A DNA stretch of 64,000 nt. Origin: an uncultured Bacilli bacterium. Lineage in GTDB: Bacteria; Bacillota_I; Bacilli_A; RFN20; CAG-826. Under the pieces are notes generated by a model. It ran no database searches. It was given only the letters and a program-made list of their open reading frames with translations, and was not told the DNA's origin. The first letter of the stretch is position 1, and each line of letters opens with the position of its first letter. Positions 1 through 64,000 of the stretch are shown piece after piece. The translations under genes were made by a program, and so were the position numbers. Location of the stretch: contig CAKUXV010000001.1 in the NCBI GenBank assembly GCA_934700895.1, positions 269,289 through 333,288 on the forward strand, in the 5' to 3' direction.

Positions 1-2250
1 TTTGAGCGATGTTGTCAGGAAAGGACGGAGGTATATCACGCTCCGTTTGAAAAAGCTCTTCGCAAGTTATACGAAACTGCGGTATTTGGCGATGACCAAG
101 AATGGGTGGATTATTTGAAAAAGCACGATAACGCCTCCATTTCTACTCCACACGTTCGTTTTGAGAAGTTTCGTTTCGACGATCTGGCAGAAACGCGTAC
201 CGACCGGGTTTTCTTCCTTCGCGGCGATGAATTTTCTTCTCGTGGCCTAAACCGAAACGACCTTGTATTTGTTTACTTGACTCAAGGCGCGGAAGAACAT
301 GACCGACAAGGGGAAATCGCTTTGAGGCTAGATAAAACTACGCGCGATGAGATGGTTATCGAACAGGTTTTATTGCCGTATGAAAGCAATCATATCGATG
401 AACTTGCTTATCCATCCTTGACCCAATATCAATTGCTATTGGCTTCTAGGGAACAATTGCCACACGCTTTTGTTGGTTCGGCAGGAACGGGAAAGACGAT
501 TCTATCTTTGAAAGAAACCCTGGATTTAGGGGACGTCAATAAGCGAGTCCTCTATTTGACCTATCAAAAAGACCTCAAGAATTTTGCCGAGAAGAAACTA
601 GAAGAGCTCCACGCGAGAAATGTGGAGACCCATACCTGGAAAACGTTATGCCGGTCTCTCAATCTTCCTCAATCAGATTGTATGGACGACAAAAGCGATT
701 TCGAACGTTTCTTCCGTCTTTTGGAAGAGAGGAACAATCGTCTATATCGCCGTGTAGCCAACTGTTTTGAAGGCAGCAAAGAAGATGATTGCCTCGTTTG
801 CTATTCCTTTTTCCGAGGGGTGTTAGAAGGCTTAAGCACCGATGTTAATCCAACATCCGATATTCTTTCCTTGCCCGTTTTCCTTGAACGCACGAAGAAG
901 GAAGAAGGCTTTAGTTTAGAACAAAAACAAGCCATCTACGAAGTCGGAAAGGCCTATGAAAACCATTTAAAGACACAAAAGAGAACGACGGATAACCGCC
1001 TCGCCCATGAATTGCTTGACCACGTCAATGATCTTGAAGTATATGACGCCATAGTCATCGATGAATACCAAGATCTTTCGGAGATTCAATTTGAAGCCGT
1101 GTGTTCGCTGCTCAATCACGAATATCCATTGGATTTGCTTAACCTCTATTTATATGGGGATGACAACCAAGCCATCAATCCAACGATTTTCGACGTGAAG
1201 GATGCGAAACGCATCGTAAAGAAATGCTTTGGAAACCAAGCAAACCTTTATGTCTCGAACCTAAATGACAGCTATCGAAGCGGGCCGAACCTCGTTGGAT
1301 ACATTAATGAAGTCTCCAAAATTCGTAGAAAAGCCATTGGGGCTCGCAATGCGGAAGTCGATTCCATTCAAGAAGTCACAAAGCGCGAGGATGAGGAAGA
1401 CGTCTTCGTTTCCCTGATTCAAAACAAGGAGAGTTTCGAAAAGCTTTTAAATGCAGTTTCCATTTCCAATCGCGATTGCGTGTTCTTGTTTCCCGATGCA
1501 AGGATGCGAAACGACTATCAAAGAAAATACCAAAAAAGGTATCCGGAATTTGTGGAACATTCATTCCTAAGCGTTGGGAATGCCAAAGGAAGAGAATGGG
1601 ATTCCTGTGTTCTTGTTGATTTCTTTTCCTCTTCAAAAAAGACTTTTGAATCCATGCTTGGAGAAGAAAGAAAAGGGAAGCACAGCACCTTGCATCGCAT
1701 GCTATTCAATCGGTACTACGTTGCCTTAACTAGAGCCAAGAATCGAATTGTGATTTTCGAATCGAACGCACATGGAATTATCGAAGAAGAATTGCTTGCA
1801 GGATTACGGAAACTCCAGTCTGAAAAAGAAGTGCTTTCCTACTTCAAAGGAACCATTGACCCAAGCCATTGGATGGAAGAAGGGGACAACCGTTTTAATC
1901 GAGACGAATTCGAAGATGCCATTCGGGCTTATTCTCGAGCTGGTGATTTCCAAGATGCAAAATCAAAAATCCAAATTTGCCGTCAATTCCTTTTGGCGTC
2001 TGAAAATGCGCTCCCTTATCCAGAAACGGTTCGGCTATATTTGAACCATACTAAATTACACTTGCTAGGAAACTACTATCAAGAACATGGGGAAGAAGAA
2101 AAGAAACAATTCCTTCGCTCCTTATTCACGGACCCTCCCGATCCGGCAATACTTTCTCAAGACTATATAACTTTGCTTCCAACCTTTACGGAAGCGGAGA
2201 AAAAATTCTATTTTTCCCGATTGCTAAAAGATTATAAATTGACATTATAA
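1..2250 (+). CDS. UvrD-like superfamily-1 DNA helicase with a C-terminal helical/TPR-like region. The 5' end is partial: the reading frame is open to position 1 and the listed ORF start at 106 is only the first in-frame GTG.
   Basis: Walker A GSAGTGKT, motif II DEYQDLS, motif III LYGDDNQAI, motif VI YVALTRAKNRIVIF. I translated positions 1-105 in the same frame and found no stop codon. Confidence 0.7.
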   Translation, partial: FERCCQERTEVYHAPFEKALRKLYETAVFGDDQEWVDYLKKHDNASISTPHVRFEKFRFDDLAETRTDRVFFLRGDEFSSRGLNRNDLVFVYLTQGAEEHDRQGEIALRLDKTTRDEMVIEQVLLPYESNHIDELAYPSLTQYQLLLASREQLPHAFVGSAGTGKTILSLKETLDLGDVNKRVLYLTYQKDLKNFAEKKLEELHARNVETHTWKTLCRSLNLPQSDCMDDKSDFERFFRLLEERNNRLYRRVANCFEGSKEDDCLVCYSFFRGVLEGLSTDVNPTSDILSLPVFLERTKKEEGFSLEQKQAIYEVGKAYENHLKTQKRTTDNRLAHELLDHVNDLEVYDAIVIDEYQDLSEIQFEAVCSLLNHEYPLDLLNLYLYGDDNQAINPTIFDVKDAKRIVKKCFGNQANLYVSNLNDSYRSGPNLVGYINEVSKIRRKAIGARNAEVDSIQEVTKREDEEDVFVSLIQNKESFEKLLNAVSISNRDCVFLFPDARMRNDYQRKYQKRYPEFVEHSFLSVGNAKGREWDSCVLVDFFSSSKKTFESMLGEERKGKHSTLHRMLFNRYYVALTRAKNRIVIFESNAHGIIEEELLAGLRKLQSEKEVLSYFKGTIDPSHWMEEGDNRFNRDEFEDAIRAYSRAGDFQDAKSKIQICRQFLLASENALPYPETVRLYLNHTKLHLLGNYYQEHGEEEKKQFLRSLFTDPPDPAILSQDYITLLPTFTEAEKKFYFSRLLKDYKLTL

Positions 2251-2266
2251 TAGGAGTAAATTTATT

Positions 2267-2725
2267 ATGAATGAAGTAGAAAAGAAAGAACCAATTAACG
2301 ATCTTAAAAAAGACTATGTTGATCGTGTCTTTTCCAAGGCTGTTGAAGGACTTGAAACATTAAGCGAATCCTATCAAAACATTTCCCAAATGGAGACAGA
2401 ACTTGTTACTAGAATTGAAAGGGTAGAGACTGCGTCATCTTCCATCCAGTCTCAAATTGAATCTCTAGGAAACGACGTAACTCGTTTTGAAAACGTGGTT
2501 TCGGAATTTCAAAAAACGCTTTCAAAGATTGAAGACCTTTCATCTAGTCTTAACAAAATCTTGGAAAAATTGTCGGTGGCCGATTTGCACGATTTAAGCA
2601 ATAAAATTGATGAGACAAAAGAAGCATTTGAACGCGAGGAAAAGAAAAACCGCAAAAACGAAGATAAAGTTGCAAAACCTGCTTCGAACTTCGGCAAAAA
2701 CCTAATTAAAAAGAAAAGAAGATAA
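2267..2725 (+). CDS. Hypothetical coiled-coil protein with a K/R-rich C-terminal tail.
   Basis: AGGAG ribosome-binding site 8 nt upstream. Heptad-like, E/K/L/S-rich sequence. No recognisable catalytic motif. Confidence 0.5.
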   Translation: MNEVEKKEPINDLKKDYVDRVFSKAVEGLETLSESYQNISQMETELVTRIERVETASSSIQSQIESLGNDVTRFENVVSEFQKTLSKIEDLSSSLNKILEKLSVADLHDLSNKIDETKEAFEREEKKNRKNEDKVAKPASNFGKNLIKKKRR

Positions 2726-2742
2726 TTGCAAAACCCCTATTT

Positions 2743-3684
2743 ATGACTAGAGATCCAGCTGTAGTTTCATACACCATGTCCCATATCCGTTCTAAGAACA
2801 CCGGAATAGAAAAAACTTTGCGCAAAGCCCTGACGGAAAAAGGGGTTCGATATCGTTTGTATTCTTCCAAGGTATTTGGTCATCCCGATATTGTTTTGCA
2901 GCGTTATCGTATTGCTATTTTTTGTGATTCTGAATTTTGGCATGGTTTTCACTTTGCGGAAAATAAAGCGAAGATCAAAACCAATACCTCATATTGGATT
3001 CCAAAGATAGAACGGAACATTGTCCGTGACCAAGAGGTGAACAAAGAGCTTCAAAGACAAGGCTATGAGATTTTGAGGTTCTGGGGGAATGAGATCGAAA
3101 AATCCCTGGATGAGGTCGTAGATAAAATCCTATTGGTTATTGAGAAAAGGAAATGGGTATATAACCAGATTCAATCCATTCATGAATTGACAACATTGGT
3201 ATATATAGAAAAAGAAGACTCGTATCTCATGCTTCATCGAGTAAAGAAAAAACATGATTTAAATCAGGGAAAATGGATTGGAGTAGGGGGCCATATTGAA
3301 AAAGGTGAAACAATACTAGATTGTGTTAAACGCGAGGTTAAAGAGGAAACTAGTTTAAATTTAACCAAGGCTAAATATTTGGGCAAAATCCATTTTTTAA
3401 ACGACGCATACCCGCCGGAAGTGATGTATTTGTATAAGGGGTTATCCTTTGAAGGAAATCTGACTGATTGCAATGAGGGCGATCTTCAATGGGTTAAGAA
3501 AAAAGATATTTTGAATTTGGAATTATGGGAAGGCGACCGTGTATTTTTGCCTTTGCTTGATTCGGATTTATCTGCTCCATTTACCTTGGATCTTGTTTAT
3601 AAAAATGGGAAACTTGCGGATGTAATAGGTCCATATTTCCCACCAAAAAATAAGAAGAAAACAAAGGCTAAAAAAGCCAATTAG
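2743..3684 (+). CDS. Fusion protein: N-terminal Vsr-like (very-short-patch-repair type) endonuclease domain and C-terminal NUDIX (MutT-like) hydrolase domain.
   Basis: N-terminus HIRSKNTGIEKTLRKAL...PDIVLQRYRIAIFCDSEFWHGF resembles the Vsr core. C-terminus has a Nudix box GGHIEKGETILDCVKREVKEETSL. Confidence 0.7.
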   Translation: MTRDPAVVSYTMSHIRSKNTGIEKTLRKALTEKGVRYRLYSSKVFGHPDIVLQRYRIAIFCDSEFWHGFHFAENKAKIKTNTSYWIPKIERNIVRDQEVNKELQRQGYEILRFWGNEIEKSLDEVVDKILLVIEKRKWVYNQIQSIHELTTLVYIEKEDSYLMLHRVKKKHDLNQGKWIGVGGHIEKGETILDCVKREVKEETSLNLTKAKYLGKIHFLNDAYPPEVMYLYKGLSFEGNLTDCNEGDLQWVKKKDILNLELWEGDRVFLPLLDSDLSAPFTLDLVYKNGKLADVIGPYFPPKNKKKTKAKKAN

Positions 3685-5069
3685 CGGAAGCGATATTTCC
3701 CTTTCCCTTTCCCTTTTATAGCCTTAATTTTTTTGCTGCTGCACAACTTTTTAACAATGGAAGTTGCGGTTGCCGGAGAGACTTGAGTTGCCTCCAAAAT
3801 TTCGGTTCGACCAAATACCTCATCTTTGTTTTTAACATAGAAGTCGCCTAGCGAGTCAGCAATTTCATCTTTAAAGAATGGGCGGATCGAATCTGCAAAT
3901 GCTTTAGATTCTTTGCTACGTTCTTTCTTTTCAATTGATCTTTGCAAACTCTTTTGCTCTTTGAAGGAAATACGAGCTTTTGTTACTTGGGTTTCCGTTT
4001 CTTCATGATATTCTGCAGCGGGTAGTTTCCTTTCACATAACGTTGTTTGAACGAACTCTAAGCCTTTTAGTGATCCCTTGCCGATTAAGAAAAAGTATTT
4101 TTCAATCAGAGGGTGTCTAGGATACGACTTCCCATTTTGCGCCCCGTAGCCCATTAAACCAGGGTTGGTTATTTCGTAATAGTCTTGTGAAACGGTCGTT
4201 AGCAAAGGTGACTTGGATCCGAAATCCATATTTTCCAAAGCGTTGATTAGCGTCTCTTCGAATACTTCGCAACTTTTTTGTTCTTTTAGGGCTGGAAGGG
4301 TGGACTCCGCAATTTTACTAACGAACTCAAAATAGGAAAAAAGCCCGCCTTCAAAGCTAGAATCGCCGGAAATAAACTCATTTAAGCCCTCGTATTTGCG
4401 ATTGAGAAGTCGTATTGCAAGAGAATGCCATGGATAGACGCTTGTAATCGAGCTATCGCTTCCAAACATCAAAAGTCCAGATTTCGTCGGATGAATTTGG
4501 CCATTAATCTCTTTTGCAGCTCTAATTTTTTGCAAGAAAACTGTATCCTTATCAAGAACCCATTGATTATGAAATTCATGGAAACTCTTCCGGTACTTTT
4601 TAAAGGAATCCGTCAATAATGCTGTGGCATCCAGAGATAAGATTGCCTTTGTATCTGAAGCAAATCCATCCGCGTTTTCTTCCATGGATTCGATAGCAGA
4701 TTCGCTGCAAATTTGGTTTCCAGTTTCCGTTCTTAGGAAGGCTCTGTTTCGATAAAAGATTGGTTTTTGTTCTGGCTTAGCTTCCGGAATGATTAACGTT
4801 AATCCGAGCTTCCCGGAGTCTTTTTCGTAAATGAAATTTTCTTGCGATAGAATATTTCTATTTATCTTTTGAGCATCGTTAAGAATATTTTGAATTTGAT
4901 CAACGATTTCATCAACATTTTTTAGCCCTTGGAACTTTTTACATCCTTCAATGACTTTATATCCGAATGTCAAAGTTCCACCATGTGAATTTGCAAGGGC
5001 AGAATACGTCTCACAAAACAATGGTTCCCATCGGAATTCTGTATCGATAAATACAATATTTTCTTCCAT
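3681..5069 (-). CDS. Putative DNA-binding regulator of the COG2865 type: N-terminal AlbA_2/Schlafen-like domain, central ATPase-like region, C-terminal winged HTH.
   Basis: N-terminal ...ALANSHGGTLTFGY... matches the AlbA_2 signature. The C-terminus is basic and HTH-like. It has the same architecture as the degraded copy at 25682-26993. Confidence 0.6.
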   Translation of the reverse strand: MEENIVFIDTEFRWEPLFCETYSALANSHGGTLTFGYKVIEGCKKFQGLKNVDEIVDQIQNILNDAQKINRNILSQENFIYEKDSGKLGLTLIIPEAKPEQKPIFYRNRAFLRTETGNQICSESAIESMEENADGFASDTKAILSLDATALLTDSFKKYRKSFHEFHNQWVLDKDTVFLQKIRAAKEINGQIHPTKSGLLMFGSDSSITSVYPWHSLAIRLLNRKYEGLNEFISGDSSFEGGLFSYFEFVSKIAESTLPALKEQKSCEVFEETLINALENMDFGSKSPLLTTVSQDYYEITNPGLMGYGAQNGKSYPRHPLIEKYFFLIGKGSLKGLEFVQTTLCERKLPAAEYHEETETQVTKARISFKEQKSLQRSIEKKERSKESKAFADSIRPFFKDEIADSLGDFYVKNKDEVFGRTEILEATQVSPATATSIVKKLCSSKKIKAIKGKGKGKYRFR

Positions 5070-5237
5070 TTTCCTTTCCCGTTTCCTTCCATTGAAAATT
5101 TAGTTTTTCTGGTACTTAAAGTATAAGAAAATATAGATTAAAGTTCAACCCAATGTATGACTATGAATGTATAAAAAACAAAAGTTATTTTCTTCTAAGG
5201 ATTCTTGGGCTGCTGTGCCGTATACTTATGAGGTCTT

Positions 5238-5837
5238 ATGGATAACAAAATTAAAATTGATCCCAAGGAATTGGAAGAACTTGCCACGGCGTATGGCTTG
5301 CTTACACGTTGCATCGAAAAAGAGCACTTATTAGAACTTAATAATCCTGAAAAAGAGAAGCGAGTTTCCATTTTATATGTGACGGTTTTCATGCTTTCCA
5401 AACAGCTAGATGGCCCTTCTTGGCAGTCTGCTGTTTTGTCCTGTATGGATGTTCTGGCAAAACGGAAACTCAGACTCCAAAACGGTCGTGAAATTTCCTT
5501 CCCTGAATGGGACCCTTACGATTCGGCGCATTTGGGGTGTTACCCCATTTGCGATGCCGTCATAAACCTTTACGCCTGGAACCGCGCCGCGACCTGCCCC
5601 GACTTCCCTCCGGAAGATTATTTTGGCCCTATTTTTTCTTTGGCTGGATATGTTTTAGATGGCGTTAACCGCGGGTACTATGTCACGGATGATGCCATGA
5701 AGGAGTTGGAGAAGGGTTACCTTGGCCGCGTCTACGCTCAACTAGGCCACCCCGAAAAAGGCCGTTTCATGCTTCAAAAGCAATTGGAAGCATTATCTTC
5801 CATGATGGATCAATTCGTCGCTTCCCCGCAGGCTTAG
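5238..5837 (+). CDS. Hypothetical cytoplasmic protein.
   Basis: ORF with a GAGG ribosome-binding site. No recognisable motif. Confidence 0.45.
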   Translation: MDNKIKIDPKELEELATAYGLLTRCIEKEHLLELNNPEKEKRVSILYVTVFMLSKQLDGPSWQSAVLSCMDVLAKRKLRLQNGREISFPEWDPYDSAHLGCYPICDAVINLYAWNRAATCPDFPPEDYFGPIFSLAGYVLDGVNRGYYVTDDAMKELEKGYLGRVYAQLGHPEKGRFMLQKQLEALSSMMDQFVASPQA

Positions 5838-5909
5838 CGCGTTTTATAAAAGAAAATTAAAATGGGGCGACTTTGCAGGTCGTCCCATATTTTGTTTAGG
5901 ATTTGTTTT

Positions 5910-7241
5910 TTAGTCCAATTGGGCCCAGAAGGTATTGAAGGGCGGGACCTCGATCGTCTCGGCCTTGCGGTATTTCTCTACCAATTCCGGATTGACGTAT
6001 TTGGACGGAACATAGATTTCATAAACGTATTCGTTAAACCAAGCCGCGTCCATGATGTAGAAGCCTTTTTTGCCATTTTCGGTGCCCCAGGTATTTTCGA
6101 CTTTGTAACGATTGGGCTTTTCGTTTTCGTCAAGATTGACTCCAACGAAGGTCATCGCGTGAGAAACGCAGGCGGCACGATAATCCAATTTCTCGCCTTT
6201 GCTTAATTGAGGATGGGTTTGGAACAAATCATCCGGGCAGAAAATGTCTTTTACGAGATATCCTTTCTTGCGGAGCGATTCTTGGCAGACCTCGGCAGCG
6301 AACCACACGGGCTTTTTGTCTTTCAAGGCGGCGATTAAGGCAGCTTTCAATTCGTCAAGTTTGACATTAAAGAAACTGACTTCAGCGCCTTCCACGACGT
6401 TATTGACCAAATTGCAGCCGTATTTCACGTAGGGCTTGTAGTCTTGAATGGGCGCATGGCATAAGCAAACATAATCGTCTAAGTCTTCCTGAATATAGGT
6501 GGAGAAGAACTCCTGAGGCGTGCAGGCGGGTAAACGCTTGAAGTGATTGTCCTTGTCCGTATATTCGAAGGCGAATGACTTGGGCGGGACGCCGATAGAA
6601 GCGATGAGAATTCGGTGGATTTCCCCTAGCATTTTTTCCTTCATCTCGCGCAACTTATCCATGCCGAGGTTTTTGTTTTCGCGGAGGATTTTAAGATCGC
6701 TGGCAAGGATGAAGTGAAGGTAACGATTGAGTTCCGTCGTATCTTGGGAAACCGCCCCGTCTTCCATCAAGGAAGAAGGGATGACGCCGTATTTATGGAC
6801 CAAGTTCACGAACATCGTCCAATGTCCGCCGTCTTCAATCGCGCTATCGAGGAGGAAGCAAACTTCGCGGTCGTCTAGAGGCTTATCCAAACGTTCCAAA
6901 TTCTTTTCCAAGAAGAAGTTGGCTTTTTCGAGCTTATCGTAGAATTGAAGATACGCTTGGCTGAGCTCAATGTTTTTTACGCCGAATTTTTCAAATAAGA
7001 TGGTGCGAATGACGTTGAGGCCCGCAAACATCCAGCAACGTCCGGAGTGGCGTTGGTTCGTGATTTCGCCCGCATCGACTTCGATGGAGAAAACGTTCGG
7101 GTTTTCAGCGATTTTGGTGTCGTTGATGCAGCTGGCGACGATCCCGTTTTCGCGAATCGTACGCCGAGCAACGCGCAAAGAGGGGTCTTCTAAGTCTTTT
7201 TCAAAGTTTTGAAGGTCTAAGGGAGTAATAGAAGTGTTCAT
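5910..7241 (-). CDS. pepC: Aminopeptidase C (bleomycin-hydrolase family, peptidase C1B).
   Basis: Active-site region QRHSGRCWMFAGLNVIR. Length and N-terminus are typical of PepC. Confidence 0.85.
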   Translation of the reverse strand: MNTSITPLDLQNFEKDLEDPSLRVARRTIRENGIVASCINDTKIAENPNVFSIEVDAGEITNQRHSGRCWMFAGLNVIRTILFEKFGVKNIELSQAYLQFYDKLEKANFFLEKNLERLDKPLDDREVCFLLDSAIEDGGHWTMFVNLVHKYGVIPSSLMEDGAVSQDTTELNRYLHFILASDLKILRENKNLGMDKLREMKEKMLGEIHRILIASIGVPPKSFAFEYTDKDNHFKRLPACTPQEFFSTYIQEDLDDYVCLCHAPIQDYKPYVKYGCNLVNNVVEGAEVSFFNVKLDELKAALIAALKDKKPVWFAAEVCQESLRKKGYLVKDIFCPDDLFQTHPQLSKGEKLDYRAACVSHAMTFVGVNLDENEKPNRYKVENTWGTENGKKGFYIMDAAWFNEYVYEIYVPSKYVNPELVEKYRKAETIEVPPFNTFWAQLD

Positions 7242-7381
7242 AAATGTTAAGTAGCCTTTCTTAAGTCCAACTAGGAATTATTGAGTGCCCACAAAAAAAG
7301 GCAAGCCATTTCGTCTTTTTGAAGACTAAAAAGAAAGGAAATCATCTTTCTTTTTTTGGGATTTCGTGTAACCTTTTAGCG

Positions 7382-8800
7382 ATGAAAGAAACGACTTCTT
7401 CGCCCTTGCCTTTGCTCCTAGGGTCTTTAACTTTGCTATTAGGCTCTTGCCGAATCAATCGGATTGACGGTTCTTCCGTATCCTTGCCCTCAACCTCTAG
7501 TTCCAGCCCCATCGGAGAGGAACAACCAACCCGTTGGGCTAAAATTCTTTTCGGAGCAGAAGCCCATACTTCCGTCGTCCCGATTCGGGCGGATGTTATC
7601 CAAACTTCCGAAATCCGCGTGGCTTCGATCGATGGGAGCCACAAATGCACCGGGGAATCGGGTCAAGCCCTCAAAATGGGCTCTGCCTCCGAGGCTGGCA
7701 CCCTTCAAATCGAGCTCTCGTCCTCGCTAAAGTGGTCTTCTGTTCGAGTTTTGGCCTTCCCCTATGAAGGAGAAGAACCCTGCAAATTAACGTTCAACCT
7801 TCGAGGCGAAGACTATACCTTGTCTTCCCGCTGCGCGGATTCGGAAGCGGCAAAAAAAGCCCTGAATCACCATGAGGACCTTTCTTGTTGGAGCGATGTC
7901 ACGGGGTTATACGGGAATGCCAATTCCTTTAGCTTAACGAGTCAAACCCGCGTTTACGTCGCGGGAATCGCCATCGAATTCATTGGTGGGACTAAGGAAG
8001 ATGGCACCGTTTCCAGTGATTCTTCTAATAGCAACTTCACTTCCAACAATACTTCCGCCAGTGAATCCACCTCCTCCGAGGATACGATTCCGGAAGAACC
8101 CTATACTCCCAGCGAACACCGAGACGAATGGGAAGTCTGGGCGAATGGGTATTACACCAATTATATTGATTTCTCCGCTTCGACGACCTTCCGTCTTTCT
8201 GCGACGGAATCCGAAGACGGTTTGACCGCGACCTGCTATTTCTATTCGGAAGAAAGAGAGCGTTTCGTGATTGGAGAAACTCTCCGCAAAGACGGTGTTT
8301 ATACGAATTCTAGCGAAGTCGCCCTTTATTACAACGCCTTCCGTGATTTGCCCAAGAATTATGGGTATTACACGAAGAAAAATACGAATGCCGTGATGAA
8401 GGAGCTTTACCCTCTCTACGGAGATTCCAGCCGCCTATATACGGACTATAGCAGGACCAATGGCTACGCCACCGTTCAGCCCGCTCTTAATATGCCGTCT
8501 GGATTTAAATATTACGAATTAGACCTCGCTTATGAGCCCAATAACGGCTATGCCTCCGCGGAAAAAGTCGATCGTTCTAGCGCTGGCAGAATCGTCATCT
8601 TCCCCTTTGGGACGAAGAATTATGGCGACGAACCTTATATCGTTAAAACCATCGACCATTACGCCCATTTCCGCGAATTCGCTAATTACTTGGACGGCTG
8701 GGGCGCCAATTACGATGGAGCCTCTAGCGATCTCGGCGATGGCAAAGTTTTGGGAGACTATTCCAAAGTCGGCCCCCTCGAAACGAGAACCGTCCGATAA
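7382..8800 (+). CDS. Exported lipoprotein with a Ser-rich linker and a C-terminal barnase-like (microbial RNase N1/T1/barnase family) ribonuclease domain. A TTG start at 7319 is an alternative.
   Basis: Signal peptide with lipobox LLGSC. The C-terminus aligns to the barnase catalytic region: YYELDL~WREADI, DRSSAGRIVIF~FRNSDRILY, KTIDHYAHF~KTTDHYQTF. Confidence 0.6.
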   Translation: MKETTSSPLPLLLGSLTLLLGSCRINRIDGSSVSLPSTSSSSPIGEEQPTRWAKILFGAEAHTSVVPIRADVIQTSEIRVASIDGSHKCTGESGQALKMGSASEAGTLQIELSSSLKWSSVRVLAFPYEGEEPCKLTFNLRGEDYTLSSRCADSEAAKKALNHHEDLSCWSDVTGLYGNANSFSLTSQTRVYVAGIAIEFIGGTKEDGTVSSDSSNSNFTSNNTSASESTSSEDTIPEEPYTPSEHRDEWEVWANGYYTNYIDFSASTTFRLSATESEDGLTATCYFYSEERERFVIGETLRKDGVYTNSSEVALYYNAFRDLPKNYGYYTKKNTNAVMKELYPLYGDSSRLYTDYSRTNGYATVQPALNMPSGFKYYELDLAYEPNNGYASAEKVDRSSAGRIVIFPFGTKNYGDEPYIVKTIDHYAHFREFANYLDGWGANYDGASSDLGDGKVLGDYSKVGPLETRTVR

Positions 8801-8859
8801 GTTTCATTAACTTTTATTCCCTATCGTGTATAATCCCTCTTGCTTCAGGAGGGATTTTT

Positions 8860-10602
8860 ATGTATTCCAATTCCCATTTGTCCGTTCTTCGCCAAGCCAT
8901 GAAGGAAAAAGGCATCAAGGCTTATTTGATGAAAACGGGCGACCCCCACAATTCGGAAGAGCCCGCTCCCTATTATTCGGCGGAACGTCGTTTCTTTTGC
9001 CCGTTTAGCGGCGATAACGCCTATGTGATCGTGACGGAAAAAGACGCGGTTTTGTTTAGCGATGGTCGCTTCATGTTATCGGCCAACGAGGAAATTAAGG
9101 GCACCCCCTATGCTTTTATCGAGCTTTATCGCCCTGGGAATCCTACTCCGGAAGAATATCTTCGCAAGAACGGTCTCTATCCGCTGGGCGTGGATTTTTC
9201 TTATCTTTCCCTCACTGATTTAAAAGAACTAAGAAAAGGGGGAGAAGTACAAGACGTTTCCTTCTTAAGTCTTATTGATGACCTCCCTTCCCTTTCTCAT
9301 GACCCCCTTTGGTCTTTTGATTCGCCCGCTTATCAAGACTATAACCACCTAGAGAAACTAGAAATCGTTCGGAGTGCCATGAAGGAAAAAGGCGTAGAAG
9401 CCCTTCTCATCACGACTTTGGACGACATCGCCTATTTGACCAACCTAAGGGGCAACGACCTCTTAAACACGCCTTTATTCTATTCCTACGCCTATTTGAC
9501 GCTTCATGAAGCCCATTTGTTCTTGGCTTCAGGGCGTTTGGAGCATCTAGAAGGCTATACCCTCCACGATTTAAGCGAAATCGCCCCTTTTGTTAAAGAA
9601 AGGGAAAACCTTTTGACTTGGGTGGATGAAAAGGAATGCAACGCTCGTTTGGCTTCATTGCTGCAAAATCCTTTTGACGCGGAAGTTCCTACCCGCTTAG
9701 AGAAGGCGGTCAAAGGACCCAAAGAAATCGAAAACATCATCTCCATCCAAGAAGAAGACGGGGTGGCCCTTTTGAAGTTCATCGATTTCCTCGATCGAGC
9801 AAAACCCGGCTTAACGGAATGGGAGGTTGTAGAAAAACTCCATGAATTCCGCGCGGAAGGGAAGCGTTTTCTCGACGAATCCTTCACCACGATTGCCGCG
9901 ATGGGCCCGAATGCTGCGATGATGCACTACGCCCCCACAGAGCAAATCTATGCCACCTGGGACGAAAATACGGTGGAATTGCTTTTAGATAGCGGAGGTC
10001 AGTATTTGGGAGGCACCACGGATACTACGAGAACCTTCTTGCTTGGCACCCCAAGCCCCGAATATATCCGCGATTACACCTTGACCCTTCGTTCGGTGAT
10101 CGCGCTTTCTGCCTGCGTTTTCCTCCAAGGGGCCAATGGCCAATGCATTGACATGATGGCAAGGGAAATCATGTGGAGGGAAGGGATGGACTATAAATGC
10201 GGAACCGGGCATGGCGTTGGCTATTTAAGCGTCGTCCACGAATCGCCCAACGGCTTCCGCTATCGTCCCGCCAAAGGCAAAAACGATGGAGCGAACATCG
10301 TTCCCGGCATGATCACGACCATCGAACCCGGCGTTTATAAGGCCAATAAGTACGGCATTCGCATCGAAAATAACCTTCTTTGCGTCCCCGCCTTCGTGAC
10401 TCCAGACGGCACATTCTACCGCTTCCAAACGATCACCTACGTTCCCATCGATACCAAAGCTTTGGATTTGACGTTATTAAGCGAAACGGATATCGCTTGG
10501 ATCAATGCCTATCATCAAGAGGTTTTTAAGCGCTTGTCGCCCAAGATAGAAGGGCGTCTGTTAGATGTTTTAAAAGAAAAGACGAAGCCCCTTTATCGAT
10601 AA
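8860..10602 (+). CDS. pepP: Xaa-Pro aminopeptidase (M24B; creatinase-like N-terminal domain plus M24 domain).
   Basis: GGAGGG ribosome-binding site. HGVGYLSVVHE motif and M24 metal-ligand pattern. About 580 aa. Confidence 0.85.
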   Translation: MYSNSHLSVLRQAMKEKGIKAYLMKTGDPHNSEEPAPYYSAERRFFCPFSGDNAYVIVTEKDAVLFSDGRFMLSANEEIKGTPYAFIELYRPGNPTPEEYLRKNGLYPLGVDFSYLSLTDLKELRKGGEVQDVSFLSLIDDLPSLSHDPLWSFDSPAYQDYNHLEKLEIVRSAMKEKGVEALLITTLDDIAYLTNLRGNDLLNTPLFYSYAYLTLHEAHLFLASGRLEHLEGYTLHDLSEIAPFVKERENLLTWVDEKECNARLASLLQNPFDAEVPTRLEKAVKGPKEIENIISIQEEDGVALLKFIDFLDRAKPGLTEWEVVEKLHEFRAEGKRFLDESFTTIAAMGPNAAMMHYAPTEQIYATWDENTVELLLDSGGQYLGGTTDTTRTFLLGTPSPEYIRDYTLTLRSVIALSACVFLQGANGQCIDMMAREIMWREGMDYKCGTGHGVGYLSVVHESPNGFRYRPAKGKNDGANIVPGMITTIEPGVYKANKYGIRIENNLLCVPAFVTPDGTFYRFQTITYVPIDTKALDLTLLSETDIAWINAYHQEVFKRLSPKIEGRLLDVLKEKTKPLYR

Positions 10603-10615
10603 GCTTCGCTCTCTT

Positions 10616-11173
10616 TTATTGTTTTAACGGCACGATTCGATGCGGCCACTCGTATCGAACCAGTCCGCAATTAGGAATCATATACGAGACGAATTCCTCG
10701 TTATTTAAGTCATGGAAATAGGTCTCAACCACCCGCGACATTCCTCCGTGAGCCACGATTAAGATATTTTTGTCTGGGCAGGTCTCTTCGAGTTCGTGGA
10801 GGAAGGAATAAACGCGGTAGGCCACATCCAAATACCCCTCTCCCCCGGGATAGCGGCAAAAGAAGTGCTGCCGTTGCTTTTTGTATTCTTCGTTATGACG
10901 GGACACCCCTTCGAATTGGCCGTAATATTCTTCGGCTAGCCGATCGTCGGTAAGAAGGAGAATCTTACGGTCTCCCCTTGCGATTTCCGCCGTTTCATAG
11001 GCCCGTTTTAACGGGGAAGAATAAATGACGTCCAAAGGAATGTTCTGGATTTTGATCCGAAGTTCTTCGGCCTCTTTTCGCCCCGTCTCGTTTAAGGGGA
11101 TGTCTTTCCTTCCCTGAATTTTGTAATCGAGGTTCCAGTCGGTTTGGCCGTGACGCGTGTAATAAATCGCCAT
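10616..11173 (-). CDS. Histidine phosphatase family protein (phosphoglycerate-mutase-like). The start is probably the internal ATG (MAIYYTRHG...); the upstream extension to 11293 would overlap the divergent neighbour.
   Basis: RHGQTDWN catalytic motif. HGG later in the sequence. Confidence 0.7.
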   Translation of the reverse strand: MAIYYTRHGQTDWNLDYKIQGRKDIPLNETGRKEAEELRIKIQNIPLDVIYSSPLKRAYETAEIARGDRKILLLTDDRLAEEYYGQFEGVSRHNEEYKKQRQHFFCRYPGGEGYLDVAYRVYSFLHELEETCPDKNILIVAHGGMSRVVETYFHDLNNEEFVSYMIPNCGLVRYEWPHRIVPLKQ

Positions 11174-11258
11174 GTCCGCAATCTTACCACAAAAGGAGCT
11201 CCCTCTATAAGGAAGGGAAGCGGAGGTGATATAATGCAGCCCGAAAGAAGGACGAACC

Positions 11259-11867
11259 ATGGATTGGAAGCTTATCGACGTTACCAAGGACACGAATCAT
11301 CGATTCCTCAATGAATACACCCTCCATTATGAGGTTTCTACGGGGAATGGAACTCGATCCTATGATTATTTCGTGGCTTCTAGAAACGAACCCGCTACGC
11401 TTCGCTCCATTACGCGCGATTATTCTCGCCCCGATGGGGTGGTGATGTGCCTTTATGAAATCGACCCAGCGACCCAAGAGGTTTCCGTTTTGTTCACCAA
11501 ACAATTCCGTCCTGCGTTAGGCGCCTATATGACTTCTTTCCCCGCAGGGCTGCTTGATCCCGAAGATCCCGATATGCTCGTTGCAGCTAAACGCGAGGCT
11601 AAAGAAGAAGCAGGGGTTGAAATCGATGACATAGAAATCCTTGCTCCGGCTTGCCCGACTTCCAGTGGGCTTTCCGATGAACTCGATGGTTTTATTTTGG
11701 CACGAATCGTGGGAAAAGAAGAAAAGAAGCTCGAGGATTTTGAGGATATTTCCACGCGCCTCGTCCCCTTGAAAGATGTCCCAGCGATGATGAAAGATCC
11801 CACCTATCATATCCCCCTTCCCGTCCGTCTTTGCCTCCATTACCTGTTAGAAAGATTTGCTCGATGA
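11259..11867 (+). CDS. NUDIX hydrolase (ADP-ribose pyrophosphatase-like).
   Basis: Nudix box GLLDPEDPDMLVAAKREAKEEAGV. Confidence 0.75.
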   Translation: MDWKLIDVTKDTNHRFLNEYTLHYEVSTGNGTRSYDYFVASRNEPATLRSITRDYSRPDGVVMCLYEIDPATQEVSVLFTKQFRPALGAYMTSFPAGLLDPEDPDMLVAAKREAKEEAGVEIDDIEILAPACPTSSGLSDELDGFILARIVGKEEKKLEDFEDISTRLVPLKDVPAMMKDPTYHIPLPVRLCLHYLLERFAR

Positions 11868-12601
11868 ATTCCCCTCAAAAAGATTTGCTGAAGAAGCGTC
11901 ATTATAATTTTGACCTCGGCCCCTTAGTCAAAGGGGTGCGTTTCTATTGGGTCCCGTTGATTTTGCTTCTGGTTCCCATCCTCTACATCATGGGATATGG
12001 GATGCGTTTTTATTCCGCGAAGCCCGAATATTTTTTGGGCGCGGACGAAGCGCTCGCCTCCTCCTTCAGCGGATATGAACTGGCCAAAATGGGGTTAGGA
12101 GGCCAAATCACCTTGGGCTTATGGGTTTTTAGCCTTGCATTACTGGTGGTTTCCGCGGTTTTGTTGTCCCTTTATCCGGTTTTCCGCGGCGTAAAATACT
12201 GCAACATCGTTTTTGGAATCCCCTGGGTTTTCTTTGCCGCTTGCAACACGGCCCTATTAATTACGATTGCCGAGCAAGTTCGTGGGCTCAATATCGCCTA
12301 TTACCAAGCGAAAGAACTTGATTTCCCCGAAGGGATGGGGCCCTATGGCTTAGCCAATATGACTTATTGGGTTTTGTTCGTCGCCCCCTTGGGTTTGATG
12401 CTTTGGTGGTGGGCTGTCAATTTCATCAATTTGTATTATTCCAAGAAAAAGAAAGCTTCAGGCGAGATTTCTCCCCAAGCGGAAAGCCAAATCCAGGGGG
12501 AGGAAGAGGAGAAGCAGCCCGAAGGCGAGCTGGTTCTTAGCCATGAAAATCATGGCGAGGATAGTCAAAGCAAGGAAAAGCAAGAAAAGAGAGAGGATTA
12601 A
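11864..12601 (+). CDS. Polytopic membrane protein with an acidic, low-complexity C-terminal tail.
   Basis: The ATG overlaps the upstream TGA (ATGA). Five or six hydrophobic helices. Confidence 0.5.
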   Translation: MNSPQKDLLKKRHYNFDLGPLVKGVRFYWVPLILLLVPILYIMGYGMRFYSAKPEYFLGADEALASSFSGYELAKMGLGGQITLGLWVFSLALLVVSAVLLSLYPVFRGVKYCNIVFGIPWVFFAACNTALLITIAEQVRGLNIAYYQAKELDFPEGMGPYGLANMTYWVLFVAPLGLMLWWWAVNFINLYYSKKKKASGEISPQAESQIQGEEEEKQPEGELVLSHENHGEDSQSKEKQEKRED

Positions 12602-13024
12602 GGTTTCTTCCCTCTTTTTTTCTTTGTCCTTGAAACGCTTCCCCATTAAATAGAATTCGTAAAAATAGCCGGGATATCCGAGGAGTAAAACAGCAATTGG
12701 GCCAATCGCGGGGCTTAAATCGCCGAGGAGGTTCATACTAGAAAGCACAATGCCAATCCCGGCCAAAACGGCTCCGCCCCCATCGATTTCCAAAAGCAAT
12801 TTCCATTTGCCAAAGATTTCAGGACGGGGGTCCTCTAAGCCGTAATGCTCAAAAAGGACATAAAGGGGATGCGCAGCCCCAAAGCAAAGAAAAGGAACCC
12901 AAAAAGGATATTGGGGGTCGGGGAAAGTGGCGCGCAAAAAAAGAAGGATCGTTCCACCCACCGCCAAAAGGAGCATCAGGGCAAATCCCAGGGGCGCATA
13001 TTCGTTATCCGTCTTCTTTTCCAT
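12458..13024 (-). CDS. Small membrane protein. Its 3' end overlaps the previous gene, so one of the two 3' ends may be mis-called.
   Basis: Hydrophobic helices. Converges on 11864-12601 and overlaps it by 144 nt. Confidence 0.4.
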   Translation of the reverse strand: MEKKTDNEYAPLGFALMLLLAVGGTILLFLRATFPDPQYPFWVPFLCFGAAHPLYVLFEHYGLEDPRPEIFGKWKLLLEIDGGGAVLAGIGIVLSSMNLLGDLSPAIGPIAVLLLGYPGYFYEFYLMGKRFKDKEKKREETLILSLFLLFLALTILAMIFMAKNQLAFGLLLLFLPLDLAFRLGRNLA

Positions 13025-13328
13025 TCCCCCATTATAAGACTTCTCCCGTAAAAATGGCTAGATGCCTTGCCTTCGGTGATTAAGGCTTAAGTCTGTGAAA
13101 ATTTACAAAAAAGTAAGTTTTTGAAATAATAGAAAATTTATCCGTTTAACGGAACTATTGTTTAAAAAAGTAAGAGAAATTTACCAAAATATTAAGAATG
13201 GAAAAAATGTTGATGCATGTATCTTGAAAGTCTAAAAAAACGCTTTATGATTATCAGGCTCATTGGTGACCGCACCCCTAGTCTCCAGTGAGTTTTTTCT
13301 TTCTAAGAACCCTGCTAGAATATGCCCT

Positions 13329-13757
13329 ATGGAAAAGAACATTCTCTCTCTTGATTTGGGAAAAGGATCCCTGGGAATCGCAATCTCCCGTTCGGGGATG
13401 CTTGTCTCCCTTCTTCCGAACCTGCGTTTCAAGGCCGGGGATTACGAAGAGGCGATCCGTCTTTTAGAAAAAGCGGTAGAAGGGGAGAAAATTGAGCATA
13501 TCTGCATCGGCCTTCCCCTCTTTCCTAGCGGAGACCCCTGCGAAATGACCCCCCTCGTGAAGGCGTTCATTCCTAAGGTGGAAGCCTTGTTTCCGGGAGT
13601 GAAAATCACCCCGGTAGACGAAAGAAATTCCACGGTAGAAGCTAGTGCCCTCCTCCATCAAGGCGGGGAAAGAAGCAAAAAGCAGCGGCATCATATCGAT
13701 TCCGCTGCCGCTGGAGTGATTTTGCAACGTTATTTGGCTTTGATTGGCCAAGACTAG
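13329..13757 (+). CDS. ruvX: Holliday-junction resolvase-like nuclease RuvX/YqgF.
   Basis: N-terminal ILSLDLGKGSLGIAIS motif. Preceded by an extended -10 TGCTAGAAT. Confidence 0.8.
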   Translation: MEKNILSLDLGKGSLGIAISRSGMLVSLLPNLRFKAGDYEEAIRLLEKAVEGEKIEHICIGLPLFPSGDPCEMTPLVKAFIPKVEALFPGVKITPVDERNSTVEASALLHQGGERSKKQRHHIDSAAAGVILQRYLALIGQD

Positions 13758-14614
13758 GCCTCCGAGGCCTTTTTTTCTTTTTCGGAAAGAATCGCACGAA
13801 GGTCGTCGCTGGTGAAATAGTAGGATTTGCCGCAGAACCCGCAATCCACGTGGATGGTCTTCCCCTCCTCAGCGATCTGAGCGAGCTCATCCGAAGGCAA
13901 TAAAGATAAGGTTTTTCGGCTTTTTTCTTGACTGCAAAGGCATTTCCATTCGATTTCTTTTTCGATTTTGGTTTCGTAATCCTTCTCACCAAATAGCATT
14001 CCAAGAATTTCCTCGAGGCTATTTTGATGGAAATCCAAGGCTTCGAGGCTTGGCATCTTATTCCAAGCTTCGCGAACCGCTTTCCGAGTGGAATCGTCGG
14101 CGAAGGGCAACGCCTGCGCCATATAGCCAAAAGCCCGATGTAGCGTTCCGTTTTGATGGAAAAAAACCCCGAGTTTGCAATAGGTTTCGATTTGTTCGCT
14201 TTGGGTAAAATATTCTTCCATCGCTTTTTCGAGGTTTCCCATATCGCAGAGGACGGAAGATTGATAAGGCTCTTTTAACCCTAAGTCTTTGGTAACGGTG
14301 AAAAGCCCAGGCCCTGATAGAATGGGGCTAGAAATCGAAGCGGAATAGGCTTTGACGTGGATGAAAGAATCCGCGTTGGCGATGAGGTCTTCTTTCCCGT
14401 CGAAACTTTTGAGTTCCGCGGATAAGTCGCATCCCTCCCCTTTCAAGGTGCTTCCTAGCATCGCGCTTAAAAGCATCAAGCCCCCGATTCCTTGGAGGGA
14501 GCCCGAGGAATAATGACGAAGTTTCACGGCTTCTTGGAGGGATTCCGTGCAGTCGCAGGCAAACCCCATCCACTCGCCCTTTTCGCCTAGATATCGAAGC
14601 AAACGGTCTTTCAT
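13754..14614 (-). CDS. hslO: Redox-regulated chaperone Hsp33.
   Basis: C-terminal zinc centre CLC...CGFC. About 290 aa. Confidence 0.8.
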   Translation of the reverse strand: MKDRLLRYLGEKGEWMGFACDCTESLQEAVKLRHYSSGSLQGIGGLMLLSAMLGSTLKGEGCDLSAELKSFDGKEDLIANADSFIHVKAYSASISSPILSGPGLFTVTKDLGLKEPYQSSVLCDMGNLEKAMEEYFTQSEQIETYCKLGVFFHQNGTLHRAFGYMAQALPFADDSTRKAVREAWNKMPSLEALDFHQNSLEEILGMLFGEKDYETKIEKEIEWKCLCSQEKSRKTLSLLPSDELAQIAEEGKTIHVDCGFCGKSYYFTSDDLRAILSEKEKKASEA

Positions 14615-14796
14615 GCCCCCATTCTAGACATCATCGCGAAAGAATCAAATAAAAAAGAAAAAGTGTCGATAAAGCGTAGATTCTATTTCAAATTTTAAAC
14701 AAAGTGCATTTTTTAAGAAGCAGTTCTATTTTCTTTCTTTGATTTTGTGTTATCGTAAGTTCAGGTAACATGGGGGCCGGGAAGGAGATTTTCAAA

Positions 14797-15384
14797 ATGG
14801 AAAAGAAACCGAGAAAAGAATACCGCAACGTCGAACGCTCGAAAGCGGCTTTAGCCGATGGGTTGGTTCGACTTTTGTTGAAGGGCAGGCCTTTTGCCAA
14901 AATTACCGTTTCGGAGCTTTGCGAAGAAGCGGGGGTGAACCGTGGAACCTTCTACAATCACTATTCGACGATTGATCAAATCGCGGATGCGGTGGAAAAC
15001 AAATACATGTCCGCCCTCAATGCACGGATGCAGGAATGCGATTTTGCTTCGTCGGAATCGATTTTAACGTTTTTCAACAACTTAAACGAATACCTGCAGG
15101 AACATCAAAACCAGGCCATGGCCATTTCCCGTTGCCTTCCCTCCCAATTCTTTGACGAAATCCGTCATCAACTTTGCAAGGCAACCTGCCTCGGACTCGA
15201 AAGCCGTTGCACGGATTACCCGAACGTGCATGAGATTTCTCGCGAAGTGGAAGTGGTTGCCCAAGGCATCGCCATCATCTACACGGAATTGATTCTTGGC
15301 AAGAGCGACATGACTTACAACGAAGCCGCCGCCGCTTGTTCGGGAACTTTGTTCCTTTTGTTCCAAAGCCTCGCTCAGCGATAA
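14797..15384 (+). CDS. TetR/AcrR-family transcriptional regulator.
   Basis: N-terminal HTH ITVSELCEEAGVNRGTFYNHY. GGAAGGAG ribosome-binding site before the ATG at 14797. Confidence 0.75.
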   Translation: MEKKPRKEYRNVERSKAALADGLVRLLLKGRPFAKITVSELCEEAGVNRGTFYNHYSTIDQIADAVENKYMSALNARMQECDFASSESILTFFNNLNEYLQEHQNQAMAISRCLPSQFFDEIRHQLCKATCLGLESRCTDYPNVHEISREVEVVAQGIAIIYTELILGKSDMTYNEAAAACSGTLFLLFQSLAQR

Positions 15385-16127
15385 AGACCGTATTCGATAA
15401 GGATCTTCCCTTTGCGGGAGGATCCTTTTTCTTTATAGAAGATGCCTTTTCCCTTTCCGCGGAAAGTTAGAATAGTCCCCTCTTCGACTTCCATGTCTTT
15501 TTGATGCAACACCGTCCCGCCCAAAAAGATTTTGCTCGCGTCGATAGCTTCTTGAGCTTGGGCGCGGGAGCAGGAGAACATCTCGCTGATGACGCCATCT
15601 AAGCGGTTGCTTGATATCGTCCCGTGACGAATTTCGATACGAGGAGAGAAATTCATCGAGGACAGGGGTACGAATTTGACCTGAATCTTATGGGGACCGA
15701 CTTCTTGCAAGGAGGCGATTTCTTCTTGAAGGGAAGGAAGACAAAAGGAATAGGCTTCCGCCCCTTCAACCAAGACGTCTCCTAAGGCGTCTCGTTCGAT
15801 CCCCTGGCCAAGCAACGCCCCTAACACCTGGCGGTGTTCTAATTTCTCCCCGAATTTTTTGCCGCTCGCCTCGATATGGAAGCAAAGTAGAAACGGTTGG
15901 ACATCAAAATCCTCCCCTTCTTTGAGGGGCTCGGGAAGGAAAATGGCCATTTTCCGTTCCGCGGATGGGTATCCGCCTGAAAGAAGAAAACGATTGGAAG
16001 GAAAATAATGAATTAATTCCCTCCACTCATCCTGCGTCAAAAAGCAAGAAGACAAAGGGCAGGACCATTGCTCACTGTGGAGATAAAGGTCGCGAAGATG
16101 TCCTAATAACGTCGAATCCAGTGCCAT
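15375..16127 (-). CDS. YlmH-like S4-domain RNA-binding protein.
   Basis: C-terminal S4 domain RLDGVISEMFSCSRAQAQEAIDASKIFLGGTV. The internal ATG was chosen to avoid a divergent overlap. Confidence 0.6.
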   Translation of the reverse strand: MALDSTLLGHLRDLYLHSEQWSCPLSSCFLTQDEWRELIHYFPSNRFLLSGGYPSAERKMAIFLPEPLKEGEDFDVQPFLLCFHIEASGKKFGEKLEHRQVLGALLGQGIERDALGDVLVEGAEAYSFCLPSLQEEIASLQEVGPHKIQVKFVPLSSMNFSPRIEIRHGTISSNRLDGVISEMFSCSRAQAQEAIDASKIFLGGTVLHQKDMEVEEGTILTFRGKGKGIFYKEKGSSRKGKILIEYGLYR

Positions 16128-16177
16128 AAACAAAGAAATTTTAACGGATGGGAAGGAAAATAGAATAAGATACCACC

Positions 16178-17383
16178 ATGACTGAATTGAACTTATCAAT
16201 CGCCGCGAAATGCCTCAACTGCAAATCTCCCCGCTGCGTCGCTTCTTGTCCCCTTCAAAATCGCATTCCCGAGATTCTTTCTTTATGGAAGAAAGGAAAG
16301 GAAGAAGAAGCTGCTAAGCTTCTCTATGCCCAAAATCCTTTTCCAGAATTGACCGCCCCTCTTTGTGACCATAACCGTCAATGCAAAGGGAATTGCGTCC
16401 TGAACGTTAAAGGGGATCCTGTGGATTTTCCTTCTGTGGAAAAAGAAATTGCCTCCCTATACCCACGCCCTTTGGACACGGCACCTAAAAACGGAAAGTC
16501 CATTGCCCTTGTGGGAGCCGGCCCCGCCAATTTATCTCTAGGTTATTATTTGCTCCAAAAAGGATATGAAGTCGCCTATTTTGAAAAAGAAAAGGGAATT
16601 GGAGGGGCGATTCGCTCTGGAATTCCCACCCTTCGTTTTCATAAATCGCCCCTATTCAAAATCCAAGAAGATTTAGAAAAAATGGGCGCCGTTTTCCATT
16701 TCCAAGTGACGATTGGTATCGATAAAACGGCGGAAAAACTGCAACACGAATTCGATGACGTGGTCCTAGGCGTTGGGGCCGAGAAAGAGAATCTCGCGGG
16801 TTTAGAAGTCGGGAATGGGGTAGAAAGCGGACTCGTCTTCCTTCGTCGTTTGAATCTAGAAAAAGGACGTTATTTGAACGAATATCGTGCATTGAAAAGC
16901 GATCATTTCGTTTGGGGCGGAGGCAATGTGGCTTTGGATTGCGCTCGCCTAGCCAAACGGCTGCTAGGCAAAGCCACGATTATCTATCGACGTTCCGAAG
17001 CCGAGATGCCCGCATCCAAAGAAGAAATTGAAGCGGCCAAAAAAGAAGGGGTTCGTTTCCTGTTCCTTGAAAACATCCGGAACGTAAAACGAGATGAAAA
17101 AGGAAAATTGGCCGAAATCGAAACCATCCAAATGGAATTAGGAGAACTTGATGCTTCCGGCCGCCCCTCCTGTCATGAAATCCCTGGCTCTTATTCAACG
17201 CGCCCCTGTGCCCATCTTATTCTGTGCTTAGGTGAAAAACCGACGTTTGAAGCACTGAAAATGGATCCCAATGCCTTGCCGGAACACGTCTATTTAAACG
17301 GGGACTGCGCTTATGGGGCTAAAAACATCGCTAAAGCAATCGCATCTGGCCGCGAACTCGCAAAAAAGATTTCGGGGAGATAA
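16178..17383 (+). CDS. GltD-family NAD(P)H-dependent Fe-S flavoprotein (glutamate-synthase small-subunit / PreT-like oxidoreductase).
   Basis: N-terminal Cys cluster CLNCKSPRCVASCP. Dinucleotide fold VGAGPANLSLGYYL and a second GG motif. Confidence 0.7.
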   Translation: MTELNLSIAAKCLNCKSPRCVASCPLQNRIPEILSLWKKGKEEEAAKLLYAQNPFPELTAPLCDHNRQCKGNCVLNVKGDPVDFPSVEKEIASLYPRPLDTAPKNGKSIALVGAGPANLSLGYYLLQKGYEVAYFEKEKGIGGAIRSGIPTLRFHKSPLFKIQEDLEKMGAVFHFQVTIGIDKTAEKLQHEFDDVVLGVGAEKENLAGLEVGNGVESGLVFLRRLNLEKGRYLNEYRALKSDHFVWGGGNVALDCARLAKRLLGKATIIYRRSEAEMPASKEEIEAAKKEGVRFLFLENIRNVKRDEKGKLAEIETIQMELGELDASGRPSCHEIPGSYSTRPCAHLILCLGEKPTFEALKMDPNALPEHVYLNGDCAYGAKNIAKAIASGRELAKKISGR

Positions 17384-17394
17384 ATTTTAAGAAA

Positions 17395-17421
17395 TTAGCA
17401 CTCACCACTTGCGAGTGCCAA
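17395..17421 (+). promoter_or_regulatory. CIRCE operator (HrcA binding site) overlapping the clpB promoter.
   Basis: TTAGCACTC-N9-GAGTGCCAA against the consensus TTAGCACTC-N9-GAGTGCTAA. -35 TTGCGA inside the repeat and -10 TACAAT 16 nt downstream. Confidence 0.75.
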
Positions 17422-17499
17422 AATAGCACGTACAATAATAGCGCTTAGGTTTGTTCCTAGGCGCTTCTTTGTTTCCAAAAATAGAAGGAGGGCATCAAT

Positions 17500-19626
17500 A
17501 TGCAATTCAACAACATGGGACCTGAAGATTATTCCCAAGACCCGAACATCTTGGAGAAATTCGGGAGAAATATGAACGAACTGGTCAAGCAGGGAAAACT
17601 CGACCCTGTGATTGGACGTGATGAAGAAATTCGCAAAGTCATCGCCGTTTTGGCCCGCAAAACGAAAAATAACGTCGTGTTGCTTGGCGAACCTGGTGTT
17701 GGTAAAACCGCGATTCTAGAAGGGCTTGCCGAACGTATCGTCAAAAAAGACGTCCCGACTACCTTGCAGGATAAAGAGATTTATGAACTCGACATGGGTT
17801 CTTTAATCGCCGGGGCTAAATACCAAGGCGAATTCGAGGAACGCTTAAAAGCCGTTTTGAACAAAATCAAGGAAAGCAAAGGGAAGATCGTCTTGTTTAT
17901 CGACGAGCTTCATTTAATCGTCGGCGCTGGCAGAAGCCAAGGCGCGATGGATGCATCCAACATGCTGAAACCGCTGCTTGCTCGTGGCGACATCGAATGC
18001 ATTGGGGCTACTACCCTCAATGAATATCGTGAATATATCGAAAAAGATCGCGCTCTCGAACGTCGTTTCCAGCCGGTTATGGTGGGCGAGCCTAGCGTCG
18101 CCGATACCATTTCGATTCTCCGTGGATTAAAGGAACGTTATGAATCCTTCCACGGCGTCCAAATCACGGACTCGGCACTCGTAGCGGCCGCGACTTTAAG
18201 CAACCGTTATATCACCAACCGTTTCCTGCCCGATAAGGCCATCGACCTTTTGGATGAGGCCTGCGCGGGCATTAAGATTGAAATCGAATCGATGCCGACC
18301 GAACTCGACGCGAGCTCCCGCAAGATTCGTCAGCTGGAGATCGAACGCGTTGCTTTGGAAAAAGAAAAAGACGAATCCAGCCAGAAACGTCTTGCCGCGA
18401 TTAATGACGAATTAACCAAAGAAAAAGCCAATTTCGATGCGATGAACAAGGAATGGCAAAAAGAGAAGCAAGACGTCTCCGCGGCAAAAGAAGCGAAGGC
18501 GCAACTAGAAAAGGCTAAATTCGAATTGGGCCAGAAGTTCCAAGAAGGCGATTATCGCGAAGCCAGCCGCTTACAGTATCAAGTCATCCCTGAACTCGAA
18601 AAGAAGATTCGCGATGCCTCTTTGGCCTCGAAAGACACCGATCGCTTGGTCAACGAAGTGGTCGATGAGGAAGAAATCGCCAAAATTGTTGCTCGCATGA
18701 CGGGCATCCCTGTTTCCAAGATTCAAAAAGGAGACCGCGAAAAGGTTTTGGAATTGCCTGAAATCCTTCGCAAGAGGGTGATTGGGCAAGACGAGGCGAT
18801 TAAACTCGTCTCGAACGCGATTCTTCGCCAGCGCGCCGGCATCCAGAACCCGAACCGCCCGATTGGGTCGTTCCTCTTCCTTGGTCCGACGGGGGTGGGC
18901 AAAACCGAAGTGGCCAAAGCTTTGGCGGAAGCGCTCTTCGATAATGAAAACAACATCATTCGCATCGACATGTCGGAATACATGGAAAAATACAGCGTTT
19001 CTCGTTTAATCGGCGCGGCCCCTGGATATGTCGGTTATGAAGAAGGGGGCCAATTGACCGAAAAGGTCCGCCGCAATCCTTATTCCATCGTCTTGTTCGA
19101 TGAAATTGAAAAAGCGGATCCGGAAGTCTTCAACCTCTTGCTTCAAATCCTCGACGAAGGCCGTTTGACCGATAGCCAAGGACACTTGGTTGATTTCAAG
19201 AACACCGTCATCATCATGACGAGCAACTTGGGCTCGGAATACCTCTTAAAAGGCGAAAAAGCCCCGGTGGACGACTTGCTGCATCATACCTTCAAGCCAG
19301 AGTTCTTAAACCGCATCGACGAAATTGTTTACTTCGCTCCGCTTGGACGCGATGTGCAATTCAAGATTGTCGAGAAGATGTTGGGCGAACTCTCTACTCG
19401 CCTTGAAAGCCAATACTATTCCGTTTCCTTCACCAAGGAGCTTAAGGAACATATTCTGGACAGCGCCTTCGATGAGGAATTCGGCGCTCGTCCGTTGAAA
19501 CGCTTCATCCAAGATAGCGTTGAAACCTATCTGGCCACGAAGATCCTTCGCGGCGAGCTCTCGACAAAGAAGAAGTACGTCTTGTCTTGGGACAATAACG
19601 ACTTCCGACTCGACGAAATCGCCTAA
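17500..19626 (+). CDS. clpB: ClpB-type AAA+ disaggregase that lacks the N-terminal domain.
   Basis: GGAGGG ribosome-binding site. Two AAA+ modules ([19 protein letters not shown]). Coiled-coil middle domain. Only 708 aa. Confidence 0.85.
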
Positions 19627-19633
19627 CTCTTTG

Positions 19634-19669
19634 CCCTCTCCCTTAACCCGGGGGAGGGTTTTTATTTTT
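19634..19669 (+). terminator. Rho-independent terminator downstream of clpB.
   Basis: CCCTCTCCC-loop-GGGAGGG followed by a T-run. Confidence 0.7.
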
Positions 19670-19715
19670 ATGAAGAACCTCACGCAACGGCTAAGAAAAT
19701 TGTTACAATAAAAAT

Positions 19716-20654
19716 ATGGTTGATGTTAACGTTCTTAAGAAATCCTACCGTTCCCGTCCGCGGACTTCCGTTGTGGTTCTCGGTGTTTTCGGAATTCTCG
19801 TTGGGCTCCTTTGCCTTTTTTTAACGCTTTGCTTTGATTATTTCCCCTCGTTCTTCAAGCAACTGCGCGATTATGAGATTACCTTTGCCGGAGAAACGCA
19901 GAATTTATTTGATTTTGGCGCGGTCACTTTATTCCCGTTCATCTGCTATTTGTTGTTGCTTGTTCCTTTATGCACCTTAAACGACATGGCCAGCCATCGG
20001 CCCTTCTATTTGATTTTTAGCATCCCTGCTGGAATTTTGAGCGCGGTTTATGCTTGCTGCGTCCTCGTCGAGACCTTCCCTCGTTTGCTTACCTATATCC
20101 CTTACGAAGGGATTGAGACCATCGTGCAGCAAATCTATCTATGGGTCCGCGTCGCTTATTGCGGGCTGCTCACGCTCACCTCCATTTTAGCTTGCTGTTA
20201 TAACTCGACTTATCCTTTGATGTACCGACAAATCTACGCGCTAAGAAAAGCCCGCATGAAAGAAGCGGAAGAAGGGAATCCCCCCCTTAAAAAGGAACAA
20301 ATCAAAAAAGATTTCTACCGTTATTATAAGAAGCAGGAATTTGAAAAATTATTGATTTTGCTTTATCGCGATTATCCAAGCGATCCCAATGCTGAGATGG
20401 AAGAAGGACAATGGAGAACCGCGATTCTCGAGATTCAAATGTCGGAAGCAGCCATCCGCGAAAAAGAAATTGCCTTCCTTGCCAAAAACGGTCAATATTC
20501 CTTGATCCGACAGATCCGTTCCCGCGCCGTTTCCGATTGCGAGAACGATCAAATCGGTCAACGAAAAGCCAAAGAAGACCAAGCCTATTTCGAATATCTC
20601 AAGAAAAACGCCCCCAAGGAGAAAGTTACTGCTTCGGAAGAAGAAAAGAAATAA
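19716..20654 (+). CDS. Membrane protein (4 TM helices) with a long charged cytoplasmic C-terminal domain; function unknown.
   Basis: Hydrophobic N-terminal half. K/E-rich C-terminal half. Confidence 0.5.
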   Translation: MVDVNVLKKSYRSRPRTSVVVLGVFGILVGLLCLFLTLCFDYFPSFFKQLRDYEITFAGETQNLFDFGAVTLFPFICYLLLLVPLCTLNDMASHRPFYLIFSIPAGILSAVYACCVLVETFPRLLTYIPYEGIETIVQQIYLWVRVAYCGLLTLTSILACCYNSTYPLMYRQIYALRKARMKEAEEGNPPLKKEQIKKDFYRYYKKQEFEKLLILLYRDYPSDPNAEMEEGQWRTAILEIQMSEAAIREKEIAFLAKNGQYSLIRQIRSRAVSDCENDQIGQRKAKEDQAYFEYLKKNAPKEKVTASEEEKK

Positions 20655-20673
20655 AGCGACGGATTACAAAGCA

Positions 20674-20698
20674 AAGGCGGCTTCTGCCGTCTTTTTTG
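20674..20698 (+). terminator. Rho-independent terminator.
   Basis: GGCGGC-ttct-GCCGTC followed by TTTTTT. Confidence 0.55.
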
Positions 20699-20789
20699 CA
20701 TGATTTGGTAGGAATGAGAAAACAATTATCCGGCATAGAAAAAGCGCAGAGCTTTGGGATGAACCCTAGCCACTACGCTTTTTTGTCAG

Positions 20790-21233
20790 TTATTCGACGA
20801 TGACGGTTCCGTCTTCTTGAATGGAGATGATATCGCCCGTTTTCACCGCATCGAGGAATTCGTCGCCGAGTTCATCGATCGCGATGAGGCCGCAATCATT
20901 CCAGACGTTGCTTAAAATAATGCCGCTGGCCGCCAAAGGATCGATATGGTGAGAGAATAACCATGCTTTGGGAGCAAGATTGCGGACGGCTACGGTTTGA
21001 ATGACCATGCCGCCTGTAGTTGAGCCAATCGTCTCTGGCAGGCAAAGCGCTTTGCCCGTGATGTTCTTTTTGTAGAGCTCTTTGTTATTTTGATCGCTGA
21101 CGATAATTTTTTTGCTGGTAGCTAAAAGCGCACTCGTTTGGCAGGAAGCAAGGGTATTGAACCCCGCGTGGGTAACCACGGCTTCCCCGTGATAGGTTCC
21201 CGCTGCAAGAACGCGTCCATGGAACGTTTTCAT
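20790..21233 (-). CDS. AcnX small (swivel, DUF126-like) subunit.
   Basis: Lies immediately downstream of the AcnX large subunit. About 145 aa, Gly-rich. Confidence 0.7.
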   Translation of the reverse strand: MKTFHGRVLAAGTYHGEAVVTHAGFNTLASCQTSALLATSKKIIVSDQNNKELYKKNITGKALCLPETIGSTTGGMVIQTVAVRNLAPKAWLFSHHIDPLAASGIILSNVWNDCGLIAIDELGDEFLDAVKTGDIISIQEDGTVIVE

Positions 21234-22532
21234 TTAGGCAACCTCCTTTTGTCCGGTGATGATGGCTAAAACGTCCTCATCCTTGAAATAACGCGATTTG
21301 GTATAGGTTCGAAGCTTGTTGGAGTTCGTCATGAGGGGCTTGGATCCGCTGACGGGGTTATCCGCATACATAAGCGGGCAGATGTAGCTAAGGTGAGCTC
21401 CGGTAGAGAGGAGTTTCTCGTAGCGATCCGTTTCCTTGAAGGCCTTAATGACCGCGGGAGAAGTGGTGAGAACGGTATCCACGACCAGCTTTTTCTTGCC
21501 GCTTTTAGCCAAACCTTCGACTAAGGCATCCGTCCAATCGCAAAGTTGCTTGAATGTGAGGTGTGGACAGCCAATGAAGCATTTGTGGGGTTTGCAGTTC
21601 GGCTTCTTCCACATCATGGGATAGGAAGCATAAACCCGTTCGAGTTCCGCGTCGTCGATTACGTATTCTTGGACGTTTTCCTTCAATAAGGCTTTGCCAA
21701 GACGCTTGGCTTCTGGGGTGATGCCTTCGATGTGATAAAGCCCAACGGCTCCGTTAGAAGCGGTAGCGGCCCCAAAATCCTTTAAGTAGGAAATCGTATC
21801 CTCATTAGGAAGCGGGTCCAAGAAGCGATCCAATCCCTCCACATAAGGGACTTCCGCCATGACTTTCATTCCGATTGCCGATCCTAAAATCTGGGCTTCT
21901 GGCTTCTTGGTCGTTTTCACGATGATTTTCCAGGTTGCCTTTCTTCCTTCGTCGGTGATGAAACCAAACGCAGGGGTGCGTTCTAGGATGGAACCGAACA
22001 TATCTAGGATGCCCGAGTTGCGGTTGCATCTAGCCCCTAAAACGGAGTTGGCAAACACGACGGCGCTTGATTCGCTCCAAGAGATGATGTCGCCTTCCTT
22101 AGGAGTATTGCCCACTTGTTCTAGATAGCAGGTGCAGGTAAATCCGCTGGGGTCGGAGAGACCGATTGCCTCCAGCTGTTTCTCATAATCCTTTTGCTTG
22201 CCATACATGAAAACGCTGGAAACCAGTTTTTCGATGGGCGAGCAAGAAACGTTTCTATAGTCCAAGGGACGGGGATCCATCGTGAATCCTTCTTTGACTT
22301 TGCATCCGGCTTGGATGAGTTCATCCATAAGGGGATAAACCGGTTTTAGCATGGAAAGCCCAAAACTCGTAACGAAATGGGCTTTTTTATAGGTGAGGGG
22401 CGCGAGGTGCGTGGCGTCGAAGGCGTCACCATATCGGACCAGGACCTCCATCATTTTGGCGTAGGTTTCACCTTTTTTGCCGGCGAGGATATCCTTTTCC
22501 TCGTCGGTCAATTTCATTTTTGGTTCGTACAT
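21234..22532 (-). CDS. AcnX-type (aconitase X) hydratase/dehydratase, large catalytic subunit.
   Basis: N-terminus MKLTDEEKDILAGKKGETYAKMMEVLVRYGDAF is typical of AcnX. About 430 aa. Confidence 0.8.
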   Translation of the reverse strand: MYEPKMKLTDEEKDILAGKKGETYAKMMEVLVRYGDAFDATHLAPLTYKKAHFVTSFGLSMLKPVYPLMDELIQAGCKVKEGFTMDPRPLDYRNVSCSPIEKLVSSVFMYGKQKDYEKQLEAIGLSDPSGFTCTCYLEQVGNTPKEGDIISWSESSAVVFANSVLGARCNRNSGILDMFGSILERTPAFGFITDEGRKATWKIIVKTTKKPEAQILGSAIGMKVMAEVPYVEGLDRFLDPLPNEDTISYLKDFGAATASNGAVGLYHIEGITPEAKRLGKALLKENVQEYVIDDAELERVYASYPMMWKKPNCKPHKCFIGCPHLTFKQLCDWTDALVEGLAKSGKKKLVVDTVLTTSPAVIKAFKETDRYEKLLSTGAHLSYICPLMYADNPVSGSKPLMTNSNKLRTYTKSRYFKDEDVLAIITGQKEVA

Positions 22533-22547
22533 TTTTCCTTTCCTTCT

Positions 22548-24599
22548 TTAGATTTTCATCGCGACTTCATAGGCCCGCCAAATGACGGAACGGAGGTTGC
22601 CGATGCTCAAGCAATCGCCCACCAAATGGACCTTGCCCGATTCTTTGGCCAAGGGGGTTGGAATGTAACCCGTGGAAACGATGACGGAATCGCAGGGCAA
22701 TTTCGTGACGTTGCCGGCATTGTCTTGAATGGTGATGGAGCCGTCTTCGATCGAAGAAAGCTTGGTCTCCAAATAGACGGGAATCTGATGCAAGGCAAAG
22801 TAGTCACGGAGATATTGGCTATTGGCCATGCAGATGCCACGTTGCTTGATGAGGTCATCTTGCATTTCAACGATGAAGGGCTTCTTGCCATCTAAGGCGA
22901 GTTCGTAAGCGACTTCACATCCCGTTAATCCGCCGCCGATGACGGCGACGCTCTCTCCAACCTTTTCCCCGCGGAGGAAATCGCAGGCTTCTAAGGCTTT
23001 ATCGAATCCTGGGATGGGCAACTTACGGGGTTTCGAACCTGTTGCGACGATGACTTGGTCTTCCTTTAAAGACGAGACATCCTTGATTTCGGTGTTGAGA
23101 TGAATCTCGACGCCGAGTTCTTTCATTTGTAGGCGATACCAGGCTAGTAAATCGCGCAATTTGCCTTTGAAAGAAGCACTAGAAGCAGGAATGAAAACTC
23201 CACCTAATTCAGCGGATTTTTCGTAGATGACAGGGTGATGTCCGCGGATGGCTAACACTCTAGCGACTTCCATACCGCCAATTCCGCCGCCGACAATAGC
23301 CACCTTCTTCGGATGCTTGGTTTTTTCGATGTGGTGGACATTGGTTTGCATCGTTTCGGCATTCACTGCGCAACGGGCCATATGGAGGGAATCGCTTAAC
23401 GTTTGATCGTTGGCCGTCCCCTTGTAATGGGCCATATTGAAGCAGCCGTTATGACAGCAGATGCAAGGACGGATTTCTTCTTCCTTGCCCTCTTTCAGTT
23501 TGCGGACGAAAGCCCCATCCGCTAAGAATGAACGGGCTAGCCCAATCGCATCGAGTTTGCCTTCTTGGATGGCATCCGCAGCAACGCGGGGATCCATTCT
23601 TCCAGCGCAAACAACGGGAATGGAGACGAATTTTTTGATGTGCTCCACGTCTTCCAAGTTGCAGTTTTCCTGCATGTAGATCGGCGGATGTGCCCAATAC
23701 CAAGCATCATAGGTGCCGTTATCGCAGTTGAGCATGTCGTAGCCAGCGTCTTGGAGGTATTTCGCGGCTTTTTCGCTCTCTTCCATGTCGCGTCCAGCTT
23801 CCACGAATTTTTCTCCGGGCAAAGCTCCCGAATTGAATCCTTTGGTTTTGGAAACGACGGAATAGCGTAGCGAGACGGGGAAGTCCTTGCCGCAGGTGGC
23901 TTTGATGGCTTTAACGATTTCTACGGGGAAGCGATAACGGTTTTCAAAGGATCCGCCATATTCGTCCGTACGCTTATTGATGTAACGCAAGGTGAACTGA
24001 TCCAAGAGATACCCTTCGTGGACCGCGTGGATTTCCACTCCGTCCACCCCGGCGTCCTTTAAAAGCTTTGCCGTTTTGGCGAAGGCTTCCACGAAATGGT
24101 GAATTTCCTTGATGGTCATTTCGCGGCTGGGGACCTTATCGCTCCAGCGGTTGGGGGAGGGCGAAGAAGAAGCACAGATCTTGTCGAAATTCATGATCGG
24201 CTTGCTGAGCGCGCGGAGGAAACGGTTGGTATAGAGTTTTTCCATGGCGGGAGAAATCGTGAAGGAACGACCGAATCCAGCGGTTAATTGCACGAACATC
24301 TTGGCCCCGTGGGCGTGGATTTCATCCATTAAGCCCTTGACCTTTTTATACATTCCCTTTTTCCGGTACAGCCATTGCCCGAGCATCGGGTTATAGACGG
24401 GCTGGATGCCCGGAAGGATTAAGCCCACTTCGTTCTCTGCTTTATCGAGCAAGAATTTCGCGGCTTCTTTATCGAAGTGATTGATTTCCATCCATCCGAA
24501 GAGGGAGGTTCCGCCCATGGAGGTCATGACAAAGCGGTTTTTGATTTCGCATTGTCCGATTTTCCAAGGCGTAAACAACGGTTGTAGTTTTTGGTCCAT
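22548..24599 (-). CDS. NADH:flavin oxidoreductase: Old-Yellow-Enzyme TIM-barrel domain fused to an FAD/NAD(P)-binding pyridine-nucleotide-disulfide-reductase domain (2,4-dienoyl-CoA-reductase-like).
   Basis: N-terminal OYE fold and Cys cluster CICCHNGC. C-terminal GGGIGGME and GGGLTGCE dinucleotide motifs. Confidence 0.8.
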   Translation of the reverse strand: MDQKLQPLFTPWKIGQCEIKNRFVMTSMGGTSLFGWMEINHFDKEAAKFLLDKAENEVGLILPGIQPVYNPMLGQWLYRKKGMYKKVKGLMDEIHAHGAKMFVQLTAGFGRSFTISPAMEKLYTNRFLRALSKPIMNFDKICASSSPSPNRWSDKVPSREMTIKEIHHFVEAFAKTAKLLKDAGVDGVEIHAVHEGYLLDQFTLRYINKRTDEYGGSFENRYRFPVEIVKAIKATCGKDFPVSLRYSVVSKTKGFNSGALPGEKFVEAGRDMEESEKAAKYLQDAGYDMLNCDNGTYDAWYWAHPPIYMQENCNLEDVEHIKKFVSIPVVCAGRMDPRVAADAIQEGKLDAIGLARSFLADGAFVRKLKEGKEEEIRPCICCHNGCFNMAHYKGTANDQTLSDSLHMARCAVNAETMQTNVHHIEKTKHPKKVAIVGGGIGGMEVARVLAIRGHHPVIYEKSAELGGVFIPASSASFKGKLRDLLAWYRLQMKELGVEIHLNTEIKDVSSLKEDQVIVATGSKPRKLPIPGFDKALEACDFLRGEKVGESVAVIGGGLTGCEVAYELALDGKKPFIVEMQDDLIKQRGICMANSQYLRDYFALHQIPVYLETKLSSIEDGSITIQDNAGNVTKLPCDSVIVSTGYIPTPLAKESGKVHLVGDCLSIGNLRSVIWRAYEVAMKI

Positions 24600-24738
24600 T
24601 GAGAATTCCTTTCTATTAGGGTCGATAAAAATATAGCACCCCTAAGACTCATGCGGTATTTCATTATCGATATAGCGAAGAAAAATCCTTCCCAATTGGG
24701 AAGGAGGGGCCTATCGTTGTAGGGAAAGAAGGTGGAAG

Positions 24739-25635
24739 ATGCTTTGGCTTATTCTGGCATTAATCGCTGCTTTGGCGACTTCACTGACAACCATCTTTGC
24801 TAAAATCGGAATTAAGGATGTTCCTTCGGATTTTGCGACCTTTTTCCGCACCGGTATTGTTTTAGTTTGTGCCGCAGGGCTTTGTTTTATCACGGGCAGT
24901 TGGAACCAAGTCCCTAGCCTCACCCCGAGCAACTGGATATTCTTGGCCTTATCTGGTCTATGCACGGGTTGTTCTTGGCTTTGCTATTACCGCGCTTTGC
25001 AACTTTCTAGCGTCAACCGCGTTGCTCCGATTGATAAATCGAGTTTCTTGCTAACAAGCATCCTGTTCCTTATTTTCTTCTTTAATGACGTAACTAAAGG
25101 CGGCGATTCCTTGGTGATCGGAATGTTATTTACCTCTATGGTTTTGATGTTAGGAGGCACCCTTCTTATGGCGTGGCCGAAAAAAGAAGGGGGACGTGTA
25201 TCGAAAAAGTGGATTTTCTATGCGGTGGGATCCGCGGTGTTTGCTAGTCTCGTTTCTTTGTTCGTGAAGATTGGCTTGCAAGGAATATCATCGGATTTAG
25301 GGACGTTTTTAAGAACGGTCGTTGTCTTGATTTTCTCAGGCGCGATTGCTTTGGCAAGAAAACAAATGAAAGGGCTTGAGGCCGTCTCCCCCAAAAGTTG
25401 GGTTTTTCTGACGTTATCTGGTTTAGCGACCGGAGTTGCATGGCTTGGCGAATATTATGCGTTGAACATGGAAGGAGTAAACCCCGTCGCAGTTAATGCG
25501 ATAGGGAAACTTTCCATTCTACTGACAATGCTATTCTCCGCCACGGTCCTGAAAGAGCGTTTTTCGTGGAAATCGTTGCTTGGGTTAGGACTATTGACTG
25601 GCGGAATTATCCTGGTTGTCGTGTTTAGCCTTTGA
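24739..25635 (+). CDS. EamA/DMT-family transporter.
   Basis: Ten TM helices in two EamA repeats. Confidence 0.75.
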   Translation: MLWLILALIAALATSLTTIFAKIGIKDVPSDFATFFRTGIVLVCAAGLCFITGSWNQVPSLTPSNWIFLALSGLCTGCSWLCYYRALQLSSVNRVAPIDKSSFLLTSILFLIFFFNDVTKGGDSLVIGMLFTSMVLMLGGTLLMAWPKKEGGRVSKKWIFYAVGSAVFASLVSLFVKIGLQGISSDLGTFLRTVVVLIFSGAIALARKQMKGLEAVSPKSWVFLTLSGLATGVAWLGEYYALNMEGVNPVAVNAIGKLSILLTMLFSATVLKERFSWKSLLGLGLLTGGIILVVVFSL

Positions 25636-25681
25636 ACATGAACAAATTGTGGTTTATTTCTTATGGATGGTGGTTACGAAT

Positions 25682-26993
25682 ATGGAATATGCAGAAAACG
25701 AAACAACGGAATTGAAGCCCATTTACGTGGATGACATCAAGAAAGAAATTATCGCCTTTGCTAACACTTTTGGCGGAACTATTTATATTGGGGTAGAAGA
25801 CAATGGTCGTATTTGCGGAGTAGAAGATGTTGACGCGGTGATGCAGCAGGTCATGAACGCTGCTCGCGATGGGATTAAGCCAGACGTCACGCTGTTTATG
25901 CACGTTCGTGATATTGATATTGACGAGGGCAAAACCATTGTCGCGATAGAAGTGCAATGTGGCGCTCATAAACCTTATTATTTGGCTTCCAAAGGGCTAC
26001 GTCCTGTAGGCGTTTTTGTTCGGCAGGGCACATCTTCCGTTCCTGCGTCGAAAACGGCGATCCGCAAAATGATTAAAGAAACGGACGGCGATAATTTTGA
26101 AGACATGCGTTCCTTGAATCAGGAATTGACTTTTCCAAGATGCAGGAGGAATTTCAAAAAAGAAATCTGAGCTTAGCGGATGTTCAAATGAAAACGCTTG
26201 GGCTCATCGACTCGGATGGATTGTACACCAATTTGGCATTGCTTCTATCAGACCAATGCCCTCACATAATCAAAGCGGCTACCTTTGGCGGGGTGAATCA
26301 GGAGAAATTCCAAGATCGGCGTGAATTTACCGGTTCGTTGCTTAAGCAGCTAGATGACGCCTACGCTTATTTGGATATGCGAAATCAAAATGTGGCTACA
26401 TTCAAAGGCCTTCATCGTACGGATCACCGCGATTATCCCGAAACGGCCATTCGGGAAGCATTATTGAACGCCATTGTCCATCGTGACTATTCCGTTCTGG
26501 CCAGCACACTTTTAAGCGTTTATTCCAATCGCATTGAATTGCTTTCTGTCGGAGGGTTAGCTGGAGGCGTGTCTTACGACGACATCATGCTAGGGGTGTC
26601 TTATTGTCGTAATAAGAAACTTGCCAATATTTTCTATCGAATGGACTTAATCGAAGCTTATGGGACCGGCATCAATAAAATCATGTCGTCCTATGAGGTT
26701 CTCGCCGAAAACCAGAAATCATCATCACCTCCGGCGCCTTTAAATTCATTTTGCCAAATCGGGGAACTCCCGTGAATACGGTGAAAGATGACGTGGCCTC
26801 CTATATCGATTCGGAACGTGAAAACACCGTTTGTTCCCTTTTGTCGGATCATTTACCCCACGCCCGCTTAGAAATAGAAAAAGCGTTGGGGGCATCCACC
26901 TCTACCACGCGTAGAATCCTTCAAAAGTTGATGGATGAAGGGAAAATCTCCTCAACGGGCGCAACAAAAAGCGTGATGTATTTCGTGAAATAA
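25682..26993 (+). pseudogene. Frameshifted paralog of the AlbA_2/ATPase-like/wHTH regulator. It is split over three reading frames (25616-26170, 26140-26775, 26751-26993).
   Basis: Three consecutive ORFs in frames 2, 1 and 3 together rebuild one domain series: AlbA_2 (KKEIIAFANTFGGTIYIGVEDNG), a HATPase_c_4-like region (LLNAIVHRDYS...GTGINKI) and a winged HTH. Confidence 0.6.
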
Positions 26994-26996
26994 ATT

Positions 26997-27026
26997 AAGA
27001 ACCGACCTCCAAATCGGTTCTTTTTA
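26997..27026. terminator. Rho-independent terminator.
   Basis: AAGAACCGA-cctccaaa-TCGGTTCTT followed by TTT. Confidence 0.65.
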
Positions 27027-27404
27027 AATGTAAATTTTTGTCCGTTTTCTTTCGACGGTTAGGAATTTATTTTCATTTACGAAAATTTTTTGCGACAAAA
27101 TTTCCAAAAAATCGTTCTAAGTAAGGTGTGGGAGGACTCTTTATGGAGCATCATCCCAAAAACGTCGCGCAACGCCCGGAAAGGGTGCGAAGCCATGCTC
27201 GACAAGATTATCGCCATTTTGGCGCTTCTCGATTTATTGTTGCTTCTCCTCAAGGACCTTCGCTCGAAGCGAAAGTGAACGAAAAAAGTGTGCCCGTTAA
27301 ATTAACCGGCACACCCAAGTACACTATTTAGTATAGGGCAGAGAAGCGCGGCTTCAATGGCCCTGGGAAGAATTCTTTGTCCTTCTCAGGGTTCTTATGC
27401 CGCT

Positions 27405-29192
27405 TTATTTGGCTTCCAATTCCTTTTCGAGGAGGTCGACGAGTTCGCTCATGCGCGACACGACGGCTTCGAAGGGTTCCTTCGAGGTCAAATCAACGCC
27501 GGCCTTCTTGACTTGCTCGATGGGGAAGTCGCTGCCGCCGCTGCGAAGCAAATTCACATAAGAAGTGAAGGCTTCTGGCTCTTTGGCTTTGACTTTTTCG
27601 TAAATCAACATGGAAGAGGTGAAACTCGTCGCGTATTGATAAACGTAGAAGGGGGTGTAGAAGAGGTGGGGGATATAAGCCCAGACCAAGGGTTTGAGTT
27701 TTTCTTCCTCAATGTCGATGCCGTAATATTGCTTATATAGGCGCGTCATGATGGAGGAGAGAACTTGATAATTGATCGGTTCGCCTTTTTCCGCCAACAA
27801 GCTGGCTTCGTATTCGTAATGGCCAAATAGGGTTTGGCGATAGAAGGTGGAGCAGATTTCATCGATGGCCTTTTGGAGCAAGGCGATGCGGTCTTCGTGA
27901 GACAATGTGCCGGAAGCAAGGAGATAATCAAGGAGGTTATGCTCATTGAAGGTCGAGGCGATTTCAGCGACGAAGATTGTGTAATCCTGCTTCAAAGTCG
28001 GCTGCGATTCTTCGCTATAAAGCGTGTGTATGGAGTGGCCGGATTCGTGGGCAAGGGTGAAAACGTCATCAAGCTCGCCTTGGAAATTCAAAAGAATGAA
28101 GGGGTGGTGGTCGTATCCGCCGTTAGAATAAGCGCCCGTCCGTTTTCCTAAAGAAGGATAGACGTCGACGTATCCAGGGCGTAAAACCTCTTTGGCTTTG
28201 TTTTGGAAATCAACCGGGAAATCCTTTAAGGAAGCGAAGAAGAGGTCTTTGGCTTCTTCGTAGGTGTATTTCTTGTTGGATTTTGCGAGTTGGAGGAAGC
28301 GGTCGTAGGAGCGGTGCTTTTCAAGCCCGAGGTATTTTCTGCGGAGCTCGTAATATTTCTTTAAAGGAGCGCTGCCTTTTTCGCTGGAAGCGACATCAAT
28401 TAAACTGTGGAAGACGGAAGTCGGAATGGCATTGTTGAAGAGATGCTCTTCTAGAATCGATTCATAACCACGACTTTTTTGAATGGCGAGTTGATCCTGG
28501 AGGACGGAATTATAGATTTCGCCATAAGTGTTTTTGTGCTCATCATACCAAGAATAGAGGCATTCGAAGATGGCTTGACGGTCTTCGGGTTTCTTGGTTT
28601 CGGCGATTAAGCTCGTCCAGTTTGAAAGATTGATTTCCTTCTTGCTTCCATCCGACAAGATCACTTCTTTGGGCTTGTAGTCGGCGACGGTTAGAAGGGA
28701 ATAGAGGTTTCCGCCCTCCCCATGAAGCGGGGCATAGCAGGAAAGCAATTTTTCCTTTTCGGCATCGAGAACGTGTCTTTGTCCGCGAAATAATTTCTCA
28801 AAGGAGAAAGAATATTCGTTGAATTCGGGGTGCTTGGCGAAGAACGCATTGACGTTATCCTGCCCGTAAGCAAGCAACTCCGGTTCAAAATAGGAGGCTT
28901 CGGCGATATAGGATTGAACGGCGAGTTCAACTTTGCTTTCGTCGCTTGTGTTCTCAACGTTTCTCCGATCGCGGTCGGCACGCATGGAAGCGAAGAAGGC
29001 GAGATTGATGTAGGTAAGGGTGAATTTCTTGTCTAGGGTTAGGTAGCCCGCTAATCCCTCTTCCGATGCGATTTTCCCTTGGAATTTTTTTACTTCGGGA
29101 ACGAAGCTTTTCAATTTTTCAATGTCGGATAAAAACGCTTCTTCGTTGGGATAGAAGACGCTTAAATCCCACTGTGTTTGTTGTTGGTCCAT
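27405..29192 (-). CDS. pepF: Oligoendopeptidase F (M3B).
   Basis: HESGHSIH zinc motif. About 595 aa. Confidence 0.85.
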   Translation of the reverse strand: MDQQQTQWDLSVFYPNEEAFLSDIEKLKSFVPEVKKFQGKIASEEGLAGYLTLDKKFTLTYINLAFFASMRADRDRRNVENTSDESKVELAVQSYIAEASYFEPELLAYGQDNVNAFFAKHPEFNEYSFSFEKLFRGQRHVLDAEKEKLLSCYAPLHGEGGNLYSLLTVADYKPKEVILSDGSKKEINLSNWTSLIAETKKPEDRQAIFECLYSWYDEHKNTYGEIYNSVLQDQLAIQKSRGYESILEEHLFNNAIPTSVFHSLIDVASSEKGSAPLKKYYELRRKYLGLEKHRSYDRFLQLAKSNKKYTYEEAKDLFFASLKDFPVDFQNKAKEVLRPGYVDVYPSLGKRTGAYSNGGYDHHPFILLNFQGELDDVFTLAHESGHSIHTLYSEESQPTLKQDYTIFVAEIASTFNEHNLLDYLLASGTLSHEDRIALLQKAIDEICSTFYRQTLFGHYEYEASLLAEKGEPINYQVLSSIMTRLYKQYYGIDIEEEKLKPLVWAYIPHLFYTPFYVYQYATSFTSSMLIYEKVKAKEPEAFTSYVNLLRSGGSDFPIEQVKKAGVDLTSKEPFEAVVSRMSELVDLLEKELEAK

Positions 29193-29284
29193 AAAACAAA
29201 CTCCTTTCGGAGGTATTCTAGGCTAGTTAAGGGGGAATTTCATCCTCGGCACACCAAAGAAAAAACAAATAAGACAAGGAAAAA

Positions 29285-32200
29285 TTACGGCTTTACTGAC
29301 CAAGTGGCAATGGAATTGAAGTTATCCGAATAGGTGAATTCGGACTCTCCTTCTTTGCCCAACATGGATTCGTAGATGGAAGAGACCGTTCCCGAAACGT
29401 CATTGCTGCCGTTTCGATAACTGGAGGAATCATCCCAACATAGGCGATAAACGTGATTTTGGACGTTTTCCAAGGCCAAAGAGAAGTTGATGTTTAAAGT
29501 AATCAAGACATTGATCGCGAGCTTTCCAGAGGCCGTAGAGAGGGTTTTCATGCGTTTGGAGTCGATGTCGACATAATCGCCAACGATGTCCGCGCTGATT
29601 TTCATGCCAACACTCGACTGGGTGATTTTGCCTAAGTCGATTCCCAAGGAGAATTTGGGGGTATCGGTTGGCGTAGCTTCACTAGGCCCAGAATAAGAAA
29701 GCAAGACGTCTTCGGGGTGAATGGCCGCGCCGGAAGTATCGGAATTTTCGATGCTGCCGACAATCGAATCCGACATATTGAGCATGTAGGACATAATCCA
29801 AAGAAGCATATTGGCCCCAAAGTCTTTCCCTTTGACTTTCTTTTGGTCTTGCTTCCATTTGGCCCCGATGCCAAGGAATCCGCCTTCTTTGGTGGCACGG
29901 CGAACCAAGACGCTGCCTTCTGGATCATTTCCTGAGCCATGGTAATAACATTCCGCGTAGGTTTCCGCGTTGGTGACCCCGGTAAATTTATCGATATGGG
30001 TCTTGATATAGAGGGTGACACTTGCCCCGTCGACACGCACATAGACGTCTCCGTTTAATTTGGTATTGAGAATCGATGCGGAAAGGGTGAGGTGATAGGT
30101 GGTAACTTTGTTATTCGGAGTGATTCCAAGCGAAGCGGTGTCGATGATATAAGCGGCAAGGCTAGAGATGGAAGAATAGTCGACGAATCCCTCCGTAGAA
30201 GAGAAGTGGTGGAGGTCTTCTTCTGTCGCATCAAGGGAAGTGATGCCGATCGTGATATCCATCTCCTTCAGGGAGCCTTCCTCCCCCATTTGAGTTTGGA
30301 TTCGTAAAGACGTAAGGGGTCCTGCCCCTTCTTGACCGGCGATTTTATCTCCAAAACCCAAAGTTAATACCAAAGGGGAATGGGTTCCGAATAAAGAGGT
30401 GGGGAAGGTCAAAGCCATTTGGTTGGAAGAAGAAAAGCTAGATTCCAACAAGGGGCTGGTTAAGGCGTCAAAATAAAGCCCGTTTCCGATTTTGCCAAGC
30501 AAGGATTCGGTGGATGCGCTGGAGAAGGCGTTCATCAAGCGTTCAAAACGCGGATCGTCGCTTTGGAGAAAATCCATGACCAGCGAGAGGATGTCATTGA
30601 GGGAATGGATGGTGAAATAGCCCTGCATTCCGTTTTTGCTATCGGGGTCCTTGCGGTTTTCGTCTTTTTGGCTATTCGCGTTCTTGGAGTCGTAACGGAA
30701 GATCATTTTGTTGATATCAAGATTCGTCGCTGCGTCGATTTTGCTAGGACCCGTTACTTCGATATCGATGTTATGGTCGTTGATGTATTTGGTCTGACGG
30801 TCGGTGAAAGTGGCTTTACCTGCCCCACGCTTTTGTTCTAAATCAAAGGCAAAGGAGCCTGAGAAGACAAACCCTTCTTCGGGGCGGTTATAGGACGAAT
30901 GGTCGGCTACGGTAGTAGTTCCGAGCTTCAATAAATAGCCGGATAAGGAGAAGGTGGCTTTATTGGTTCTTGCAATCTGGCCGATTTGGTCTGAAATCGA
31001 GGGGAGATGGTCCCACAAGTCATACGATTCGGGGTTTTGGATATCGTCCATCGCAAAATCACGGACTTTCAAAGAACCCGATTCGATGGAGAAGGGCCCA
31101 AGGGCCAAGTTCGATAAAGTGATTTCCGCAACAGACTCCCCTGAGCTTAAAAGGATGTCCGCCGAGCCTGATGCAAAACCGAGTTTGCTGAAATCTAGTC
31201 CGATCCGCACTTGATTCGCTTCCGTTTCCAGATGAGAAATCGCGTCGAGGATAAAGTCATAACGCCCCGCCTGGAGACCCTGATTTAATGCTCCGGCTTC
31301 GAAAGCGTCTACGGCTTCGCCAATGGCTCCAGTAGTTTGAAGGAGTCCGGATAACAAGCCCTCCTCATCGTTAGATTCGCCATTGCCTTTGAAGACTTCA
31401 TCGAAACGGGAGACAAGAGCATCTAAAACCGGTTTGGTTGTTTTGGCCTTTAAAGCGTCGTTTAAAGAGAAAAAGACGGCATTCGCGTTAGCTCCTTCGT
31501 TGCCATAAAGGTGAAGGCCAATATGATTTTCTCGTTTCGTTTCTTCTTTGGCGGTGGCAAGGCTGATATCCGCGCCAATTTCTTGCAGAGCCGAGCCGTT
31601 GAATTCCAAATCCGCGGATAGTCCTAATTCCAAGGTTTCGTGGACCGCGTCATGACCAAAGGAAGTGGACGTGGAGGGGATTTCGTCTTCGTCGTGGCTT
31701 AGTACCAAATTGCCATCCACCCCAAACTTGCGATTTTTGATGAGGTGGCCCATCTTTTTGAAGAGGGCGGTGGAATCACTTAGTTTTTGATAAGAACCGA
31801 CGTCCTCCGGAATCGCCCAATTCTTAGCTTCCGGCTTGTTTTCTAAGGAGAAAGATGCGGAGAGGTGCATCAAATTGCCCGTGCCAAAAGTTAAGGAAGA
31901 AATGTTGCTGCTTCTTGCTGGCAAATCGATTCCGGAAAAAGAATAAGAGGAAGAAGAACGCAACCCAATGGGATAATAGGTTTCCCCTTCGGCTAATTGA
32001 AGGTTCCAAGTAAAATAGGGGAGGCCATCGATGGAAGTTTCTTGCACGTGGTTTAACGAATCTAAAACCACGGACCAATCGATGTTAAACGAAGAAGAAG
32101 AACCAGAAGACCCTTCTGAATCGGAGCTTTTAAGGAGGTCCATCAATTCTTCAATGATCCAGGACAAATCGCCATATTGATAACAGGCGTATCCATTCAA

Positions 32201-32719
32201 TTCGGAATCGTAGGAAACGTCGTTCCCGTTGCTCCCGTCAAAAATGGTTTCCTTGAGGTCCATTTGGTAACGGAGGCGGCTATTTTCACTTTCGTTTCGG
32301 CTTAAATCCAAATCCAAAAGGAATAAATCAGAGGCTAAGAATAACCCAAGGTTCACTTTCTTGCCATTGTAACTAACGGGCGCATCCATGGCCAACTTAA
32401 GGTGATGGAGTGATGGGGCGTCTAAGGCAAAATCAAGGGAAACGCCAGAAAAATCGATGACGTTGGCGGAATCTCCCGCCGCTTTATCCAAGGTGAAGGC
32501 GCTTCCTTCTTCCACGTGCAGGCTTATCCCATCATGAAAAGAAGAAGTAAAACTGGTGAGAAAACGATCCCTAACCTCAATCTGCAAGGAATTGGAATCG
32601 CCGCTATTTCCTCCATCAAAAGGCTTTTCCGCCTTGACACTAGTGGTAAAAGGTGAGCAAGAAAGAAGCAAGGCTAAGCCTAGGGAACTAGATAAGAATG
32701 TTTTCTGAAAAGGTTTCAT
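29285..32719 (-). CDS. Giant exported lipoprotein (1144 aa), function unknown. Paralog of 33884-37639.
   Basis: Signal peptide with LLSC lipobox. Segments align with the 1251-aa protein, for example FFSLNDALKAKTTKPVLDALV against LNFGDALKARTTKTTLDELM. Confidence 0.6.
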   Translation of the reverse strand: MKPFQKTFLSSSLGLALLLSCSPFTTSVKAEKPFDGGNSGDSNSLQIEVRDRFLTSFTSSFHDGISLHVEEGSAFTLDKAAGDSANVIDFSGVSLDFALDAPSLHHLKLAMDAPVSYNGKKVNLGLFLASDLFLLDLDLSRNESENSRLRYQMDLKETIFDGSNGNDVSYDSELNGYACYQYGDLSWIIEELMDLLKSSDSEGSSGSSSSFNIDWSVVLDSLNHVQETSIDGLPYFTWNLQLAEGETYYPIGLRSSSSYSFSGIDLPARSSNISSLTFGTGNLMHLSASFSLENKPEAKNWAIPEDVGSYQKLSDSTALFKKMGHLIKNRKFGVDGNLVLSHDEDEIPSTSTSFGHDAVHETLELGLSADLEFNGSALQEIGADISLATAKEETKRENHIGLHLYGNEGANANAVFFSLNDALKAKTTKPVLDALVSRFDEVFKGNGESNDEEGLLSGLLQTTGAIGEAVDAFEAGALNQGLQAGRYDFILDAISHLETEANQVRIGLDFSKLGFASGSADILLSSGESVAEITLSNLALGPFSIESGSLKVRDFAMDDIQNPESYDLWDHLPSISDQIGQIARTNKATFSLSGYLLKLGTTTVADHSSYNRPEEGFVFSGSFAFDLEQKRGAGKATFTDRQTKYINDHNIDIEVTGPSKIDAATNLDINKMIFRYDSKNANSQKDENRKDPDSKNGMQGYFTIHSLNDILSLVMDFLQSDDPRFERLMNAFSSASTESLLGKIGNGLYFDALTSPLLESSFSSSNQMALTFPTSLFGTHSPLVLTLGFGDKIAGQEGAGPLTSLRIQTQMGEEGSLKEMDITIGITSLDATEEDLHHFSSTEGFVDYSSISSLAAYIIDTASLGITPNNKVTTYHLTLSASILNTKLNGDVYVRVDGASVTLYIKTHIDKFTGVTNAETYAECYYHGSGNDPEGSVLVRRATKEGGFLGIGAKWKQDQKKVKGKDFGANMLLWIMSYMLNMSDSIVGSIENSDTSGAAIHPEDVLLSYSGPSEATPTDTPKFSLGIDLGKITQSSVGMKISADIVGDYVDIDSKRMKTLSTASGKLAINVLITLNINFSLALENVQNHVYRLCWDDSSSYRNGSNDVSGTVSSIYESMLGKEGESEFTYSDNFNSIATWSVKP

Positions 32720-32805
32720 TTCTTGCTAAGTAGGGCCTACAAAAGACCAATATGCATTATATGCATAAGGGGTTCAACATCACTCTATTTCGAAAATATG
32801 GAAGA

Positions 32806-32834
32806 AAGAAAAAGACTCTCCAAATCGGAGAGTC
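32806..32834 (-). terminator. Rho-independent terminator of the XRE-membrane gene.
   Basis: On the minus strand: GACTCTCC-gattt-GGAGAGTC followed by TTTTTCT. Confidence 0.55.
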
Positions 32835-32847
32835 TCGATGCCATCGG

Positions 32848-33534
32848 TTATTTTTCTGGAGTTTCTGCAGGAATTTCTTTCGAAACTTCCTTGGAAGCTG
32901 CCGTCTCCGTTTTCGGCTTTCTCCTCCAAGAGAAAAGCAAAGCAAGGATAACTTGTAGCGGCACCCCAACAATCAAAATGAACCAAAGCTGTTCTTTTTG
33001 GGGGCTAAAGAAAGCGAAATGGAAACAGAAACAAAGCAAAAGACTCCATAAGAAAGAGCTGACCACGACGAAGGTAGCTACTTTGTTATGGTAGAAACGC
33101 CGGGTTTCAATGGCGATTAAGAAAAGGGAAATGGGAATCATCCAAAGGAAGACGGCGAATAATTCTAGAGACCGCATGTTCCGGAAATAATATTCGCTTA
33201 AGAAAATAGAGACGGCTACTAGAACAACAAACATGGCGGTCATCGCAACAATTAAGGCCTTGTTAATCGCTTGAGGGTCTTTCTTTTCAGTGGCATTAAC
33301 GATTTTGTCCGCGCTTTCCGGTTCGTGCTCTTGGGTTAAATAATCAACGCTCACCCCAAAATAAGAGGCGAAGTCCATCAAAATATCAATGCTAGGGCAC
33401 GTGTATCCAAGCTCCCATTTGGAGATGGATTTATCGCTATAATGAATTTCGGAAGCGAGTTCTAACTGCGTCAAACCCTTGGCTTTTCGGAGAGAAGAAA
33501 TGTTCTTTCCAATCGTTGCGGCGAGATTTTCCAT
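32848..33534 (-). CDS. XRE-family HTH domain fused to a polytopic membrane domain.
   Basis: N-terminal SSLRKAKGLTQLELASEIHYSDKSISKWELGYTCPSIDILMDFASYFGVSVDYL followed by four or five TM helices. Confidence 0.7.
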   Translation of the reverse strand: MENLAATIGKNISSLRKAKGLTQLELASEIHYSDKSISKWELGYTCPSIDILMDFASYFGVSVDYLTQEHEPESADKIVNATEKKDPQAINKALIVAMTAMFVVLVAVSIFLSEYYFRNMRSLELFAVFLWMIPISLFLIAIETRRFYHNKVATFVVVSSFLWSLLLCFCFHFAFFSPQKEQLWFILIVGVPLQVILALLFSWRRKPKTETAASKEVSKEIPAETPEK

Positions 33535-33835
33535 GCACCAATTGTACGTTTCCTCGCCCCTTTCGTCAAAATGGAGAGAAAAAATAAAGACTTATTCGGG
33601 TGTGACTTTTCCGAAAAAGGAATCGCGTGAGCACTAGGAGTGATGAACCAGGATACGACTTTCCAGCCCTTTTTGGCAAACTCGTTGACGGTATTTTGGA
33701 TTTAGATCGCCATCTTTTCCGCCTAGGGTCCGTAGGCTAATGCAACGGTTTTATATTTCATTTTGTTCACCTCAATAATGCCATTATACGGGGGACGCAT
33801 CGTCGAATTTGCAAAGAATTCGTAAGGATGAACTA

Positions 33836-33870
33836 GCAAAAAAAGGACGGCATCTGGCCGCCCTTTGGAA
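33836..33870 (-). terminator. Rho-independent terminator of the 1251-aa gene.
   Basis: On the minus strand: GGGCGGC-cagat-GCCGTCC followed by TTTTTTT. Confidence 0.55.
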
Positions 33871-33883
33871 GTTAAGGAACGCG

Positions 33884-36800
33884 TTATTTGGAAAGGTAGT
33901 AGTTCCGATGCCCTTTGTTAGCTTCGTCTACGCCGTGTCTCCATGCTTTTCCACCTTCTTTATCGGTGGGTTCTGCATAGATGCCAACGGCTTGGTATTC
34001 GTCTCCATTGAAGGAGAGGAAGTTCGTGGAATAGGCTTCGCTAACGGAATCCCATCCATTGGAATAGACGCCGTTATCGAGGTTGGCGAGGGCCAAGTCG
34101 ATGTTGGCTTTAGCCAAGGAGAGGCGGTTGCCGGTATTTTCCGCGTGGAAGCTCACGCCACAATCCGCGTGCAACGAATTTAACGCATGAACTTTGGTTT
34201 GGCCGTCTTGGGCGAGGAAGGTTCCTCCGCCAATGACGAGGCTGATGTCATCGAGGATATCAACGCCCAATAAACCATTGAGGTTCAATTTCAGGGTATA
34301 CGTGACGCTATTTCCGTCGGAAGAAACACTCTTAGAGAATCCTTTGTAAAGGTCTTCAAAATGGAGGGCATTGGCAAGTCCGGAAGAAGAAGTCTCTTCG
34401 CCATTATTTTCAAAATAGGATTCATTGACGCCGAGAACGTATTGGAGGATGTAATTCAAGGCATCGTCTTTAAAGGCGCCTTCTTTGTTTAGTTTCACCG
34501 AATCGCGGACGTTAGCAAGCTTGCCGTAATCCGAATCGCGGGTTAATAGCATCTCGGTGGTTAAGTTGCCTTCTGCATCTTCGCGTCCATCCGAATAATA
34601 ATAGAAGGAAGCATCGCGCGATCCGCCGAGTTCAAGCGGACGGAAGTAGAGGTCGTTATCCGGAGCGTTCAAACCGCGGATAGTGGGGATGTTGTTTAAC
34701 GATCCCGCCACCTTGATGCGCGCACCTTCTACCGACATCGCCATATTCGCTTGAGCGAGTTTGGTTTCATAATCGCCAAGTTGAAGCCCAACGGTTCCTT
34801 GAAGGTCGTAAGTCGATACCCCCTCTCCTTCTTTTAATCCGAGGACGGTCGTTTCGGCGGCGTAATCGATAAGGGAATATAGTCCAGAATAATCGTCGTA
34901 ATTCTTCTTTTCTTCGCCTAAGGAAGCAAAGGTTTCATCTGGGGCTAAATCCGCTAAAGCGATACGAAGGTCAACACTAGTTTGCTTGCCTTCTTCTCCG
35001 CTAAGGGTTTCCACCTGAATGTTTTTCAGTGTCTTGTCGTCATTGAAATTCAAGGCTAAGGTGATGGAACCATCCATCCCAAAGGCGCTGCCATTTAAGT
35101 CAAATTGGGCTTTGTTGGAGGTAAAAGAAGACGAATTTAAGAACGAATAATCGGCGATGGCAAAATAATTGCCACTAGAAATATCGTTCATTAAGCTCGC
35201 TTCAGCGCCGCTAGAGAAGAGTCGACTGATGCGGGAGAAGCGATCGTCGGAGTTGGAGACCAAGTCTTTGACCGTGTCGATGACTCCATCGAGTCCCTGA
35301 GTTCCGATTTGACCGTTGATGCCAGTAGAAGAAGTCGGGTCTTTGCGGTTTTCTGCAGCCACTTTCACTTCGTTTTTCATGACGGAAGGGTCGTTTTTGG
35401 AGTCGTAATGGAAATAGGCGACGTTATCGGCGCTGAACAAGGCTTCACCCTGGTTGTCCAAATCGATTGCAAGATGGTGATCTTGGTAATAAGAAGCACC
35501 ACGTTCGGTGAGATTTAACGCCACGGTTCCTTTGATTTTGGCAGGATTCACCGTTTCATCGCCTTCGACGTTTCCTTTGCCGCCGCCAAAGTCCAACGCG
35601 ACGCGGCCGTTTAAATCGAGTCCTTGGGTTTTATTCGCATCCTTATAGACGTCTTGGGTGCCGAGATAATTAATGTTGCCCTGCAATTCGATGCCAAGCT
35701 TTTTGTCTTCTACCATCGGTTTGATTTGGTCGACGACGGTGGGGAGGTGGGTCAATTCGTCCCAGGAAATCATATCCTCGCTGATGATGGGTTCTTGGAA
35801 TTCGGGGGTTTCTAAGGCGACGTTCAACGTAAGCGTCTGCAAAACGAGGTTTTTGATTTCGATTTTAGCAAGGCTAGAAGTAGCGTCCCCGCGTAATGCG
35901 ACAACGATTTTGGCTTCGTTAAATCCAAGGGGCTTCAAATTGAGTTCCAGGGAAATGAGATTATCCGCGATCGTGACGTTATCGATCATATCGACGACAT
36001 CTTCGTAATGTTTTTGCTCTAAATTGGTTAGCAAAGTCGGTTTTTGGTAATCGGATTCCCCTTGGAGAACTTTCAAAACTTTGTCGAGCGTCGAAATCAC
36101 CTGGTTCAATTGCTCGTCGGTCTTTTTCTCCTCAACGCTTCCCTCTGGATTGGTGGGGTCGGCTGTGGTTTCGCTCTTGAATTTGCCCATGAGCTCATCG
36201 AGAGTGGTTTTGGTGGTGCGCGCTTTTAAGGCATCCCCGAAATTCAAATAGGCTCCGCTACTATCGGAATCGGTATTTTGAATAAGAGCGCTTAAGGTTT
36301 GGCTGCCTTTCTTCGTGCCGTTCCCATCGAAATGGGTGAAAGAAAGGGAAGCGTCCGCACGATTGAAGTCGACGCCTTTAATCGCACCGTCGGTTAATTT
36401 CCAAGACAAATCGACGTTGCCGCCTACGTGTAAATTTGCTTTTTCGTGGACTTCTTTTTTGCCAAAAGTCGTATACGTCCCTGCTTCTCCTTTGACGTGA
36501 TGCTCCATATCAACGTCCAAACTGACGCCGAATTTTGGAGTAGCCACATAAGAAGCAATGCGGCGATAAAGTTCCAAAGAATCGTCTAATTTGGGATAGG
36601 CTTTCCAAGCTGCCGGAACCGTCCAATCGAATTCGCCGGTGCTGGCTTTGGTGGTAACATCCGCAGAAAGCTGAATGGTCCAATCTTTGCCTTCTAAAAG
36701 CTGTTGACGTCCCTGCTTTCCGTTTTGGACTGCCGGCATATCGATATGGGTTAAGGAATAATTCTCGTCCCCGCCGAAACCAATGGAATAGGTCATGTTT

Positions 36801-37639
36801 CCCAATGGCAAATCCAAGGTGAAATAAGGTTTCCCCGAAGCATCTTTGCCTTCTTTCATTTGGCTTAAGGCATCCATCATGGCATCGGTGTCGAAGCTGC
36901 TGGAAGAAGAATCGCTAGTAGAATCTTCGCTATTGGTCCCGCCAATCTTGCCATAGGTATCGATGTTGATTCCGCCCTTGGTCAAGATTTCGATGATGTC
37001 GTGAAGGACAAAATCCAAGCGGCCGTATTCATAGGAGGGATTGCCGCCGGTAATCGGATCGGCAATGGAAGTATCAACTTCCCGCAAAACGGAAACCTGG
37101 TACCCCGCGTCCCAGTCGTGTTCGTTGCCATCGATATCCGCGATGTTGAAATAGAGGTTTTTCTCCGTTTCCCCATCTCCAAGCAAGCCAAGGTTCAACT
37201 GACGTTGCAAGCCGTTATAGGCTAGTGGCAATTCCGCGGAAAGGTTAATCCCAGAAAGAGAAAGCGAATTCAACGCGAGTTTGATTCCCGCCGGTTTTCC
37301 CGGAATCGTGGAAATACGATTGTCGTAATAGGTGTTCGTGACGCTGCCATCTTCTTGGGGGAGCGAGCTTTTTACCGCGCCAGGAATGGATAAATCCAAG
37401 GTGTTGATGGATAAACTTAAACCGCTGGTAGCGGATTCGAGAAGATTATTGACGAATTTTTCCGATGGCGTGACTTTTTGGTCTCCCCCGCCGTTAGAAC
37501 TTGAAAGATGATTAGTGATCGTTTGTTGCGGTAATAAGAAGAAGACGCCCGCGGCTGTGACCCCGAAGGTCGTTAAGCACGTTAATCCCCATAGCAAGGT
37601 CTGCTTATGGCTTTGTTTTTTGTTGTTGTTCTTTTTCAT
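33884..37639 (-). CDS. Giant exported or membrane-anchored protein (1251 aa), function unknown. Paralog of 29285-32719.
   Basis: Basic N-terminus followed by a hydrophobic anchor. Collinear similarity to the 1144-aa protein. AGGGGAA ribosome-binding site. Confidence 0.6.
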   Translation of the reverse strand: MKKNNNKKQSHKQTLLWGLTCLTTFGVTAAGVFFLLPQQTITNHLSSSNGGGDQKVTPSEKFVNNLLESATSGLSLSINTLDLSIPGAVKSSLPQEDGSVTNTYYDNRISTIPGKPAGIKLALNSLSLSGINLSAELPLAYNGLQRQLNLGLLGDGETEKNLYFNIADIDGNEHDWDAGYQVSVLREVDTSIADPITGGNPSYEYGRLDFVLHDIIEILTKGGINIDTYGKIGGTNSEDSTSDSSSSSFDTDAMMDALSQMKEGKDASGKPYFTLDLPLGNMTYSIGFGGDENYSLTHIDMPAVQNGKQGRQQLLEGKDWTIQLSADVTTKASTGEFDWTVPAAWKAYPKLDDSLELYRRIASYVATPKFGVSLDVDMEHHVKGEAGTYTTFGKKEVHEKANLHVGGNVDLSWKLTDGAIKGVDFNRADASLSFTHFDGNGTKKGSQTLSALIQNTDSDSSGAYLNFGDALKARTTKTTLDELMGKFKSETTADPTNPEGSVEEKKTDEQLNQVISTLDKVLKVLQGESDYQKPTLLTNLEQKHYEDVVDMIDNVTIADNLISLELNLKPLGFNEAKIVVALRGDATSSLAKIEIKNLVLQTLTLNVALETPEFQEPIISEDMISWDELTHLPTVVDQIKPMVEDKKLGIELQGNINYLGTQDVYKDANKTQGLDLNGRVALDFGGGKGNVEGDETVNPAKIKGTVALNLTERGASYYQDHHLAIDLDNQGEALFSADNVAYFHYDSKNDPSVMKNEVKVAAENRKDPTSSTGINGQIGTQGLDGVIDTVKDLVSNSDDRFSRISRLFSSGAEASLMNDISSGNYFAIADYSFLNSSSFTSNKAQFDLNGSAFGMDGSITLALNFNDDKTLKNIQVETLSGEEGKQTSVDLRIALADLAPDETFASLGEEKKNYDDYSGLYSLIDYAAETTVLGLKEGEGVSTYDLQGTVGLQLGDYETKLAQANMAMSVEGARIKVAGSLNNIPTIRGLNAPDNDLYFRPLELGGSRDASFYYYSDGREDAEGNLTTEMLLTRDSDYGKLANVRDSVKLNKEGAFKDDALNYILQYVLGVNESYFENNGEETSSSGLANALHFEDLYKGFSKSVSSDGNSVTYTLKLNLNGLLGVDILDDISLVIGGGTFLAQDGQTKVHALNSLHADCGVSFHAENTGNRLSLAKANIDLALANLDNGVYSNGWDSVSEAYSTNFLSFNGDEYQAVGIYAEPTDKEGGKAWRHGVDEANKGHRNYYLSK

Positions 37640-37662
37640 GATTGGATTCCCCTAATTGAATG

Positions 37663-38631
37663 TTATTTCTCGATTTGTTTTAGAAGCGCTGCCTCCGTTT
37701 TCGGATATTCTGGCAAGGCTCCGCTTGGTTCTGGAATGCCCCCTTCTGGAAGAGAAGGGAAGTAGACGGTTGTCATCGTTCCCGCACAGGCGCTTCCAAT
37801 TCCGCTAGACAAGGTGGCTTGATATTTTTCTTTGCTTTGGAACCATTTCAATGTTAAGTCGGAAGTGAAGTTCCACCGCAAATGAACATAAGAGAAGTTG
37901 GGAGGAGCCTTAAGGTTTGAAATTGTCTTCATTTGACGGACGTATCGAAGGGTGGAGGTCAAGGGATCGACTTCCATGTCAATCGTATAGGTTCCGTCTT
38001 GGTTTTTCTGGACTTTTGTTAGCCCTTCCCCAGACAAGTTTTCTTTGCTTTCGGTTAGATCGGAAACGATATAAACAAGTCCGTCGCTGACGTTTCGCCC
38101 CATTTCTTCCTTGTAGGTCTTGTTATCCACCTTCACGGGTTTGTTGGATCCGTAATTGGGCGTGGATCCCCAGTATTTGGTGGTTTGATCCCCTTCTTGA
38201 TACATCCGATTATACAAAGCGACGAAAGAAGAGGAGGAATTGGATTCTTCAAAATAACGGTCTCCGTCGCGCATCTGGGTGGATTCGATTCGCTGATCAA
38301 CCAAACCCATCGCGTTAGAAGAACCAACGGACACGGAATAGGAAGTTTCTTTTTGGGCATAAATCCCATAGGCGGCATTGACGATTTCGTAGGGCGCCAT
38401 CTTGGCGAAAAAATCACCGCCCGACTTTTTGACCTTTTGATATTTGGCCATGATCGCGTCCATGTCGGCTTCATATTTAGATGCGTCGCCGTCTGTGATG
38501 GATAAAACGGGTTTTAACGTATCGTGGAGTTTTAGCCCTGCCACTAAACCAAGGAAGCAAGAAAGAAGAACCATGGTCGGCGCCCGAAAGCACTTGGGGT
38601 CAAAACGTTGGGCTTCTTGAACTTGTTCCAT
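37663..38631 (-). CDS. Exported protein (322 aa) of unknown function, co-oriented with and 23 nt upstream of the 1251-aa gene.
   Basis: N-terminal signal or anchor (MVLLSCFLGLVAGL). No recognisable motif. Confidence 0.55.
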   Translation of the reverse strand: MEQVQEAQRFDPKCFRAPTMVLLSCFLGLVAGLKLHDTLKPVLSITDGDASKYEADMDAIMAKYQKVKKSGGDFFAKMAPYEIVNAAYGIYAQKETSYSVSVGSSNAMGLVDQRIESTQMRDGDRYFEESNSSSSFVALYNRMYQEGDQTTKYWGSTPNYGSNKPVKVDNKTYKEEMGRNVSDGLVYIVSDLTESKENLSGEGLTKVQKNQDGTYTIDMEVDPLTSTLRYVRQMKTISNLKAPPNFSYVHLRWNFTSDLTLKWFQSKEKYQATLSSGIGSACAGTMTTVYFPSLPEGGIPEPSGALPEYPKTEAALLKQIEK

Positions 38632-38701
38632 ACTTTTTTACCATTACCATTTTAGAAAGGGCAAAGCCAAAGTCACTCTACTTCGTATGCGTATACGTGA
38701 G

Positions 38702-38727
38702 AAAAAGACTCTCCGAATGGGAGAGTC
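38702..38727 (-). terminator. Rho-independent terminator of the methyltransferase / iron ABC operon.
   Basis: On the minus strand: GACTCTCC-cattc-GGAGAGTC followed by TTTTT. Same stem as the terminator at 32806-32834. Confidence 0.55.
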
Positions 38728-38755
38728 CAAATTGAAAGGGTACGTGGATGCGTTT

Positions 38756-39337
38756 TCAGGCCTTTTCGCCTAATAAGAGAAAGAGGTGTTCGTCTTCTTT
38801 TGCATCTAAAATTTTGAAGTTTTGACCCCATTTTCGCCCTTCTTCGACCGCGGAATCGAGGTCGCGAGAATAGGGGTGGGCCTTTCCGACGTGGGCGGCC
38901 ATGAGTTCAAAACGGGACAGATTATGAAGAACGAGCAGGTGCCCCTTTGGCTTTAAAACGCGATGGGCTTGTTGAACGAAACCCTCGACGTCTAAAAAAT
39001 GGGGGTAAGCGTTGAAGACCACAATCCAATCGAATCCTTCGCCTTCAAAATGCAGGAAGTCTCCGGATTCAAAATGAAGATGCGGGTTATCCTGATATTT
39101 TTCTTTCGCTTTTTCAATCATCTTGGGGGACAAGTCTAATCCCAAAACGTCACATTCCGTCTTTTCGTAGAGGTATGGGGTGAGGATTCCCGTCCCGCAG
39201 GCAAGATCAAGAACCTTGTCCCTTTTTTGGATGGGGATATCTTTTAGAAGCAGACGCAAAGAAGAGGCGGTCGCCCTTTCTTTGTCGTCCCAAGAAGAAC
39301 TTTGGATATCAAAAAATTCCTGCATGGAGGAGATCAT
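38756..39337 (-). CDS. Class I SAM-dependent methyltransferase.
   Basis: Motif I VLDLACGTGILT. Confidence 0.7.
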   Translation of the reverse strand: MISSMQEFFDIQSSSWDDKERATASSLRLLLKDIPIQKRDKVLDLACGTGILTPYLYEKTECDVLGLDLSPKMIEKAKEKYQDNPHLHFESGDFLHFEGEGFDWIVVFNAYPHFLDVEGFVQQAHRVLKPKGHLLVLHNLSRFELMAAHVGKAHPYSRDLDSAVEEGRKWGQNFKILDAKEDEHLFLLLGEKA

Positions 39338-40551
39338 TGAGCTTTCTCCGTCAAGAATGCGCGAAGGTCGGAAATCTTTTGGTATCCGCCGTATTGGCCA
39401 TTCATCGCGGCGAGCTCGGCATAAATTTTCTTGCCGGTGAAGACTTCCAAAATCTCGTCGGCTTTTGCGGTGATATCAAATCCGGCAAAAGCGGCAGGAT
39501 AAACGCTAGAGGCGACGAAATAGGTGTTGATTAGATGGATTTCGATGTTTTGGTAGTAGGCGTTATAAGGAAGTTGAAGATAGACTTCGCCATTTTCCAC
39601 GGCCTTCACTCCATCAAAGATGGTTTTGTCTTCTTTGAATAATCCAATGGTTTTGGCCATGCCCGCGGCATCTAAAATCATGACGTCGATATTGCCGCTC
39701 ACAGCGGCAAATTTTTCTTTTTCAATGCTTTGGACCCCCGAAGCCGCAAGCCCTTGGTCTGCTAAAACGTTGGTGATTCCTGCCACGGCGAAAGAGGGGT
39801 CGGTTGGGTTGGTGGATAGATAGTCTTTTTGGCCCCAGTTGCCGACTCCACCCAGATAGACTTTTGGCTTTTCGGTCACGTTTTCCACGTGTTTGGAGAT
39901 ATCTTCTTTCGCGGTTTTGATGCAATTCAAAATTACTTGGCTCCGATCTTCTTTGCCAAGCAATTTTCCTAGGTTAGTTAAGGTTGCGGCAAAAGTATCG
40001 TCAAAAGCGCCTTTTTGGCCATATTTAACGGTAAAGACTTTGGCGCCGCTTTTCTTTTCCATTTGATCCGCTTGTTCGTTGGTTTCGTAGTCGCTGATGA
40101 TTAAATCGGGGGCGCAGGTAACAATCTTTTCAAGCTCCGGTTTCTGATGCATGGGCCCGCCTTCGCCACAGGTCGGCAAATCGGCCCATTCGCTTGCGTT
40201 GGCGTCAAAATAAGGGCGAGCAACGCCACTAAAGGGAGCGGAAGCACCGCGCTTTGAAAGGTTATCGATATCTTCGATGCCCACTAAACGCCCCTTGCCG
40301 CTTTCTAAATAGGAATAATAACGGAGGGCGCCGGCTCCGACACAAATGATTTTCTGGATGGAAGCGGGGTCAACGGTCACTTTCCTCCCAATGCCATCCG
40401 TCACTTCGACTGGCTTGACGATAGGGGTGGATTCGGAAGTCGATGGTTCGGTTTTGGACGGCTCCGTTTTCGAATTGTTGGGGTTGTCTCCGTTTCCGCA
40501 GGAGGCCAATAAGGCTGCGGAAAGGAGGAACAAGGTGGATGGTTTTTTCAT
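39334..40551 (-). CDS. ABC-transporter substrate-binding lipoprotein (iron-siderophore / cobalamin class; FecB/TroA-like).
   Basis: Lipobox LLASCGNG followed by a Ser/Pro tether. Sits next to a FecCD-type permease and ATPase. Confidence 0.7.
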   Translation of the reverse strand: MKKPSTLFLLSAALLASCGNGDNPNNSKTEPSKTEPSTSESTPIVKPVEVTDGIGRKVTVDPASIQKIICVGAGALRYYSYLESGKGRLVGIEDIDNLSKRGASAPFSGVARPYFDANASEWADLPTCGEGGPMHQKPELEKIVTCAPDLIISDYETNEQADQMEKKSGAKVFTVKYGQKGAFDDTFAATLTNLGKLLGKEDRSQVILNCIKTAKEDISKHVENVTEKPKVYLGGVGNWGQKDYLSTNPTDPSFAVAGITNVLADQGLAASGVQSIEKEKFAAVSGNIDVMILDAAGMAKTIGLFKEDKTIFDGVKAVENGEVYLQLPYNAYYQNIEIHLINTYFVASSVYPAAFAGFDITAKADEILEVFTGKKIYAELAAMNGQYGGYQKISDLRAFLTEKAQ

Positions 40552-41318
40552 GGATTTCTCCCTTTCTTATTTTGAAATTCAATATAGGTTCCGCCTTCTT
40601 TTTGAATAAAGGCGGCATCTGCCTCGTAAATGTCGGAGAGGATTTTTTCATTCAAATCCTTTTTGGCGACGTCATAAGCAAGATGAGTTTCCTTTAGAAA
40701 CAGGAAACGATCAGCGACGGAATAGGCTTCGTTGATATCATGAAGACACAAAAGGACGCAGGTGCCGGAATTGGCAATCTCTCTCACTTTTTGTAAGAAT
40801 TCGAGTCGGGCTTTCACGTCCAAGGAAGCGGTTGGCTCGTCCAAAAGAAGGACTTGAGGCTTTCCCACCATGGCTCTAGCAATGCCGACTCGCTGCTTTT
40901 CTCCGCCACTAAGCTCATCAACGTTACGGTCTCGATATTCGGCGATCCCCATTTCAAATAGAGTTTGGACGACGGCTTCTTTGTCCAAAGGGGAAGGACT
41001 CCAAGAAAAATAAGGGAGGCGCCCTAAAAGCAAATAGTCAAAAACGGTTAGCCCCCCACCTTCAAAGGATTGGGTAAGAGTGGCTATTTTTTGAGCACGC
41101 GCCTTGGGGGACATCTCCTTCAATGCTTTTCCTTCTAAAATGATTTCCCCTTCTTTAGGCTTTTTAATACCGGAAAGAAGATGAAACAAAGTGCTTTTCC
41201 CTGCCCCGTTTTGTCCTAATAAAGCATTGACGGTCCCAGGCTCAAGCGAAAAGGAAACGTTTTGAAGAATCGCTTTTTTGCCGTAAAAGAAGGAGAGGCC
41301 CTTTGCTTCTAAACTCAT
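40548..41318 (-). CDS. ABC-transporter ATP-binding protein (FepC/FecE-like).
   Basis: Walker A GQNGAGKST. Signature LSGGEKQR. Walker B LLLDEP. Confidence 0.85.
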   Translation of the reverse strand: MSLEAKGLSFFYGKKAILQNVSFSLEPGTVNALLGQNGAGKSTLFHLLSGIKKPKEGEIILEGKALKEMSPKARAQKIATLTQSFEGGGLTVFDYLLLGRLPYFSWSPSPLDKEAVVQTLFEMGIAEYRDRNVDELSGGEKQRVGIARAMVGKPQVLLLDEPTASLDVKARLEFLQKVREIANSGTCVLLCLHDINEAYSVADRFLFLKETHLAYDVAKKDLNEKILSDIYEADAAFIQKEGGTYIEFQNKKGRNP

Positions 41319-42388
41319 AGGGCTTTCTCCTTTTTCGAGAAGAGCAAGAAAAGGAAGAATGGGGCGCCAATCAAGGCTGTGATGGCCCCTACGGGAAGAG
41401 AAGTTCCTCTGCCAATCAAACGAGTGAGGATGTCACAAACTAGAAGCAGCCCTGCTCCGCCTAAAAAAGATGCGGGCAGCAACAAACGCATGTCGTTGCC
41501 TACAAACCTCTTCAAAATATGCGGAGCCATGATGCCGATAAATCCGATGATGCCACAAAAGCAAACGCAAACCGCGGTTAATAAGGAGGATAAAAACAGA
41601 AGAATGAAACGAACCACCGAGGTCTTTACCCCTAGGCTTTTGGCCAAATCCTCTCCCCCTTGCATCGCATTAAGCGGGTAAGAGAAAAAGAAAGCAATGA
41701 TTAAACAAGATAGGGCAATCCCTCCGATAATCCCGTTTTGAGCAAAATCTAGCCGCTCCAAATCACCAAAGGTCCAATTGGTTACGCTGGAAAGCTGAAC
41801 GTCGTCGGCGAAAAACTGAAGCAAGGTGGTAAGAGCCTGAAATAAAGAAGAAAAGGAAACCCCAATCAGCAAAACGCTGGTCGGTTTAAAATGGGCAAAA
41901 GCAGAGAAGGCCATGACCAAAAAAAGGCATAATGCCGAGAATAACAAAGCGAATGTGCTTGTTACCCAGGGGCTTTGGGAAACGTAGAGGAAATCGTTGC
42001 GGCCACTATGGGTGGTGCCAAAAGCAATGAAAATCGCAATATTCGCACCAAAACTTGCCGCATTGGAAACACCTAACGTGGAAGGAGAGGCGAGGCCGTT
42101 TCGAAGGCATGACTGCATGAGCAAGCCACTTAACGCCAATCCTGCCCCGACAACAATGGCTCCCAAGGTTCGAGGGAGACGAATTCCTCGTACGATGCGA
42201 ATCGTTCCCGCTTCGCCATTGCCAAACAGGGCTTTCCAAGAAGAGAAAAAACCGATTCCGGAAGACCCGATGCCCAGGGAAATAAAAAAGAGAACAACAA
42301 GGATCAACAAAGCGATAAGAAGAGCAAATAGTTTTTTGCTTTGGCTCTTTCGCCTTTCTCGCACGATGTTGTTCGTCCACGTATCCAT
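41315..42388 (-). CDS. FecCD-family ABC permease.
   Basis: About 9 TM helices. Overlaps the ATPase start. Confidence 0.8.
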   Translation of the reverse strand: MDTWTNNIVRERRKSQSKKLFALLIALLILVVLFFISLGIGSSGIGFFSSWKALFGNGEAGTIRIVRGIRLPRTLGAIVVGAGLALSGLLMQSCLRNGLASPSTLGVSNAASFGANIAIFIAFGTTHSGRNDFLYVSQSPWVTSTFALLFSALCLFLVMAFSAFAHFKPTSVLLIGVSFSSLFQALTTLLQFFADDVQLSSVTNWTFGDLERLDFAQNGIIGGIALSCLIIAFFFSYPLNAMQGGEDLAKSLGVKTSVVRFILLFLSSLLTAVCVCFCGIIGFIGIMAPHILKRFVGNDMRLLLPASFLGGAGLLLVCDILTRLIGRGTSLPVGAITALIGAPFFLFLLFSKKEKAL

Positions 42389-42417
42389 GCGGAGTATCTT
42401 ATCATAAAAACAAAGAA

Positions 42418-42447
42418 ACAGAACAAAACTTAATAAATAGTTCTGTA
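42418..42447. promoter_or_regulatory. Inverted repeat ACAGAAC-N16-GTTCTGT in the divergent promoter region. Candidate TetR operator.
   Basis: 7-bp perfect arms located between the fec operon start and the TetR gene. Confidence 0.3.
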
Positions 42448-42517
42448 AAAAGAAAACAAATATAAGAAAAGTGTTCGCTTAATTGAAATATATCGAACTC
42501 TTGTTTAGAATAATGGC

Positions 42518-43075
42518 ATGGATAAACGAGAAGAGAAGACCTTAAACGCGGTTTATGAGGCGTTGCGCCTCGAACTTGGAAACAAGGAATACCAAGATAT
42601 TTCGGTGTCGGACTTGCTAACGACCGCCCATATTTCCCGCTCGACTTTCTATAGTCATTTCAAAAGCAAAGAAGATGTTTTGCTGGGTGTTTGCTCCACG
42701 ATTTTTGACCATGTCTTTTCCCCGTCTCAGCAAAAAGAAGCGGATCACGATTTTTCGGGGTCCTCCCATTTCGATTACCGTCATCTCATCACTCATATCT
42801 TCTATCATTTCTATGATGAGAAGAGTTTGATATCGGCGATTTTATCTTCTCAGTCTGGCGCTCCGATTTTCTTGGAGAATCTCAAGGAACGTTCTCTCCC
42901 TTTGATGTCGGCCTGCGTCAAATCCCATACCTTTTATAAACCGGGTATTCCCGAAGAGATGCAAACGCACCAATTAACGGAGAGTTTTGTGTCTTTGCTC
43001 CGTTATTGGGTGAGTGGAGGCTGCGTCTTGACCCCGGAAGAAATGACGGATTATTTCAGTCGGCTTTACGCTTAA
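42518..43075 (+). CDS. TetR-family transcriptional regulator.
   Basis: N-terminal HTH ISVSDLLTTAHISRSTFYSHF. Confidence 0.75.
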   Translation: MDKREEKTLNAVYEALRLELGNKEYQDISVSDLLTTAHISRSTFYSHFKSKEDVLLGVCSTIFDHVFSPSQQKEADHDFSGSSHFDYRHLITHIFYHFYDEKSLISAILSSQSGAPIFLENLKERSLPLMSACVKSHTFYKPGIPEEMQTHQLTESFVSLLRYWVSGGCVLTPEEMTDYFSRLYA

Positions 43076-43293
43076 AGATATTTTTTGAAGCAAAGCTTAA
43101 ACTCCCATCTTTAATTTTTGGATAAATTTATACCTATTTTTAAGCGCAACTATTTAAAAAGAAACAGTTACGCGAAATTATTGGTATGGAAAAGAGGATT
43201 CCCGTTCAGTGAAACGCTTTCGAAAAAATGCTAATCCCATACCTTTTGTGATTAAAACCCTCTAATATATGAAGGAATAAAAGGAGATTAATC

Positions 43294-43968
43294 ATGGGCG
43301 ATGTTCGCGTGATTCGGGTCAAGCAATCTGTTTTGGCCAACAATGACCGGAGGGCAGAAGAACTCCGCAAAGAATTAAAGGAGAAAGGAGTGTTCCTCAT
43401 CAATTTGATGTCGAGCCCGGGATCGGGAAAAACCACCCTTCTGGTTAACCTTATTAATAAGTTAAAGGAAAAACTCCGTGTTGGCGTTATCGAAGCGGAC
43501 ATGGATGCGACGGTAGACGCAGAAACCATCGAAGCCAAAACGGGCGTGAAAACCATCCAACTTCATACTTCCGGAGAATGCCACCTCGATGCCAAGATGA
43601 CCCAAGAAGGGTTTGAAAGCCTCGGTGGAGATGGACTAGACCTCGTCATTCTAGAAAATATTGGCAACCTCGTTTGCCCCGCCGAATTCGATACGGGAGC
43701 TACTCTCAAGATGGTTTTGCTTTCCATCCCCGAAGGCGATGATAAGCCGTTGAAATATCCGCTTATGTTCACGAAGGGCGATGTCTTTGTTTTCACGAAG
43801 ATGGATACGAAAATCGTTTTCGACTTTGATGTGGAGAAAGCGAAAGAAAGAATTTTACGTTTGCAGAAGAACGCCGTTTTCTTCCCCGTTTCCGCCAAAA
43901 AAGACGAAGGCGTGCAAGAACTCGCCGATTATTTGATCGAGCAGGTGAAAGCCTATCAAAAAAACTAA
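43294..43968 (+). CDS. hypB: HypB-like G3E-family metallochaperone GTPase.
   Basis: P-loop SSPGSGKTTL. ENIGNLVCPAEFD and EGDDKPLKYPLMF are close to HypB hallmarks. AAGGAG ribosome-binding site. Confidence 0.8.
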   Translation: MGDVRVIRVKQSVLANNDRRAEELRKELKEKGVFLINLMSSPGSGKTTLLVNLINKLKEKLRVGVIEADMDATVDAETIEAKTGVKTIQLHTSGECHLDAKMTQEGFESLGGDGLDLVILENIGNLVCPAEFDTGATLKMVLLSIPEGDDKPLKYPLMFTKGDVFVFTKMDTKIVFDFDVEKAKERILRLQKNAVFFPVSAKKDEGVQELADYLIEQVKAYQKN

Positions 43969-44197
43969 CATTTCATCGGCAATTTTTTAGTCAATAGACG
44001 TTACGATTATTTTTGTTTCAAAAACGACCCCTCTAGGCTTATTGAAAGACCCTGAGGAAAAGAGTTTCCATAAACATACGATTATGCGTTAATTTTCGTT
44101 ATTTTCGCCTAGAAGGGTATCTTTTTTCGGTTTTTCGGGGTATAATGAACAGGATATTGATAGCTGTTGGTTAATAAAAAAGGAGGAACGTCCCAGA

Positions 44198-44689
44198 ATG
44201 GAAATCGGAATCGGTGATTACGTCTTTCACACCCATTGTGGTGTTTGCCGCGTGGAGGAAATAGCCCCCCTAAGCGGTGACGATTCAGGCATGCTCTATT
44301 TTGTTCTTCGTCCTTTGTATGGCGACGAGAAATCCACGATCGTTCGCGTCCCTTTGTCTCGCTCGGATTCTCTTGCGGCTCCGATGAGCAAAGAAGAGGC
44401 CCTTCAAGCAATCAAAGAATGGCCCTCGACCCGCACCTATATTTACGTCAGCGATTCCAAGGTTCGGAAATCCGCTTATGAAGCTTCGCTAAAAAGCGGC
44501 CTCGTGAAGGATTTGGCCCCCTTGCTAGAAGGGGCATTCCAACGGAAACTCAAGGATGGACACCTCAATTCCATGGACTCCCAATTCGTGGCTAAGGCTA
44601 CCCCCATCGTATATGGGGAACTCGCGTTTGGATTAGGAATCGATTACGAAGACGTTCCGGAATTTATTCGGGCCAACGTCAAAGCCTAA
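44198..44689 (+). CDS. CarD/CdnL-family RNA-polymerase-binding transcription factor.
   Basis: N-terminal IGDYVFHTHCGVCRVEEI...LYFVLRP matches the CarD_CdnL_TRCF fold. About 160 aa. Confidence 0.6.
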   Translation: MEIGIGDYVFHTHCGVCRVEEIAPLSGDDSGMLYFVLRPLYGDEKSTIVRVPLSRSDSLAAPMSKEEALQAIKEWPSTRTYIYVSDSKVRKSAYEASLKSGLVKDLAPLLEGAFQRKLKDGHLNSMDSQFVAKATPIVYGELAFGLGIDYEDVPEFIRANVKA

Positions 44690-44750
44690 GTTTCTTGCTA
44701 AGTAAAAAACCGGACCCCAACGCGGGCCCAGTTTTCATAAAGGCTTAAAA

Positions 44751-45887
44751 TTATTTGGCTTCCCCGACGCAATAATCGAGCAAGGCGTTAAGCAAGGGCT
44801 TTACGTATTCTTCTAATCCCTCGTGGTTATTGGACGTCTCTACTCCCACGAGGTTTTTCTTTTCGACCTTATTCAAGTAGGAGAAGATCTCCAAATTGTC
44901 CCGGCTTCCATCAAAATAACTTTCCGTGACCTTGCCGTCTTGGATTGTTTCGTTAAAGAAGACCCCGCTCGCGTCGATGACGTCTCCGGTTTTACTGACC
45001 CCATCGGGATTGACGTGGAAGATTGTTGGGAATACGCCTTGGCTATAACCCGCGGGATTGTAAGAAGAATAGGCGAGTCCATATTCGACCTTGAAGGCGT
45101 TATATTGTTCCGCCGCGGCCTTGCCATATTCGCTATCTTCGTCCCGATAATGGACTTGACCATCTTCATCCACGATCGAAGCGATTCCCGGGGCATCGCA
45201 ATCGATGATGTAACTATCCTGCACCCCGGTTAAATGGGACTCGTACCAGGAGGAATAAAGGCCGCGCTGCAAATAGGAACAATCCCCACAACGCTGACGG
45301 GAGAAATAGATCGTGAATTCCTGGCTCCCCGCATATAAGGAATCCAATTGTTCCTTGTTCACAAAGAAGACGCGGGGGAGTTCGATTCGGTTGAGCATCC
45401 ACGTCTTAAAAACCTCGTAAGAAGTATAGAAAGGAGAGACTTCATCCGCGTCATTATTCTGGGCGACGAGCCCCCCGTCTTTAAAGATTCCAATGGTCGC
45501 TTTCTCCACTCCGAGGCTAAGGCCCAAAGAGGAGGTGAGTTGATCGCTATATATATAGTAAAAGAGGAAGTTGAATTCGCGTTGGAAGGAAACGATGTTT
45601 TGTTCGTGAAATCGGTTCCAGCATCCGCAGGTGGAATGGCTTCCGGTTTCTCCTCTCCCCATGACGATCAAAACGAAATTGTCTTTGCCCGCAATCATTT
45701 TTTGAAGGACGGATTCGTCCTCCAATTTTTTCATATGGGACAAAGAATCCACCTCTTGAGAAACGAATTCTTTCGTTCCAAAAAGCAGGGGTGTTTTTTG
45801 AATTTTTTCTCCCCCGTTTCCCTTGCAAGAAACAAGGCTAAAAACAAGCGATAATCCTAGAAAAGAAATTTGGCTAAATTTGCTCAT
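44751..45887 (-). CDS. Lipoprotein of unknown function.
   Basis: Signal peptide with LVSC lipobox. Internal Cys pairs STCGCW and RCGDCS. Confidence 0.5.
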   Translation of the reverse strand: MSKFSQISFLGLSLVFSLVSCKGNGGEKIQKTPLLFGTKEFVSQEVDSLSHMKKLEDESVLQKMIAGKDNFVLIVMGRGETGSHSTCGCWNRFHEQNIVSFQREFNFLFYYIYSDQLTSSLGLSLGVEKATIGIFKDGGLVAQNNDADEVSPFYTSYEVFKTWMLNRIELPRVFFVNKEQLDSLYAGSQEFTIYFSRQRCGDCSYLQRGLYSSWYESHLTGVQDSYIIDCDAPGIASIVDEDGQVHYRDEDSEYGKAAAEQYNAFKVEYGLAYSSYNPAGYSQGVFPTIFHVNPDGVSKTGDVIDASGVFFNETIQDGKVTESYFDGSRDNLEIFSYLNKVEKKNLVGVETSNNHEGLEEYVKPLLNALLDYCVGEAK

Positions 45888-46169
45888 GATATGTGATTGT
45901 AAACTAGCCGAAAAAAATTGCGATAATTTTTTGCAAAAAAACGTAAAAAATTTTGGAGAAAAAAATCGTTGAAAAGTTTCGATTATGCCGAAGAAAAGCC
46001 TATTTTTATTTTTTTAAAATTTTGCACGAAAAAAATTGCAAAAATTTTTATTGCTTTTTTGGTCCGTTACCCCCATTATTTTCGCCGTTGAAAATCCTAG
46101 CCTTAAGCGCAGGGTCTTCACGCTGTAACATCTTTCTTTTTTGGAACCGAAACTTTGGGAGGGATTCTT

Positions 46170-47726
46170 ATGGGTGATGAACAGGAAACAATCATTAGTT
46201 TGCGGCACGTCTGCAAGGAGTTCGACGGCACGACGGTCGTCGATGACTTTAATTTGGAAGTCAAACGGGGAGAATTCATTACAATTCTCGGTCCGTCCGG
46301 CTGCGGAAAGACCACGACCCTGCGCATGATCGCGGGCTTTGAGCTTCCTAGCTCTGGCCAAATTCTTTTGAATGGCCAAGACATTTCTCTTCTTCCGCCT
46401 TATAAGCGCCCGGTCAACACCGTCTTCCAGCACTACGCGCTTTTCCCACATCTTGACGTTTACGATAACGTGGCTTTTGGCCTCAAGATGAAGAAAATCG
46501 CCGTGCCGCAAGTGGACAAAGCGGGCAAGCCGATCCTTGACGCCAACGGCGTGCAAAAAGTCAAAATGAAGCACCTTTCCGCCAAGACGATCGACGAAAA
46601 GGTTTCTCGCGCTTTGAAACTCGTCGACCTCGAAGAAATGGAAGATCGCGACGTCTCCACCCTTTCCGGTGGCCAGCAGCAGCGCGTTGCCATTGCCCGT
46701 GCCATCGTCAACGAGCCGAAGGTGTTGCTCCTCGATGAGCCGCTTTCTGCCTTGGACCACAAGATGCGCAAAGACATGCAAATCGAATTGAAAGAAATGC
46801 ACCGCAAACTCGGCATCACCTTCTTCTATGTCACCCACGACCAAGAAGAAGCCCTTACGATGTCCGATCGCATCATCGTCATGAAAGATGGCGTCATTCA
46901 ACAATGTGGCACCCCCGAACAAATCTACAACGAACCGGTCAATGCTTTTGTTGCAGACTTCATCGGGGAATCCAACATCTATGCCGGCACGGTTGTCGGC
47001 AACAAGAAAGTCCGTTTCATCGGACAGGTTTGGGACTGCGTCGACGACTTCCCGCTAAATGAGAAAGTCCACGTCGTGGTTCGCCCCGAAGACTTCTTGA
47101 TGGGCGAAAAAGGAGCGGGAGTGGTCGATGGAACCATCACCTCCAAGATTTTCCAAGGCGTCCATTATGAATACATCGTTCACGTCGGCAAATCCGAAAT
47201 CGCCTGCCGGGACACCAAAGATCGCGCGGTCGGTGAAATCGTTTCGCTCCGCGTGGAGAAAGAGAATATCCAAGTCATGCATCGCCCCTATGCGGAAAAC
47301 GAATACGACGACGCTTGGATCGATTCCGATAACAATTTGGTCATCGGTAAGGCCTCGTTCCCGGTCCACGTCGAACAGCTCGTGGAAAAAGGCATCCTCC
47401 AAGAAGACGGAACCGTCTATTCCCCTCTTACCCAGAAGCGTTATAACTTCGCCGCCAACGAAGCGGAAGTCGTCGCGACGATTCCCTTGGATAAAATCAT
47501 CCTCTCTGACGATTTGAGCCTCGGTTCTGCAGAGGGCAGCATCGTGAGCCTCGTCTGGGTTGGCGACCATTATCAGTATTTGGTCCGCACGGAAGATGAA
47601 CAAGACTTCATCGCCGATTCCCCCTATTCCTGGAACGAAAACGATTTGGTATCGATTGACGTGAAGCCGGAAGACATCAAGATTCGCCTCAAAGGCGCTC
47701 TTGATAGCTTCGCCGTGGAGGAGTGA
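46170..47726 (+). CDS. potA: Spermidine/putrescine ABC-transporter ATPase. A long form with an insertion in the ATPase domain and an extended C-terminal regulatory region.
   Basis: Walker [10 protein letters not shown], signature LSGGQQQRV, Walker B LLLDEP. The ATG at 46170 follows GGGAGGG. The TTG at 46155 lies within the ribosome-binding site. Confidence 0.85.
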
Positions 47727-47727
47727 A

Positions 47728-48576
47728 ATGGAAGCCACCTCTCGTCGCGGCTTTAAAGGTTTCTTCGCCTTTAAGCGGGAATATCTTTCTTTCCCCTACG
47801 CGTTATTCCTTTTGCTCTTCGTCGTCTTCCCCATCTTCATCATCTTGGTTTATGCCTTCACGGAAACCACTACCGATCCGAGTGGAATCGAAACCCTTCA
47901 TTTCTCTTGGAGCGCTCTTGTTTCCTTCTTCACTTCGCCGACGAAAGTCAACGTCTTGGTTGTCAGCCTGTTCCTTGGCATCCTCAATACGATTCTCTGC
48001 CTTTTGATCGGCTATCCCTTAGCCTACTTGCTCGCGGATAAGAAAGTGAACACCAATTACGTTCTCGTCATGCTCTTCGTCATGCCGATGTGGATCAACT
48101 TCGTTCTCCGCACCGGGGCGACCCGCGACGTCTTGAACTGGATTGGCATCCAAGGCGGCGATCATCCCTATGTTTCTACGATGATCGGCCTCGTCTACAA
48201 CTATTTGCCGTTTACGATTCTGCCGTTATACACGACGATGATCAAACTCGACCGCTCCCAAATCGAAGCGGCTCGCGACCTCGGGGCCAACCCCTTCCAA
48301 ACCTTCGTCCACAGCATCCTTCCCCAATCGATCCCGGGCATTGTCTCGGCCGCGGAGATGGTCTTCATGCCGACGATGTCGAGCTACGTCATCTCCGATA
48401 CCTTAAGCGAAGGCAAATTGACGTTATTCGGCAACATCATTTACTTGAATTTCTCACAATCCCAATGGAATGAAGGCTCGTTTATGGCCTTCGTCATGTT
48501 GGTTCTCATCGGCGTATCGATGCTATTGACCCGCAAATTCCGCGGCGATGGCGAAAGGAGGATGGGCGCATGGTAA
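47728..48576 (+). CDS. potB: Spermidine/putrescine ABC permease.
   Basis: Six TM helices. EAA-like loop (EAARDLGAN). Confidence 0.8.
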   Translation: MEATSRRGFKGFFAFKREYLSFPYALFLLLFVVFPIFIILVYAFTETTTDPSGIETLHFSWSALVSFFTSPTKVNVLVVSLFLGILNTILCLLIGYPLAYLLADKKVNTNYVLVMLFVMPMWINFVLRTGATRDVLNWIGIQGGDHPYVSTMIGLVYNYLPFTILPLYTTMIKLDRSQIEAARDLGANPFQTFVHSILPQSIPGIVSAAEMVFMPTMSSYVISDTLSEGKLTLFGNIIYLNFSQSQWNEGSFMAFVMLVLIGVSMLLTRKFRGDGERRMGAW

Positions 48577-49478
48577 ACTCGGCAGCTTCGGCGGTTACAA
48601 GCAACGAAAAGAAGATTAAGCACCGCTCCTTGGCCCGTAAAATTTGGGGCCAATGCTACATTTGGTTCTTCCTTCTTTTGATGTACGTCCCCATCCTTGT
48701 TCTCATTGCTTCGAGTTTCACCAACAGCGAAGTCATCGGACAATGGAATGGATTCAGCTTCGACCTTTATGCTCGCTTGTTCCACGACGAGGAAATCGGC
48801 ATTGCTCTTGGCAACACGATTATCTTAGCTCTAACTAGCGGTGTGATTTCCACGATCCTAGGAACGATGGGCGCGATTGGCACCTTCTATTCCAAGAAAG
48901 TGTGGAAGGGCATCATCGAAAACACCACCCAGATTCCGGTTGTCAACGCGGAAATCGTCATCGCTTTGTCCCTTACGGTTCTCTTCGTTTTCTGTGGGAA
49001 TTACATCTTCGGCGGCACCAATATCTTCAGCTTCTGGACCCTTCTTGCCGGCCACGTCATCCTCTCGCTCCCTTTCGTTTATCTTTCCGTTAAACCGAAG
49101 CTCCAGCAGATGGATCCGGCCCTTTATGAAGCGGCCCTCGACCTTGGCTGCACCTCGCGCCAAGCGTTAGTAAAAGCCACGCTCCCGGAAATCATGCCGG
49201 GTATTGCTAGCGGCTTCTTGCTCTCCGTCACTTTGTCCCTCGATGACTTCATCGTCACCGCCTTCACCCGAGGTTCGGGACTACTTTCGGGAGACAAAAC
49301 AATCGAAACCCTATCGACCTTGGTTCAGGCCAAAATCAAAAAAGGCCCGATTCCTCCGGCGATGCGCGCTCTTACGACGTTCATCTTCCTGTTTGTTTTG
49401 CTGCTTGTTGTCTCGGTGACGGTCTATCGTTCCATCAAGGCCAAACGCGGCTTTAAGAAAAGAAAGGGAAGGGCCTAA
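48570..49478 (+). CDS. potC: Spermidine/putrescine ABC permease.
   Basis: Six TM helices. EAALDLGCT loop. Start overlaps the potB stop. Confidence 0.8.
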   Translation: MVNSAASAVTSNEKKIKHRSLARKIWGQCYIWFFLLLMYVPILVLIASSFTNSEVIGQWNGFSFDLYARLFHDEEIGIALGNTIILALTSGVISTILGTMGAIGTFYSKKVWKGIIENTTQIPVVNAEIVIALSLTVLFVFCGNYIFGGTNIFSFWTLLAGHVILSLPFVYLSVKPKLQQMDPALYEAALDLGCTSRQALVKATLPEIMPGIASGFLLSVTLSLDDFIVTAFTRGSGLLSGDKTIETLSTLVQAKIKKGPIPPAMRALTTFIFLFVLLLVVSVTVYRSIKAKRGFKKRKGRA

Positions 49479-49481
49479 TTC

Positions 49482-51206
49482 ATGAAAAAGAAATCCTTGG
49501 TTTTCTCTCTGGCTTCGAGCCTTCTTGCGTTAACTTGCCTTTCCGGATGCTCTTCCCAAGAAGAAGGCATCGTCATCAAGGTTCTCAACTGCGAAGACTA
49601 TATCGGCGAAGATGAATTCGATTTCGTCGACGAAGACGGCAACGAACACACCTATGACGACGTTTTGACGGGATTTGAGGAATACGAATCCGCCAAACTC
49701 GGCAAGCCCGTCACGGTGGTTTACGACACCTACGACACGAACGAAACGATGCTTTCCTCCCTCAAAACGGGGAAATCCACCTACGATTTGATCGTCGCTA
49801 GCGACTACACCGTCCAAAAAATGATGATGATGGGCATGCTCCAAAAAATCGATTTGGATCGCGTCCCTCAATATCGCGATAACGTTTCTCCTTATTTAAA
49901 GACTCAACTCGACCAAATCACCGCGGAAGTGAATGGAGTCAAAGAATCGGTTGGGGATTATTCCCTCGGCTATATGTGGGGAACCCTCGGCATCCTCTAT
50001 AATCCCGCCAAAGTTGCTTCCGACAAAGGGATGGAAGAAGATGAAGTCAAGGGGGCCATGAACCACTGGAACTCGCTCTGGGATACTCGCTTCAAAGGCG
50101 AGATGTCCGTCAAAGATTCCATGCGCGACACCTATTCGGTTGGTATCATGGAACTCTTCGAAGAGGAAATCATCGCGGATTTGGAAGCTTCGAATTGCTT
50201 CGACGAAAACTTCAATTTGCTGGAAGGCAAATGGCAAGAAGCCGTTGATACCTATAACCCCAAATTGACCGAAATCTTCAACCGCTGTGACGAAGAGACC
50301 GTTTCGAAAGTCAAAGACACCCTCTTGAAACTCAAGGAAAACATCTTTGGCTTCGAGGTCGACTCCGGCAAAGAAGACATGGTCAAGGGAATGATCGGCA
50401 TGAACCTCGCCTGGAGCGGGGATGCCGTCTTCTCCATGGATACGGCCGAAGAAGGCCGGAATCCGATTTACATCTATTATTCGGTTCCGCGCACCGGCGG
50501 AAACATCTGGTTCGACGCCTGGATGATGACGAAGGACTGCCAAGGCGAATCCCAAGTTGCCGCCTATGACTTCCTGGATTTCGTGAGCAACCCCCAAGTC
50601 GCCGCTGCCAACATGAACACGATCGGCTATACCTCCTTCATCGGAGGAGAAACCGTCTTGGATTTGGTCCGCGAATGGTATGACCCGCGCTTCCGCGGCG
50701 ATTACGAAGAAACTTATGACGACGACGGAGACGAAGTCGCCGATGGAGCCGTTATCGATGGCGAAAAAGTTTCTTGGTCGGCTTTAGCAGAAGAAAACGA
50801 GTGGAGCGTCGTTGATCTCTCCTACGTCTTCAATCCGGCTTCCTATCTCCCGGCTTCCCCCATGGATACGCCGCTAAATAATCCGTGCCTCTTCTATACC
50901 GATGAACTGGAAGAAGTGCCAGATGGCGATACTACTTGCATCGCCGGACGTCAGTTCTACGCGCAATATCCGCCCCAAGAATTGATTCCGAAGCTCGCGA
51001 TCATGAAAGACTATGGCGAAAACAACCGCTATGTCCTTGCGATGTGGCAGGATGTCAAATCCAACAACTTGCCGTTAGCGGGCGTCATCGTCTTCGCCGT
51101 GATTCTTCTTGCCGCCGCCGCCTTCATCGTGGGCGGAGTCGTGGTCAAGAGACGTTATCACAAACTTCGCGTTGCTCGTCGCAAAGAACACGTCAAAAAT
51201 TCCTAA
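49482..51206 (+). CDS. potD: Polyamine-binding lipoprotein, an unusually long PotD (574 aa) with a C-terminal hydrophobic anchor.
   Basis: Lipobox LSGC. PotD-like core. C-terminal LPLAGVIVFAVILLAAAAFIVGGVVV followed by basic residues. Confidence 0.75.
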   Translation: MKKKSLVFSLASSLLALTCLSGCSSQEEGIVIKVLNCEDYIGEDEFDFVDEDGNEHTYDDVLTGFEEYESAKLGKPVTVVYDTYDTNETMLSSLKTGKSTYDLIVASDYTVQKMMMMGMLQKIDLDRVPQYRDNVSPYLKTQLDQITAEVNGVKESVGDYSLGYMWGTLGILYNPAKVASDKGMEEDEVKGAMNHWNSLWDTRFKGEMSVKDSMRDTYSVGIMELFEEEIIADLEASNCFDENFNLLEGKWQEAVDTYNPKLTEIFNRCDEETVSKVKDTLLKLKENIFGFEVDSGKEDMVKGMIGMNLAWSGDAVFSMDTAEEGRNPIYIYYSVPRTGGNIWFDAWMMTKDCQGESQVAAYDFLDFVSNPQVAAANMNTIGYTSFIGGETVLDLVREWYDPRFRGDYEETYDDDGDEVADGAVIDGEKVSWSALAEENEWSVVDLSYVFNPASYLPASPMDTPLNNPCLFYTDELEEVPDGDTTCIAGRQFYAQYPPQELIPKLAIMKDYGENNRYVLAMWQDVKSNNLPLAGVIVFAVILLAAAAFIVGGVVVKRRYHKLRVARRKEHVKNS

Positions 51207-51279
51207 GTTTAAAGCCCTTCTGATCTCAGGAGGGTTTTTCATTTGCAGGAAAAGAAAAACGGATACAATATGCCTGTTC

Positions 51280-52860
51280 ATGAAGAATCCCACGTTTTTT
51301 GCGGCCCATTATGACGTTATCGTCATCGGCGGGGCTTTGGCCGGCATGTCCGCGGCCATGGATTTGGCCCGCCACGGCAACAAGGTTTTGATTTTGGAAC
51401 GTCATAACCTCCCAGGAGGCGTGGCGACTAGCTTTGTCCGAAGCGGCGTGGAAATGGAAGCCACTCTTCACGAAATGATGTCGATCGGGCCCAAAGAAGC
51501 CCCATTATTTATTCGGGAATACCTAGAAGAAAATGGCTTGGATTTGAACTGGCTCCGCGTGCCGGAAGCCTATCGACTGTCCGCACCCGCCGATTCCATC
51601 GATATCACACTTCATGCCGGAAAAGACGAAGATGGCATCTTTCTCTGCGCCAAGGAAATCGAAAAGCAATATCCAGGCGAAGGGAAGAAAGCCGATGCGC
51701 TTTTGAAACTGTGCGAAAAGGTTTATGAAAGCGCCCGTTATTTTAACGACCATTCGCTTAGCAAAATCCAAACGATGATGGAGCATGAAGGGCTAGCCAA
51801 GACGGCGGGGTATTCGGCGAAAGAAGTACTGGATTGCTTTCAAATCTCTACCCCCGTCCAAAAGATTTTATCCGCCTATTGGATTTATGTGGGCGGCCCG
51901 ATGTCGGATATGCCTTTTGCAATCTATGCTTTTCTTATGGGGGATTATATGGTGGGAGGTGGCTACGTTCTTCGCGGCTTTTCCCACGAACTTGCCTGCG
52001 CCATGGCGAAAAAATGCGAGGAGCTTGGCGTTCAAATCGAATACGGCCAGGAAGTGGAAAAGATTTTAATCCGCGACGAGAAACGAAAGGACAAACGTCC
52101 CTCCGTCTATGGAGTCCGTACAAAGAGGGGAGATGAAATCCACACTCGATACGTCGTTTCCGCCCCCTATCAGGAAACGGTTTATAAGAAAATGGCGGAA
52201 CCCAAAAGCCTGGTGCCCAAGGATGCGTTCCGCTTGGTCAATTCTAGAAAGATGAACGTATCGACGTTCTCTCTCGTTTTGCGTTTAGAAGGGAAACCCG
52301 AGGACTATAACATCCACGATTATTCCGTGTTTTCCTGCGACTCCCCCATGGATAGTGATCGCTTCTTTGAAGAAGGAGAACAACTTGGAAACTGGGACTA
52401 TTTGGCGACCATTTGCCTGAACTACGCGAATCCCGATGGGGTCCCGGAAGGAACCACGTCTCTCGCCATTACGGCCATGCCCCTCCCGGAAGCGTTTTTT
52501 AACGTCGACGCGGATTCTTACCGCAAGGTGAAGCGGGAAATCGCAAGGCAAATGATCGAGACGGTTTCACGGCGTATTGGCGCGGATATATTCGGCCATA
52601 TTTTGGATATTGTGATCGAAACCCCGATGAGCGTTTATCGTTACATGAAAGATTATCGAGGCGGGGTATATGGATATCGCCACAGCATGTCGGATTCCAT
52701 TGTTTCCCGTCAAGGAGTCTATGCCAAAGAACATTATATTCATGGCTTAACTTGGGGAGCCGCTCATGCCCTGACTGGAGACGGGATGGCCGTCAACATC
52801 AATAACGGCCGCATCGCCGCCAAAATGATTGAAACGTGGCAAAAGGAGGACGCCCAATGA
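51280..52860 (+). CDS. NAD(P)/FAD-dependent oxidoreductase (phytoene-desaturase/amine-oxidase-like fold).
   Basis: N-terminal DVIVIGGALAGMSAAMDLARHGNKVLILE. The ORF's upstream extension to 51109 overlaps potD and was rejected. Confidence 0.7.
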   Translation: MKNPTFFAAHYDVIVIGGALAGMSAAMDLARHGNKVLILERHNLPGGVATSFVRSGVEMEATLHEMMSIGPKEAPLFIREYLEENGLDLNWLRVPEAYRLSAPADSIDITLHAGKDEDGIFLCAKEIEKQYPGEGKKADALLKLCEKVYESARYFNDHSLSKIQTMMEHEGLAKTAGYSAKEVLDCFQISTPVQKILSAYWIYVGGPMSDMPFAIYAFLMGDYMVGGGYVLRGFSHELACAMAKKCEELGVQIEYGQEVEKILIRDEKRKDKRPSVYGVRTKRGDEIHTRYVVSAPYQETVYKKMAEPKSLVPKDAFRLVNSRKMNVSTFSLVLRLEGKPEDYNIHDYSVFSCDSPMDSDRFFEEGEQLGNWDYLATICLNYANPDGVPEGTTSLAITAMPLPEAFFNVDADSYRKVKREIARQMIETVSRRIGADIFGHILDIVIETPMSVYRYMKDYRGGVYGYRHSMSDSIVSRQGVYAKEHYIHGLTWGAAHALTGDGMAVNINNGRIAAKMIETWQKEDAQ

Positions 52861-54032
52861 AATTCAAAGGCCTTTGGAAAGACGTCACGGGCTTTTTCCG
52901 CGTCAATAAATTAAGAAAGAACGCGATTAAAAATGCGTCGGCTTCTGAAAAATATTTGGACCCCATCGCCGAAGTAGCGAACGAACTCCACCCCGAGTAT
53001 TTGGATTTGGTCGTGACAAAGATCGAAGAAGAACCGCACGCCAAAAAGATGACCTTCGAAAGGACGGACGGCAAGAAACTTCCCCCATTTGACGCGGGAC
53101 AGTATGTCTCTTTGGCCTTAAAAATTGGCGACACGTTAACTACTAGACCCTATTCCGTTTGCAGCGCCCCCTTTGAAGCGCGTTTGGAGGAGCACCCCCA
53201 TATTTCAATTTGCGTGGTAAGAAAAGAAGATGGCTTTGCTTCTAAATTTCTTTGCGATTCGGTTTCTATCGGCGACCATTTTTCCGCTACTTTCCCTCTT
53301 GGGTTTTTCTACTTTGAACCATTAAGAGATTGCAAAAAAGTCGTGGCTTTAGCGGGAGGAAGCGGCATCACCCCCTTCTTGTCCATGGCCAAAGAAATTC
53401 GTCATGGAACCTTGGAGATGGACTTAACGATTCTATATGGTTCTTCCACCCCGCAAATGCTTTTGAAGCGGGAACTGGAGGATTGCGTCTGCGGCTCCCT
53501 CCGCCTAGTCCCCGTTATTTCTAATGATTCCAATTTTGAAGGAGAAAAAGGATTTTTAGACCGCGAGAAGATTCGTCGTTATTCCCAAGGCGAAGTTTCC
53601 TATTTTGCCTGTGGCCCCCAAGCGATGTATGAATTCGTCGAACGGGAATTAAGGGCTTTAAATATTCCAACCAAGCGAATTCGGATGGAAACGTTCGGTT
53701 CTCCCAAAGACATCGCCAAAGAAGAAGGTTATCCCCAAGGCGAGGAGAAGAAGTCCTTTCGGCTAACTGTCTATCGAGGAATCCATAAAGACGAAATCCC
53801 CGCTAAAGCTAATGAGCCCATTTTGGTTGCTTTAGAAAGAGCGGGCATTCCTTCTAACAGCCATTGCCGCAGCGGCGAATGCGGATTTTGCCGTTGCGAA
53901 CTCCTTTCCGGCTCTGTTTTTGTTCCGAAAAAAGGAGATGGCAGACGTTATAGCGACAAGACTTTTGGCTACGTCCACGCCTGCTCTGCTTACCCCTTAA
54001 GCGATCTCGAAATCCGCATTATCATTAAGTAG
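52857..54032 (+). CDS. Ferredoxin-NAD(P) reductase-like protein with a C-terminal plant-type 2Fe-2S ferredoxin domain.
   Basis: FAD-binding RPYS motif. NAD-binding GGSGITP. C-terminal CRSGECGFCRC. ATGA overlap with the upstream gene. Confidence 0.7.
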   Translation: MKFKGLWKDVTGFFRVNKLRKNAIKNASASEKYLDPIAEVANELHPEYLDLVVTKIEEEPHAKKMTFERTDGKKLPPFDAGQYVSLALKIGDTLTTRPYSVCSAPFEARLEEHPHISICVVRKEDGFASKFLCDSVSIGDHFSATFPLGFFYFEPLRDCKKVVALAGGSGITPFLSMAKEIRHGTLEMDLTILYGSSTPQMLLKRELEDCVCGSLRLVPVISNDSNFEGEKGFLDREKIRRYSQGEVSYFACGPQAMYEFVERELRALNIPTKRIRMETFGSPKDIAKEEGYPQGEEKKSFRLTVYRGIHKDEIPAKANEPILVALERAGIPSNSHCRSGECGFCRCELLSGSVFVPKKGDGRRYSDKTFGYVHACSAYPLSDLEIRIIIK

Positions 54033-54122
54033 ACTTAACTTTATTTATATATAAATAAGGTACAACTGCTCTCCTTTTGTGGCATAATTAACCCCGTCAA
54101 GCAGAAAGGCTTTTATTTTCTT

Positions 54123-55442
54123 ATGATTGCAAAAACAAAAGAAATCAAAGACATCGGCGGCCTGACAGATGAAAGAGAAACGGTGGTTTTGCCTCCGCCT
54201 CCCTTCGTCTACCTTGCGTTGGAAAACGCGCGTTGCCCCAAGGCGGAATGCACCGTCAAAGAAGGCGACCACGTCTATCTCCATCAACAAGTTGGACTCC
54301 GTCATGGCCCCTCTTTCGAAGAACCCATCCATTCCACGGTAAGCGGAACGGTGGTCGGCTTCGAAAAACGCTATCACCGCGCGGGCAAGATGGTGAATTA
54401 CATCAAAGTCGAAAATGACTTTAAGGACGAGAAGGATCCTAGCGTCTCTCCTCGTACCATGGAGCAAATCAAGACTCTCTCCTTTGACGACGCGGTGGAA
54501 ATCTTCAAGAACCGCTGCCTCGTGGGGCTTGGAGGATCTTCCTTCCCGACGTATGTGAAACTTCAATACGCCAAGGGCAAAAAGATCGACATGATCCTCA
54601 TCAATGCGATTGAGTGCGAGCCCTCCATCTCGGCGGATTATCGCTTGTTGGATGAAAAAGCGGACGACGTCCTTCGCGGCGTCCTTTGCCTCCAAAATCT
54701 CTTCCACTGCGGCGATGCGCGCATCTGCATCAAGAAGAAGCACGGCGAACTGATCGCCAAGCTTCAGGAAAAGATTGCCAAGGATTATCCGGGAAGCGGC
54801 ATCAGCGTCGACCCGATGCGCAACTATTATCCCCAAGGCTGGGAAATTGCGATGATTAAAGAAGCCACCCATGGCAAAGTGATCATCCCGCCCGGAAAGA
54901 AGGGGCTACCCCCGGATTACGGCATTTTCAATGTGAATGCCATGACCTGCGCTGGGGTTTGGTATGCCCTTGGCGACGACGAACCCGTTTATGAACGCTA
55001 TGTCACCGTCGCGGGAGACGGCATCAATAAGCCCGTCAACCTCGAAGTCCGCGTTGGCACTCCGATCACCGATTTGATCCAAGCTGCCGGCGGATACAAA
55101 GACGAATCGCCGAAGGTTTTAATCCTTGGCGGACCGATGATGGGCGCTGCTTTGCCTAGCGATGATGCTATCGCTACCAAGACCGTGACCTCGATCATCG
55201 TCGAAAACGCCAAAGAAAAGGAAGCAAAACCCTGCATCCATTGCGGATCCTGCGTTTATAGCTGCCCGACTCATCTCCAACCGGTTCTCATCATGGAAGC
55301 CGTCAAGAGCATGAACCGTGACCGCATCAAAATGCTCAACCCGCTCAACTGCATCGAATGTGGACTTTGCTCCTATTCCTGCACGTCCGGCATCGCCGTC
55401 ACCGATTTTGTAAGGAGGGCAAAGATCATCGCAAAACTTTGA
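54123..55442 (+). CDS. rnfC: Rnf complex subunit C (NADH-binding, 2x[4Fe-4S]).
   Basis: CIHCGSCVYSCP and CIECGLCSYSC motifs. GLGGSSFPT. Confidence 0.85.
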   Translation: MIAKTKEIKDIGGLTDERETVVLPPPPFVYLALENARCPKAECTVKEGDHVYLHQQVGLRHGPSFEEPIHSTVSGTVVGFEKRYHRAGKMVNYIKVENDFKDEKDPSVSPRTMEQIKTLSFDDAVEIFKNRCLVGLGGSSFPTYVKLQYAKGKKIDMILINAIECEPSISADYRLLDEKADDVLRGVLCLQNLFHCGDARICIKKKHGELIAKLQEKIAKDYPGSGISVDPMRNYYPQGWEIAMIKEATHGKVIIPPGKKGLPPDYGIFNVNAMTCAGVWYALGDDEPVYERYVTVAGDGINKPVNLEVRVGTPITDLIQAAGGYKDESPKVLILGGPMMGAALPSDDAIATKTVTSIIVENAKEKEAKPCIHCGSCVYSCPTHLQPVLIMEAVKSMNRDRIKMLNPLNCIECGLCSYSCTSGIAVTDFVRRAKIIAKL

Positions 55443-55452
55443 TCGTTTCATT

Positions 55453-56535
55453 ATGGAATTTGTCAAACAATCTGCGCCCCACATCAAAAGAAAGGACAAT
55501 TTGATGTGGATGCTGCTCAACGTGATCATCGCGTTGGCCCCCACGGCCATTTGGGCCTGGGTCGTCTCCCCGCTTGCTGCGCTTCGCATCTTCCCTCTTG
55601 CGATTGCCACTTGCCTCCTTTGCGAATTCCTCTTCGTCGTTATCACGAAGAAGGATCCCAAAGCCTTTAAGATCGAGAATATCCTCTCTTCGATCATTAC
55701 CGGCATGATTTATGGCCTTTGCCTCCCCACCGAAATGAGCTGGGGCAACGGCATGGGCTATGTCATCGTCATCTTCGGTGCCGCCATCGGCATCGTTCTT
55801 GGCAAACTCGTCTTCGGCGGGCTTGGCAACAACATCTTCAACCCCGCGGCCCTCGGCATGGTCGTTGTGCGCTTGTTCTGGGGCGGATTCTTATCCTCTT
55901 CCACCACGGGCACCGGCGGATTCATCGATGGGTCCATCGTGGCGGGCGGAACCTCGCTTTCTTATGGAGCGACCTATTCCAACATTGCTAACGCGGACTT
56001 CCTCGGCATGTTCTTAGGACGTGCTCCAGGCGCCTTAGGAGAAGGCTTCCACGTCGCAATCCTCGTGGGTCTTGCCTATCTTCTCATCACCCGCACCATC
56101 GATTGGCGCGTCTTTGTTTCCTATTTTGGAACCTTCGCCGTGTTGATGCTTGTGGCGGGAATTGTGGTCCAAACCCAACTCCCCACGGTCAATTGCGGAG
56201 CTTTCTTGCTCTATCAATTGCTCTCTGGCGGCATCCTCTTCGGCGCGGTCTTCATGATCACCGACCCGGTAACCGGACCGATGGGCGGGCCGAACCGCGT
56301 CCTATTCGGCATCTTCGGCGGGTTCATGGCCGTCCTCATCCGTATCGTGTTGAAGACGGAAGGGGTCGCCTATTCGATCCTGTTCGCCAACATGATTGCC
56401 CCGGTTCTCGATTATCCTTCTTGGTCCTCTTCGACCTGGAAGAAGCACCATTTCATCTCCGCCGGTATCATCGGCGTGTTTGGAATCTTGCTCGTTGTGC
56501 TCGTCTTACTCTTTAAGGAAGGAGCCATCGCATGA
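55453..56535 (+). CDS. rnfD: Rnf complex subunit D.
   Basis: Polytopic NqrB/RnfD-like protein in the canonical operon position. Confidence 0.85.
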   Translation: MEFVKQSAPHIKRKDNLMWMLLNVIIALAPTAIWAWVVSPLAALRIFPLAIATCLLCEFLFVVITKKDPKAFKIENILSSIITGMIYGLCLPTEMSWGNGMGYVIVIFGAAIGIVLGKLVFGGLGNNIFNPAALGMVVVRLFWGGFLSSSTTGTGGFIDGSIVAGGTSLSYGATYSNIANADFLGMFLGRAPGALGEGFHVAILVGLAYLLITRTIDWRVFVSYFGTFAVLMLVAGIVVQTQLPTVNCGAFLLYQLLSGGILFGAVFMITDPVTGPMGGPNRVLFGIFGGFMAVLIRIVLKTEGVAYSILFANMIAPVLDYPSWSSSTWKKHHFISAGIIGVFGILLVVLVLLFKEGAIA

Positions 56536-58040
56536 ACAAATACGTTAAATCTCCATTAGTTCTCGGCTGCATCTGCGTATGCTCTGCAGGACTCATCGGC
56601 GGGCTTCACCTTGTGGCAAAAAAATACGCGGAAGCGCATAAATCCACCGAAGCCCCGAAAGAAATTCAATCTTTAAAAGCGGGCGCCACCTTTGTAGAAG
56701 TTGCCGATTTCAAACCGACTTCCTTCACGGGGGATGCCTCCAAAGTTACCATCGAAAGCGTCTATGAGATGCAAGAAGGCGGAAAGCGTACGGGCTATGC
56801 CTATTCCGTCAATTGCGGCAAGCCGGCTAAAACCGACGTCACCTTCACGGTCGCTTTTGAAGGAGAAGTGAGCGAATCCACCGTCGCCCAACTCAAACCG
56901 ATCGCCATCAACGTCACTTCCGGCGGCGACGCAGGATATGACGCCAACACGGTTTCCTATGCTCAAGGAATCGTCGATGGCTCCAAGCAATTCAACGATG
57001 CTAACGACATCGTAAGTGGCGGAACCAAATCCCAAAAATTCCTTCGCGACGGCTTAACCGCTGCCCGTACGGATTATTTGGCCCGTTATAACGGTACTGC
57101 TCCGACTCCACAACCGACCGATGAAACCCTCGTTTACTTCCAAAAGATGTATCCGACGTTACAAAGCTATTCGCAAGATGAGGACTTCTCGCCCCTCAGC
57201 GTTTCTAGCGATCATAACGGTAAAGCCAAGATCGAGAAGCGTTATCGCGCAGAAGTCGATGGCAAGGTTGTCTTCTTCTACGAAGGCAAAGGAACCATCC
57301 AAGTCTCCGATTATGGCGAAAACAACACGGCTTCTGTCGACCTCTTCGTCGCCTTCGACGCGGAAGTCACCGATTCCAACTTGAAACAAGTCGCCCCGTC
57401 GAAATACACGATTGTTTCCTGCGACTTCTCTTATTCGCAATGGGAAGGCTATATGGAAGAAATCATCGCTGGCAGCAAAACCATTAATTCCAGCTCGGAC
57501 ATTTCCACTGGTGCCACACGTTCTTGCTTGCTGCTGCAAAGAATGATGATTAAGATGCGCAGCGATTATCACACGACTCGTCTCGCCGAAATCAAAGCCG
57601 GCGTCGGCGGAGCCGTTTCGAAAATCTTCTCCGCGGATGCCACTTACGAAGAAGACGACGCGTTTGCCGTCGTTGAGACGGAAGACTATTCCATTTCGAA
57701 GCTTTACACGGTTGCCTTAAGCGAAACCGAAACCGCGAAGCTCTATCTTGGAACCGCCCAAGCCGCGATTGAAGCGGATGGCACCATCTCCAAGATCACG
57801 CTCTACGTCGGATTCTCGGGAACCGCGGAATCGGAAGCAAATGTCCACATTGCTGGGTATTCCGAAGTTTCCTCCAATGGTTTCGACCAATGGAAAGGCT
57901 TTATGGATGGGCTATCCGATGGCTCGAAGTCCCTTGATAATGACGGGGACATCGCCACCGGCGCCACCCATTCCACCCGTGCCGTCCGCGACATGGTCAA
58001 AGGCATGAGAAGCCATTACTTCTCGTCCTTATCCAAATGA
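56532..58040 (+). CDS. rnfG: Rnf complex subunit G, expanded to 502 aa with three tandem FMN-binding repeats.
   Basis: N-terminal anchor. Repeats end in DIVSGGTKS, DISTGATRS and DIATGATHS, which resemble the RnfG/NqrC flavinylation motif D-x-SGAT-x-T/S. Confidence 0.75.
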   Translation: MNKYVKSPLVLGCICVCSAGLIGGLHLVAKKYAEAHKSTEAPKEIQSLKAGATFVEVADFKPTSFTGDASKVTIESVYEMQEGGKRTGYAYSVNCGKPAKTDVTFTVAFEGEVSESTVAQLKPIAINVTSGGDAGYDANTVSYAQGIVDGSKQFNDANDIVSGGTKSQKFLRDGLTAARTDYLARYNGTAPTPQPTDETLVYFQKMYPTLQSYSQDEDFSPLSVSSDHNGKAKIEKRYRAEVDGKVVFFYEGKGTIQVSDYGENNTASVDLFVAFDAEVTDSNLKQVAPSKYTIVSCDFSYSQWEGYMEEIIAGSKTINSSSDISTGATRSCLLLQRMMIKMRSDYHTTRLAEIKAGVGGAVSKIFSADATYEEDDAFAVVETEDYSISKLYTVALSETETAKLYLGTAQAAIEADGTISKITLYVGFSGTAESEANVHIAGYSEVSSNGFDQWKGFMDGLSDGSKSLDNDGDIATGATHSTRAVRDMVKGMRSHYFSSLSK

Positions 58041-58055
58041 AAGGAGTGATGCAAA

Positions 58056-58829
58056 ATGGCTAAAGAAAATACTTCCAAAAGATCGCGCATCTTCTTGGAC
58101 CCCTTGCTGAAGGCCAACCCCTTGTTCGTCATGGTCCTCGGCACCTGTCCTGCTCTTGCGGTTACGACTTCGTTTGAATCCGCGATTGGCATGGGCCTCC
58201 TCTTCACTTTCGTCGTTTTCTTCTCCAACCTCTTGATTTCCGCCTTACGGAAAGTCATCCCGGAAGAAGTAGAAACCCCAGCTTACATCGTAATCATCGC
58301 GACCTTCGTCACGATTGTTAAGATCCTCACCTCGACGTTCTTGCCTGAACTCTATAACAGCCTTGGCGTCTTCGTTTCCTTGCTCGTTGTCAACTGCATC
58401 GTTCTCGGCCGTGCCGAGGCCTTCGCCAACAAAAACAGCGTTGTGGATTCGATGCTCGACGGCCTTGGAAATGGCCTTGGCTATACTTGGGCCATCGCCG
58501 TCATCGCGCTCTTCCGCGAAGTCGTCGGCGCCGGTACTCTCACCTTTGGCAAAACCTTTACCTTCATTCCCCAAATCACCATCCCCATTTTGGGCGGATT
58601 CAAGGGAACGAATTTCTCCCTTGCCATCCCGCTATTTAAATCCTCCGCCGGTGGTTTCTTGGTGCTAGGATTCGCCCTTGCCATCCTTGCCGCGGTCAAT
58701 AACCACAAGAAGCACAAAGCCCAAGAGGCGTTAAAAGCCCAAAAGGCCAAAGAAGCGGAAGCGCGCAAAGCGGCCCTCGCCGCCAAAGCCGCCGCTAAGC
58801 CCGCTACGGTTGCAGAAGGAGGTAAATAA
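58056..58829 (+). CDS. rnfE: Rnf complex subunit E, with a roughly 45-aa Ala/Lys-rich C-terminal tail.
   Basis: MVLGTCPALAVTT...VVNCIVLGRAEAFA. Tail AQEALKAQKAKEAEARKAALAAKAAAKPA. Confidence 0.8.
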   Translation: MAKENTSKRSRIFLDPLLKANPLFVMVLGTCPALAVTTSFESAIGMGLLFTFVVFFSNLLISALRKVIPEEVETPAYIVIIATFVTIVKILTSTFLPELYNSLGVFVSLLVVNCIVLGRAEAFANKNSVVDSMLDGLGNGLGYTWAIAVIALFREVVGAGTLTFGKTFTFIPQITIPILGGFKGTNFSLAIPLFKSSAGGFLVLGFALAILAAVNNHKKHKAQEALKAQKAKEAEARKAALAAKAAAKPATVAEGGK

Positions 58830-58831
58830 GC

Positions 58832-59434
58832 ATGCCTTACATCGTTTCATTCTTGCTTGCCATCGTTTCTTACACGGTGATCGATAACGTCATTCTCTCG
58901 CGTTATTTTGGTATCTGCTCGTTTGTTGGCGTTGGCAACAAGGTTAAATCCGCCGTCGGCATGGGAGCCGCTGTCACCTTCGTCACGATGATGGCCGCCC
59001 TTGTTTGCTGGCCGATCTTCAATTACATCCTCGTCCCCGCTGGCATGGAATACATGGAGACCATCGTCTTCATCCTTGTCATCGCTTCCTTGGTCCAGAT
59101 GGTTGGTTATTTCATCAAGAAAACCTCGCCCTCTCTTTACAAGACCCTTGGTATCTATCTTCCCTTGATCACGACTAACTGCGCCGTTCTCGGCGTCGTT
59201 GAGACGAACATGACCTATGACTTCGGTCGTTCCATGGCTAACGCCCTTGGCACTTCCTTGGGCTTCGTCCTCGTCATCTTCCTCTTCGCCTGCATCCGCG
59301 TGAAACTTGAAGGCAACGACCTCCCCAAAGCGTTTAAAGGCGTTCCTATCGCCTTAATCGTCGCGGGCATCATGGCCGTTATCTTCATGGGCCTCGGCGG
59401 CATGGTTGACCTTGGCTCTTGGGGCATTGCCTAA
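58832..59434 (+). CDS. rnfA: Rnf complex subunit A.
   Basis: RnfA/NqrE-like, six TM helices, TNCAVLGV. Confidence 0.85.
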   Translation: MPYIVSFLLAIVSYTVIDNVILSRYFGICSFVGVGNKVKSAVGMGAAVTFVTMMAALVCWPIFNYILVPAGMEYMETIVFILVIASLVQMVGYFIKKTSPSLYKTLGIYLPLITTNCAVLGVVETNMTYDFGRSMANALGTSLGFVLVIFLFACIRVKLEGNDLPKAFKGVPIALIVAGIMAVIFMGLGGMVDLGSWGIA

Positions 59435-59682
59435 TGAGCAAAGGCGGGTATATCGCCCTCGCCGTCGTCCTCGTTGTTGCTCTTGTCGCCATCTTCACCG
59501 TCAGCTTCGTCCTTTACGTCAAAACTCCGCCCCCCAAGGGCTGTGAGCGGCAAAAAGGCGGAGCACAATGTGAGAATTGCGAGCAATCGAGCTGCAAATT
59601 CTACGAGGCCGCCATGGCGAAAGCCGCTAAAAAAGAAGAAGAAAAGAAAGCGGAAGAAGAAACTTCCGAGAAAGGAAATTGA
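59434..59682 (+). CDS. Small membrane protein with a C-x8-C-x2-C-x4-C motif inside the rnf operon, followed by an acidic/basic tail.
   Basis: Start overlaps the rnfA stop (TAATGA). One TM helix, then CERQKGGAQCENCEQSSC. Confidence 0.45.
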   Translation: MSKGGYIALAVVLVVALVAIFTVSFVLYVKTPPPKGCERQKGGAQCENCEQSSCKFYEAAMAKAAKKEEEKKAEEETSEKGN

Positions 59683-60002
59683 ATATGGATATTTTGTGGG
59701 CCGTCCTCTTGATGGCGGGATTAGCCGTCATCCTCGCTCTGCTTATCGTCCTTTTCTCCAATATCTTCCACGTGGAAGAAGACCCCCGCATCGCGGCGGT
59801 CGAAAAGATGCTCCCCAATTACAATTGCGGCGCCTGCGGATATGCGGGCTGCCACGATTTGGCGGAAGCTCTTGTTAACGGAGAAGTCAAAAAGGTCAGC
59901 CAGTGCAAAGCGGGCAAGAAGGACAAGAACTTCGACCCGATTGCCGAATATTTGAATTCGACGCCGGGACCCGACGGAAACACCCTTCACGTTAATCCTT
60001 AA
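59679..60002 (+). CDS. rnfB: Truncated RnfB: N-terminal TM helix plus the first Cys4 cluster only, with no ferredoxin domains.
   Basis: LPNYNCGACGYAGCHDLAEALVNGEVKKVSQC is the canonical RnfB N-terminal motif. The ORF ends after 107 aa. Confidence 0.6.
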   Translation: MNMDILWAVLLMAGLAVILALLIVLFSNIFHVEEDPRIAAVEKMLPNYNCGACGYAGCHDLAEALVNGEVKKVSQCKAGKKDKNFDPIAEYLNSTPGPDGNTLHVNP

Positions 60003-60017
60003 GAAGATGCCACTTCG

Positions 60018-61103
60018 GTGGCATTTTCTTTTACTCTTTTCTATAATTCCTGCGTGAAAAATTCTCGTTGTTTGTATTTAACTTCCACCCTCCTATTAAC
60101 GGGCCTACTCCCCTTGACGGGCTGCTCTACCAATCCCAGCGATTTCTCCTCGGAATCCGAAGATTTTTATGGGGCGAGTGGTTACGCTTTTCATAGTTTC
60201 TTTTCCTTTTCTTATAATTCCAACCAAGGCTCGATCGATGACCAAATCACTTCCTTCTTGGATAAGATGGATGATTTAGCGGACCCCTATAACGCCGTTC
60301 AAGGAAAATCGAACCTGTATACGATCAATAACACCCATCTCCCCGTGAAGGTAGATGAGGATTTATTCGACCTTGTTAAAACTTCCCTCGAACTCGAAAA
60401 AAAGACGGAGGGCTATTTTAACCCCCTAATCGGGGCGATTTCCCTAGAATGGAAGGAAATCCTTCAATCCCAAGAAGAAGTGCTAGAAACGGATATAAAG
60501 GCCTTAGAAGGCCGTTTGCCGGCGTTGCTCGAGCAAATGAATGCCTCGGAACTTGTTTTAAACGAAGAAGAACATTCCATTCAACGTGTGGGGGATGCCA
60601 AAATCGACCTCGGCGGATTGGTGAAAGGTTATTGCGTAGAACGCGTCCAGCAGATGGTTTTAGCCTGCGGGGCCACCCGTTATCTCATTAACGGGGGTAC
60701 GTCTTCGTTATCCCTTGGCAAAACCAAAAGTGGCGAGCCCTATCGCGTAAGCCTTCGCGATTCTAAAACCCCCAAGGAAAATTATTTCTCTCTCCATGAC
60801 GTGGACACCTCGACTTCCGGGATTTATGAGCAGATGATCCGCGTGGGCGAAACGACTTATTCCCACGTGATTAATCCCAAGACCGGCATGGCGGTTTCTC
60901 CTTTTTCGATGGCTTTGCTTGTCGGAGATGATTCCGCTCTTCTCGATGCTTTCTCCACTTCCTGCATGATCGCAGGAAAAGAAAAGGCCAAAGAATGGAG
61001 TCAAACCTATTCTTTCTCCTATTCTTTATATGAAGATGACGGGGGATATACAAAGCTGGTCGAAGAATCACCTGAACTAACCAAGGTGAGAATCTCCGCT
61101 TAA
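60018..61103 (+). CDS. apbE: FAD:protein FMN transferase (ApbE family) lipoprotein.
   Basis: Lipobox LTGC. ApbE-like core (GGLVKGY..., PKTGMAV). Immediately downstream of the rnf genes. Confidence 0.8.
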   Translation: MAFSFTLFYNSCVKNSRCLYLTSTLLLTGLLPLTGCSTNPSDFSSESEDFYGASGYAFHSFFSFSYNSNQGSIDDQITSFLDKMDDLADPYNAVQGKSNLYTINNTHLPVKVDEDLFDLVKTSLELEKKTEGYFNPLIGAISLEWKEILQSQEEVLETDIKALEGRLPALLEQMNASELVLNEEEHSIQRVGDAKIDLGGLVKGYCVERVQQMVLACGATRYLINGGTSSLSLGKTKSGEPYRVSLRDSKTPKENYFSLHDVDTSTSGIYEQMIRVGETTYSHVINPKTGMAVSPFSMALLVGDDSALLDAFSTSCMIAGKEKAKEWSQTYSFSYSLYEDDGGYTKLVEESPELTKVRISA

Positions 61104-61125
61104 TTTTTTTCTCTTTTAAAACCAA

Positions 61126-61155
61126 CAAAAAACCGAGGATTTCTCCTCGGTTTTT
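61126..61155. terminator. Bidirectional rho-independent terminator between apbE and the convergent lipoprotein gene.
   Basis: A-run, then CCGAGGA-tttc-TCCTCGG, then T-run. Confidence 0.7.
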
Positions 61156-61173
61156 CGTTATTAGAAGGACCAA

Positions 61174-62697
61174 TTACTTCGCGGCTTTGTTGTAGGCGTT
61201 GACGAGAAGGTCGACGTAGGAAACATAGCCAGAAGCAGGTTTGGAGTTGAGGTCGGTCCAGGTGGCGCCGATCTTAACGTCTTCATCATCCGAGTTCTTG
61301 ACAACCCATTGATTGTCTTGGCCACGGACAGAGGCTTGCATGGCTTCCGGTCCATATTGGACGAAGGCGCCGACGGTCTTGTCGCGGTTGGTCTTCCAAT
61401 CGAATTTGGTTCCGCCATAGCCGTTCTCTTCTTTGTTGAGTTTGGCATGGCCAACGTTCTGGTTGCCCGTGGAGAGCACAAGGGTGACGCCATCGTTCAT
61501 GACGGCATTGTAGTAAGCTTCGCAGACTTCTTCTTTGGAGAAATCAGCACCTTCGTATTTGAAGGATTTGTTCGCGGCATCATAAGCACCGGTGAGGGTG
61601 TAGTCGCCGAATTTGACGGTCTTGTAATAGACGTTGTTGACTTCGGCGTTGTGGCTAATGACGATCGCTTCGATATAGTCGGAAGCGGCAAGAGTGGCTT
61701 TTTCTTCATCGGAAACGGTGAGGGAGGTCGGCAATTCGACTTCGTGGAGGTTCGCACCGAGGAGGGTGATTTCATTGGTGTGAGTGGTGTAATTCATCGA
61801 GGAGACGAGTTCGACATCGGCCGCGCCAACGTAGGATCCACCGTGGACGAGGGCAAAGGCTTTGCCGGTCTTGTAAGCATCAACAAAGTTGACGTTGACG
61901 GTGACATCGTTCTTCGGCATGACGAAGGAACCGGTGGTCTTCATCGTGTTGTTGATGGAGGCTTCGAGGGTGTTGTTGACGAGGGTGAGGCCTTCGCTGG
62001 CGGCGCTGTATTTGTAGACGCCTTCGTGGAAGTTCTCAAGATCTTCACCTTGGATGAGCCAGGAAGCGAGGGATCCTTCGAGGATTTCGACTTCGTGGGT
62101 GCCCTTGGCGGAGAAGTAGGCATCGATGTTGGTGCCAGTCTTCGCGTTGACCCATTCTTCGGTGTCCATATCGAATTTCTTGACTTCAGTGGTCGTGTTC
62201 GTGACATTCAAGGTAACCTTGTGGGTCTTGCCACCCGTGACGGCTTTGGAATAAGCCTTGATGGTCGGGGCAGTCTTGGTCATGTTGAAGCTGACGTATT
62301 TGACGCCTTCCATGTTGAGTTCACCGCCATAGCAATTGAACTTCATGCCAGCAGCGCCAACTTGGGCTTCGTACTTCGTGCCATCGATGTCGATGTAGTC
62401 GAGTTCGTTCGCGCCAGAGAAGGACGGGACGAGGTAGACTTTCTCATTCACCTTCGGAGTGTAGATGTAAGCTCCGGAATAGGTGTCGGTGAAGGTCGAG
62501 ACGCCAAGGAGGTTCGGCATCGTGTAGTCGACGATGAGACCGCCATAGACGGAGGCACCAATATCGACGCCGGTGTTCGAATCGGCGGTGTCTTTACTAG
62601 CCGTGTCTTTGCTGTTGTCGGAAGAGGTTCCGCCACCGCAAGAAGCAAGCAACGCCGCCGAAGCGAGGACGAGAACCAATTTTTTGGATTGAATCAT
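61174..62697 (-). CDS. Thr/Val/Asn-rich lipoprotein of unknown function.
   Basis: Lipobox LLASCGGG with a Ser/Asp tether. The plus-strand ORF 61309-62703 is its antisense shadow. Confidence 0.55.
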   Translation of the reverse strand: MIQSKKLVLVLASAALLASCGGGTSSDNSKDTASKDTADSNTGVDIGASVYGGLIVDYTMPNLLGVSTFTDTYSGAYIYTPKVNEKVYLVPSFSGANELDYIDIDGTKYEAQVGAAGMKFNCYGGELNMEGVKYVSFNMTKTAPTIKAYSKAVTGGKTHKVTLNVTNTTTEVKKFDMDTEEWVNAKTGTNIDAYFSAKGTHEVEILEGSLASWLIQGEDLENFHEGVYKYSAASEGLTLVNNTLEASINNTMKTTGSFVMPKNDVTVNVNFVDAYKTGKAFALVHGGSYVGAADVELVSSMNYTTHTNEITLLGANLHEVELPTSLTVSDEEKATLAASDYIEAIVISHNAEVNNVYYKTVKFGDYTLTGAYDAANKSFKYEGADFSKEEVCEAYYNAVMNDGVTLVLSTGNQNVGHAKLNKEENGYGGTKFDWKTNRDKTVGAFVQYGPEAMQASVRGQDNQWVVKNSDDEDVKIGATWTDLNSKPASGYVSYVDLLVNAYNKAAK

Positions 62698-62797
62698 TTT
62701 TGATTTCCTTTCATTTCCACATCATTAGGATTGTGGGCTTGCCTATTATGCGTTTTTTCGTTTCGCCCTTCAAGGGCTGTACATGCTTTTTTGTATA

Positions 62798-62826
62798 ACA
62801 AAAGGCTGGGAATGCGTTCCCAGCCT
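62798..62826 (-). terminator. Rho-independent terminator of the thioesterase gene.
   Basis: On the minus strand: GGCTGGGAA-cgca-TTCCCAGCC followed by TTTTGTT. Confidence 0.6.
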
Positions 62827-62838
62827 TGCCTTGTTGAT

Positions 62839-63543
62839 TTACCGATACTCCAATCGGATTTGGAAATGGTCGCTTTCGAAGTCGCAACGAGAGTCGAAAA
62901 TCCCGTATTGAATGGGCGCGGATTCTCCTAATGGAATCTCTTTTTTGTAGGAGACGTTAATCGAAGCGCATTCATGGTTTTTAAGATAATCGATGGGAAT
63001 TAAGTCCTGAACGCAATCGAAATAGAAGGTGTTGTTGAGGTGGCCGTTGATGTCGCAACGGCTATATGTCGCCTCGATTTTGGCTTCTAAAGGCAATTCT
63101 TCCTTGAAGGAGTAGGAGGGTGGGAATTCGATCTGGCCCTCCATGGAATCGCAAGGGACTTCGATCCCGTAATGGGATGGATCGATCATCTTTCGATTAT
63201 TTTTGTCAATCAACGCCCAAACCGCGACGCCTTTTATTAGGACTTCCCCACTAGTAGAGAGGATGCGGTAATGACGCAAGAAGAAGGACATAAGACGCTT
63301 TCCGGGGTAGGTTTGCACCTCGATTTCCTCGTCGTATCGCGGCATGCGGGCAATCTGAAAATATTGTTTTCCGATGACCCATAATAAGCCCCGATCAAAA
63401 GTCTTTGTGTGGTCATAACCCAAATCTTCCACCGCGTGGATCGCGGCTTCTTGCGTCAAGCGCATAAGAGAAGAGAGACGAATCTCCTGGCGGGGATCGC
63501 ACTCGGCGGTTTTCAAAACTGTTTTAAAGGAATACAGGTGCAT
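62839..63543 (-). CDS. Acyl-ACP thioesterase.
   Basis: N-terminal YSFKTVLKTAECDPRQEIRLSSLMRLTQEAA...FDRGLLWVI is typical of the acyl-ACP thioesterase (FatA/B-like) family. Confidence 0.7.
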   Translation of the reverse strand: MHLYSFKTVLKTAECDPRQEIRLSSLMRLTQEAAIHAVEDLGYDHTKTFDRGLLWVIGKQYFQIARMPRYDEEIEVQTYPGKRLMSFFLRHYRILSTSGEVLIKGVAVWALIDKNNRKMIDPSHYGIEVPCDSMEGQIEFPPSYSFKEELPLEAKIEATYSRCDINGHLNNTFYFDCVQDLIPIDYLKNHECASINVSYKKEIPLGESAPIQYGIFDSRCDFESDHFQIRLEYR

Positions 63544-63544
63544 G

Positions 63545-63802
63545 TTATTTCTTCTTTGCTAATTCGATTTCGCACGCGTCTAGAAGCGCGCCAAGAGTCG
63601 TGAGTTTCTTCCATTTTTTCTGGGGAATCGTGATGTCGAGTTCCTCTTCGATGGAACAAATGATGTAGGTGACGGTCATGGAATCGAGACCCCCATCCGC
63701 ATTGATGCAATCGTCTTCGTGAATCCCATTTTCCTCAAACTGAGGCAACGAGGCTTTCGCGATGATATTGATTTTCTCTTTGATTTCTTCTCTTGTTAAC
63801 AT
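63545..63802 (-). CDS. Acyl-carrier-protein-like protein.
   Basis: 85 aa, acidic. GLDSMT phosphopantetheine-attachment-like motif. AGGAG ribosome-binding site. Confidence 0.55.
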   Translation of the reverse strand: MLTREEIKEKINIIAKASLPQFEENGIHEDDCINADGGLDSMTVTYIICSIEEELDITIPQKKWKKLTTLGALLDACEIELAKKK

Positions 63803-63813
63803 ATTGGAAACTC

Positions 63814-64000
63814 CTAATTTTGTTCGGTGTTGATTTGATAACGTTTGATTTTTCCCGTCGCGGTGCGAGGGAAGGGGTGATTTAAAACGAATAAGCGGGA
63901 AATGCGGGCACTGCGGGGATGATGCAAATTGAATTCGTTGAGCTTGTCCACGATTCCTTCGACGTTACGCTCCAGCGCCAAAATCAATTGACCTTTGCGG
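63814..64000 (-). CDS. AMP-dependent acyl-CoA/ACP synthetase, C-terminal fragment. The gene continues beyond the window.
   Basis: The minus-strand translation ends ...HPFPRTATGKIKRYQINTEQN*, the conserved C-terminal motif of adenylate-forming ligases. Confidence 0.5.
   Translation of the reverse strand, partial: RKGQLILALERNVEGIVDKLNEFNLHHPRSARISRLFVLNHPFPRTATGKIKRYQINTEQN

Follow-up and report, generated by a model that had tools for sequence, protein, structure and literature searches.

A chromosomal cluster of a UvrD-like helicase, a coiled-coil protein and a Vsr::NUDIX fusion in uncultured gut Bacilli, tentatively assigned to genome maintenance

The DNA analysed here (the window, 64,000 nucleotides from an uncultured Bacilli bacterium) carries four genes in its first ~5 kb, all of them present as described in an initial annotation and confirmed by their ORFs and domain matches. 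Three of these, coding for a helicase, a small coiled-coil protein and a fusion between a Vsr endonuclease and a NUDIX domain (Vsr::NUDIX), lie on one strand, separated by 16 and 17 nt; the fourth, an AlbA_2 gene, is convergent on Vsr::NUDIX, with overlapping stop codons (Table 1). No terminator-like site could be found on the plus strand between bases 1 and 3684, and the helicase, coiled-coil and Vsr::NUDIX genes probably constitute one co-transcribed chromosomal operon. GC3 of the four genes is below that of their flanks in the species from which the window comes.

Table 1. Features of the locus, in window coordinates
Feature	Position	Strand	Basis or remark
Helicase, 3′ part	1..2250	+	Frame 1 open from base 1, stop at 2250; 749 of 1241 codons
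Helicase domain B, small alpha/beta	1..410	+	Model secondary structure, conserved alignment columns
SF1A helicase core	415..1800	+	Invariant alignment columns, Pfam UvrD-helicase, Foldseek
Helicase C-terminal all-helical (TPR-like) domain	1810..2250	+	Model helices 608-748, pLDDT ~90; conserved in family
Coiled-coil protein, 152 aa, basic tail	2267..2725	+	16-nt gap after helicase stop
Vsr::NUDIX fusion, 313 aa	2743..3684	+	Pfam, NCBIfam, 25-fusion alignment, PDB profile search
12-nt repeat unit AAAAATAAGAAG, copy-number-variable, in Lys-rich tail of Vsr::NUDIX	3640..3665	+	DNA alignment
AlbA_2 (Schlafen-type) protein, 462 aa, C-terminal wHTH-like region	3681..5069	-	Pfam, phrog_12156
p199, 199 aa	5238..5837	+	Family of 36 in locus clustering
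Strong terminator-like hairpin, 12-bp stem then T-run	5862..5888	+	Between p199 and convergent peptidase gene
Frameshifted distant AlbA_2 paralog	25616..26775	+	Family-HMM and Pfam matches

As had been proposed, the helicase N-terminus runs off the window, and the missing upstream sequence was supplied by near-identical contigs of the same species. In one of these, L001, where position 7735 corresponds to base 1 of the window, the complete gene spans 6259-9984 and codes for 1241 aa, with 492 codons upstream of the window. Upstream of it, these contigs carry a GNAT gene in divergent orientation and genes for two ABC exporters, and nothing in this context assigns the helicase to a standard repair operon. 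The full-length protein is composed of domain A, a disordered linker, a second copy of domain A (A′), domain B, the SF1A core and a helical C-terminus, with the tandem A domains and their linker located outside the window.

The SF1 motifs are all intact, including the Q-motif (aa 142), Walker A GSAGTGKT (nt 475-498), motif II DEYQD (nt 1060-1074), motif III GDDNQ, motif IV SYRSG and motif VI VALTRAK, and the motif residues do not vary in either family alignment (14 and 45 sequences). The part encoded in the window scores 27.6 bits with Pfam UvrD-helicase (cut-off 23), and its AlphaFold2 model (pLDDT 89.6, pTM 0.84) finds UvrD, PcrA, Rep and UvrD1 as the best Foldseek matches, with E about 1e-12. 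The protein is a UvrD-like SF1A helicase with the full motif set and the UvrD/PcrA fold. Orthology to UvrD, PcrA, RecB or helicase IV was rejected, since all scores fall far under the NCBIfam equivalog cut-offs (32.6 bits versus 543, E 3e-8, for the best match, helicase IV; 16.9 versus 911 for PcrA). A search of 1.84 billion representatives yielded only 539 relatives at E<=1e-3. Domain B, modelled as three helices and four strands followed by helices, has no sequence match in Pfam or PDB, and is also found in shorter SF1 helicases without domain A. Its residues K56, R69, H100 and Q103 are invariant in the 14-sequence alignment; with distant relatives added (45 sequences), R69 and H100 are still invariant and K56 is nearly so.

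The 152-aa protein, which ends in ...NLIKKKRR, yielded only weak matches of the coiled-coil type. Its gene is the constant downstream partner of this helicase family: every complete type-A locus has it after the helicase, and the helicase-less form described below lacks it, with the sole exception of L020, where a coiled-coil-like ORF is present without a helicase. Distant members of the helicase family in loci without Vsr (L094, L095 and L098) are likewise followed by small genes resembling it.

In the fusion protein, the Vsr domain (aa 1-135, with D49, H67, F65/W66, W85 and D96) is followed by an MTH1-like NUDIX domain (aa 148-290, Nudix box at aa 183-205) and a Lys-rich tail. Both halves are recognised by Pfam (Vsr, E 7e-23, 80.7 bits versus a cut-off of 27; NUDIX, E 8e-17), the fusion scores 126.3 bits with NCBIfam TIGR00632 (cut-off 97.85), and profile searches against PDB retrieve E. 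coli Vsr (1cw0) at 3e-21 and MTH1/NUDT1 at 1e-18. Homologs of the fusion number in the hundreds, and in 25 aligned fusions the equivalents of E. coli Vsr E25, D51, H69, F67/W68, W86 and D97 are invariant. As judged from the curated thresholds (PF03852 and TIGR00632) together with the catalytic residues, the Vsr half is a canonical Vsr. The four ligands of the structural zinc in the E. coli enzyme, Cys66, His71, Cys73 and Cys117, are not conserved, the corresponding alignment positions being held by E, Y/F, E-type and K-type residues, and this half probably represents a zinc-less subfamily. The tail contains one AAAAATAAGAAG unit in the window (313 aa) and two in L001 (317 aa), as seen in an alignment of the window with L001, L002 and L003; the seemingly uncalled Vsr::NUDIX gene in L002 is explained by Ns that fill a scaffold gap at the repeat.

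The Nudix box GX5EX7REUXEEXGU is intact, with G183, E189, R197, E198, E201 and E202 invariant in the 25 fusions; its penultimate G is replaced by S in the window protein and retained in most others. The closest structures are those of MTH1 (5otn, 5hzx and 1iry, E about 1e-18 to 1e-16), and the NUDIX half is 44-50% identical to stand-alone genes from Lachnospira and Pusillibacter annotated as 8-oxo-dGTP diphosphatase. Among the base-recognition residues of MTH1, the W and one Asp of the W-x-D-D element are retained, as a W-x-x-D element that aligns with W117/D120. The equivalents of N33 and D119 are not conserved (I/V and G), so the sequence does not specify the NUDIX substrate.

The AlbA_2 protein had been described as an AlbA_2/ATPase/wHTH regulator and a member of the block. 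SLFN_AlbA_2 scores just above its cut-off (26.9 versus 25.3 bits) and the C-terminal wHTH signal is weak, but Pfam detected neither HATPase_c_4 nor another ATPase domain in this 462-aa copy, which matches phrog_12156 over its full length (E 1.5e-24). A degraded paralog is indeed present at 25.6-26.8 kb as a frameshifted copy: ORF 25616-26170 matches AlbA_2 (E 4e-20), ORF 26140-26775 in another frame matches HATPase_c_4 (E 1e-13), and collinear matches to the family HMM occur in three frames, although the paralog is too distant to be detected by tblastn. Compared with the COG2865-type architecture (AlbA_2, HATPase_c_4, wHTH), the frameshifted paralog shows the first two domains, and the 462-aa copy shows AlbA_2 and a weak wHTH. 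Among related loci, AlbA_2 occurs only in close relatives of the window and in one small lineage (L012-L015 and L019/L022); it is an unrelated, sporadic neighbor outside the conserved gene set. The p199 gene directly follows Vsr::NUDIX on the same strand in most related genomes, and in locus clustering its family accompanies the fused Vsr::NUDIX and not stand-alone Vsr. It has no relatives in Pfam, PADLOC, NCBIfam or PDB, and is a possible further member of the cluster.

The order helicase, coiled-coil gene, Vsr::NUDIX on one strand is kept in 15 species-level genomes, across which helicase identity goes down to 28-35%, while a lack of co-localisation in other genomes had been named in the initial annotation as a refutation; these three genes do co-localise, with AlbA_2 excepted. 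The surrounding neighborhood (Sel1-like, two ABC exporters, GNAT, Vsr and p199) is syntenic across ~75 species, and the ten places shown for the window species, which come from at least 10 different metagenome samples, all share one arrangement. Vsr::NUDIX has diverged like its flanks (61%, versus 58-68% for the ABC and M24 genes), and GC3 of the cluster tracks that of the host over a range of 0.27 to 0.80. Among the phage contigs and plasmids of IMG/VR, INPHARED and PLSDB the fusion does not occur, the helicase has no phage match, and no integrase or transposase is found near the cluster. We conclude that the three-gene cluster is old, chromosomal and vertically inherited within one clade of Bacilli from the gut, all uncultured, with records under the names “Bacilli bacterium”, “uncultured Mollicutes bacterium”, “Candidatus Enteromonas” or “Erysipelotrichaceae bacterium”. 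Its earlier designation as an islet, and a defence island or mobile accessory locus as such, were dropped in view of the fixed syntenic position, the divergence in step with the flanks, and the absence of the fusion from phage and plasmid collections.

The tightest partner of Vsr::NUDIX is the N-terminal tandem-domain module, and not the helicase core. Domain A is ~130 aa in length, and has no solved structural relative; the linker between its two copies is disordered and repeats a basic F..SKKKPxNLG motif 2-5 times. Domain A also weakly resembles uncharacterised phage proteins. In a helicase-less form, this module exists as a protein of ~500 aa that hhalign recognises as a homolog of residues 9-445 of the helicase (probability 100, E 1.6e-58), and the stop codon of its gene overlaps or abuts the start of Vsr::NUDIX. 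An A-domain protein is located directly upstream of Vsr::NUDIX in 32 of the 38 informative species-level fusion genomes, and beside none of the stand-alone Vsr genes (0 of 41 genomes). In 15 of the fusion genomes it forms one protein with the helicase, and the coiled-coil gene comes next. The helicase/coiled-coil pair behaves as a separable unit that was lost repeatedly, with several of the losses apparently independent, and the A-module persists next to Vsr::NUDIX after such loss.

Vsr of E. coli nicks DNA 5′ of T in a T:G mismatch, and MTH1-type hydrolases remove damaged or modified dNTPs. Our best explanation, put forward tentatively from domain content and gene order, is that the cluster may be a lineage-specific genome-maintenance operon for mismatch repair and nucleotide cleaning, rather than a defence islet. 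Vsr::NUDIX, the core gene of the cluster, would curb mutation in two ways, by starting repair of deamination-type mismatches and by cleaning the nucleotide pool. The tandem-domain protein encoded upstream would serve as its adaptor, and the adaptor-fused helicase with its coiled-coil partner would unwind the nicked strand for resynthesis, much like MutL-loaded UvrD in methyl-directed mismatch repair; upon loss of the helicase/coiled-coil pair, the adaptor would be left next to Vsr::NUDIX.

Since the whole region is syntenic over ~75 species, adjacency of the genes may be inherited rather than selected, and they may be neighbors only through conserved gene order, without functional coupling. 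Vsr::NUDIX would then act alone in repair and pool sanitising, and the helicase/coiled-coil pair would have a separate housekeeping role on nucleic acids, for instance alongside RNA polymerase or in translation, as do HelD or PcrA. HelD is indeed among the Foldseek matches of the helicase (rank 13, E 1.3e-10), and helicase IV is its best, if far sub-threshold, NCBIfam match. Moreover, helicase and coiled-coil genes without Vsr are found between rbfA and truB within nusA-infB-rbfA-truB (L094 and L098), Vsr::NUDIX occurs without any partner (L030 and L040) or beside a lipoprotein gene (L041, L043 and L048), and the helicase evolves far faster than Vsr::NUDIX (35% versus 61%). We nevertheless regard such independence as rather unlikely, because the A-module stays abutting or overlapping the fused Vsr::NUDIX after several apparently independent helicase losses and is never found beside stand-alone Vsr, and because L011 retains the three genes in this order between different flanks. 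Counted against the genome-maintenance reading were the region-wide synteny, the fast helicase evolution, the partners occurring apart, the missing zinc ligands, the low GC3, the lack of a C5-methyltransferase motif pair in the window and the helicase-independence of very-short-patch repair in E. coli.

The source of the lesions could lie in a C5-cytosine methyltransferase, either orphan or belonging to a restriction-modification system, encoded elsewhere in the genome. Vsr::NUDIX would be its partner in classical very-short-patch repair, with the NUDIX half removing 5-methyl-dCTP or a related nucleotide. This possibility, which we consider real if somewhat doubtful, is compatible with the genome-maintenance reading and specifies where the lesions arise. 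It agrees with the membership of the protein in the Vsr family and with the weaker matches of the NUDIX half, after MTH1, to pyrimidine dNTP/CTP pyrophosphohydrolases. The window contains fewer GGCC, GCGC, CCGG and AGCT palindromes, typical targets of m5C methyltransferases, than expected (z -8 to -9.5), and GATC is depleted still more strongly (z -16), but palindrome avoidance has other causes. No ORF in the 64-kb window contains the PCQ/ENV pair of C5-methyltransferase motifs, the immediate Vsr neighbors in the ~75 related loci are transporters, lipoproteins, GNAT and the A-domain protein, and a general comparison of gene families in these loci revealed none at the position usual for vsr-adjacent methyltransferases.

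The initial annotation had left the choice between a repair module and a defence locus, of which the former fits better. An anti-phage or anti-plasmid system that has become fixed in the chromosome, analogous to the nuclease-helicase systems Hhe, ARMADA or Gabija, appears improbable to us. In such a system the helicase would sense DNA that is foreign or damaged, the nuclease of Vsr type would cut it and the NUDIX domain would deplete a nucleotide needed by the phage. Pairs of helicases and Vsr-type nucleases are known in defence, as in Hhe (10.1101/2022.06.16.496414) and in ARMADA/Druantia, with YprA helicases and Vsr nucleases (PMC12458937). Weak partial PADLOC matches connect the helicase to GajB, AbiO and Nhi and AlbA_2 to PDC-S72, and the fusion matches Vsr and PDC-S07 models only, the latter through its NUDIX half. 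The helicase is fast-evolving and repeatedly lost, a distant relative with a small partner and no Vsr lies near resolvase, Fic and AAA_13 genes (L095), and the phage resemblance of domain A and the low GC3 of the four genes point the same way. However, PADLOC applied to the cluster and upstream genes found no complete system, in line with the statement that no named one matches, and the best GajB match covers 174 residues (E 1e-11) and lacks a GajA-type partner. The canonical Vsr domain diverges as slowly as its housekeeping flanks, in a deeply syntenic core region without integrase or transposase nearby, its arrangement is constant between metagenome samples of the window species, and the fusion does not occur in phage and plasmid collections.

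Comparison with known systems shows that a superfamily 1 or 2 helicase and a Vsr-fold nuclease are common to the window cluster, Hhe and ARMADA/Druantia, the helicases of the latter two being Upf1-like or YprA-like. Their nuclease forms the C-terminal domain of the helicase protein, whereas the window has two separate genes for a UvrD-like SF1A helicase and a slow-evolving, canonical Vsr at a core chromosomal location. Membership in either group, which would call for a nuclease fused to the C-terminus of an SF1B or YprA helicase, was rejected on account of the separate genes and the SF1A helicase; PADLOC gave no match to these systems, and no Hhe model is included in its 25 best matches of the helicase. 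GajB models of Gabija are the best of these matches (E 1e-11 to 1e-4), but they extend over the motif II-IV region only, and the surroundings do not form a defence island; Gabija was rejected, as neither the four genes nor those upstream include a GajA-like OLD-family/TOPRIM gene. E. coli Vsr (1cw0/1vsr), which relies on MutS/MutL stimulation and Pol I, is of the same family as the N-terminal 135 aa of the fusion, with catalytic and intercalating residues kept, but the window protein carries a NUDIX domain and a Lys-rich tail, does not have the conserved zinc ligands, and has as its partner a novel tandem-domain protein that may or may not be joined to a helicase; no adjoining dcm-type methyltransferase was found. 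Very-short-patch repair in E. coli is not known to need a helicase. In contrast to MTH1/NUDT1 and bacterial MutT-type enzymes, its NUDIX half is fused to an endonuclease. The helicase shares the fold and full motif set with UvrD, PcrA and Rep, but is only 12-13% identical to solved structures, and differs in its unique N-terminal domains (A, linker, A′ and B), its C-terminal helical domain, and its dedicated coiled-coil partner gene. Its proposed unwinding from the nick made by a mismatch endonuclease would parallel that by UvrD after MutH in MutL-UvrD mismatch repair.

The four genes at the start of the window that the initial annotation had described were all recovered, with the features listed below. 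Frame 1 is open from the first base to the stop codon of the helicase and carries UvrD-type signatures, the N-terminus lying beyond the window edge. The coiled-coil protein has a basic tail and yielded weak matches of the coiled-coil type only, while the Vsr endonuclease::NUDIX fusion is recognized by Pfam (E = 7e-23 for Vsr and 8e-17 for NUDIX) and by NCBIfam TIGR00632, with 126 bits against a cut-off of 98. The intergenic gaps are 16 nt (helicase/coiled-coil) and 17 nt (coiled-coil/Vsr::NUDIX), and no terminator-like site was found on the plus strand before position 3684. The convergent AlbA_2 gene has a stop codon overlapping that of Vsr::NUDIX, and its degraded paralog, which was not detected by tblastn, does exist as two ORFs in different frames, matching AlbA_2 (E = 4e-20) and HATPase_c_4 (E = 1e-13), respectively.

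Coordinates of the cluster, its neighbours, the domains of the full-length helicase and selected comparison loci
Feature	Location	Strand	Length
Helicase, part encoded in the window	1-2250	+	
Window base 1 in L001 (same species)	L001:7735		
Coiled-coil gene	2267-2725		152 aa
Vsr::NUDIX	2743-3684		
AAAAATAAGAAG repeat	3640-3665; L001:11380-11405		12-nt unit
AlbA_2 gene	3681-5069	-	462 aa
p199 gene	5238-5837	+	199 aa
Stand-alone NUDIX gene	11259-11867		202 aa
AlbA_2 paralog, AlbA_2 ORF	25616-26170		
AlbA_2 paralog, HATPase_c_4 ORF	26140-26775		
Domain A	helicase aa 1-150		
Disordered linker	helicase aa 150-320		
Domain A'	helicase aa 320-445		
Acidic linker	helicase, between A' and B		
Domain B	helicase aa 485-630		
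SF1 core, all motifs invariant	helicase aa 640-1090		
Helical C-terminal domain	helicase, after SF1 core		
Coiled-coil-like ORF upstream of Vsr::NUDIX	L020:7693-9457 (region)		
Distant helicase relative	L094:5525-10184 (with coiled-coil gene)		
Distant helicase relative	L098:2878-7350 (with coiled-coil gene)		
Shorter helicase relative	L095:2757-5829 (with coiled-coil gene)		

Among the loci compared, AlbA_2 is limited to close relatives of the window (L012-L015) plus L019 and L022; L011, whose three-gene block has different flanks, lacks it. A full-length match of the protein to phrog_12156 ("DNA helicase"; E = 1.5e-24) shows that phages or prophages carry members of this family too, and the C-terminus of the protein matches the PADLOC candidate PDC-S72. 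In the window, its gene is inserted between Vsr::NUDIX and the gene for p199, a protein without detectable relatives. In most related genomes the p199 gene comes after the fused Vsr::NUDIX and reads in the same direction, it is missing beside stand-alone Vsr, and its product may be a further component of the cluster. Many of the related genomes also retain, a few kb further downstream, a second NUDIX gene, which stands alone and adjoins a His_Phos_1 gene. Vsr::NUDIX has in its Lys-rich tail a 12-nt unit, AAAAATAAGAAG (K-N-K-K), the copy number of which differs between samples, giving proteins of 313 or 317 aa. Disruption of the gene in locus L002, where it was left uncalled, was rejected, as the assembler had left a scaffold gap of Ns at this repeat.

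By exact look-up, the coiled-coil protein occurs on 23 contigs; of these occurrences, ten were listed, all from human-gut metagenomes. Gene order was the same in 10 out of 10: a Sel1-like gene, two ABC exporters, a divergent GNAT gene, a helicase of 1234 or 1241 aa, the 152-aa gene and Vsr::NUDIX, followed by AlbA_2, the 199-aa gene and peptidases. Window base 1 maps to position 7735 of L001, at about 99% identity. The architecture of the complete helicase was derived from an alignment of 14 family members and two AlphaFold2 models. Domain A is homologous to A' (hhalign probability 98.3, E = 1e-14), and the linker motif F-x(2-7)-KK-x(1-3)-[ND]-L-[GDN] occurs 60 times in 28 proteins, as opposed to 2.8 +/- 1.9 times in shuffled sequences. 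The window-encoded part yielded a confident model (pLDDT 89.6) whose closest matches among solved structures are UvrD, PcrA, Rep and UvrD1, HelD ranking further down; the fold is UvrD-like, yet the protein is not an ortholog of UvrD, PcrA, RecB or helicase IV. Domain A was also modelled with confidence (pLDDT 91.4), and its fold has no significant counterpart in the PDB (best E = 0.25) and only borderline matches in BFVD, to unnamed Firmicute-phage proteins. Searches of Pfam, PADLOC, PHROGs and PDB sequence profiles gave no match for either A or B. K, R, H and Q residues are invariant in domain B, and RelE/ParE-like and PD-(D/E)xK-like folds were considered as candidates from its topology and the invariant K, R and H. 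The family is small and divergent, comprising 539 of 1.84 billion representative proteins at E<=1e-3 in an exhaustive HMMER search, with the full architecture common to about 24 clusters. Word-indexed searches with the full helicase, and then with the 14-sequence alignment, returned three clusters only, low-complexity words having probably saturated the candidates; the family was recovered by the HMMER search together with a genome scan seeded with Vsr::NUDIX.

Vsr::NUDIX itself is far from rare. A search yielded 853 matches, the best 120 of which are all fusions of 294-334 aa with 52-98% identity; in gut metagenomes, such fusions fall into hundreds of clusters at 90% identity and carry the annotation "DNA mismatch endonuclease Vsr" only. 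Scanning one genome per species, with ORFs called and then clustered at all loci, we found the fusion at 39 loci and, at 41 others, a stand-alone Vsr closely related to it. Almost all of them, fused or stand-alone, share the order Sel1-like, ABC, ABC, optional GNAT and Vsr, which places vsr in a deeply conserved chromosomal neighbourhood. Several of these records, among them L025, L070, L075, L079 and other "cleanbin" GenBank MAGs, bear titles such as Escherichia coli, Bacteroides uniformis, Parasutterella and Alistipes shahii, organism names that look wrong given their Bacilli-type synteny. The genes of the cluster could be neighbours through synteny only, with separate functions, a reading that we regard as doubtful though worth keeping in mind, and the occupancy of the position upstream of Vsr bears on it. 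At 15 of 38 informative fused loci it is taken by a 1200-1320-aa helicase and a 129-155-aa coiled-coil gene, and at 17 by a protein of about 500 aa homologous only to helicase residues 9-445, that is, A, linker and A' (hhalign E = 1.6e-58), whose gene usually overlaps or abuts the start of Vsr::NUDIX; the remaining six have neither. An A-domain protein is present at 0 of the 41 stand-alone loci, where the upstream genes are lipoproteins or GNAT. The genes of about 265 aa upstream of stand-alone Vsr (families f16 and f66) were rejected as a reduced adaptor, being unrelated lipoproteins.

In a neighbour-joining tree of the Vsr domain, helicase-bearing and adaptor-only forms are interleaved. This suggests that the segment comprising domain B, the SF1 core, the C-terminus and the coiled-coil gene was lost repeatedly, the number of losses being uncertain since the tree is based on 145 columns only. 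The coiled-coil gene accompanies the helicase only, except at L020, where the upstream region is rearranged; there a coiled-coil-like ORF immediately precedes Vsr::NUDIX, and neither a helicase nor an A-domain gene lies within 7.6 kb.

Distant helicase relatives at loci L094 and L098 have kept domains A and B and have no Vsr; their place is in the region of the nusA-infB operon, with rbfA on one side and tilS/truB on the other, and they are followed by a 143-152-aa coiled-coil gene, a setting that hints at a link to transcription or translation. A shorter relative at L095, with domain B and SF1, no domain A, and a 165-aa coiled-coil gene, adjoins a resolvase, Fic and an AAA_13 ATPase gene, a mobile-looking or defence-like context unlike that of the window. 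The two small proteins both score against the coiled-coil HMM (E = 4e-10 and 4e-7), their compositional bias being high. The occurrence of such loci without Vsr indicates that helicase and coiled-coil gene form a two-gene unit with its own distribution. Overall, the stable core of the locus is Vsr::NUDIX, which the A module links with the helicase/coiled-coil pair.

The invariant residues of the Vsr half include the equivalents of E. coli E25, D51, H69 and D97 and the intercalating aromatics. The NUDIX half is MTH1-like: its Nudix box is intact, its closest solved relatives are MTH1, and the stand-alone proteins nearest to it carry the annotation 8-oxo-dGTP diphosphatase. Together with the invariant Vsr residues, these features speak for competent enzymes. 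We propose a mechanism, taken as a whole at slightly short of an even chance, in which Vsr::NUDIX would nick deamination-type mismatches and also hydrolyse aberrant dNTPs, the A-linker-A' protein would act as its adaptor, and, where present, the UvrD-like helicase and its coiled-coil partner would unwind from the nick. In a more ambitious version, which we consider rather unlikely, one clade of gut Bacilli with small genomes would possess a self-contained "nick and unwind" pathway of mismatch repair that is specific to it. Here the tandem-domain adaptor, with its new fold and a disordered linker rich in motifs, would recruit the zinc-less Vsr with its fused MTH1-like nucleotide sanitiser and stand in for MutL as matchmaker; in its fusion with the UvrD-like helicase, and together with the coiled-coil partner, it would also supply strand removal. 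Vsr::NUDIX is likely an unrecognised repair enzyme, and, if mismatch incision is coupled to nucleotide-pool cleaning, it would be a compact mutation-avoidance device of abundant uncultured human and animal gut Bacilli. Its partner contributes a confidently modelled domain for which no structural relative has been solved, as well as a linear motif that is repeated and conserved, and the apparent repeated loss of the helicase and coiled-coil gene makes a natural experiment available.

The block had initially been read as resembling a defence or repair islet, either a repair module or an uncharacterised defence locus; its context shows a core, vertically inherited cluster. Its position is fixed within conserved synteny, and its arrangement is identical across samples of the window's species (ten places listed). 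It diverges in parallel with its flanks at every depth: cluster genes are 85-95% identical to those of L013, and flanks 87-97%, while in comparison with the more distant L018 and L026 the values are 61-62% for Vsr::NUDIX, 58-68% for the ABC exporters and 60% for the M24 peptidase. Cluster GC3 follows that of the host across species, from 0.27 to 0.80. The fusion was not found in IMG/VR, where matches are Vsr-only, or in PLSDB, where no record reaches 80% coverage; the helicase had no match in phage genomes, and in plasmids its core only was matched, at 23-25% identity. PADLOC, with the upstream genes included, called no system; for the helicase it gave only partial hits of the GajB/AbiO/Nhi type, and beyond these it showed a generic Vsr model as well as two candidate families, PDC-S07 and PDC-S72. 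Fixed synteny, parallel divergence, GC3 tracking, absence from phages and plasmids and the lack of a PADLOC system together argue for a housekeeping cluster. A defence role, improbable in our judgement, would draw on the fast evolution of the helicase (35% identity, versus 61% for Vsr::NUDIX), its dispensability in many lineages, the mobile-looking context of L095, and the low GC3 of all four genes, from the helicase to AlbA_2 (0.33-0.44, versus 0.50-0.63 in neighbouring genes), an offset confined to the window's species group (L001 and L012-L015). Recent horizontal replacement was rejected as its cause, because identities to sister species match those of the flanks. The defence reading would also draw on the pairing of a helicase with a Vsr-nuclease in two known defence systems, Hhe (10.1101/2022.06.16.496414) and the ARMADA/Druantia type (PMC12458937). 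For genome scans, a helicase beside a nuclease is insufficient to call a defence locus.

GATC is strongly under-represented in the whole window (1-64000), with 390 observed versus 698 expected on both strands under a maximal-order Markov model (z about -16), and GGCC, GCGC, CCGG and AGCT are low as well (z -8 to -9.5), suggesting past restriction-modification or m5C methylation in the lineage; no C5-methyltransferase motif was found in the 64-kb window. A literature search found no description of a Vsr-NUDIX fusion; both the architecture and the adaptor domain are new, and both are widespread among gut Bacilli. The view that no named system matches this combination was borne out, in that the cluster is not Gabija, Hhe or ARMADA. 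Its nuclease is a member of the Vsr family that differs from it in two common features, the zinc site and the adjacent methyltransferase, and from the sequences we infer a putative repair system of the very-short-patch type, in which the nuclease is fused to a nucleotide sanitiser and accompanied by an accessory helicase and a novel adaptor.

Follow-up and report, generated by a model that had tools for sequence, protein, structure and literature searches.

Does a barnase-like ribonuclease that is encoded without an adjacent inhibitor gene act as a toxin, or does it serve the cell at its surface? The question is raised by an open reading frame within a 64,000-nucleotide stretch of DNA from an uncultured Bacilli bacterium, referred to here as the window. 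A sequence-only reading had described the product as a lipoprotein with a C-terminal barnase-family domain and had offered three options: a nutritional surface RNase, a toxin whose immunity gene is elsewhere, or a domain that is inactive in the cytoplasm. Our analysis confirmed the observation and partly supported the interpretation. The first option was the best supported. We consider it reasonably probable that the protein is a surface-tethered endoribonuclease lipoprotein of the barnase/binase (microbial N1/T1) superfamily, with which RFN20-like gut Bacilli feed on extracellular RNA.

The gene encodes a predicted surface lipoprotein

The coding sequence (7382..8800, forward strand) is complete in the ORF list and specifies 472 aa plus a stop codon. 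Its product is 99.8% identical to a public protein (P0001). Public assemblies carry an identical 472-aa gene call and orthologs begin at the same Met; no Shine-Dalgarno sequence precedes its ATG (7382). The chromosome carries a single copy of the gene, which lies inside a conserved syntenic housekeeping region.

Read directly from the sequence, the N-terminus is MKETTSSPLPLLLGSLTLLLGS followed by Cys23, a lipoprotein-type signal with a lipobox (aa 1-23, LLLGS before C23; 7382..7450, forward strand). The pattern [LVI][ASTVI][GAS]C was found as L-G-S-C within LTLLLGS-C23, with the Gly at position -2 departing slightly from the strict consensus. Orthologs kept the lipobox (e.g. LAGC in P0005), and most complete family members contained either a lipobox or a signal anchor after mis-called starts were corrected. 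As gene callers often start after the Ser-rich linker, the export signal of relatives can be concealed, a practical lesson for annotation. Genetic code 4 was considered as the cause of the shortened family members and rejected; switching between codes 4 and 11 left the open frames unchanged, and the shortening traced to mis-called starts. From its signal, the product of 7382..8800 is predicted to be lipidated at Cys23 and tethered on the outer face of the cytoplasmic membrane.

The sequence-only reading had taken the N-terminal 350 aa for a lipidated, Ser-rich tether. While the lipobox held up, the Ser-rich part proved to be about 35 aa long and to be flanked by conserved elements. A conserved beta-rich domain of ~165 aa (aa 41-210; 7502..8011, forward strand) was delimited by iterated profile search. 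It is followed by an acidic Ser/Thr-rich linker (aa ~205-240; 7994..8101, forward strand) with 46% Ser plus Thr over aa 206-240 and a pI of 4.05. The length of this linker differed among orthologs, and comparable Ser-rich linkers followed the lipobox in relatives. A small three-stranded beta unit then precedes the RNase core (aa ~253-302; 8138..8287, forward strand). In the full-length AlphaFold2 (AF2) model its strands spanned residues 270-277, 280-289, and 294-302 at a pLDDT of ~57-61. The unit was kept in P0005 and many relatives, with the family consensus YRIxP...KTxTYY.

Family-level comparison places the C-terminal domain with barnase

Searched alone, the protein had no match in Pfam or NCBIfam at E<=1, did not find barnase by phmmer against the PDB, and gave nothing by BLASTP against barnase. 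For the single sequence, which shares ~21% identity with barnase, binase, and balifase and differs from them in falling below the Pfam threshold, the resemblance to barnase is below detection. Read as a refutation of barnase identity, these nulls were overturned by profile and structure evidence.

An exhaustive phmmer search collected 128 relatives at 50% clustering, which shared a core corresponding to aa ~300-450. The domain profile, made from 37 sequences, matched barnase and binase chains in the PDB at E 2e-6 to 1e-5, covering barnase residues 5-107. Alignment of the family profile with barnase (6-108) by hhalign gave a probability of 96.6% (E 5e-10), and in a test with three sequences the family HMM matched barnase at 6.8e-11. 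PF00545 was matched by 28 of the 37 domain sequences at E<=1 (best 7e-9) and by 42 of the 101 full-length relatives scanned with Pfam at E<=1e-3 (best 1e-7). The sequence-only reading had proposed a profile match to this ribonuclease family as a check, and the hhalign and PF00545 results provide it. Family-level evidence for barnase is well beyond chance. Since the single sequence has no Pfam match, yet the family profile and relatives do, membership in PF00545 is transitive, as judged from sequence comparison, rather than resting on a curated threshold for the protein itself.

The predicted structure agreed. The AF2 model of the domain (pLDDT 89.6, pTM 0.86) showed N-terminal helices packed on an antiparallel beta-sheet. 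Foldseek returned a sole credible PDB match, barnase 1b2s_A, at a probability of 1.00, with the next match at 0.11. The TM score was 0.60 on the barnase length and the Foldseek E value was modest (8e-3). Together, hhalign, the PDB profile search, PF00545 matches in relatives, AF2/Foldseek, and conservation defined a barnase-like RNase core at aa 309-432 (8306..8677, forward strand). Homology of the C-terminal ~110 aa, as originally claimed, was upheld; the extent was revised, as a conserved extension of 40 aa comes after the core. Profile searches, hhalign, and Foldseek therefore bear out a barnase-family RNase domain at the C-terminus of a lipoprotein. The enzyme class is known, but the subfamily to which the protein belongs is new and unannotated.

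Beyond the fold, the protein shares with barnase, binase, and balifase the N-terminal helix motif V-A-x-Y...P-x-N-Y, and all are exported. It differs in that its RNase domain is one part of a multidomain protein of 472 aa that is predicted to be tethered to the membrane rather than released. Helix 2 is longer, and the beta unit is an N-terminal addition.

Catalytic residues are conserved alongside family-specific elements

The hhalign alignment paired E379 (in YYELDL) with barnase E73, R398 and R403 (in DRSSAGRIV) with R83 and R87, and H426 (in KTIDHYAHF) with H102. These are the positions picked out by eye in the sequence-only reading, and each was conserved in at least 129 of 130 family domains. 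Their codons were checked on the forward strand (8516-8518 for E379, 8573-8575 for R398, 8588-8590 for R403, and 8657-8659 for H426). Specifically, E379, R403, H426, and D381 were present in 130/130 domains, and R398 and Y427 in 129/130. In barnase, binase, and balifase, the corresponding Glu is the general base and the His the general acid, accompanied by the same two Arg.

In contrast to barnase, no Lys aligned with Lys27. The column was occupied by Tyr330 in this protein and by Lys in just 33 of 102 relatives. Lys27, which stabilizes the transition state, is known as a residue of the barnase subfamily and not as a hallmark of the superfamily. The family-invariant R351 (codon 8432-8434, forward strand), inside the RNase core, may stand in for it.

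Conservation and the strands of the domain model revealed a second departure, a family-specific C-terminal extension (aa 433-472; 8678..8797, forward strand). E432 (8675-8677), the final residue of the core, was found in 130/130 domains, and N435 (8684-8686), within the extension, in 128/130. In domain numbering, the core ends within strand 134-138 and the extension contributes strand 145-150, so that both lie around or beyond the barnase end. The RNase domain is also acidic, at pI 5.4, in contrast to the cationic barnase (8.9).

Such departures could be read as signs that the barnase fold has lost its activity or has been put to another use, as an RNA-binding or adhesive surface protein. The empty Lys27 column, scores below all curated thresholds, and the conserved extras beyond barnase (the extension, E432, and N435) would fit this idea. 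We nevertheless regard it as highly improbable. Across 130 divergent domains, the general base, the general acid, and both phosphate-binding Arg vary hardly or not at all, a degree of conservation that a dead enzyme would not be expected to keep. Some other active enzymes of the superfamily, RNase Sa and RNase T1 among them, are likewise not known to have a Lys27 equivalent.

The N-terminal domain is shared with an Endonuclease I lipoprotein

Of the 131 proteins collected, iterated profile search detected the beta-rich N-terminal domain in 22; 18 of these fell outside the four near-identical clusters to which the window's own protein belongs. It had no sequence match in Pfam or the PDB. In one protein, P0096, the ~165-aa domain (profile E 1.4e-46) stands ahead of Endonuclease_1 (PF04231, E 2e-67). 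The two lipoproteins have in common the signal, the N-terminal domain, and the Ser-rich linker, and differ in their C-terminal catalytic domain, which is Endonuclease_1 in one and the barnase-like RNase in the other. This arrangement shows the N-terminal domain to be a reusable module of surface nucleases.

Structural prediction for this part was poor. The full-length AF2 model had a pLDDT of 48, with the N-terminal domain at 30-56. Foldseek with this low-confidence domain model gave weak matches of beta-sandwich, carbohydrate-binding module (CBM)-like type. Matches of the full-length model to Cry toxin domain III, CBMs, and hemagglutinins were not significant and were dropped.

A C-terminal catalytic domain that varies behind a constant N-terminal module is also a pattern of polymorphic toxins. 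The resemblance to barnase-barstar toxins of this kind includes the presence of the barnase-fold domain as the C-terminal part of a larger, exported polypeptide and the occurrence of its N-terminal module with another nuclease domain. We observed one such swap, between the RNase and Endonuclease_1, and no conserved downstream immunity-like gene. The swapped-in domain, Endonuclease_1, is a classical secreted digestive nuclease.

The family is broad and lacks toxin-delivery domains

The family comprises at least 128 clusters at 50% identity, listed as 'hypothetical protein' in public records. Close homologs were labeled Candidatus Enteromonas or Mollicutes. Candidatus Enteromonas has been placed in RFN20 (PMC8035907), whose genomes of 1.5-1.9 Mb mostly have no complete peptidoglycan synthesis pathway (PMC7301438). 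The narrow-alignment search yielded 5 genome loci, so the taxonomic range is rough; the matches of a profile search for homologous proteins were for the most part short fragments.

Beyond PF00545, the Pfam scan of the 101 full-length relatives identified Big_2, Big_3, Flg_new, Collagen, Big-like, T2SS-T3SS_pil_N, DDHD, and Endonuclease_1, with Big_2, Big_3, and Flg_new as the accessory domains of the family. Delivery, translocation, or pre-toxin domains (LXG, Rhs/YD, and similar) were found in none of them, which argues against a toxin. A phage or plasmid origin of the gene was rejected, as the phage and plasmid collections contained no copy. Membership of the RNase in a defense system was likewise discarded after PADLOC gave no match.

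Genomic neighborhood and the search for an inhibitor

The genes on either side of the RNase gene encode a PepC-like protein upstream (Peptidase_C1_2, E 1.5e-138) and a PepP-like protein downstream (M24 plus Creatinase_N), in line with their initial naming as pepC and pepP. The window neighbors pepC, pepP, His_Phos_1, and NUDIX include nothing specific to nucleotide uptake. After the RNase gene is a terminator-like hairpin (8832..8856, forward strand) with an 11-bp stem plus a T run, whose 3' arm includes the AGGAGG of pepP; it is a consensus match alone, and such sites were no more numerous in the region than in shuffled sequence. Neither Rfam families nor tRNAs were found in the window.

An inhibitor gene had been reported as missing from the immediate surroundings, and our searches agreed. 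No barstar (PF01337) turned up in 20 window ORFs that are small or of unknown identity, and phmmer with barstar gave nothing at E<1 in the window or in 11 loci. It was also absent from precomputed Pfam matches extending ~10 kb past each window end (~80 kb in all) and from positions next to the RNase genes of six kinds of relatives. No neighboring gene was conserved across distant loci. In two of these (L011 and L012), the RNase gene is near a Metallophos/5_nucleotid_C gene and a gene for a large surface protein with Big_2 plus an OB-fold.

The sequence-only reading had treated the missing barstar as an anomaly. This view did not survive comparison with the archetypes. An RNase-inhibitor operon is described as 'not characteristic' of barnase (RBAM_031940) and binase (BPUM_3110), and the operon arrangement of balifase as unique (PMC5021464). 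Because the barnase and binase genes are likewise outside any operon with an inhibitor gene, a barnase-like gene with no adjacent barstar is not anomalous.

The one candidate partner was an orphan cytoplasmic protein of 199 aa (5238..5837, forward strand). In more distant relatives, its gene directly precedes that of the RNase. In L008, 2 nt separate its stop from the RNase start, and L006 has the same order. The 199-aa protein had no match in Pfam, NCBIfam, PADLOC, or the PDB, and a search with it returned 2 clusters. Kinship with barstar was tried and rejected (hhalign probability 0.3%, no database match). Since the whole region is syntenic, its adjacency to the RNase gene may be inherited. 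The 199-aa protein is a weak candidate for a partner or inhibitor, and may be outside the system.

Barnase-fold domains that reach a cytoplasm are cytotoxic, and this protein could be a surface-displayed antibacterial toxin whose immunity is encoded elsewhere, perhaps by the 199-aa protein. The C-terminal placement of the catalytic domain, the module shared with P0096, and the tight upstream arrangement in L006 and L008 are consistent with such a role. We find it unlikely. The 199-aa gene was missing beside the RNase gene in L007, L010, and L011, and where it is adjacent, it sits within the syntenic block. In the window, pepC on the opposite strand lies between the two genes, as does a terminator-like hairpin after the 199-aa gene. 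The candidate immunity protein is unlike barstar, and the acidic RNase domain is unlike cationic barnase. Known barnase-barstar toxin pairs differ further, as the present gene has no adjacent barstar, no conserved neighbor, and no delivery domain, is absent from phage and plasmid records, and is a single chromosomal copy in a syntenic housekeeping region.

A proposed role in the use of extracellular RNA

Four observations make a nutritional surface RNase the best-supported reading: the family has surface-protein architectures only, free of toxin-delivery domains; distant loci share no conserved neighbor gene; the sibling architecture carries Endonuclease I; and some relatives are near a 5'-nucleotidase-type gene. 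We infer that the precursor would be exported unfolded by Sec and lipidated at Cys23, as its lipobox suggests. The beta-rich domain at the N-terminus and the linker rich in Ser and Thr would keep the C-terminal enzyme off the membrane. There, the barnase-fold core would cut extracellular RNA by acid-base transesterification, with activity and base preference presumed from its relatives. E379 and H426 would form the catalytic pair, and R398 and R403 would bind phosphate. By homology, the domain is expected to be a metal-independent, RNA-specific, cyclizing RNase.

The 2',3'-cyclic and 3'-phosphate oligo- and mononucleotide products would then feed nucleotide and phosphate scavenging. This last step is modeled by analogy on two groups of enzymes, the secreted Bacillus RNases that respond to phosphate starvation and the membrane nuclease lipoproteins of mycoplasmas. 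Phosphate starvation induces binase and balifase (PMC5021464), and the mycoplasma lipoproteins serve nucleotide salvage (PMC12115388, PMC11729948). MnuA, Mhp379, MAG_5040, and others resemble the present protein as lipoprotein-anchored surface nucleases of a reduced-genome, Mollicutes-related lineage with a proposed part in nucleotide salvage. They differ in having SNase (TNASE_3), EEP, or YqaJ folds and in being metal-dependent and sugar-nonspecific. A review of these mycoplasma nucleases names neither barnase nor an enzyme of ribonuclease type.

The same structural evidence for an exposed and probably active RNase would also suit a host- or community-directed enzyme, one that degrades extracellular RNA of host or microbial origin (tRNA, miRNA, or biofilm RNA) at the surface as a colonization factor and not mainly for nutrition. 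One mycoplasma membrane-associated nuclease reportedly promotes host tRNA cleavage (PMC12848938), and the CBM-like matches of the N-terminal domain could mean surface or glycan binding. Those matches come from the unreliable part of the model (pLDDT 30-56), and the mechanism overlaps that of the nutritional RNase, from which it differs in physiological purpose alone. We consider this purpose quite unlikely to be the main one.

For the nutritional RNase, the lack of an adjacent inhibitor poses little difficulty. An inhibitor next to the gene would be unnecessary for a digestive enzyme, because the C-terminal catalytic domain of an exported precursor would fold after leaving the cell. The genome may still encode a cytoplasmic inhibitor at another site. 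More speculatively, and with little probability attached, the family as a whole might be a widespread set of barstar-free, surface-tethered barnase-type RNases of wall-less or wall-reduced gut Bacilli, with this protein as its founding example. Safety would then come either from the 199-aa protein as a cytoplasmic inhibitor of a new type or from the invariant R351, E432, and N435 together with the beta unit and the extension, which would delay folding or activity until export.

These results give a function to more than 100 sequence clusters that were called hypothetical and were missed by curated models, and define a new N-terminal domain that occurs in combination with either of two unrelated types of nuclease domain. 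They would add an RNA-specific, barnase-type enzyme to the Mollicutes-like surface nucleases, which so far are of SNase, EEP, or YqaJ types. For uncultured gut bacteria of the RFN20 type, the enzyme points to a possible source of nucleotides and phosphate, which may be relevant to bringing them into culture.

Identification of a barnase-like domain

The RNase gene occupies a long open frame on the plus strand that ends at 8800 and starts at 7319 (TTG) or 7382 (ATG). Public assemblies call the 472-residue form from the ATG. A near-identical public copy (P0001) differs from the window protein at one residue, and orthologues at 85-91% identity have the same start Met. This ATG (7382) lacks a Shine-Dalgarno sequence. 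The N-terminus encoded from it, MKETTSSPLPLLLGSLTLLLGS followed by C23, reads as a hydrophobic signal with a lipobox at its end.

Queried alone, the window protein had no match at E<=1 in either Pfam or NCBIfam, barnase was not among its matches to PDB sequences, and direct BLASTP against barnase gave no match. Exhaustive phmmer over 1.84 billion representatives yielded 128 relatives with a common core at residues ~300-450. We cut the core from 130 sequences and aligned 37 of these. The resulting profile matched barnase and binase chains in the PDB (E 2e-6 to 1e-5) and covered barnase residues 5-107, while hhalign of the alignment against barnase gave a probability of 96.6% (E 5e-10). PF00545 was detected at E<=1 in 28 of the 37 domain sequences (best 7e-9) and at E<=1e-3 in 42 of 101 full-length relatives. 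With the same alignment as input, AlphaFold2 produced a confident model of the window's domain (pLDDT 89.6, pTM 0.86). Its best PDB match by Foldseek was barnase 1b2s_A (probability 1.00, barnase-normalised TM 0.60, 21% identity), with a modest E-value of 8e-3 and a second-best match at probability 0.11.

Transitive profile evidence, the fold and the active site place the window protein in the N1/T1/barnase superfamily; as a single sequence it fails the curated Pfam threshold for PF00545. The sequence-only reading had proposed a barnase-like C-terminal domain, and the family profile, hhalign, PF00545 in relatives and AlphaFold2/Foldseek all bear this out. At the family level, both a profile match and conserved catalytic residues were found.

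Active site and departures from barnase

Alignment by hhalign paired E379 (in YYELDL) with barnase E73, D381 with D75, R398 and R403 (in DRSSAGRIV) with R83 and R87, and H426 and Y427 (in KTIDHYAHF) with H102 and Y103. It also placed VALYYNAFRDLPKNY of the window protein against the first-helix motif VADYLQTYHKLPDNY of barnase. E379, D381, R403 and H426 are invariant in 130 family domains, and R398 and Y427 are kept in 129. The catalytic residues named from sequence alone were thus placed correctly. Their invariance indicates an active RNase, as far as sequence can tell.

The same reading had put the domain in the last ~110 residues; the C-terminal location held, but not the extent, as the core spans residues 309-432. 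Compared with barnase, the second helix is long (domain residues 40-54), a three-stranded unit (residues ~270-302) precedes the core, and a conserved extension follows it, adding a strand in the model (145-150, domain numbering). Another modelled strand (134-138, domain numbering) runs across the core end. R351 and E432 (each 130/130) and N435 (128/130) have no barnase counterpart yet are near-universal in the family. Lys27 is a barnase-specific residue; at the aligned position the window protein has Tyr, and just a third of relatives have Lys. The domain is also acidic, with a pI of 5.4 against 8.9 for the basic barnase.

Export and domain architecture

Sequence features predict that the family is exported. 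A strict pattern picked out an obvious lipobox in roughly half of the members; most others have a lipobox missed by that pattern, have a signal anchor, or are fragments. Members of ~200 residues seemingly without a signal are mis-called. At four relatives' loci, the public RNase gene calls start 3' of the Ser-rich linker (L010 664..1728, L011 5641..6630, L012 5638..6627 and L014 1007..2071). In each, following the open frame further upstream leads through that linker into a lipoprotein signal, whichever of codes 4 and 11 is applied. The upstream portion in L012 is annotated as a separate 120-aa gene in a different frame. The earlier lipoprotein prediction stands, with the signal and lipobox at C23 in the window protein and a lipobox or signal anchor in most relatives. 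Accessory Pfam domains included Big_2 (8 members), Big_3 (2), and Flg_new, Collagen, Big-like, T2SS-T3SS_pil_N, DDHD and Endonuclease_1 (one member each). A Pfam scan of 101 full-length relatives found no toxin-delivery domain.

The N-terminal part had been regarded as a Ser-rich tether, which is an oversimplification. Iterated profile searches defined residues 41-210 as a discrete, conserved domain in 22 of 131 collected proteins, a count that includes the window's own four near-identical clusters and 18 carriers outside these. The true low-complexity linker covers only residues ~205-240 (46% Ser+Thr over 206-240). In P0096, a metagenomic protein of 467 residues, the signal, N-terminal domain and Ser-rich linker are as in the window protein, and the C-terminus is Endonuclease I (PF04231, E 2e-67) in place of the RNase. 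This pairing marks the N-terminal domain as a shared module of surface nucleases. The domain had no sequence match in Pfam or the PDB. The full-length model is poor in this region (pLDDT 30-56), and its Foldseek matches give only a hint of a CBM-like beta-sandwich.

Gene neighbourhood and the question of an inhibitor

The flanking genes are those named earlier: pepC, an aminopeptidase C-like Peptidase_C1_2 gene (5910..7241, minus strand; Pfam E 1.5e-138), and pepP, an M24 Xaa-Pro aminopeptidase-like gene with Creatinase_N domains (8860..10602, plus strand; Pfam). Between the RNase stop and pepP (examined over 8807..8860) lies a hairpin, 8832..8856, whose 11-bp stem is accompanied by a T run. 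AGGAGG, the Shine-Dalgarno of pepP (ATG 8860), falls within the 3' arm, and the 5' arm is overlapped by a promoter-like TTAACT-16-TATAAT.

The reported lack of an adjacent inhibitor gene was confirmed in the window, ~10 kb on each side and the relatives' neighbourhoods. No Barstar match was found among 20 small or unannotated window ORFs scanned against Pfam at E<=1, nor in precomputed Pfam matches ~10 kb past each window end. Barstar used as a phmmer query gave no match with E<1 across all ORFs of >=45 aa from the window plus 11 loci. None of six kinds of relatives had a barstar gene in its neighbourhood, and distant loci had no neighbour gene in common. An inhibitor may be encoded elsewhere, because this search covered ~80 kb of a ~1.5-1.9 Mb genome.

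An orphan 199-aa cytoplasmic protein (5238..5837, plus strand) is a low-probability candidate for an inhibitor or partner. In L006 and L008 its gene immediately precedes the RNase gene, and 2 nt separate its stop from the RNase start in L008; however, the whole block is syntenic and all its genes are closely packed at these loci. In the window, opposite-strand pepC separates the two genes and a terminator-like hairpin follows the 199-aa gene, which is not beside the RNase gene in L007, L010 or L011. The protein is unrelated to barstar by hhalign and had no match in Pfam, NCBIfam, PADLOC or the PDB.

The premise that a barnase-like gene normally adjoins its inhibitor is itself weaker than stated: for the classical secreted enzymes, an RNase-inhibitor operon is described as a unique trait of balifase, one 'not characteristic' of barnase or binase (PMC5021464). 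Lack of a neighbouring inhibitor gene is not anomalous.

Proposed role and organismal context

As far as testable, the window gene belongs neither to a barnase-barstar gene pair nor to a polymorphic toxin system. We infer instead a digestive surface RNase, with activity, specificity and localisation predicted from sequence. Counted in favour are the invariant catalytic residues, an architecture of surface display only, and the sibling P0096, which carries a classical secreted non-specific nuclease. The RNase gene is also single-copy and chromosomal within a conserved housekeeping block, with no copy in the phage or plasmid collections searched, and lies near a Metallophos/5_nucleotid_C gene in L011 (1..6630) and L012 (1..6627). 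These two loci also encode, near the RNase gene, a surface protein of >1000 aa with Big_2 and OB-fold domains. Just upstream, one and the same site carries different toxin-antitoxin insertions, PhdYeFM/ParE in L011 and NTP_transf_2/HepT in L012.

There is precedent for a digestive role. Phosphate starvation induces binase and balifase (PMC5021464), and mycoplasma membrane nuclease lipoproteins serve nucleotide salvage (PMC12115388, PMC11729948). The RNase would work as barnase or binase does, tethered like a mycoplasma membrane nuclease. A review of the mycoplasma enzymes covers SNase, EEP and YqaJ nucleases and names neither barnase nor any ribonuclease-type enzyme. The organism may be a nucleotide auxotroph.

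The nearest genome loci are from 'uncultured Mollicutes bacterium UMGS153', 'Bacilli bacterium HGM10921' and one uncultured Bacilli MAG; more remote loci are from an uncultured Erysipelotrichaceae and another Bacilli MAG. NCBI labels in the 85-90% cluster read 'hypothetical protein [Candidatus Enteromonas sp.]' or '[Mollicutes bacterium]'. In GTDB, Candidatus Enteromonas corresponds to genus UBA733 of family CAG-826, order RFN20 (PMC8035907). RFN20 genomes are reported to be 1.5-1.9 Mb in size, to read TGA as a stop codon, to be without several pathways of amino-acid biosynthesis and mostly to be missing mraY and murG (PMC7301438).

An Rnf-type electron transport cluster (RnfC_N, NQR2_RnfD_RnfE, two Rnf-Nqr subunits, ApbE nearby) lies at ~54100..59900 (plus strand) and again at L016 11595..18575, in agreement with reports for related lineages. 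A 462-aa SLFN_AlbA_2 protein (3681..5069, minus strand; PADLOC PDC-S72, E 6e-10) resembles a gene at 25616..26993 (plus strand) that appears broken up into three ORFs that overlap (SLFN_AlbA_2, HATPase_c_4, winged-helix domain) and is probably a frameshifted pseudogene. Beyond the window's right end, L016 1942..2925 encodes a PvuRts1I-like/SRA domain protein (modified-cytosine restriction type), with several small unannotated genes nearby.

The window encodes several further predicted lipoproteins. Two very large proteins of 1144 and 1251 aa, predicted to be lipoproteins or otherwise anchored (29285..32719 and 33884..37639) and a 507-aa lipoprotein (61174..62697), all on the minus strand, had no Pfam match at E<=1e-5.

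From the initial interpretation, the barnase-like lipoprotein and its residues survive; the N-terminal part as a mere tether and the absent inhibitor as an anomaly do not. The window protein is a member of a divergent, unannotated barnase subfamily distinguished by conserved additions of its own, a predicted lipid anchor and a new companion domain, and lipid-anchored surface enzymes of this kind fit RFN20-type cells.

Follow-up and report, generated by a model that had tools for sequence, protein, structure and literature searches.

A two-giant locus of uncultured gut Bacilli that may encode a regulated, membrane-tethered surface structure

We tentatively propose that a four-gene locus of an uncultured Bacilli bacterium encodes a regulated, membrane-tethered surface structure, a coat or fibril, and that this is a conserved, self-contained envelope module of RFN20-type uncultured gut Bacilli. 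The locus lies in a 64-kb stretch of DNA, here called the window, and comprises genes for two giant proteins (A and B), a 322-aa accessory protein and a regulator, all on the minus strand (Table 1). The two co-oriented giant genes of the initial annotation proved exact in both coordinates and lengths. In the proposed structure, the giants would sit at the outer surface of the cytoplasmic membrane and project as rigid, acidic, length-tunable rods. Together with their small partner they would make up a coat or fibril layer and so be the outermost interface of cells for which a lack of peptidoglycan is predicted.

Table 1. Genes, giant B modules and candidate regulatory features of the locus (window coordinates)
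Feature	Coordinates	Strand	Remarks
Hairpin/palindrome 1, GACTCTCC-N5-GGAGAGTC + T-run	38706..38728	-	terminator scan; 75 nt upstream of 322-aa gene
Unit 1 promoter: TAGAGTGAC box, 19-nt spacer, TAAAAT (-10)	38649..38680	-	
Accessory protein, 322 aa	38631..37663	-	N-anchored
Giant A, 1251 aa	37639..33884	-	TM anchor
Intrinsic terminator, giant A 3' side	33842..33866	-	10-bp stem, 6 GC pairs, then T-run
Regulator gene promoter-like site, TTGACG-17-TACAAT	33541..33569	-	
XRE-HTH regulator, 228 aa	33534..32848	-	four TM helices
Hairpin/palindrome 2, GACTCTCC-N5-GGAGAGTC + T-run	32812..32836	-	between regulator gene and giant B
Giant B promoter: TAGAGTGAT box, 19-nt spacer, TATAAT (-10)	32756..32787	-	
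Giant B, 1144 aa	32719..29285	-	lipobox
Module M2 of giant B	31007..31783, aa 313-571	-	helix, six long beta strands, helices, five strands (model)
Module M3 of giant B	30170..31006, aa 572-850	-	M2 duplicate

The giants are paralogous, as first suggested. BLASTP aligned them over 1110 collinear residues at 25% identity and 43% positives (E 8e-64), far above chance, and the collinear motif quoted in the initial annotation falls inside this alignment (LNDALKAKTTKPVLDAL in B, FGDALKARTTKTTLDEL in A). One is of the lipoprotein type and the other is anchored at its N-terminus. Giant B begins with MKPFQKTFLSSSLGLALLLSC, a signal peptide with a lipobox-like LLSC (Cys21); giant A has a single N-terminal hydrophobic helix, a signal-anchor ending in the family motif FFLLPQ, and no further TM segment. 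Neither has a C-terminal TM segment or LPXTG motif (the C-termini read ...ATWSVKP and ...HRNYYLSK). N-terminal anchoring is conserved family-wide, with 80 of 118 members passing a hydrophobic-window test and a subset carrying a lipobox. The ectodomain of giant A is acidic and beta-rich (pI 4.6, 2 Cys), giant B likewise has a pI of 4.6 with 4 Cys, and S, T, N, G and D make up 40% of the giants. This composition is typical of extracellular proteins.

Clustering of the giant family at 50% identity left 308 representatives, and all named members are "hypothetical" proteins from uncultured gut Bacilli. A-type (TM) and B-type (signal-peptide) giants are each orthologous across lineages, indicating that their duplication is ancient; the B-type lipobox is present in the window and in lineages L004 and L006. 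The locus had been described as a duplicated module, which holds for the giant gene but not for a whole accessory-plus-giant unit. Identity between the window and L004 was 79% for PepF, 58% for the HTH regulator, 53% for the accessory protein, 50% for giant A and 33% for giant B. The giants evolve much faster than the neighbouring PepF, a pattern typical of exposed proteins.

Synteny in relatives, a check proposed at the outset, showed both accessory genes linked to the giants in seven divergent lineages. The window, L004, L006, L007, L009, L010 and L011 each have the trio of accessory gene, one or two giants and HTH-TM regulator side by side, and module synteny extends to genes for PepF, a FecCD transporter, cobW and a CarD-like protein; the surroundings of the L010 trio are unrelated. 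A single operon is suggested in two lineages: in L009 the A, B and regulator genes all overlap or abut, and in L006 this holds for A and B, with a gap of 56 nt before the regulator gene downstream. In the window, the regulator gene and giant B do not form an obvious single transcript, because hairpin 2 and its T-run lie between them. Each giant had been thought to follow its own accessory gene. The 322-aa gene does lie immediately upstream of giant A, but the HTH-TM gene is better described as a partner of the whole module than of giant B specifically, since in relatives it is placed after the giants or divergently transcribed. Similarly, of the terminators assigned to each unit, that of giant A was recovered as a hairpin, whereas none was found for giant B before the PepF gene, which starts 92 nt downstream. 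At the other end of the locus, a methyltransferase gene lies upstream of hairpin 1, ahead of the 322-aa gene.

The 322-aa protein carries a signal-anchor-like N-terminal helix after ~25 polar residues. It had earlier been described as an exported protein; this helix makes membrane anchoring likelier than free export. The predicted outside domain of ~280 aa contains a conserved motif, YFEESNS..S.V.LYNRMYQ. Orthologues (29-52% identity) lie immediately upstream of a giant in 7/7 lineages. The protein is unrelated to the giant, and it has no match in Pfam, NCBIfam, PHROGs, PADLOC or PDB sequences.

Each giant consists of about four tandem modules of ~260 aa, each a helix followed by a long beta-meander. 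An AlphaFold2 model of giant B (pLDDT 81.1, pTM 0.69; an earlier model was of low confidence) contains repeated units of a helix and 5-6 strands, with many inter-module helices. The central modules M2 and M3 are duplicates of one another (hhalign probability 98.4%, E 6e-15, 231 columns), and further internal duplications were detected for U3-U5 (96.6%), U4-U6 (96.0%) and U1-U3 (86.8%). These repeats match no known repeat family. Extra copies of the M2/M3 central module explain the length of longer family members. The 8 CBM_5_12 carbohydrate-binding modules found in one relative put the scaffold outside the cell.

Variable module number and the CBM-bearing relative would also suit adhesins or host-interaction fibrils, in which a distal C-terminal module would bind mucus, dietary glycans or cells and the accessory protein would aid anchoring or folding. 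We consider this unlikely. The proteins are fast-evolving, membrane-tethered, acidic and low in Cys, and their hosts dwell in the gut, all as expected of adhesins, but none of 42 family members showed a lectin, Ig-like or other adhesin domain. Moreover, the locus is syntenic, low in copy number and core to the lineage, unlike multi-copy families that vary from strain to strain, both paralogues have been kept since before the lineages split, and a conserved partner and regulator are unusual for simple adhesins.

Searches against known families left the giants unassigned. Pfam, NCBIfam, PHROGs and PADLOC returned no match, PDB sequence-profile searches were empty, and neither the good nor the earlier low-confidence model of giant B had a credible Foldseek match in PDB or BFVD. 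The Foldseek check suggested in the initial annotation thus agrees with an unrecognised family, as does the absence of any enzymatic or adhesin repeat signature by Pfam and NCBIfam, including Pfam searches of 42 family members. In the giants and these 42 members we found no Ig-like, Cna_B, MucBP, Rib, lectin or mollicute surface-antigen profile, no SLH, CWB2 or LysM match, and no AsmA, AsmA_2, TamB (DUF490) or MCE match (E<=1). The outcome named beforehand as contrary to a surface-protein module was a known-family match with unlinked accessory genes; we observed the opposite on both counts. The initial reading, a surface-protein module, is therefore supported.

A rather unlikely alternative is that the giants acquire or transfer lipids or sterols. 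Hydrophobic pockets or a groove, formed by their beta-meander-plus-helix modules, would extract host or dietary lipids and deliver them to the membrane, and the regulator would tune expression to membrane lipid status, by functional analogy with Mycoplasma P116 or the bridge-like AsmA/TamB proteins. The best analogy for such scavenging is P116 of Mycoplasma pneumoniae, a lipid-extracting surface protein of ~1000 aa from a wall-less Bacillota relative, with an N-terminal TM segment and a previously unseen fold (PMC10023570). The giants resemble it in size, sharing an N-terminal membrane anchor and a ~1000-aa ectodomain. In contrast, no paralogue, 320-aa partner or membrane regulator is described for P116. 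Its core had no sequence similarity to the family profile searched against PDB sequences, and P116 was absent among the 50 Foldseek PDB matches listed per run for both giant B models, as were TamB chains among the matches listed. AsmA-like, TamB and YhdP proteins share with the giants a single N-terminal TM anchor, a length of ~1100-1300 aa, long antiparallel beta strands, repeated units and family length variation (PMC10345924). They differ in that the giants have many inter-module helices and come from an uncultured member of the Bacilli, presumably a monoderm Bacillota that would lack an outer membrane as bridging partner; the family profile matched E. coli TamB with an hhalign probability of 0.15%. 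Module number also varies in LetB and repeating-beta-groove proteins, and two loci have lipase or patatin genes close to the module. The sole recurrent non-porin Foldseek matches were open beta-barrel or jellyroll lipid handlers (LptD, LolB, AttH-like, 25-phosphosteroid lyase) at noise level, and their TM-scores (<=0.24) and rmsd (~16-34 A) argue that they are not real. The very polar composition of the giants also speaks against lipid handling, as do the empty PDB profile search and the lack of AsmA, TamB and MCE profiles.

The proposed coat draws in part on the identity of the host. One family member comes from Candidatus Enteromonas, a genus placed in RFN20/CAG-826 (PMC8035907). This family is predicted to be deficient in peptidoglycan (PMC10868615), and murG is present in only 5% of RFN20 genomes (PMC7301438). 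The host bacteria, inhabitants of the human gut, are probably wall-less, on a prediction made for the RFN20/CAG-826 family. Reduced genomes and the probable lack of a wall (PMC10868615, PMC7301438) would also suit hosts that scavenge lipids. Carrier L010 encodes EzrA and carrier L011 possesses genes of the teichoic-acid type, so a wall may be present in some carriers. No outer-membrane genes were seen within the 64-kb window.

S-layer pairs such as SlaA/SlaB of Sulfolobales combine a large canopy protein with a smaller membrane-anchored partner. The locus is similar in having a large, acidic, beta-rich, low-Cys protein, an adjacent small membrane-anchored partner and a cell that probably lacks peptidoglycan. 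It is unlike them in that the giants are themselves membrane-anchored, SLH and CWB2 domains are lacking, and a dedicated regulator is present.

The regulator matches its earlier description as an XRE-HTH protein embedded in the membrane by four or five helices. Residues 9-68 form the HTH (Pfam HTH_3, 1.2e-14; HTH_19, 5.7e-10), and four hydrophobic blocks (~93-115, 124-146, 153-177 and 184-204), conserved in six orthologues, correspond to TM helices joined by very short loops. Orthologues are 33-58% identical, TM part included, and their gene is linked to the module in 7/7 lineages. Because the protein has no extracellular domain, it would sense a signal within the membrane and switch the module promoters, resembling BcrR-type one-component regulators. 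BcrR belongs to a described class of transmembrane transcription regulators (PMC10269533). The 228-aa protein is similar in its N-terminal XRE-type HTH, its four TM helices, its lack of an extracellular sensor and the position of its gene beside the presumed targets. These targets are giant surface proteins here, not an ABC exporter as for BcrR. When plasmids were searched by tblastn, the only matches were generic HTH regulators sharing ~30% identity across the HTH and first TM helix. Four TM helices without an outside domain would also fit bilayer sensing for lipid uptake. One point against a coat is that co-conserved sensor-regulators dedicated to a module typify conditional systems (uptake or stress response, for instance) more than constitutive structural layers.

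The regulator also raises the very improbable alternative that the locus is cargo of a mobile element, of phage origin or part of anti-phage defence; one example would be a surface protein for superinfection exclusion controlled by an XRE repressor. The HTH of the regulator matches phage repressor and defence-associated HTH profiles generically. The giants and accessory protein have no PHROGs or PADLOC match and BFVD gave no credible fold match. Chromosomal synteny is conserved, integrase genes or repeats flanking the module are absent, and its GC content matches that of its surroundings in the window.

The suggestion that the surface module might be regulated is supported by a module-specific promoter box that both units have and that is conserved in other lineages. 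Within 187 kb there are 8 copies of KAGAGTGMY, and 6/8, from 4 lineages, precede the start codon of an accessory or giant-B gene by 41-61 nt. AGAGTG is invariant across the promoter alignment, and the spacing from box to -10 is 19 nt at five of six module sites, being one nt less clear in L010. From this co-conservation we infer that the regulator binds module promoter elements. A bolder proposal, which we hold doubtful, is that a new envelope apparatus took over a wall-related task at peptidoglycan loss in RFN20-type gut Bacilli, with paired, length-tunable rods and their partner acting as a coat or lipid conduit and an intramembrane-sensing XRE regulator acting through a TAGAGTG-N19-TATAAT promoter code. 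If true, rods built of a new ~260-aa module, deployed as a TM- and lipid-anchored pair, would provide a mechanical or protective coat or a lipid conduit.

The same palindrome occurs twice in the 64 kb window, each time upstream of a unit (2 versus 0.02 expected), and the flanks of the two copies are homologous. Hairpin 1 may be a terminator, an operator or both. Against a regulatory role, both hairpins in the window double as what look like plain intrinsic terminators. CTCTC/GAGAG half-sites or inverted repeats are found near module promoters, and at the regulator gene a CTCTCC half-site precedes the -35, separated from it by 4 nt (ATTT).

The module consists of four co-oriented minus-strand ORFs, lying at 29285-38631 exactly where the initial annotation had placed them and with the lengths it gave (see table). 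The two largest products, giant A and giant B, align collinearly over 1110 residues with 25% identity (E 8e-64), confirming that they are paralogues. The signal peptide of giant B ends in a lipobox-like LLSC, as befits the lipoprotein it was taken to be, and giant A carries the single N-terminal hydrophobic helix described as its anchor. The 228-aa protein (HTH-TM) is indeed an XRE helix-turn-helix protein (HTH_3, 1.2e-14) followed by four hydrophobic helices with very short loops between them. Other parts of the description needed amendment. The 322-aa accessory protein, thought to be exported, has a hydrophobic helix after ~25 polar residues and looks membrane-anchored rather than freely exported. 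Each unit was said to end in its own terminator; the strong hairpin after giant A bears this out, but none was found after giant B. Likewise, an accessory gene does precede giant A, but the HTH-TM gene, read as the equivalent partner of giant B, is better assigned to the whole module because its position varies among relatives.

Features of the module, its flanks and other genes in the window
Feature	Position	Strand	Remark
322-aa accessory gene	38631..37663	minus	ORF
Giant A, 1251 aa	37639..33884	minus	ORF
Strong hairpin terminator	33866-33842		after giant A
Decayed small gene	33600-33761	minus	between giant A terminator and regulator promoter
228-aa HTH-TM gene	33534..32848	minus	ORF
Hairpin with T-run	32836-32812		between HTH-TM gene and giant B
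Giant B, 1144 aa	32719..29285	minus	ORF
Oligoendopeptidase F (PepF) gene	29192..27405		downstream of giant B
Methyltransferase gene			upstream of module
FecCD-type ABC importer (FecCD permease, ABC ATPase, Peripla_BP_2)	38756-42388		directly upstream of module; TetR regulator nearby
Giant B module M1	residues 43-312
Giant B module M2	residues 313-571
Giant B module M3	residues 572-850
Giant B module M4	residues 851-1100
HATPase_c_4 (RecG-C-like) protein	26140-26775
Five ORFs, 312-507 aa	7319-8800, 19716-20654, 44751-45887, 56532-58040, 61174-62697		no Pfam match at E<=1e-5
RnfC-like gene	54123-55442
RnfD-like gene	55453-56535

Accessory genes unlinked from the giants in relatives would have spoken against a module. 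Instead, genes for the trio of a ~320-aa accessory protein, one or two giants and an HTH-TM protein sit side by side both in the window and in six other lineages, where the giants share only 20-50% identity; running profiles against every ORF of these loci confirmed the gene assignments. Among these related loci, L004/L005 encode a 319-aa accessory protein, a 1239-aa giant, a serpin, the HTH protein, an 1184-aa giant, an opposite-strand 231-aa gene product and PepF, and L006 encodes proteins of 333, 1200 and 1150 aa, then the HTH protein and PepF. The order in L009 is FecCD ABC genes, 318 aa, 1120 aa, 1132 aa and HTH, and in L010, where the neighbourhood is unrelated, rpsD, 324 aa, 1106 aa, HTH and tyrS. 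A divergent HTH gene precedes the 313-aa and 1125-aa genes of L007/L008 and the 318-aa and 1447-aa genes of L011. Overlapping or abutting genes are seen in L006 for A and B, the HTH gene following after a 56-nt gap, and in L009 for all three; this spacing suggests a single operon in each.

The surroundings of the module are partly shared. An importer of the same FecCD/ABC ATPase/Peripla_BP_2 type again lies directly upstream, with TetR nearby, in the distant lineage L009 (3622-6634), and a cobW GTPase gene near the module is conserved in the window and L006. These neighbours look like conserved chromosomal synteny and are not demonstrably a functional link. The decayed gene between giant A and the regulator reads MKYKTVALAYGP*AEKMAI*IQNTVNEFAKKGWKVVSWF..., with two in-frame stops, and matches DUF4177 just below the 25-bit cutoff (23.7 bits, E 5.8e-05); the serpin gene of L004 occupies the equivalent gap. 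Two further pairs of genes without Pfam matches, encoding 273+1345 aa (L007) and 300+883 aa (L011), were considered as family members and rejected as unrelated to the family; a 15% alignment of the 273-aa protein was discounted.

Sequence comparison indicates that the duplication giving rise to A and B is ancient. Giant A of the window is 50% (1160 bits) and 29% (387 bits) identical to the A-type giants of L004 and L006, respectively, but only 25% identical to their B-type giants (235 and 218 bits), and giant B shows the reverse pattern. A-type giants keep a TM anchor ending in F.LLPQ, and B-type giants start with a signal peptide, which includes a lipobox in the window, L004 and L006; L007, L010 and L011 contain the A-type only. 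Identity between the window and L004 is 79% for PepF, 58% for HTH-TM, 53% for the accessory protein, 50% for A and 33% for B; the corresponding values for L006 are 65%, 57%, 38%, 29% and 30%. Both giants have a pI of 4.6, 2-4 Cys and 40% S/T/N/G/D. Such a divergence rate and composition would be the usual look of exposed extracellular proteins.

Scans of all four module proteins against Pfam, NCBIfam, PHROGs and PADLOC returned the HTH as the sole match, with none for the giants or the 322-aa protein. No Pfam family recurred among 42 diverse giant-family members at E<=1, and PDB sequences yielded no match to the giants or accessory in single-sequence or profile searches. An AlphaFold2 model of giant B from a 14-sequence alignment was poor (pLDDT 56.7) and its Foldseek matches were noise; a second, from 63 sequences, was good (pLDDT 81.1, pTM 0.69), and found only generic beta-meander or porin-like matches at TM<0.2 (PDB) and <0.3 (BFVD). 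Judged by these comparisons, the giants and accessory appear to fall outside any described family, with no credible structural relative in PDB or BFVD by Foldseek, and we rate them as new at the family level. The four-gene composition, for which we found no described counterpart, is likewise rated new. An origin of the module in phage or defence systems is essentially excluded, given no PHROGs or PADLOC match for the giants and accessory and no credible Foldseek match in BFVD. Lipid scavenging or transfer, which an analogy with P116 and the intramembrane sensor might favour, finds no real support in sequence or fold, and we consider it unlikely. A TamB identity was rejected (family profile against E. 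coli TamB, hhalign probability 0.15%), as was a relationship between accessory and giant, whose profiles are unrelated. Only generic HTH matches were obtained for the regulator in plasmids (tblastn), and an Rfam scan of the window gave zero matches.

The model of giant B repeats a unit of one helix, five or six long antiparallel strands, helices and five more strands. When the family alignment was cut at the model-derived boundaries and the pieces compared by hhalign, residues 317-569 matched 573-848 over 231 columns (probability 98.4%, E 6e-15), and the sub-units matched in alternation (U1-U3 86.8%, U3-U5 96.6%, U4-U6 96.0%). The internal duplication is real, and a giant therefore comprises about four tandem ~260-aa modules. 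The motif NDALKAKTTK..LD.L is a strand-to-helix junction recurring in each module. Between the N-terminal and the C-terminal cap, longer relatives carry added copies of M2/M3: one further pair each in P0151 and P0160, and about six additional central modules in P0128, which is 4042 aa long and also contains eight carbohydrate-binding CBM_5_12 repeats. Adhesion as the role of the giants would fit this CBM fusion and their fast evolution, but the locus is core, syntenic and low-copy and no adhesin domain was found; we regard it as unlikely. A 4042-aa member of this build is encoded within 8001-21597 of L012 (GCA_024712465.1, contig JAMQYI010513563.1), directly followed by a Lipase_3 gene and with neither an accessory nor an HTH-TM gene evident adjoining it.

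The promoters carry a module-specific signature. The window contains exactly two copies of the palindrome GACTCTCC-N5-GGAGAGTC (0.02 expected), one upstream of each unit, and the two upstream regions are homologous over a further ~60 nt. In 187 kb from several lineages there are 8 copies of the nonamer KAGAGTGMY. Six of them (two each in the window and L004, one each in L009 and L010) are coding-strand sites that precede the start codon of an accessory or giant-B gene by 41-61 nt. The promoter alignment shows no variation in AGAGTG, which overlaps a poor -35 and, in five of the six promoters, stands 19 nt before a TAnAAT -10, with L010 one nt less clear. Most lineages have CTCTC/GAGAG inverted repeats or half-sites 25-40 nt further upstream; those of L006 and L009 lack a T-run, and the window hairpins can act simply as terminators too. 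The co-conserved HTH-TM protein is the natural candidate reader of this signature and may bind it. Its architecture is that of the BcrR-like transmembrane one-component regulators (PMC10269533).

Word-indexed searches recovered few relatives of the giants, and an exhaustive HMM search was run over 1.84 billion cluster representatives. With a cutoff of E<=1e-3 it returned 308 representatives, each standing for a cluster at 50% identity; at E<=1e-30 there were 204. Most have 950-1350 aa, and those members that bear a name are all called "hypothetical" or "uncharacterized"; close relatives also turn up in hundreds of metagenome sequences. Members come from MAGs of Bacilli or Bacillales and from Candidatus Enteromonas/Alloenteromonas pullicola, and human-gut MAGs with the label uncultured Mollicutes or Bacilli match the window at 95% identity. 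Bacteria of the RFN20 and RF39 types are widespread in the guts of humans and animals; repeated loss of the cell wall is predicted for them and, to our knowledge, they have never been cultured. Candidatus Enteromonas is placed in GTDB order RFN20, family CAG-826 (PMC8035907), a family predicted to be peptidoglycan-deficient (PMC10868615); murG is present in only about 5% of RFN20 genomes, and TGA is a stop in RFN20 (PMC7301438), which fits the uninterrupted table-11 ORFs of the module. In L009 and L011, lipid and envelope genes are found close to the module: a patatin phospholipase in L009 (16567-17742), and an LPG_synthase_TM protein, glycosyltransferase, LicD and Glyphos_transf in L011 (2196-4756 and 17260-19238). 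With EzrA encoded in L010 as well, some carriers may keep wall or teichoic-acid-like functions.

The giants thus belong to a conserved module, bear N-terminal membrane or lipid anchors and are modular, length-variable, fast-evolving and acidic, and they are conserved together with an XRE protein embedded in the membrane. From the anchors, the composition and the CBM-bearing relative, we place the giants, by inference, on the membrane's outer face. Our preferred, though tentative, reading is that the giants and their 322-aa partner would form a coat or fibril layer at the surface of probably wall-less cells, with an intramembrane-sensing regulator setting its expression. Combining two very large membrane-tethered proteins of a new modular build with a conserved partner and a membrane-embedded regulator of its own, the module is a lineage-wide candidate for the surface of common uncultured gut bacteria predicted to have lost their wall, and its giants and partner are invisible to current annotation. 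The ectodomains, promoter box and regulator offer experimental handles on the ways in which gut commensals lacking a wall assemble and regulate their host interface, and on whether it serves cell protection, binding of host material or lipid import.

Elsewhere in the window, the ORF at 56532-58040 lies within an Rnf-like cluster, after the RnfC-like and RnfD-like genes. A low-GC stretch at 106-5069 (0.37 at 2001-4000) encodes a UvrD-like/AAA_22 protein (714 aa) and a Schlafen AlbA_2-domain protein (462 aa), and may be a small defence or mobile island.
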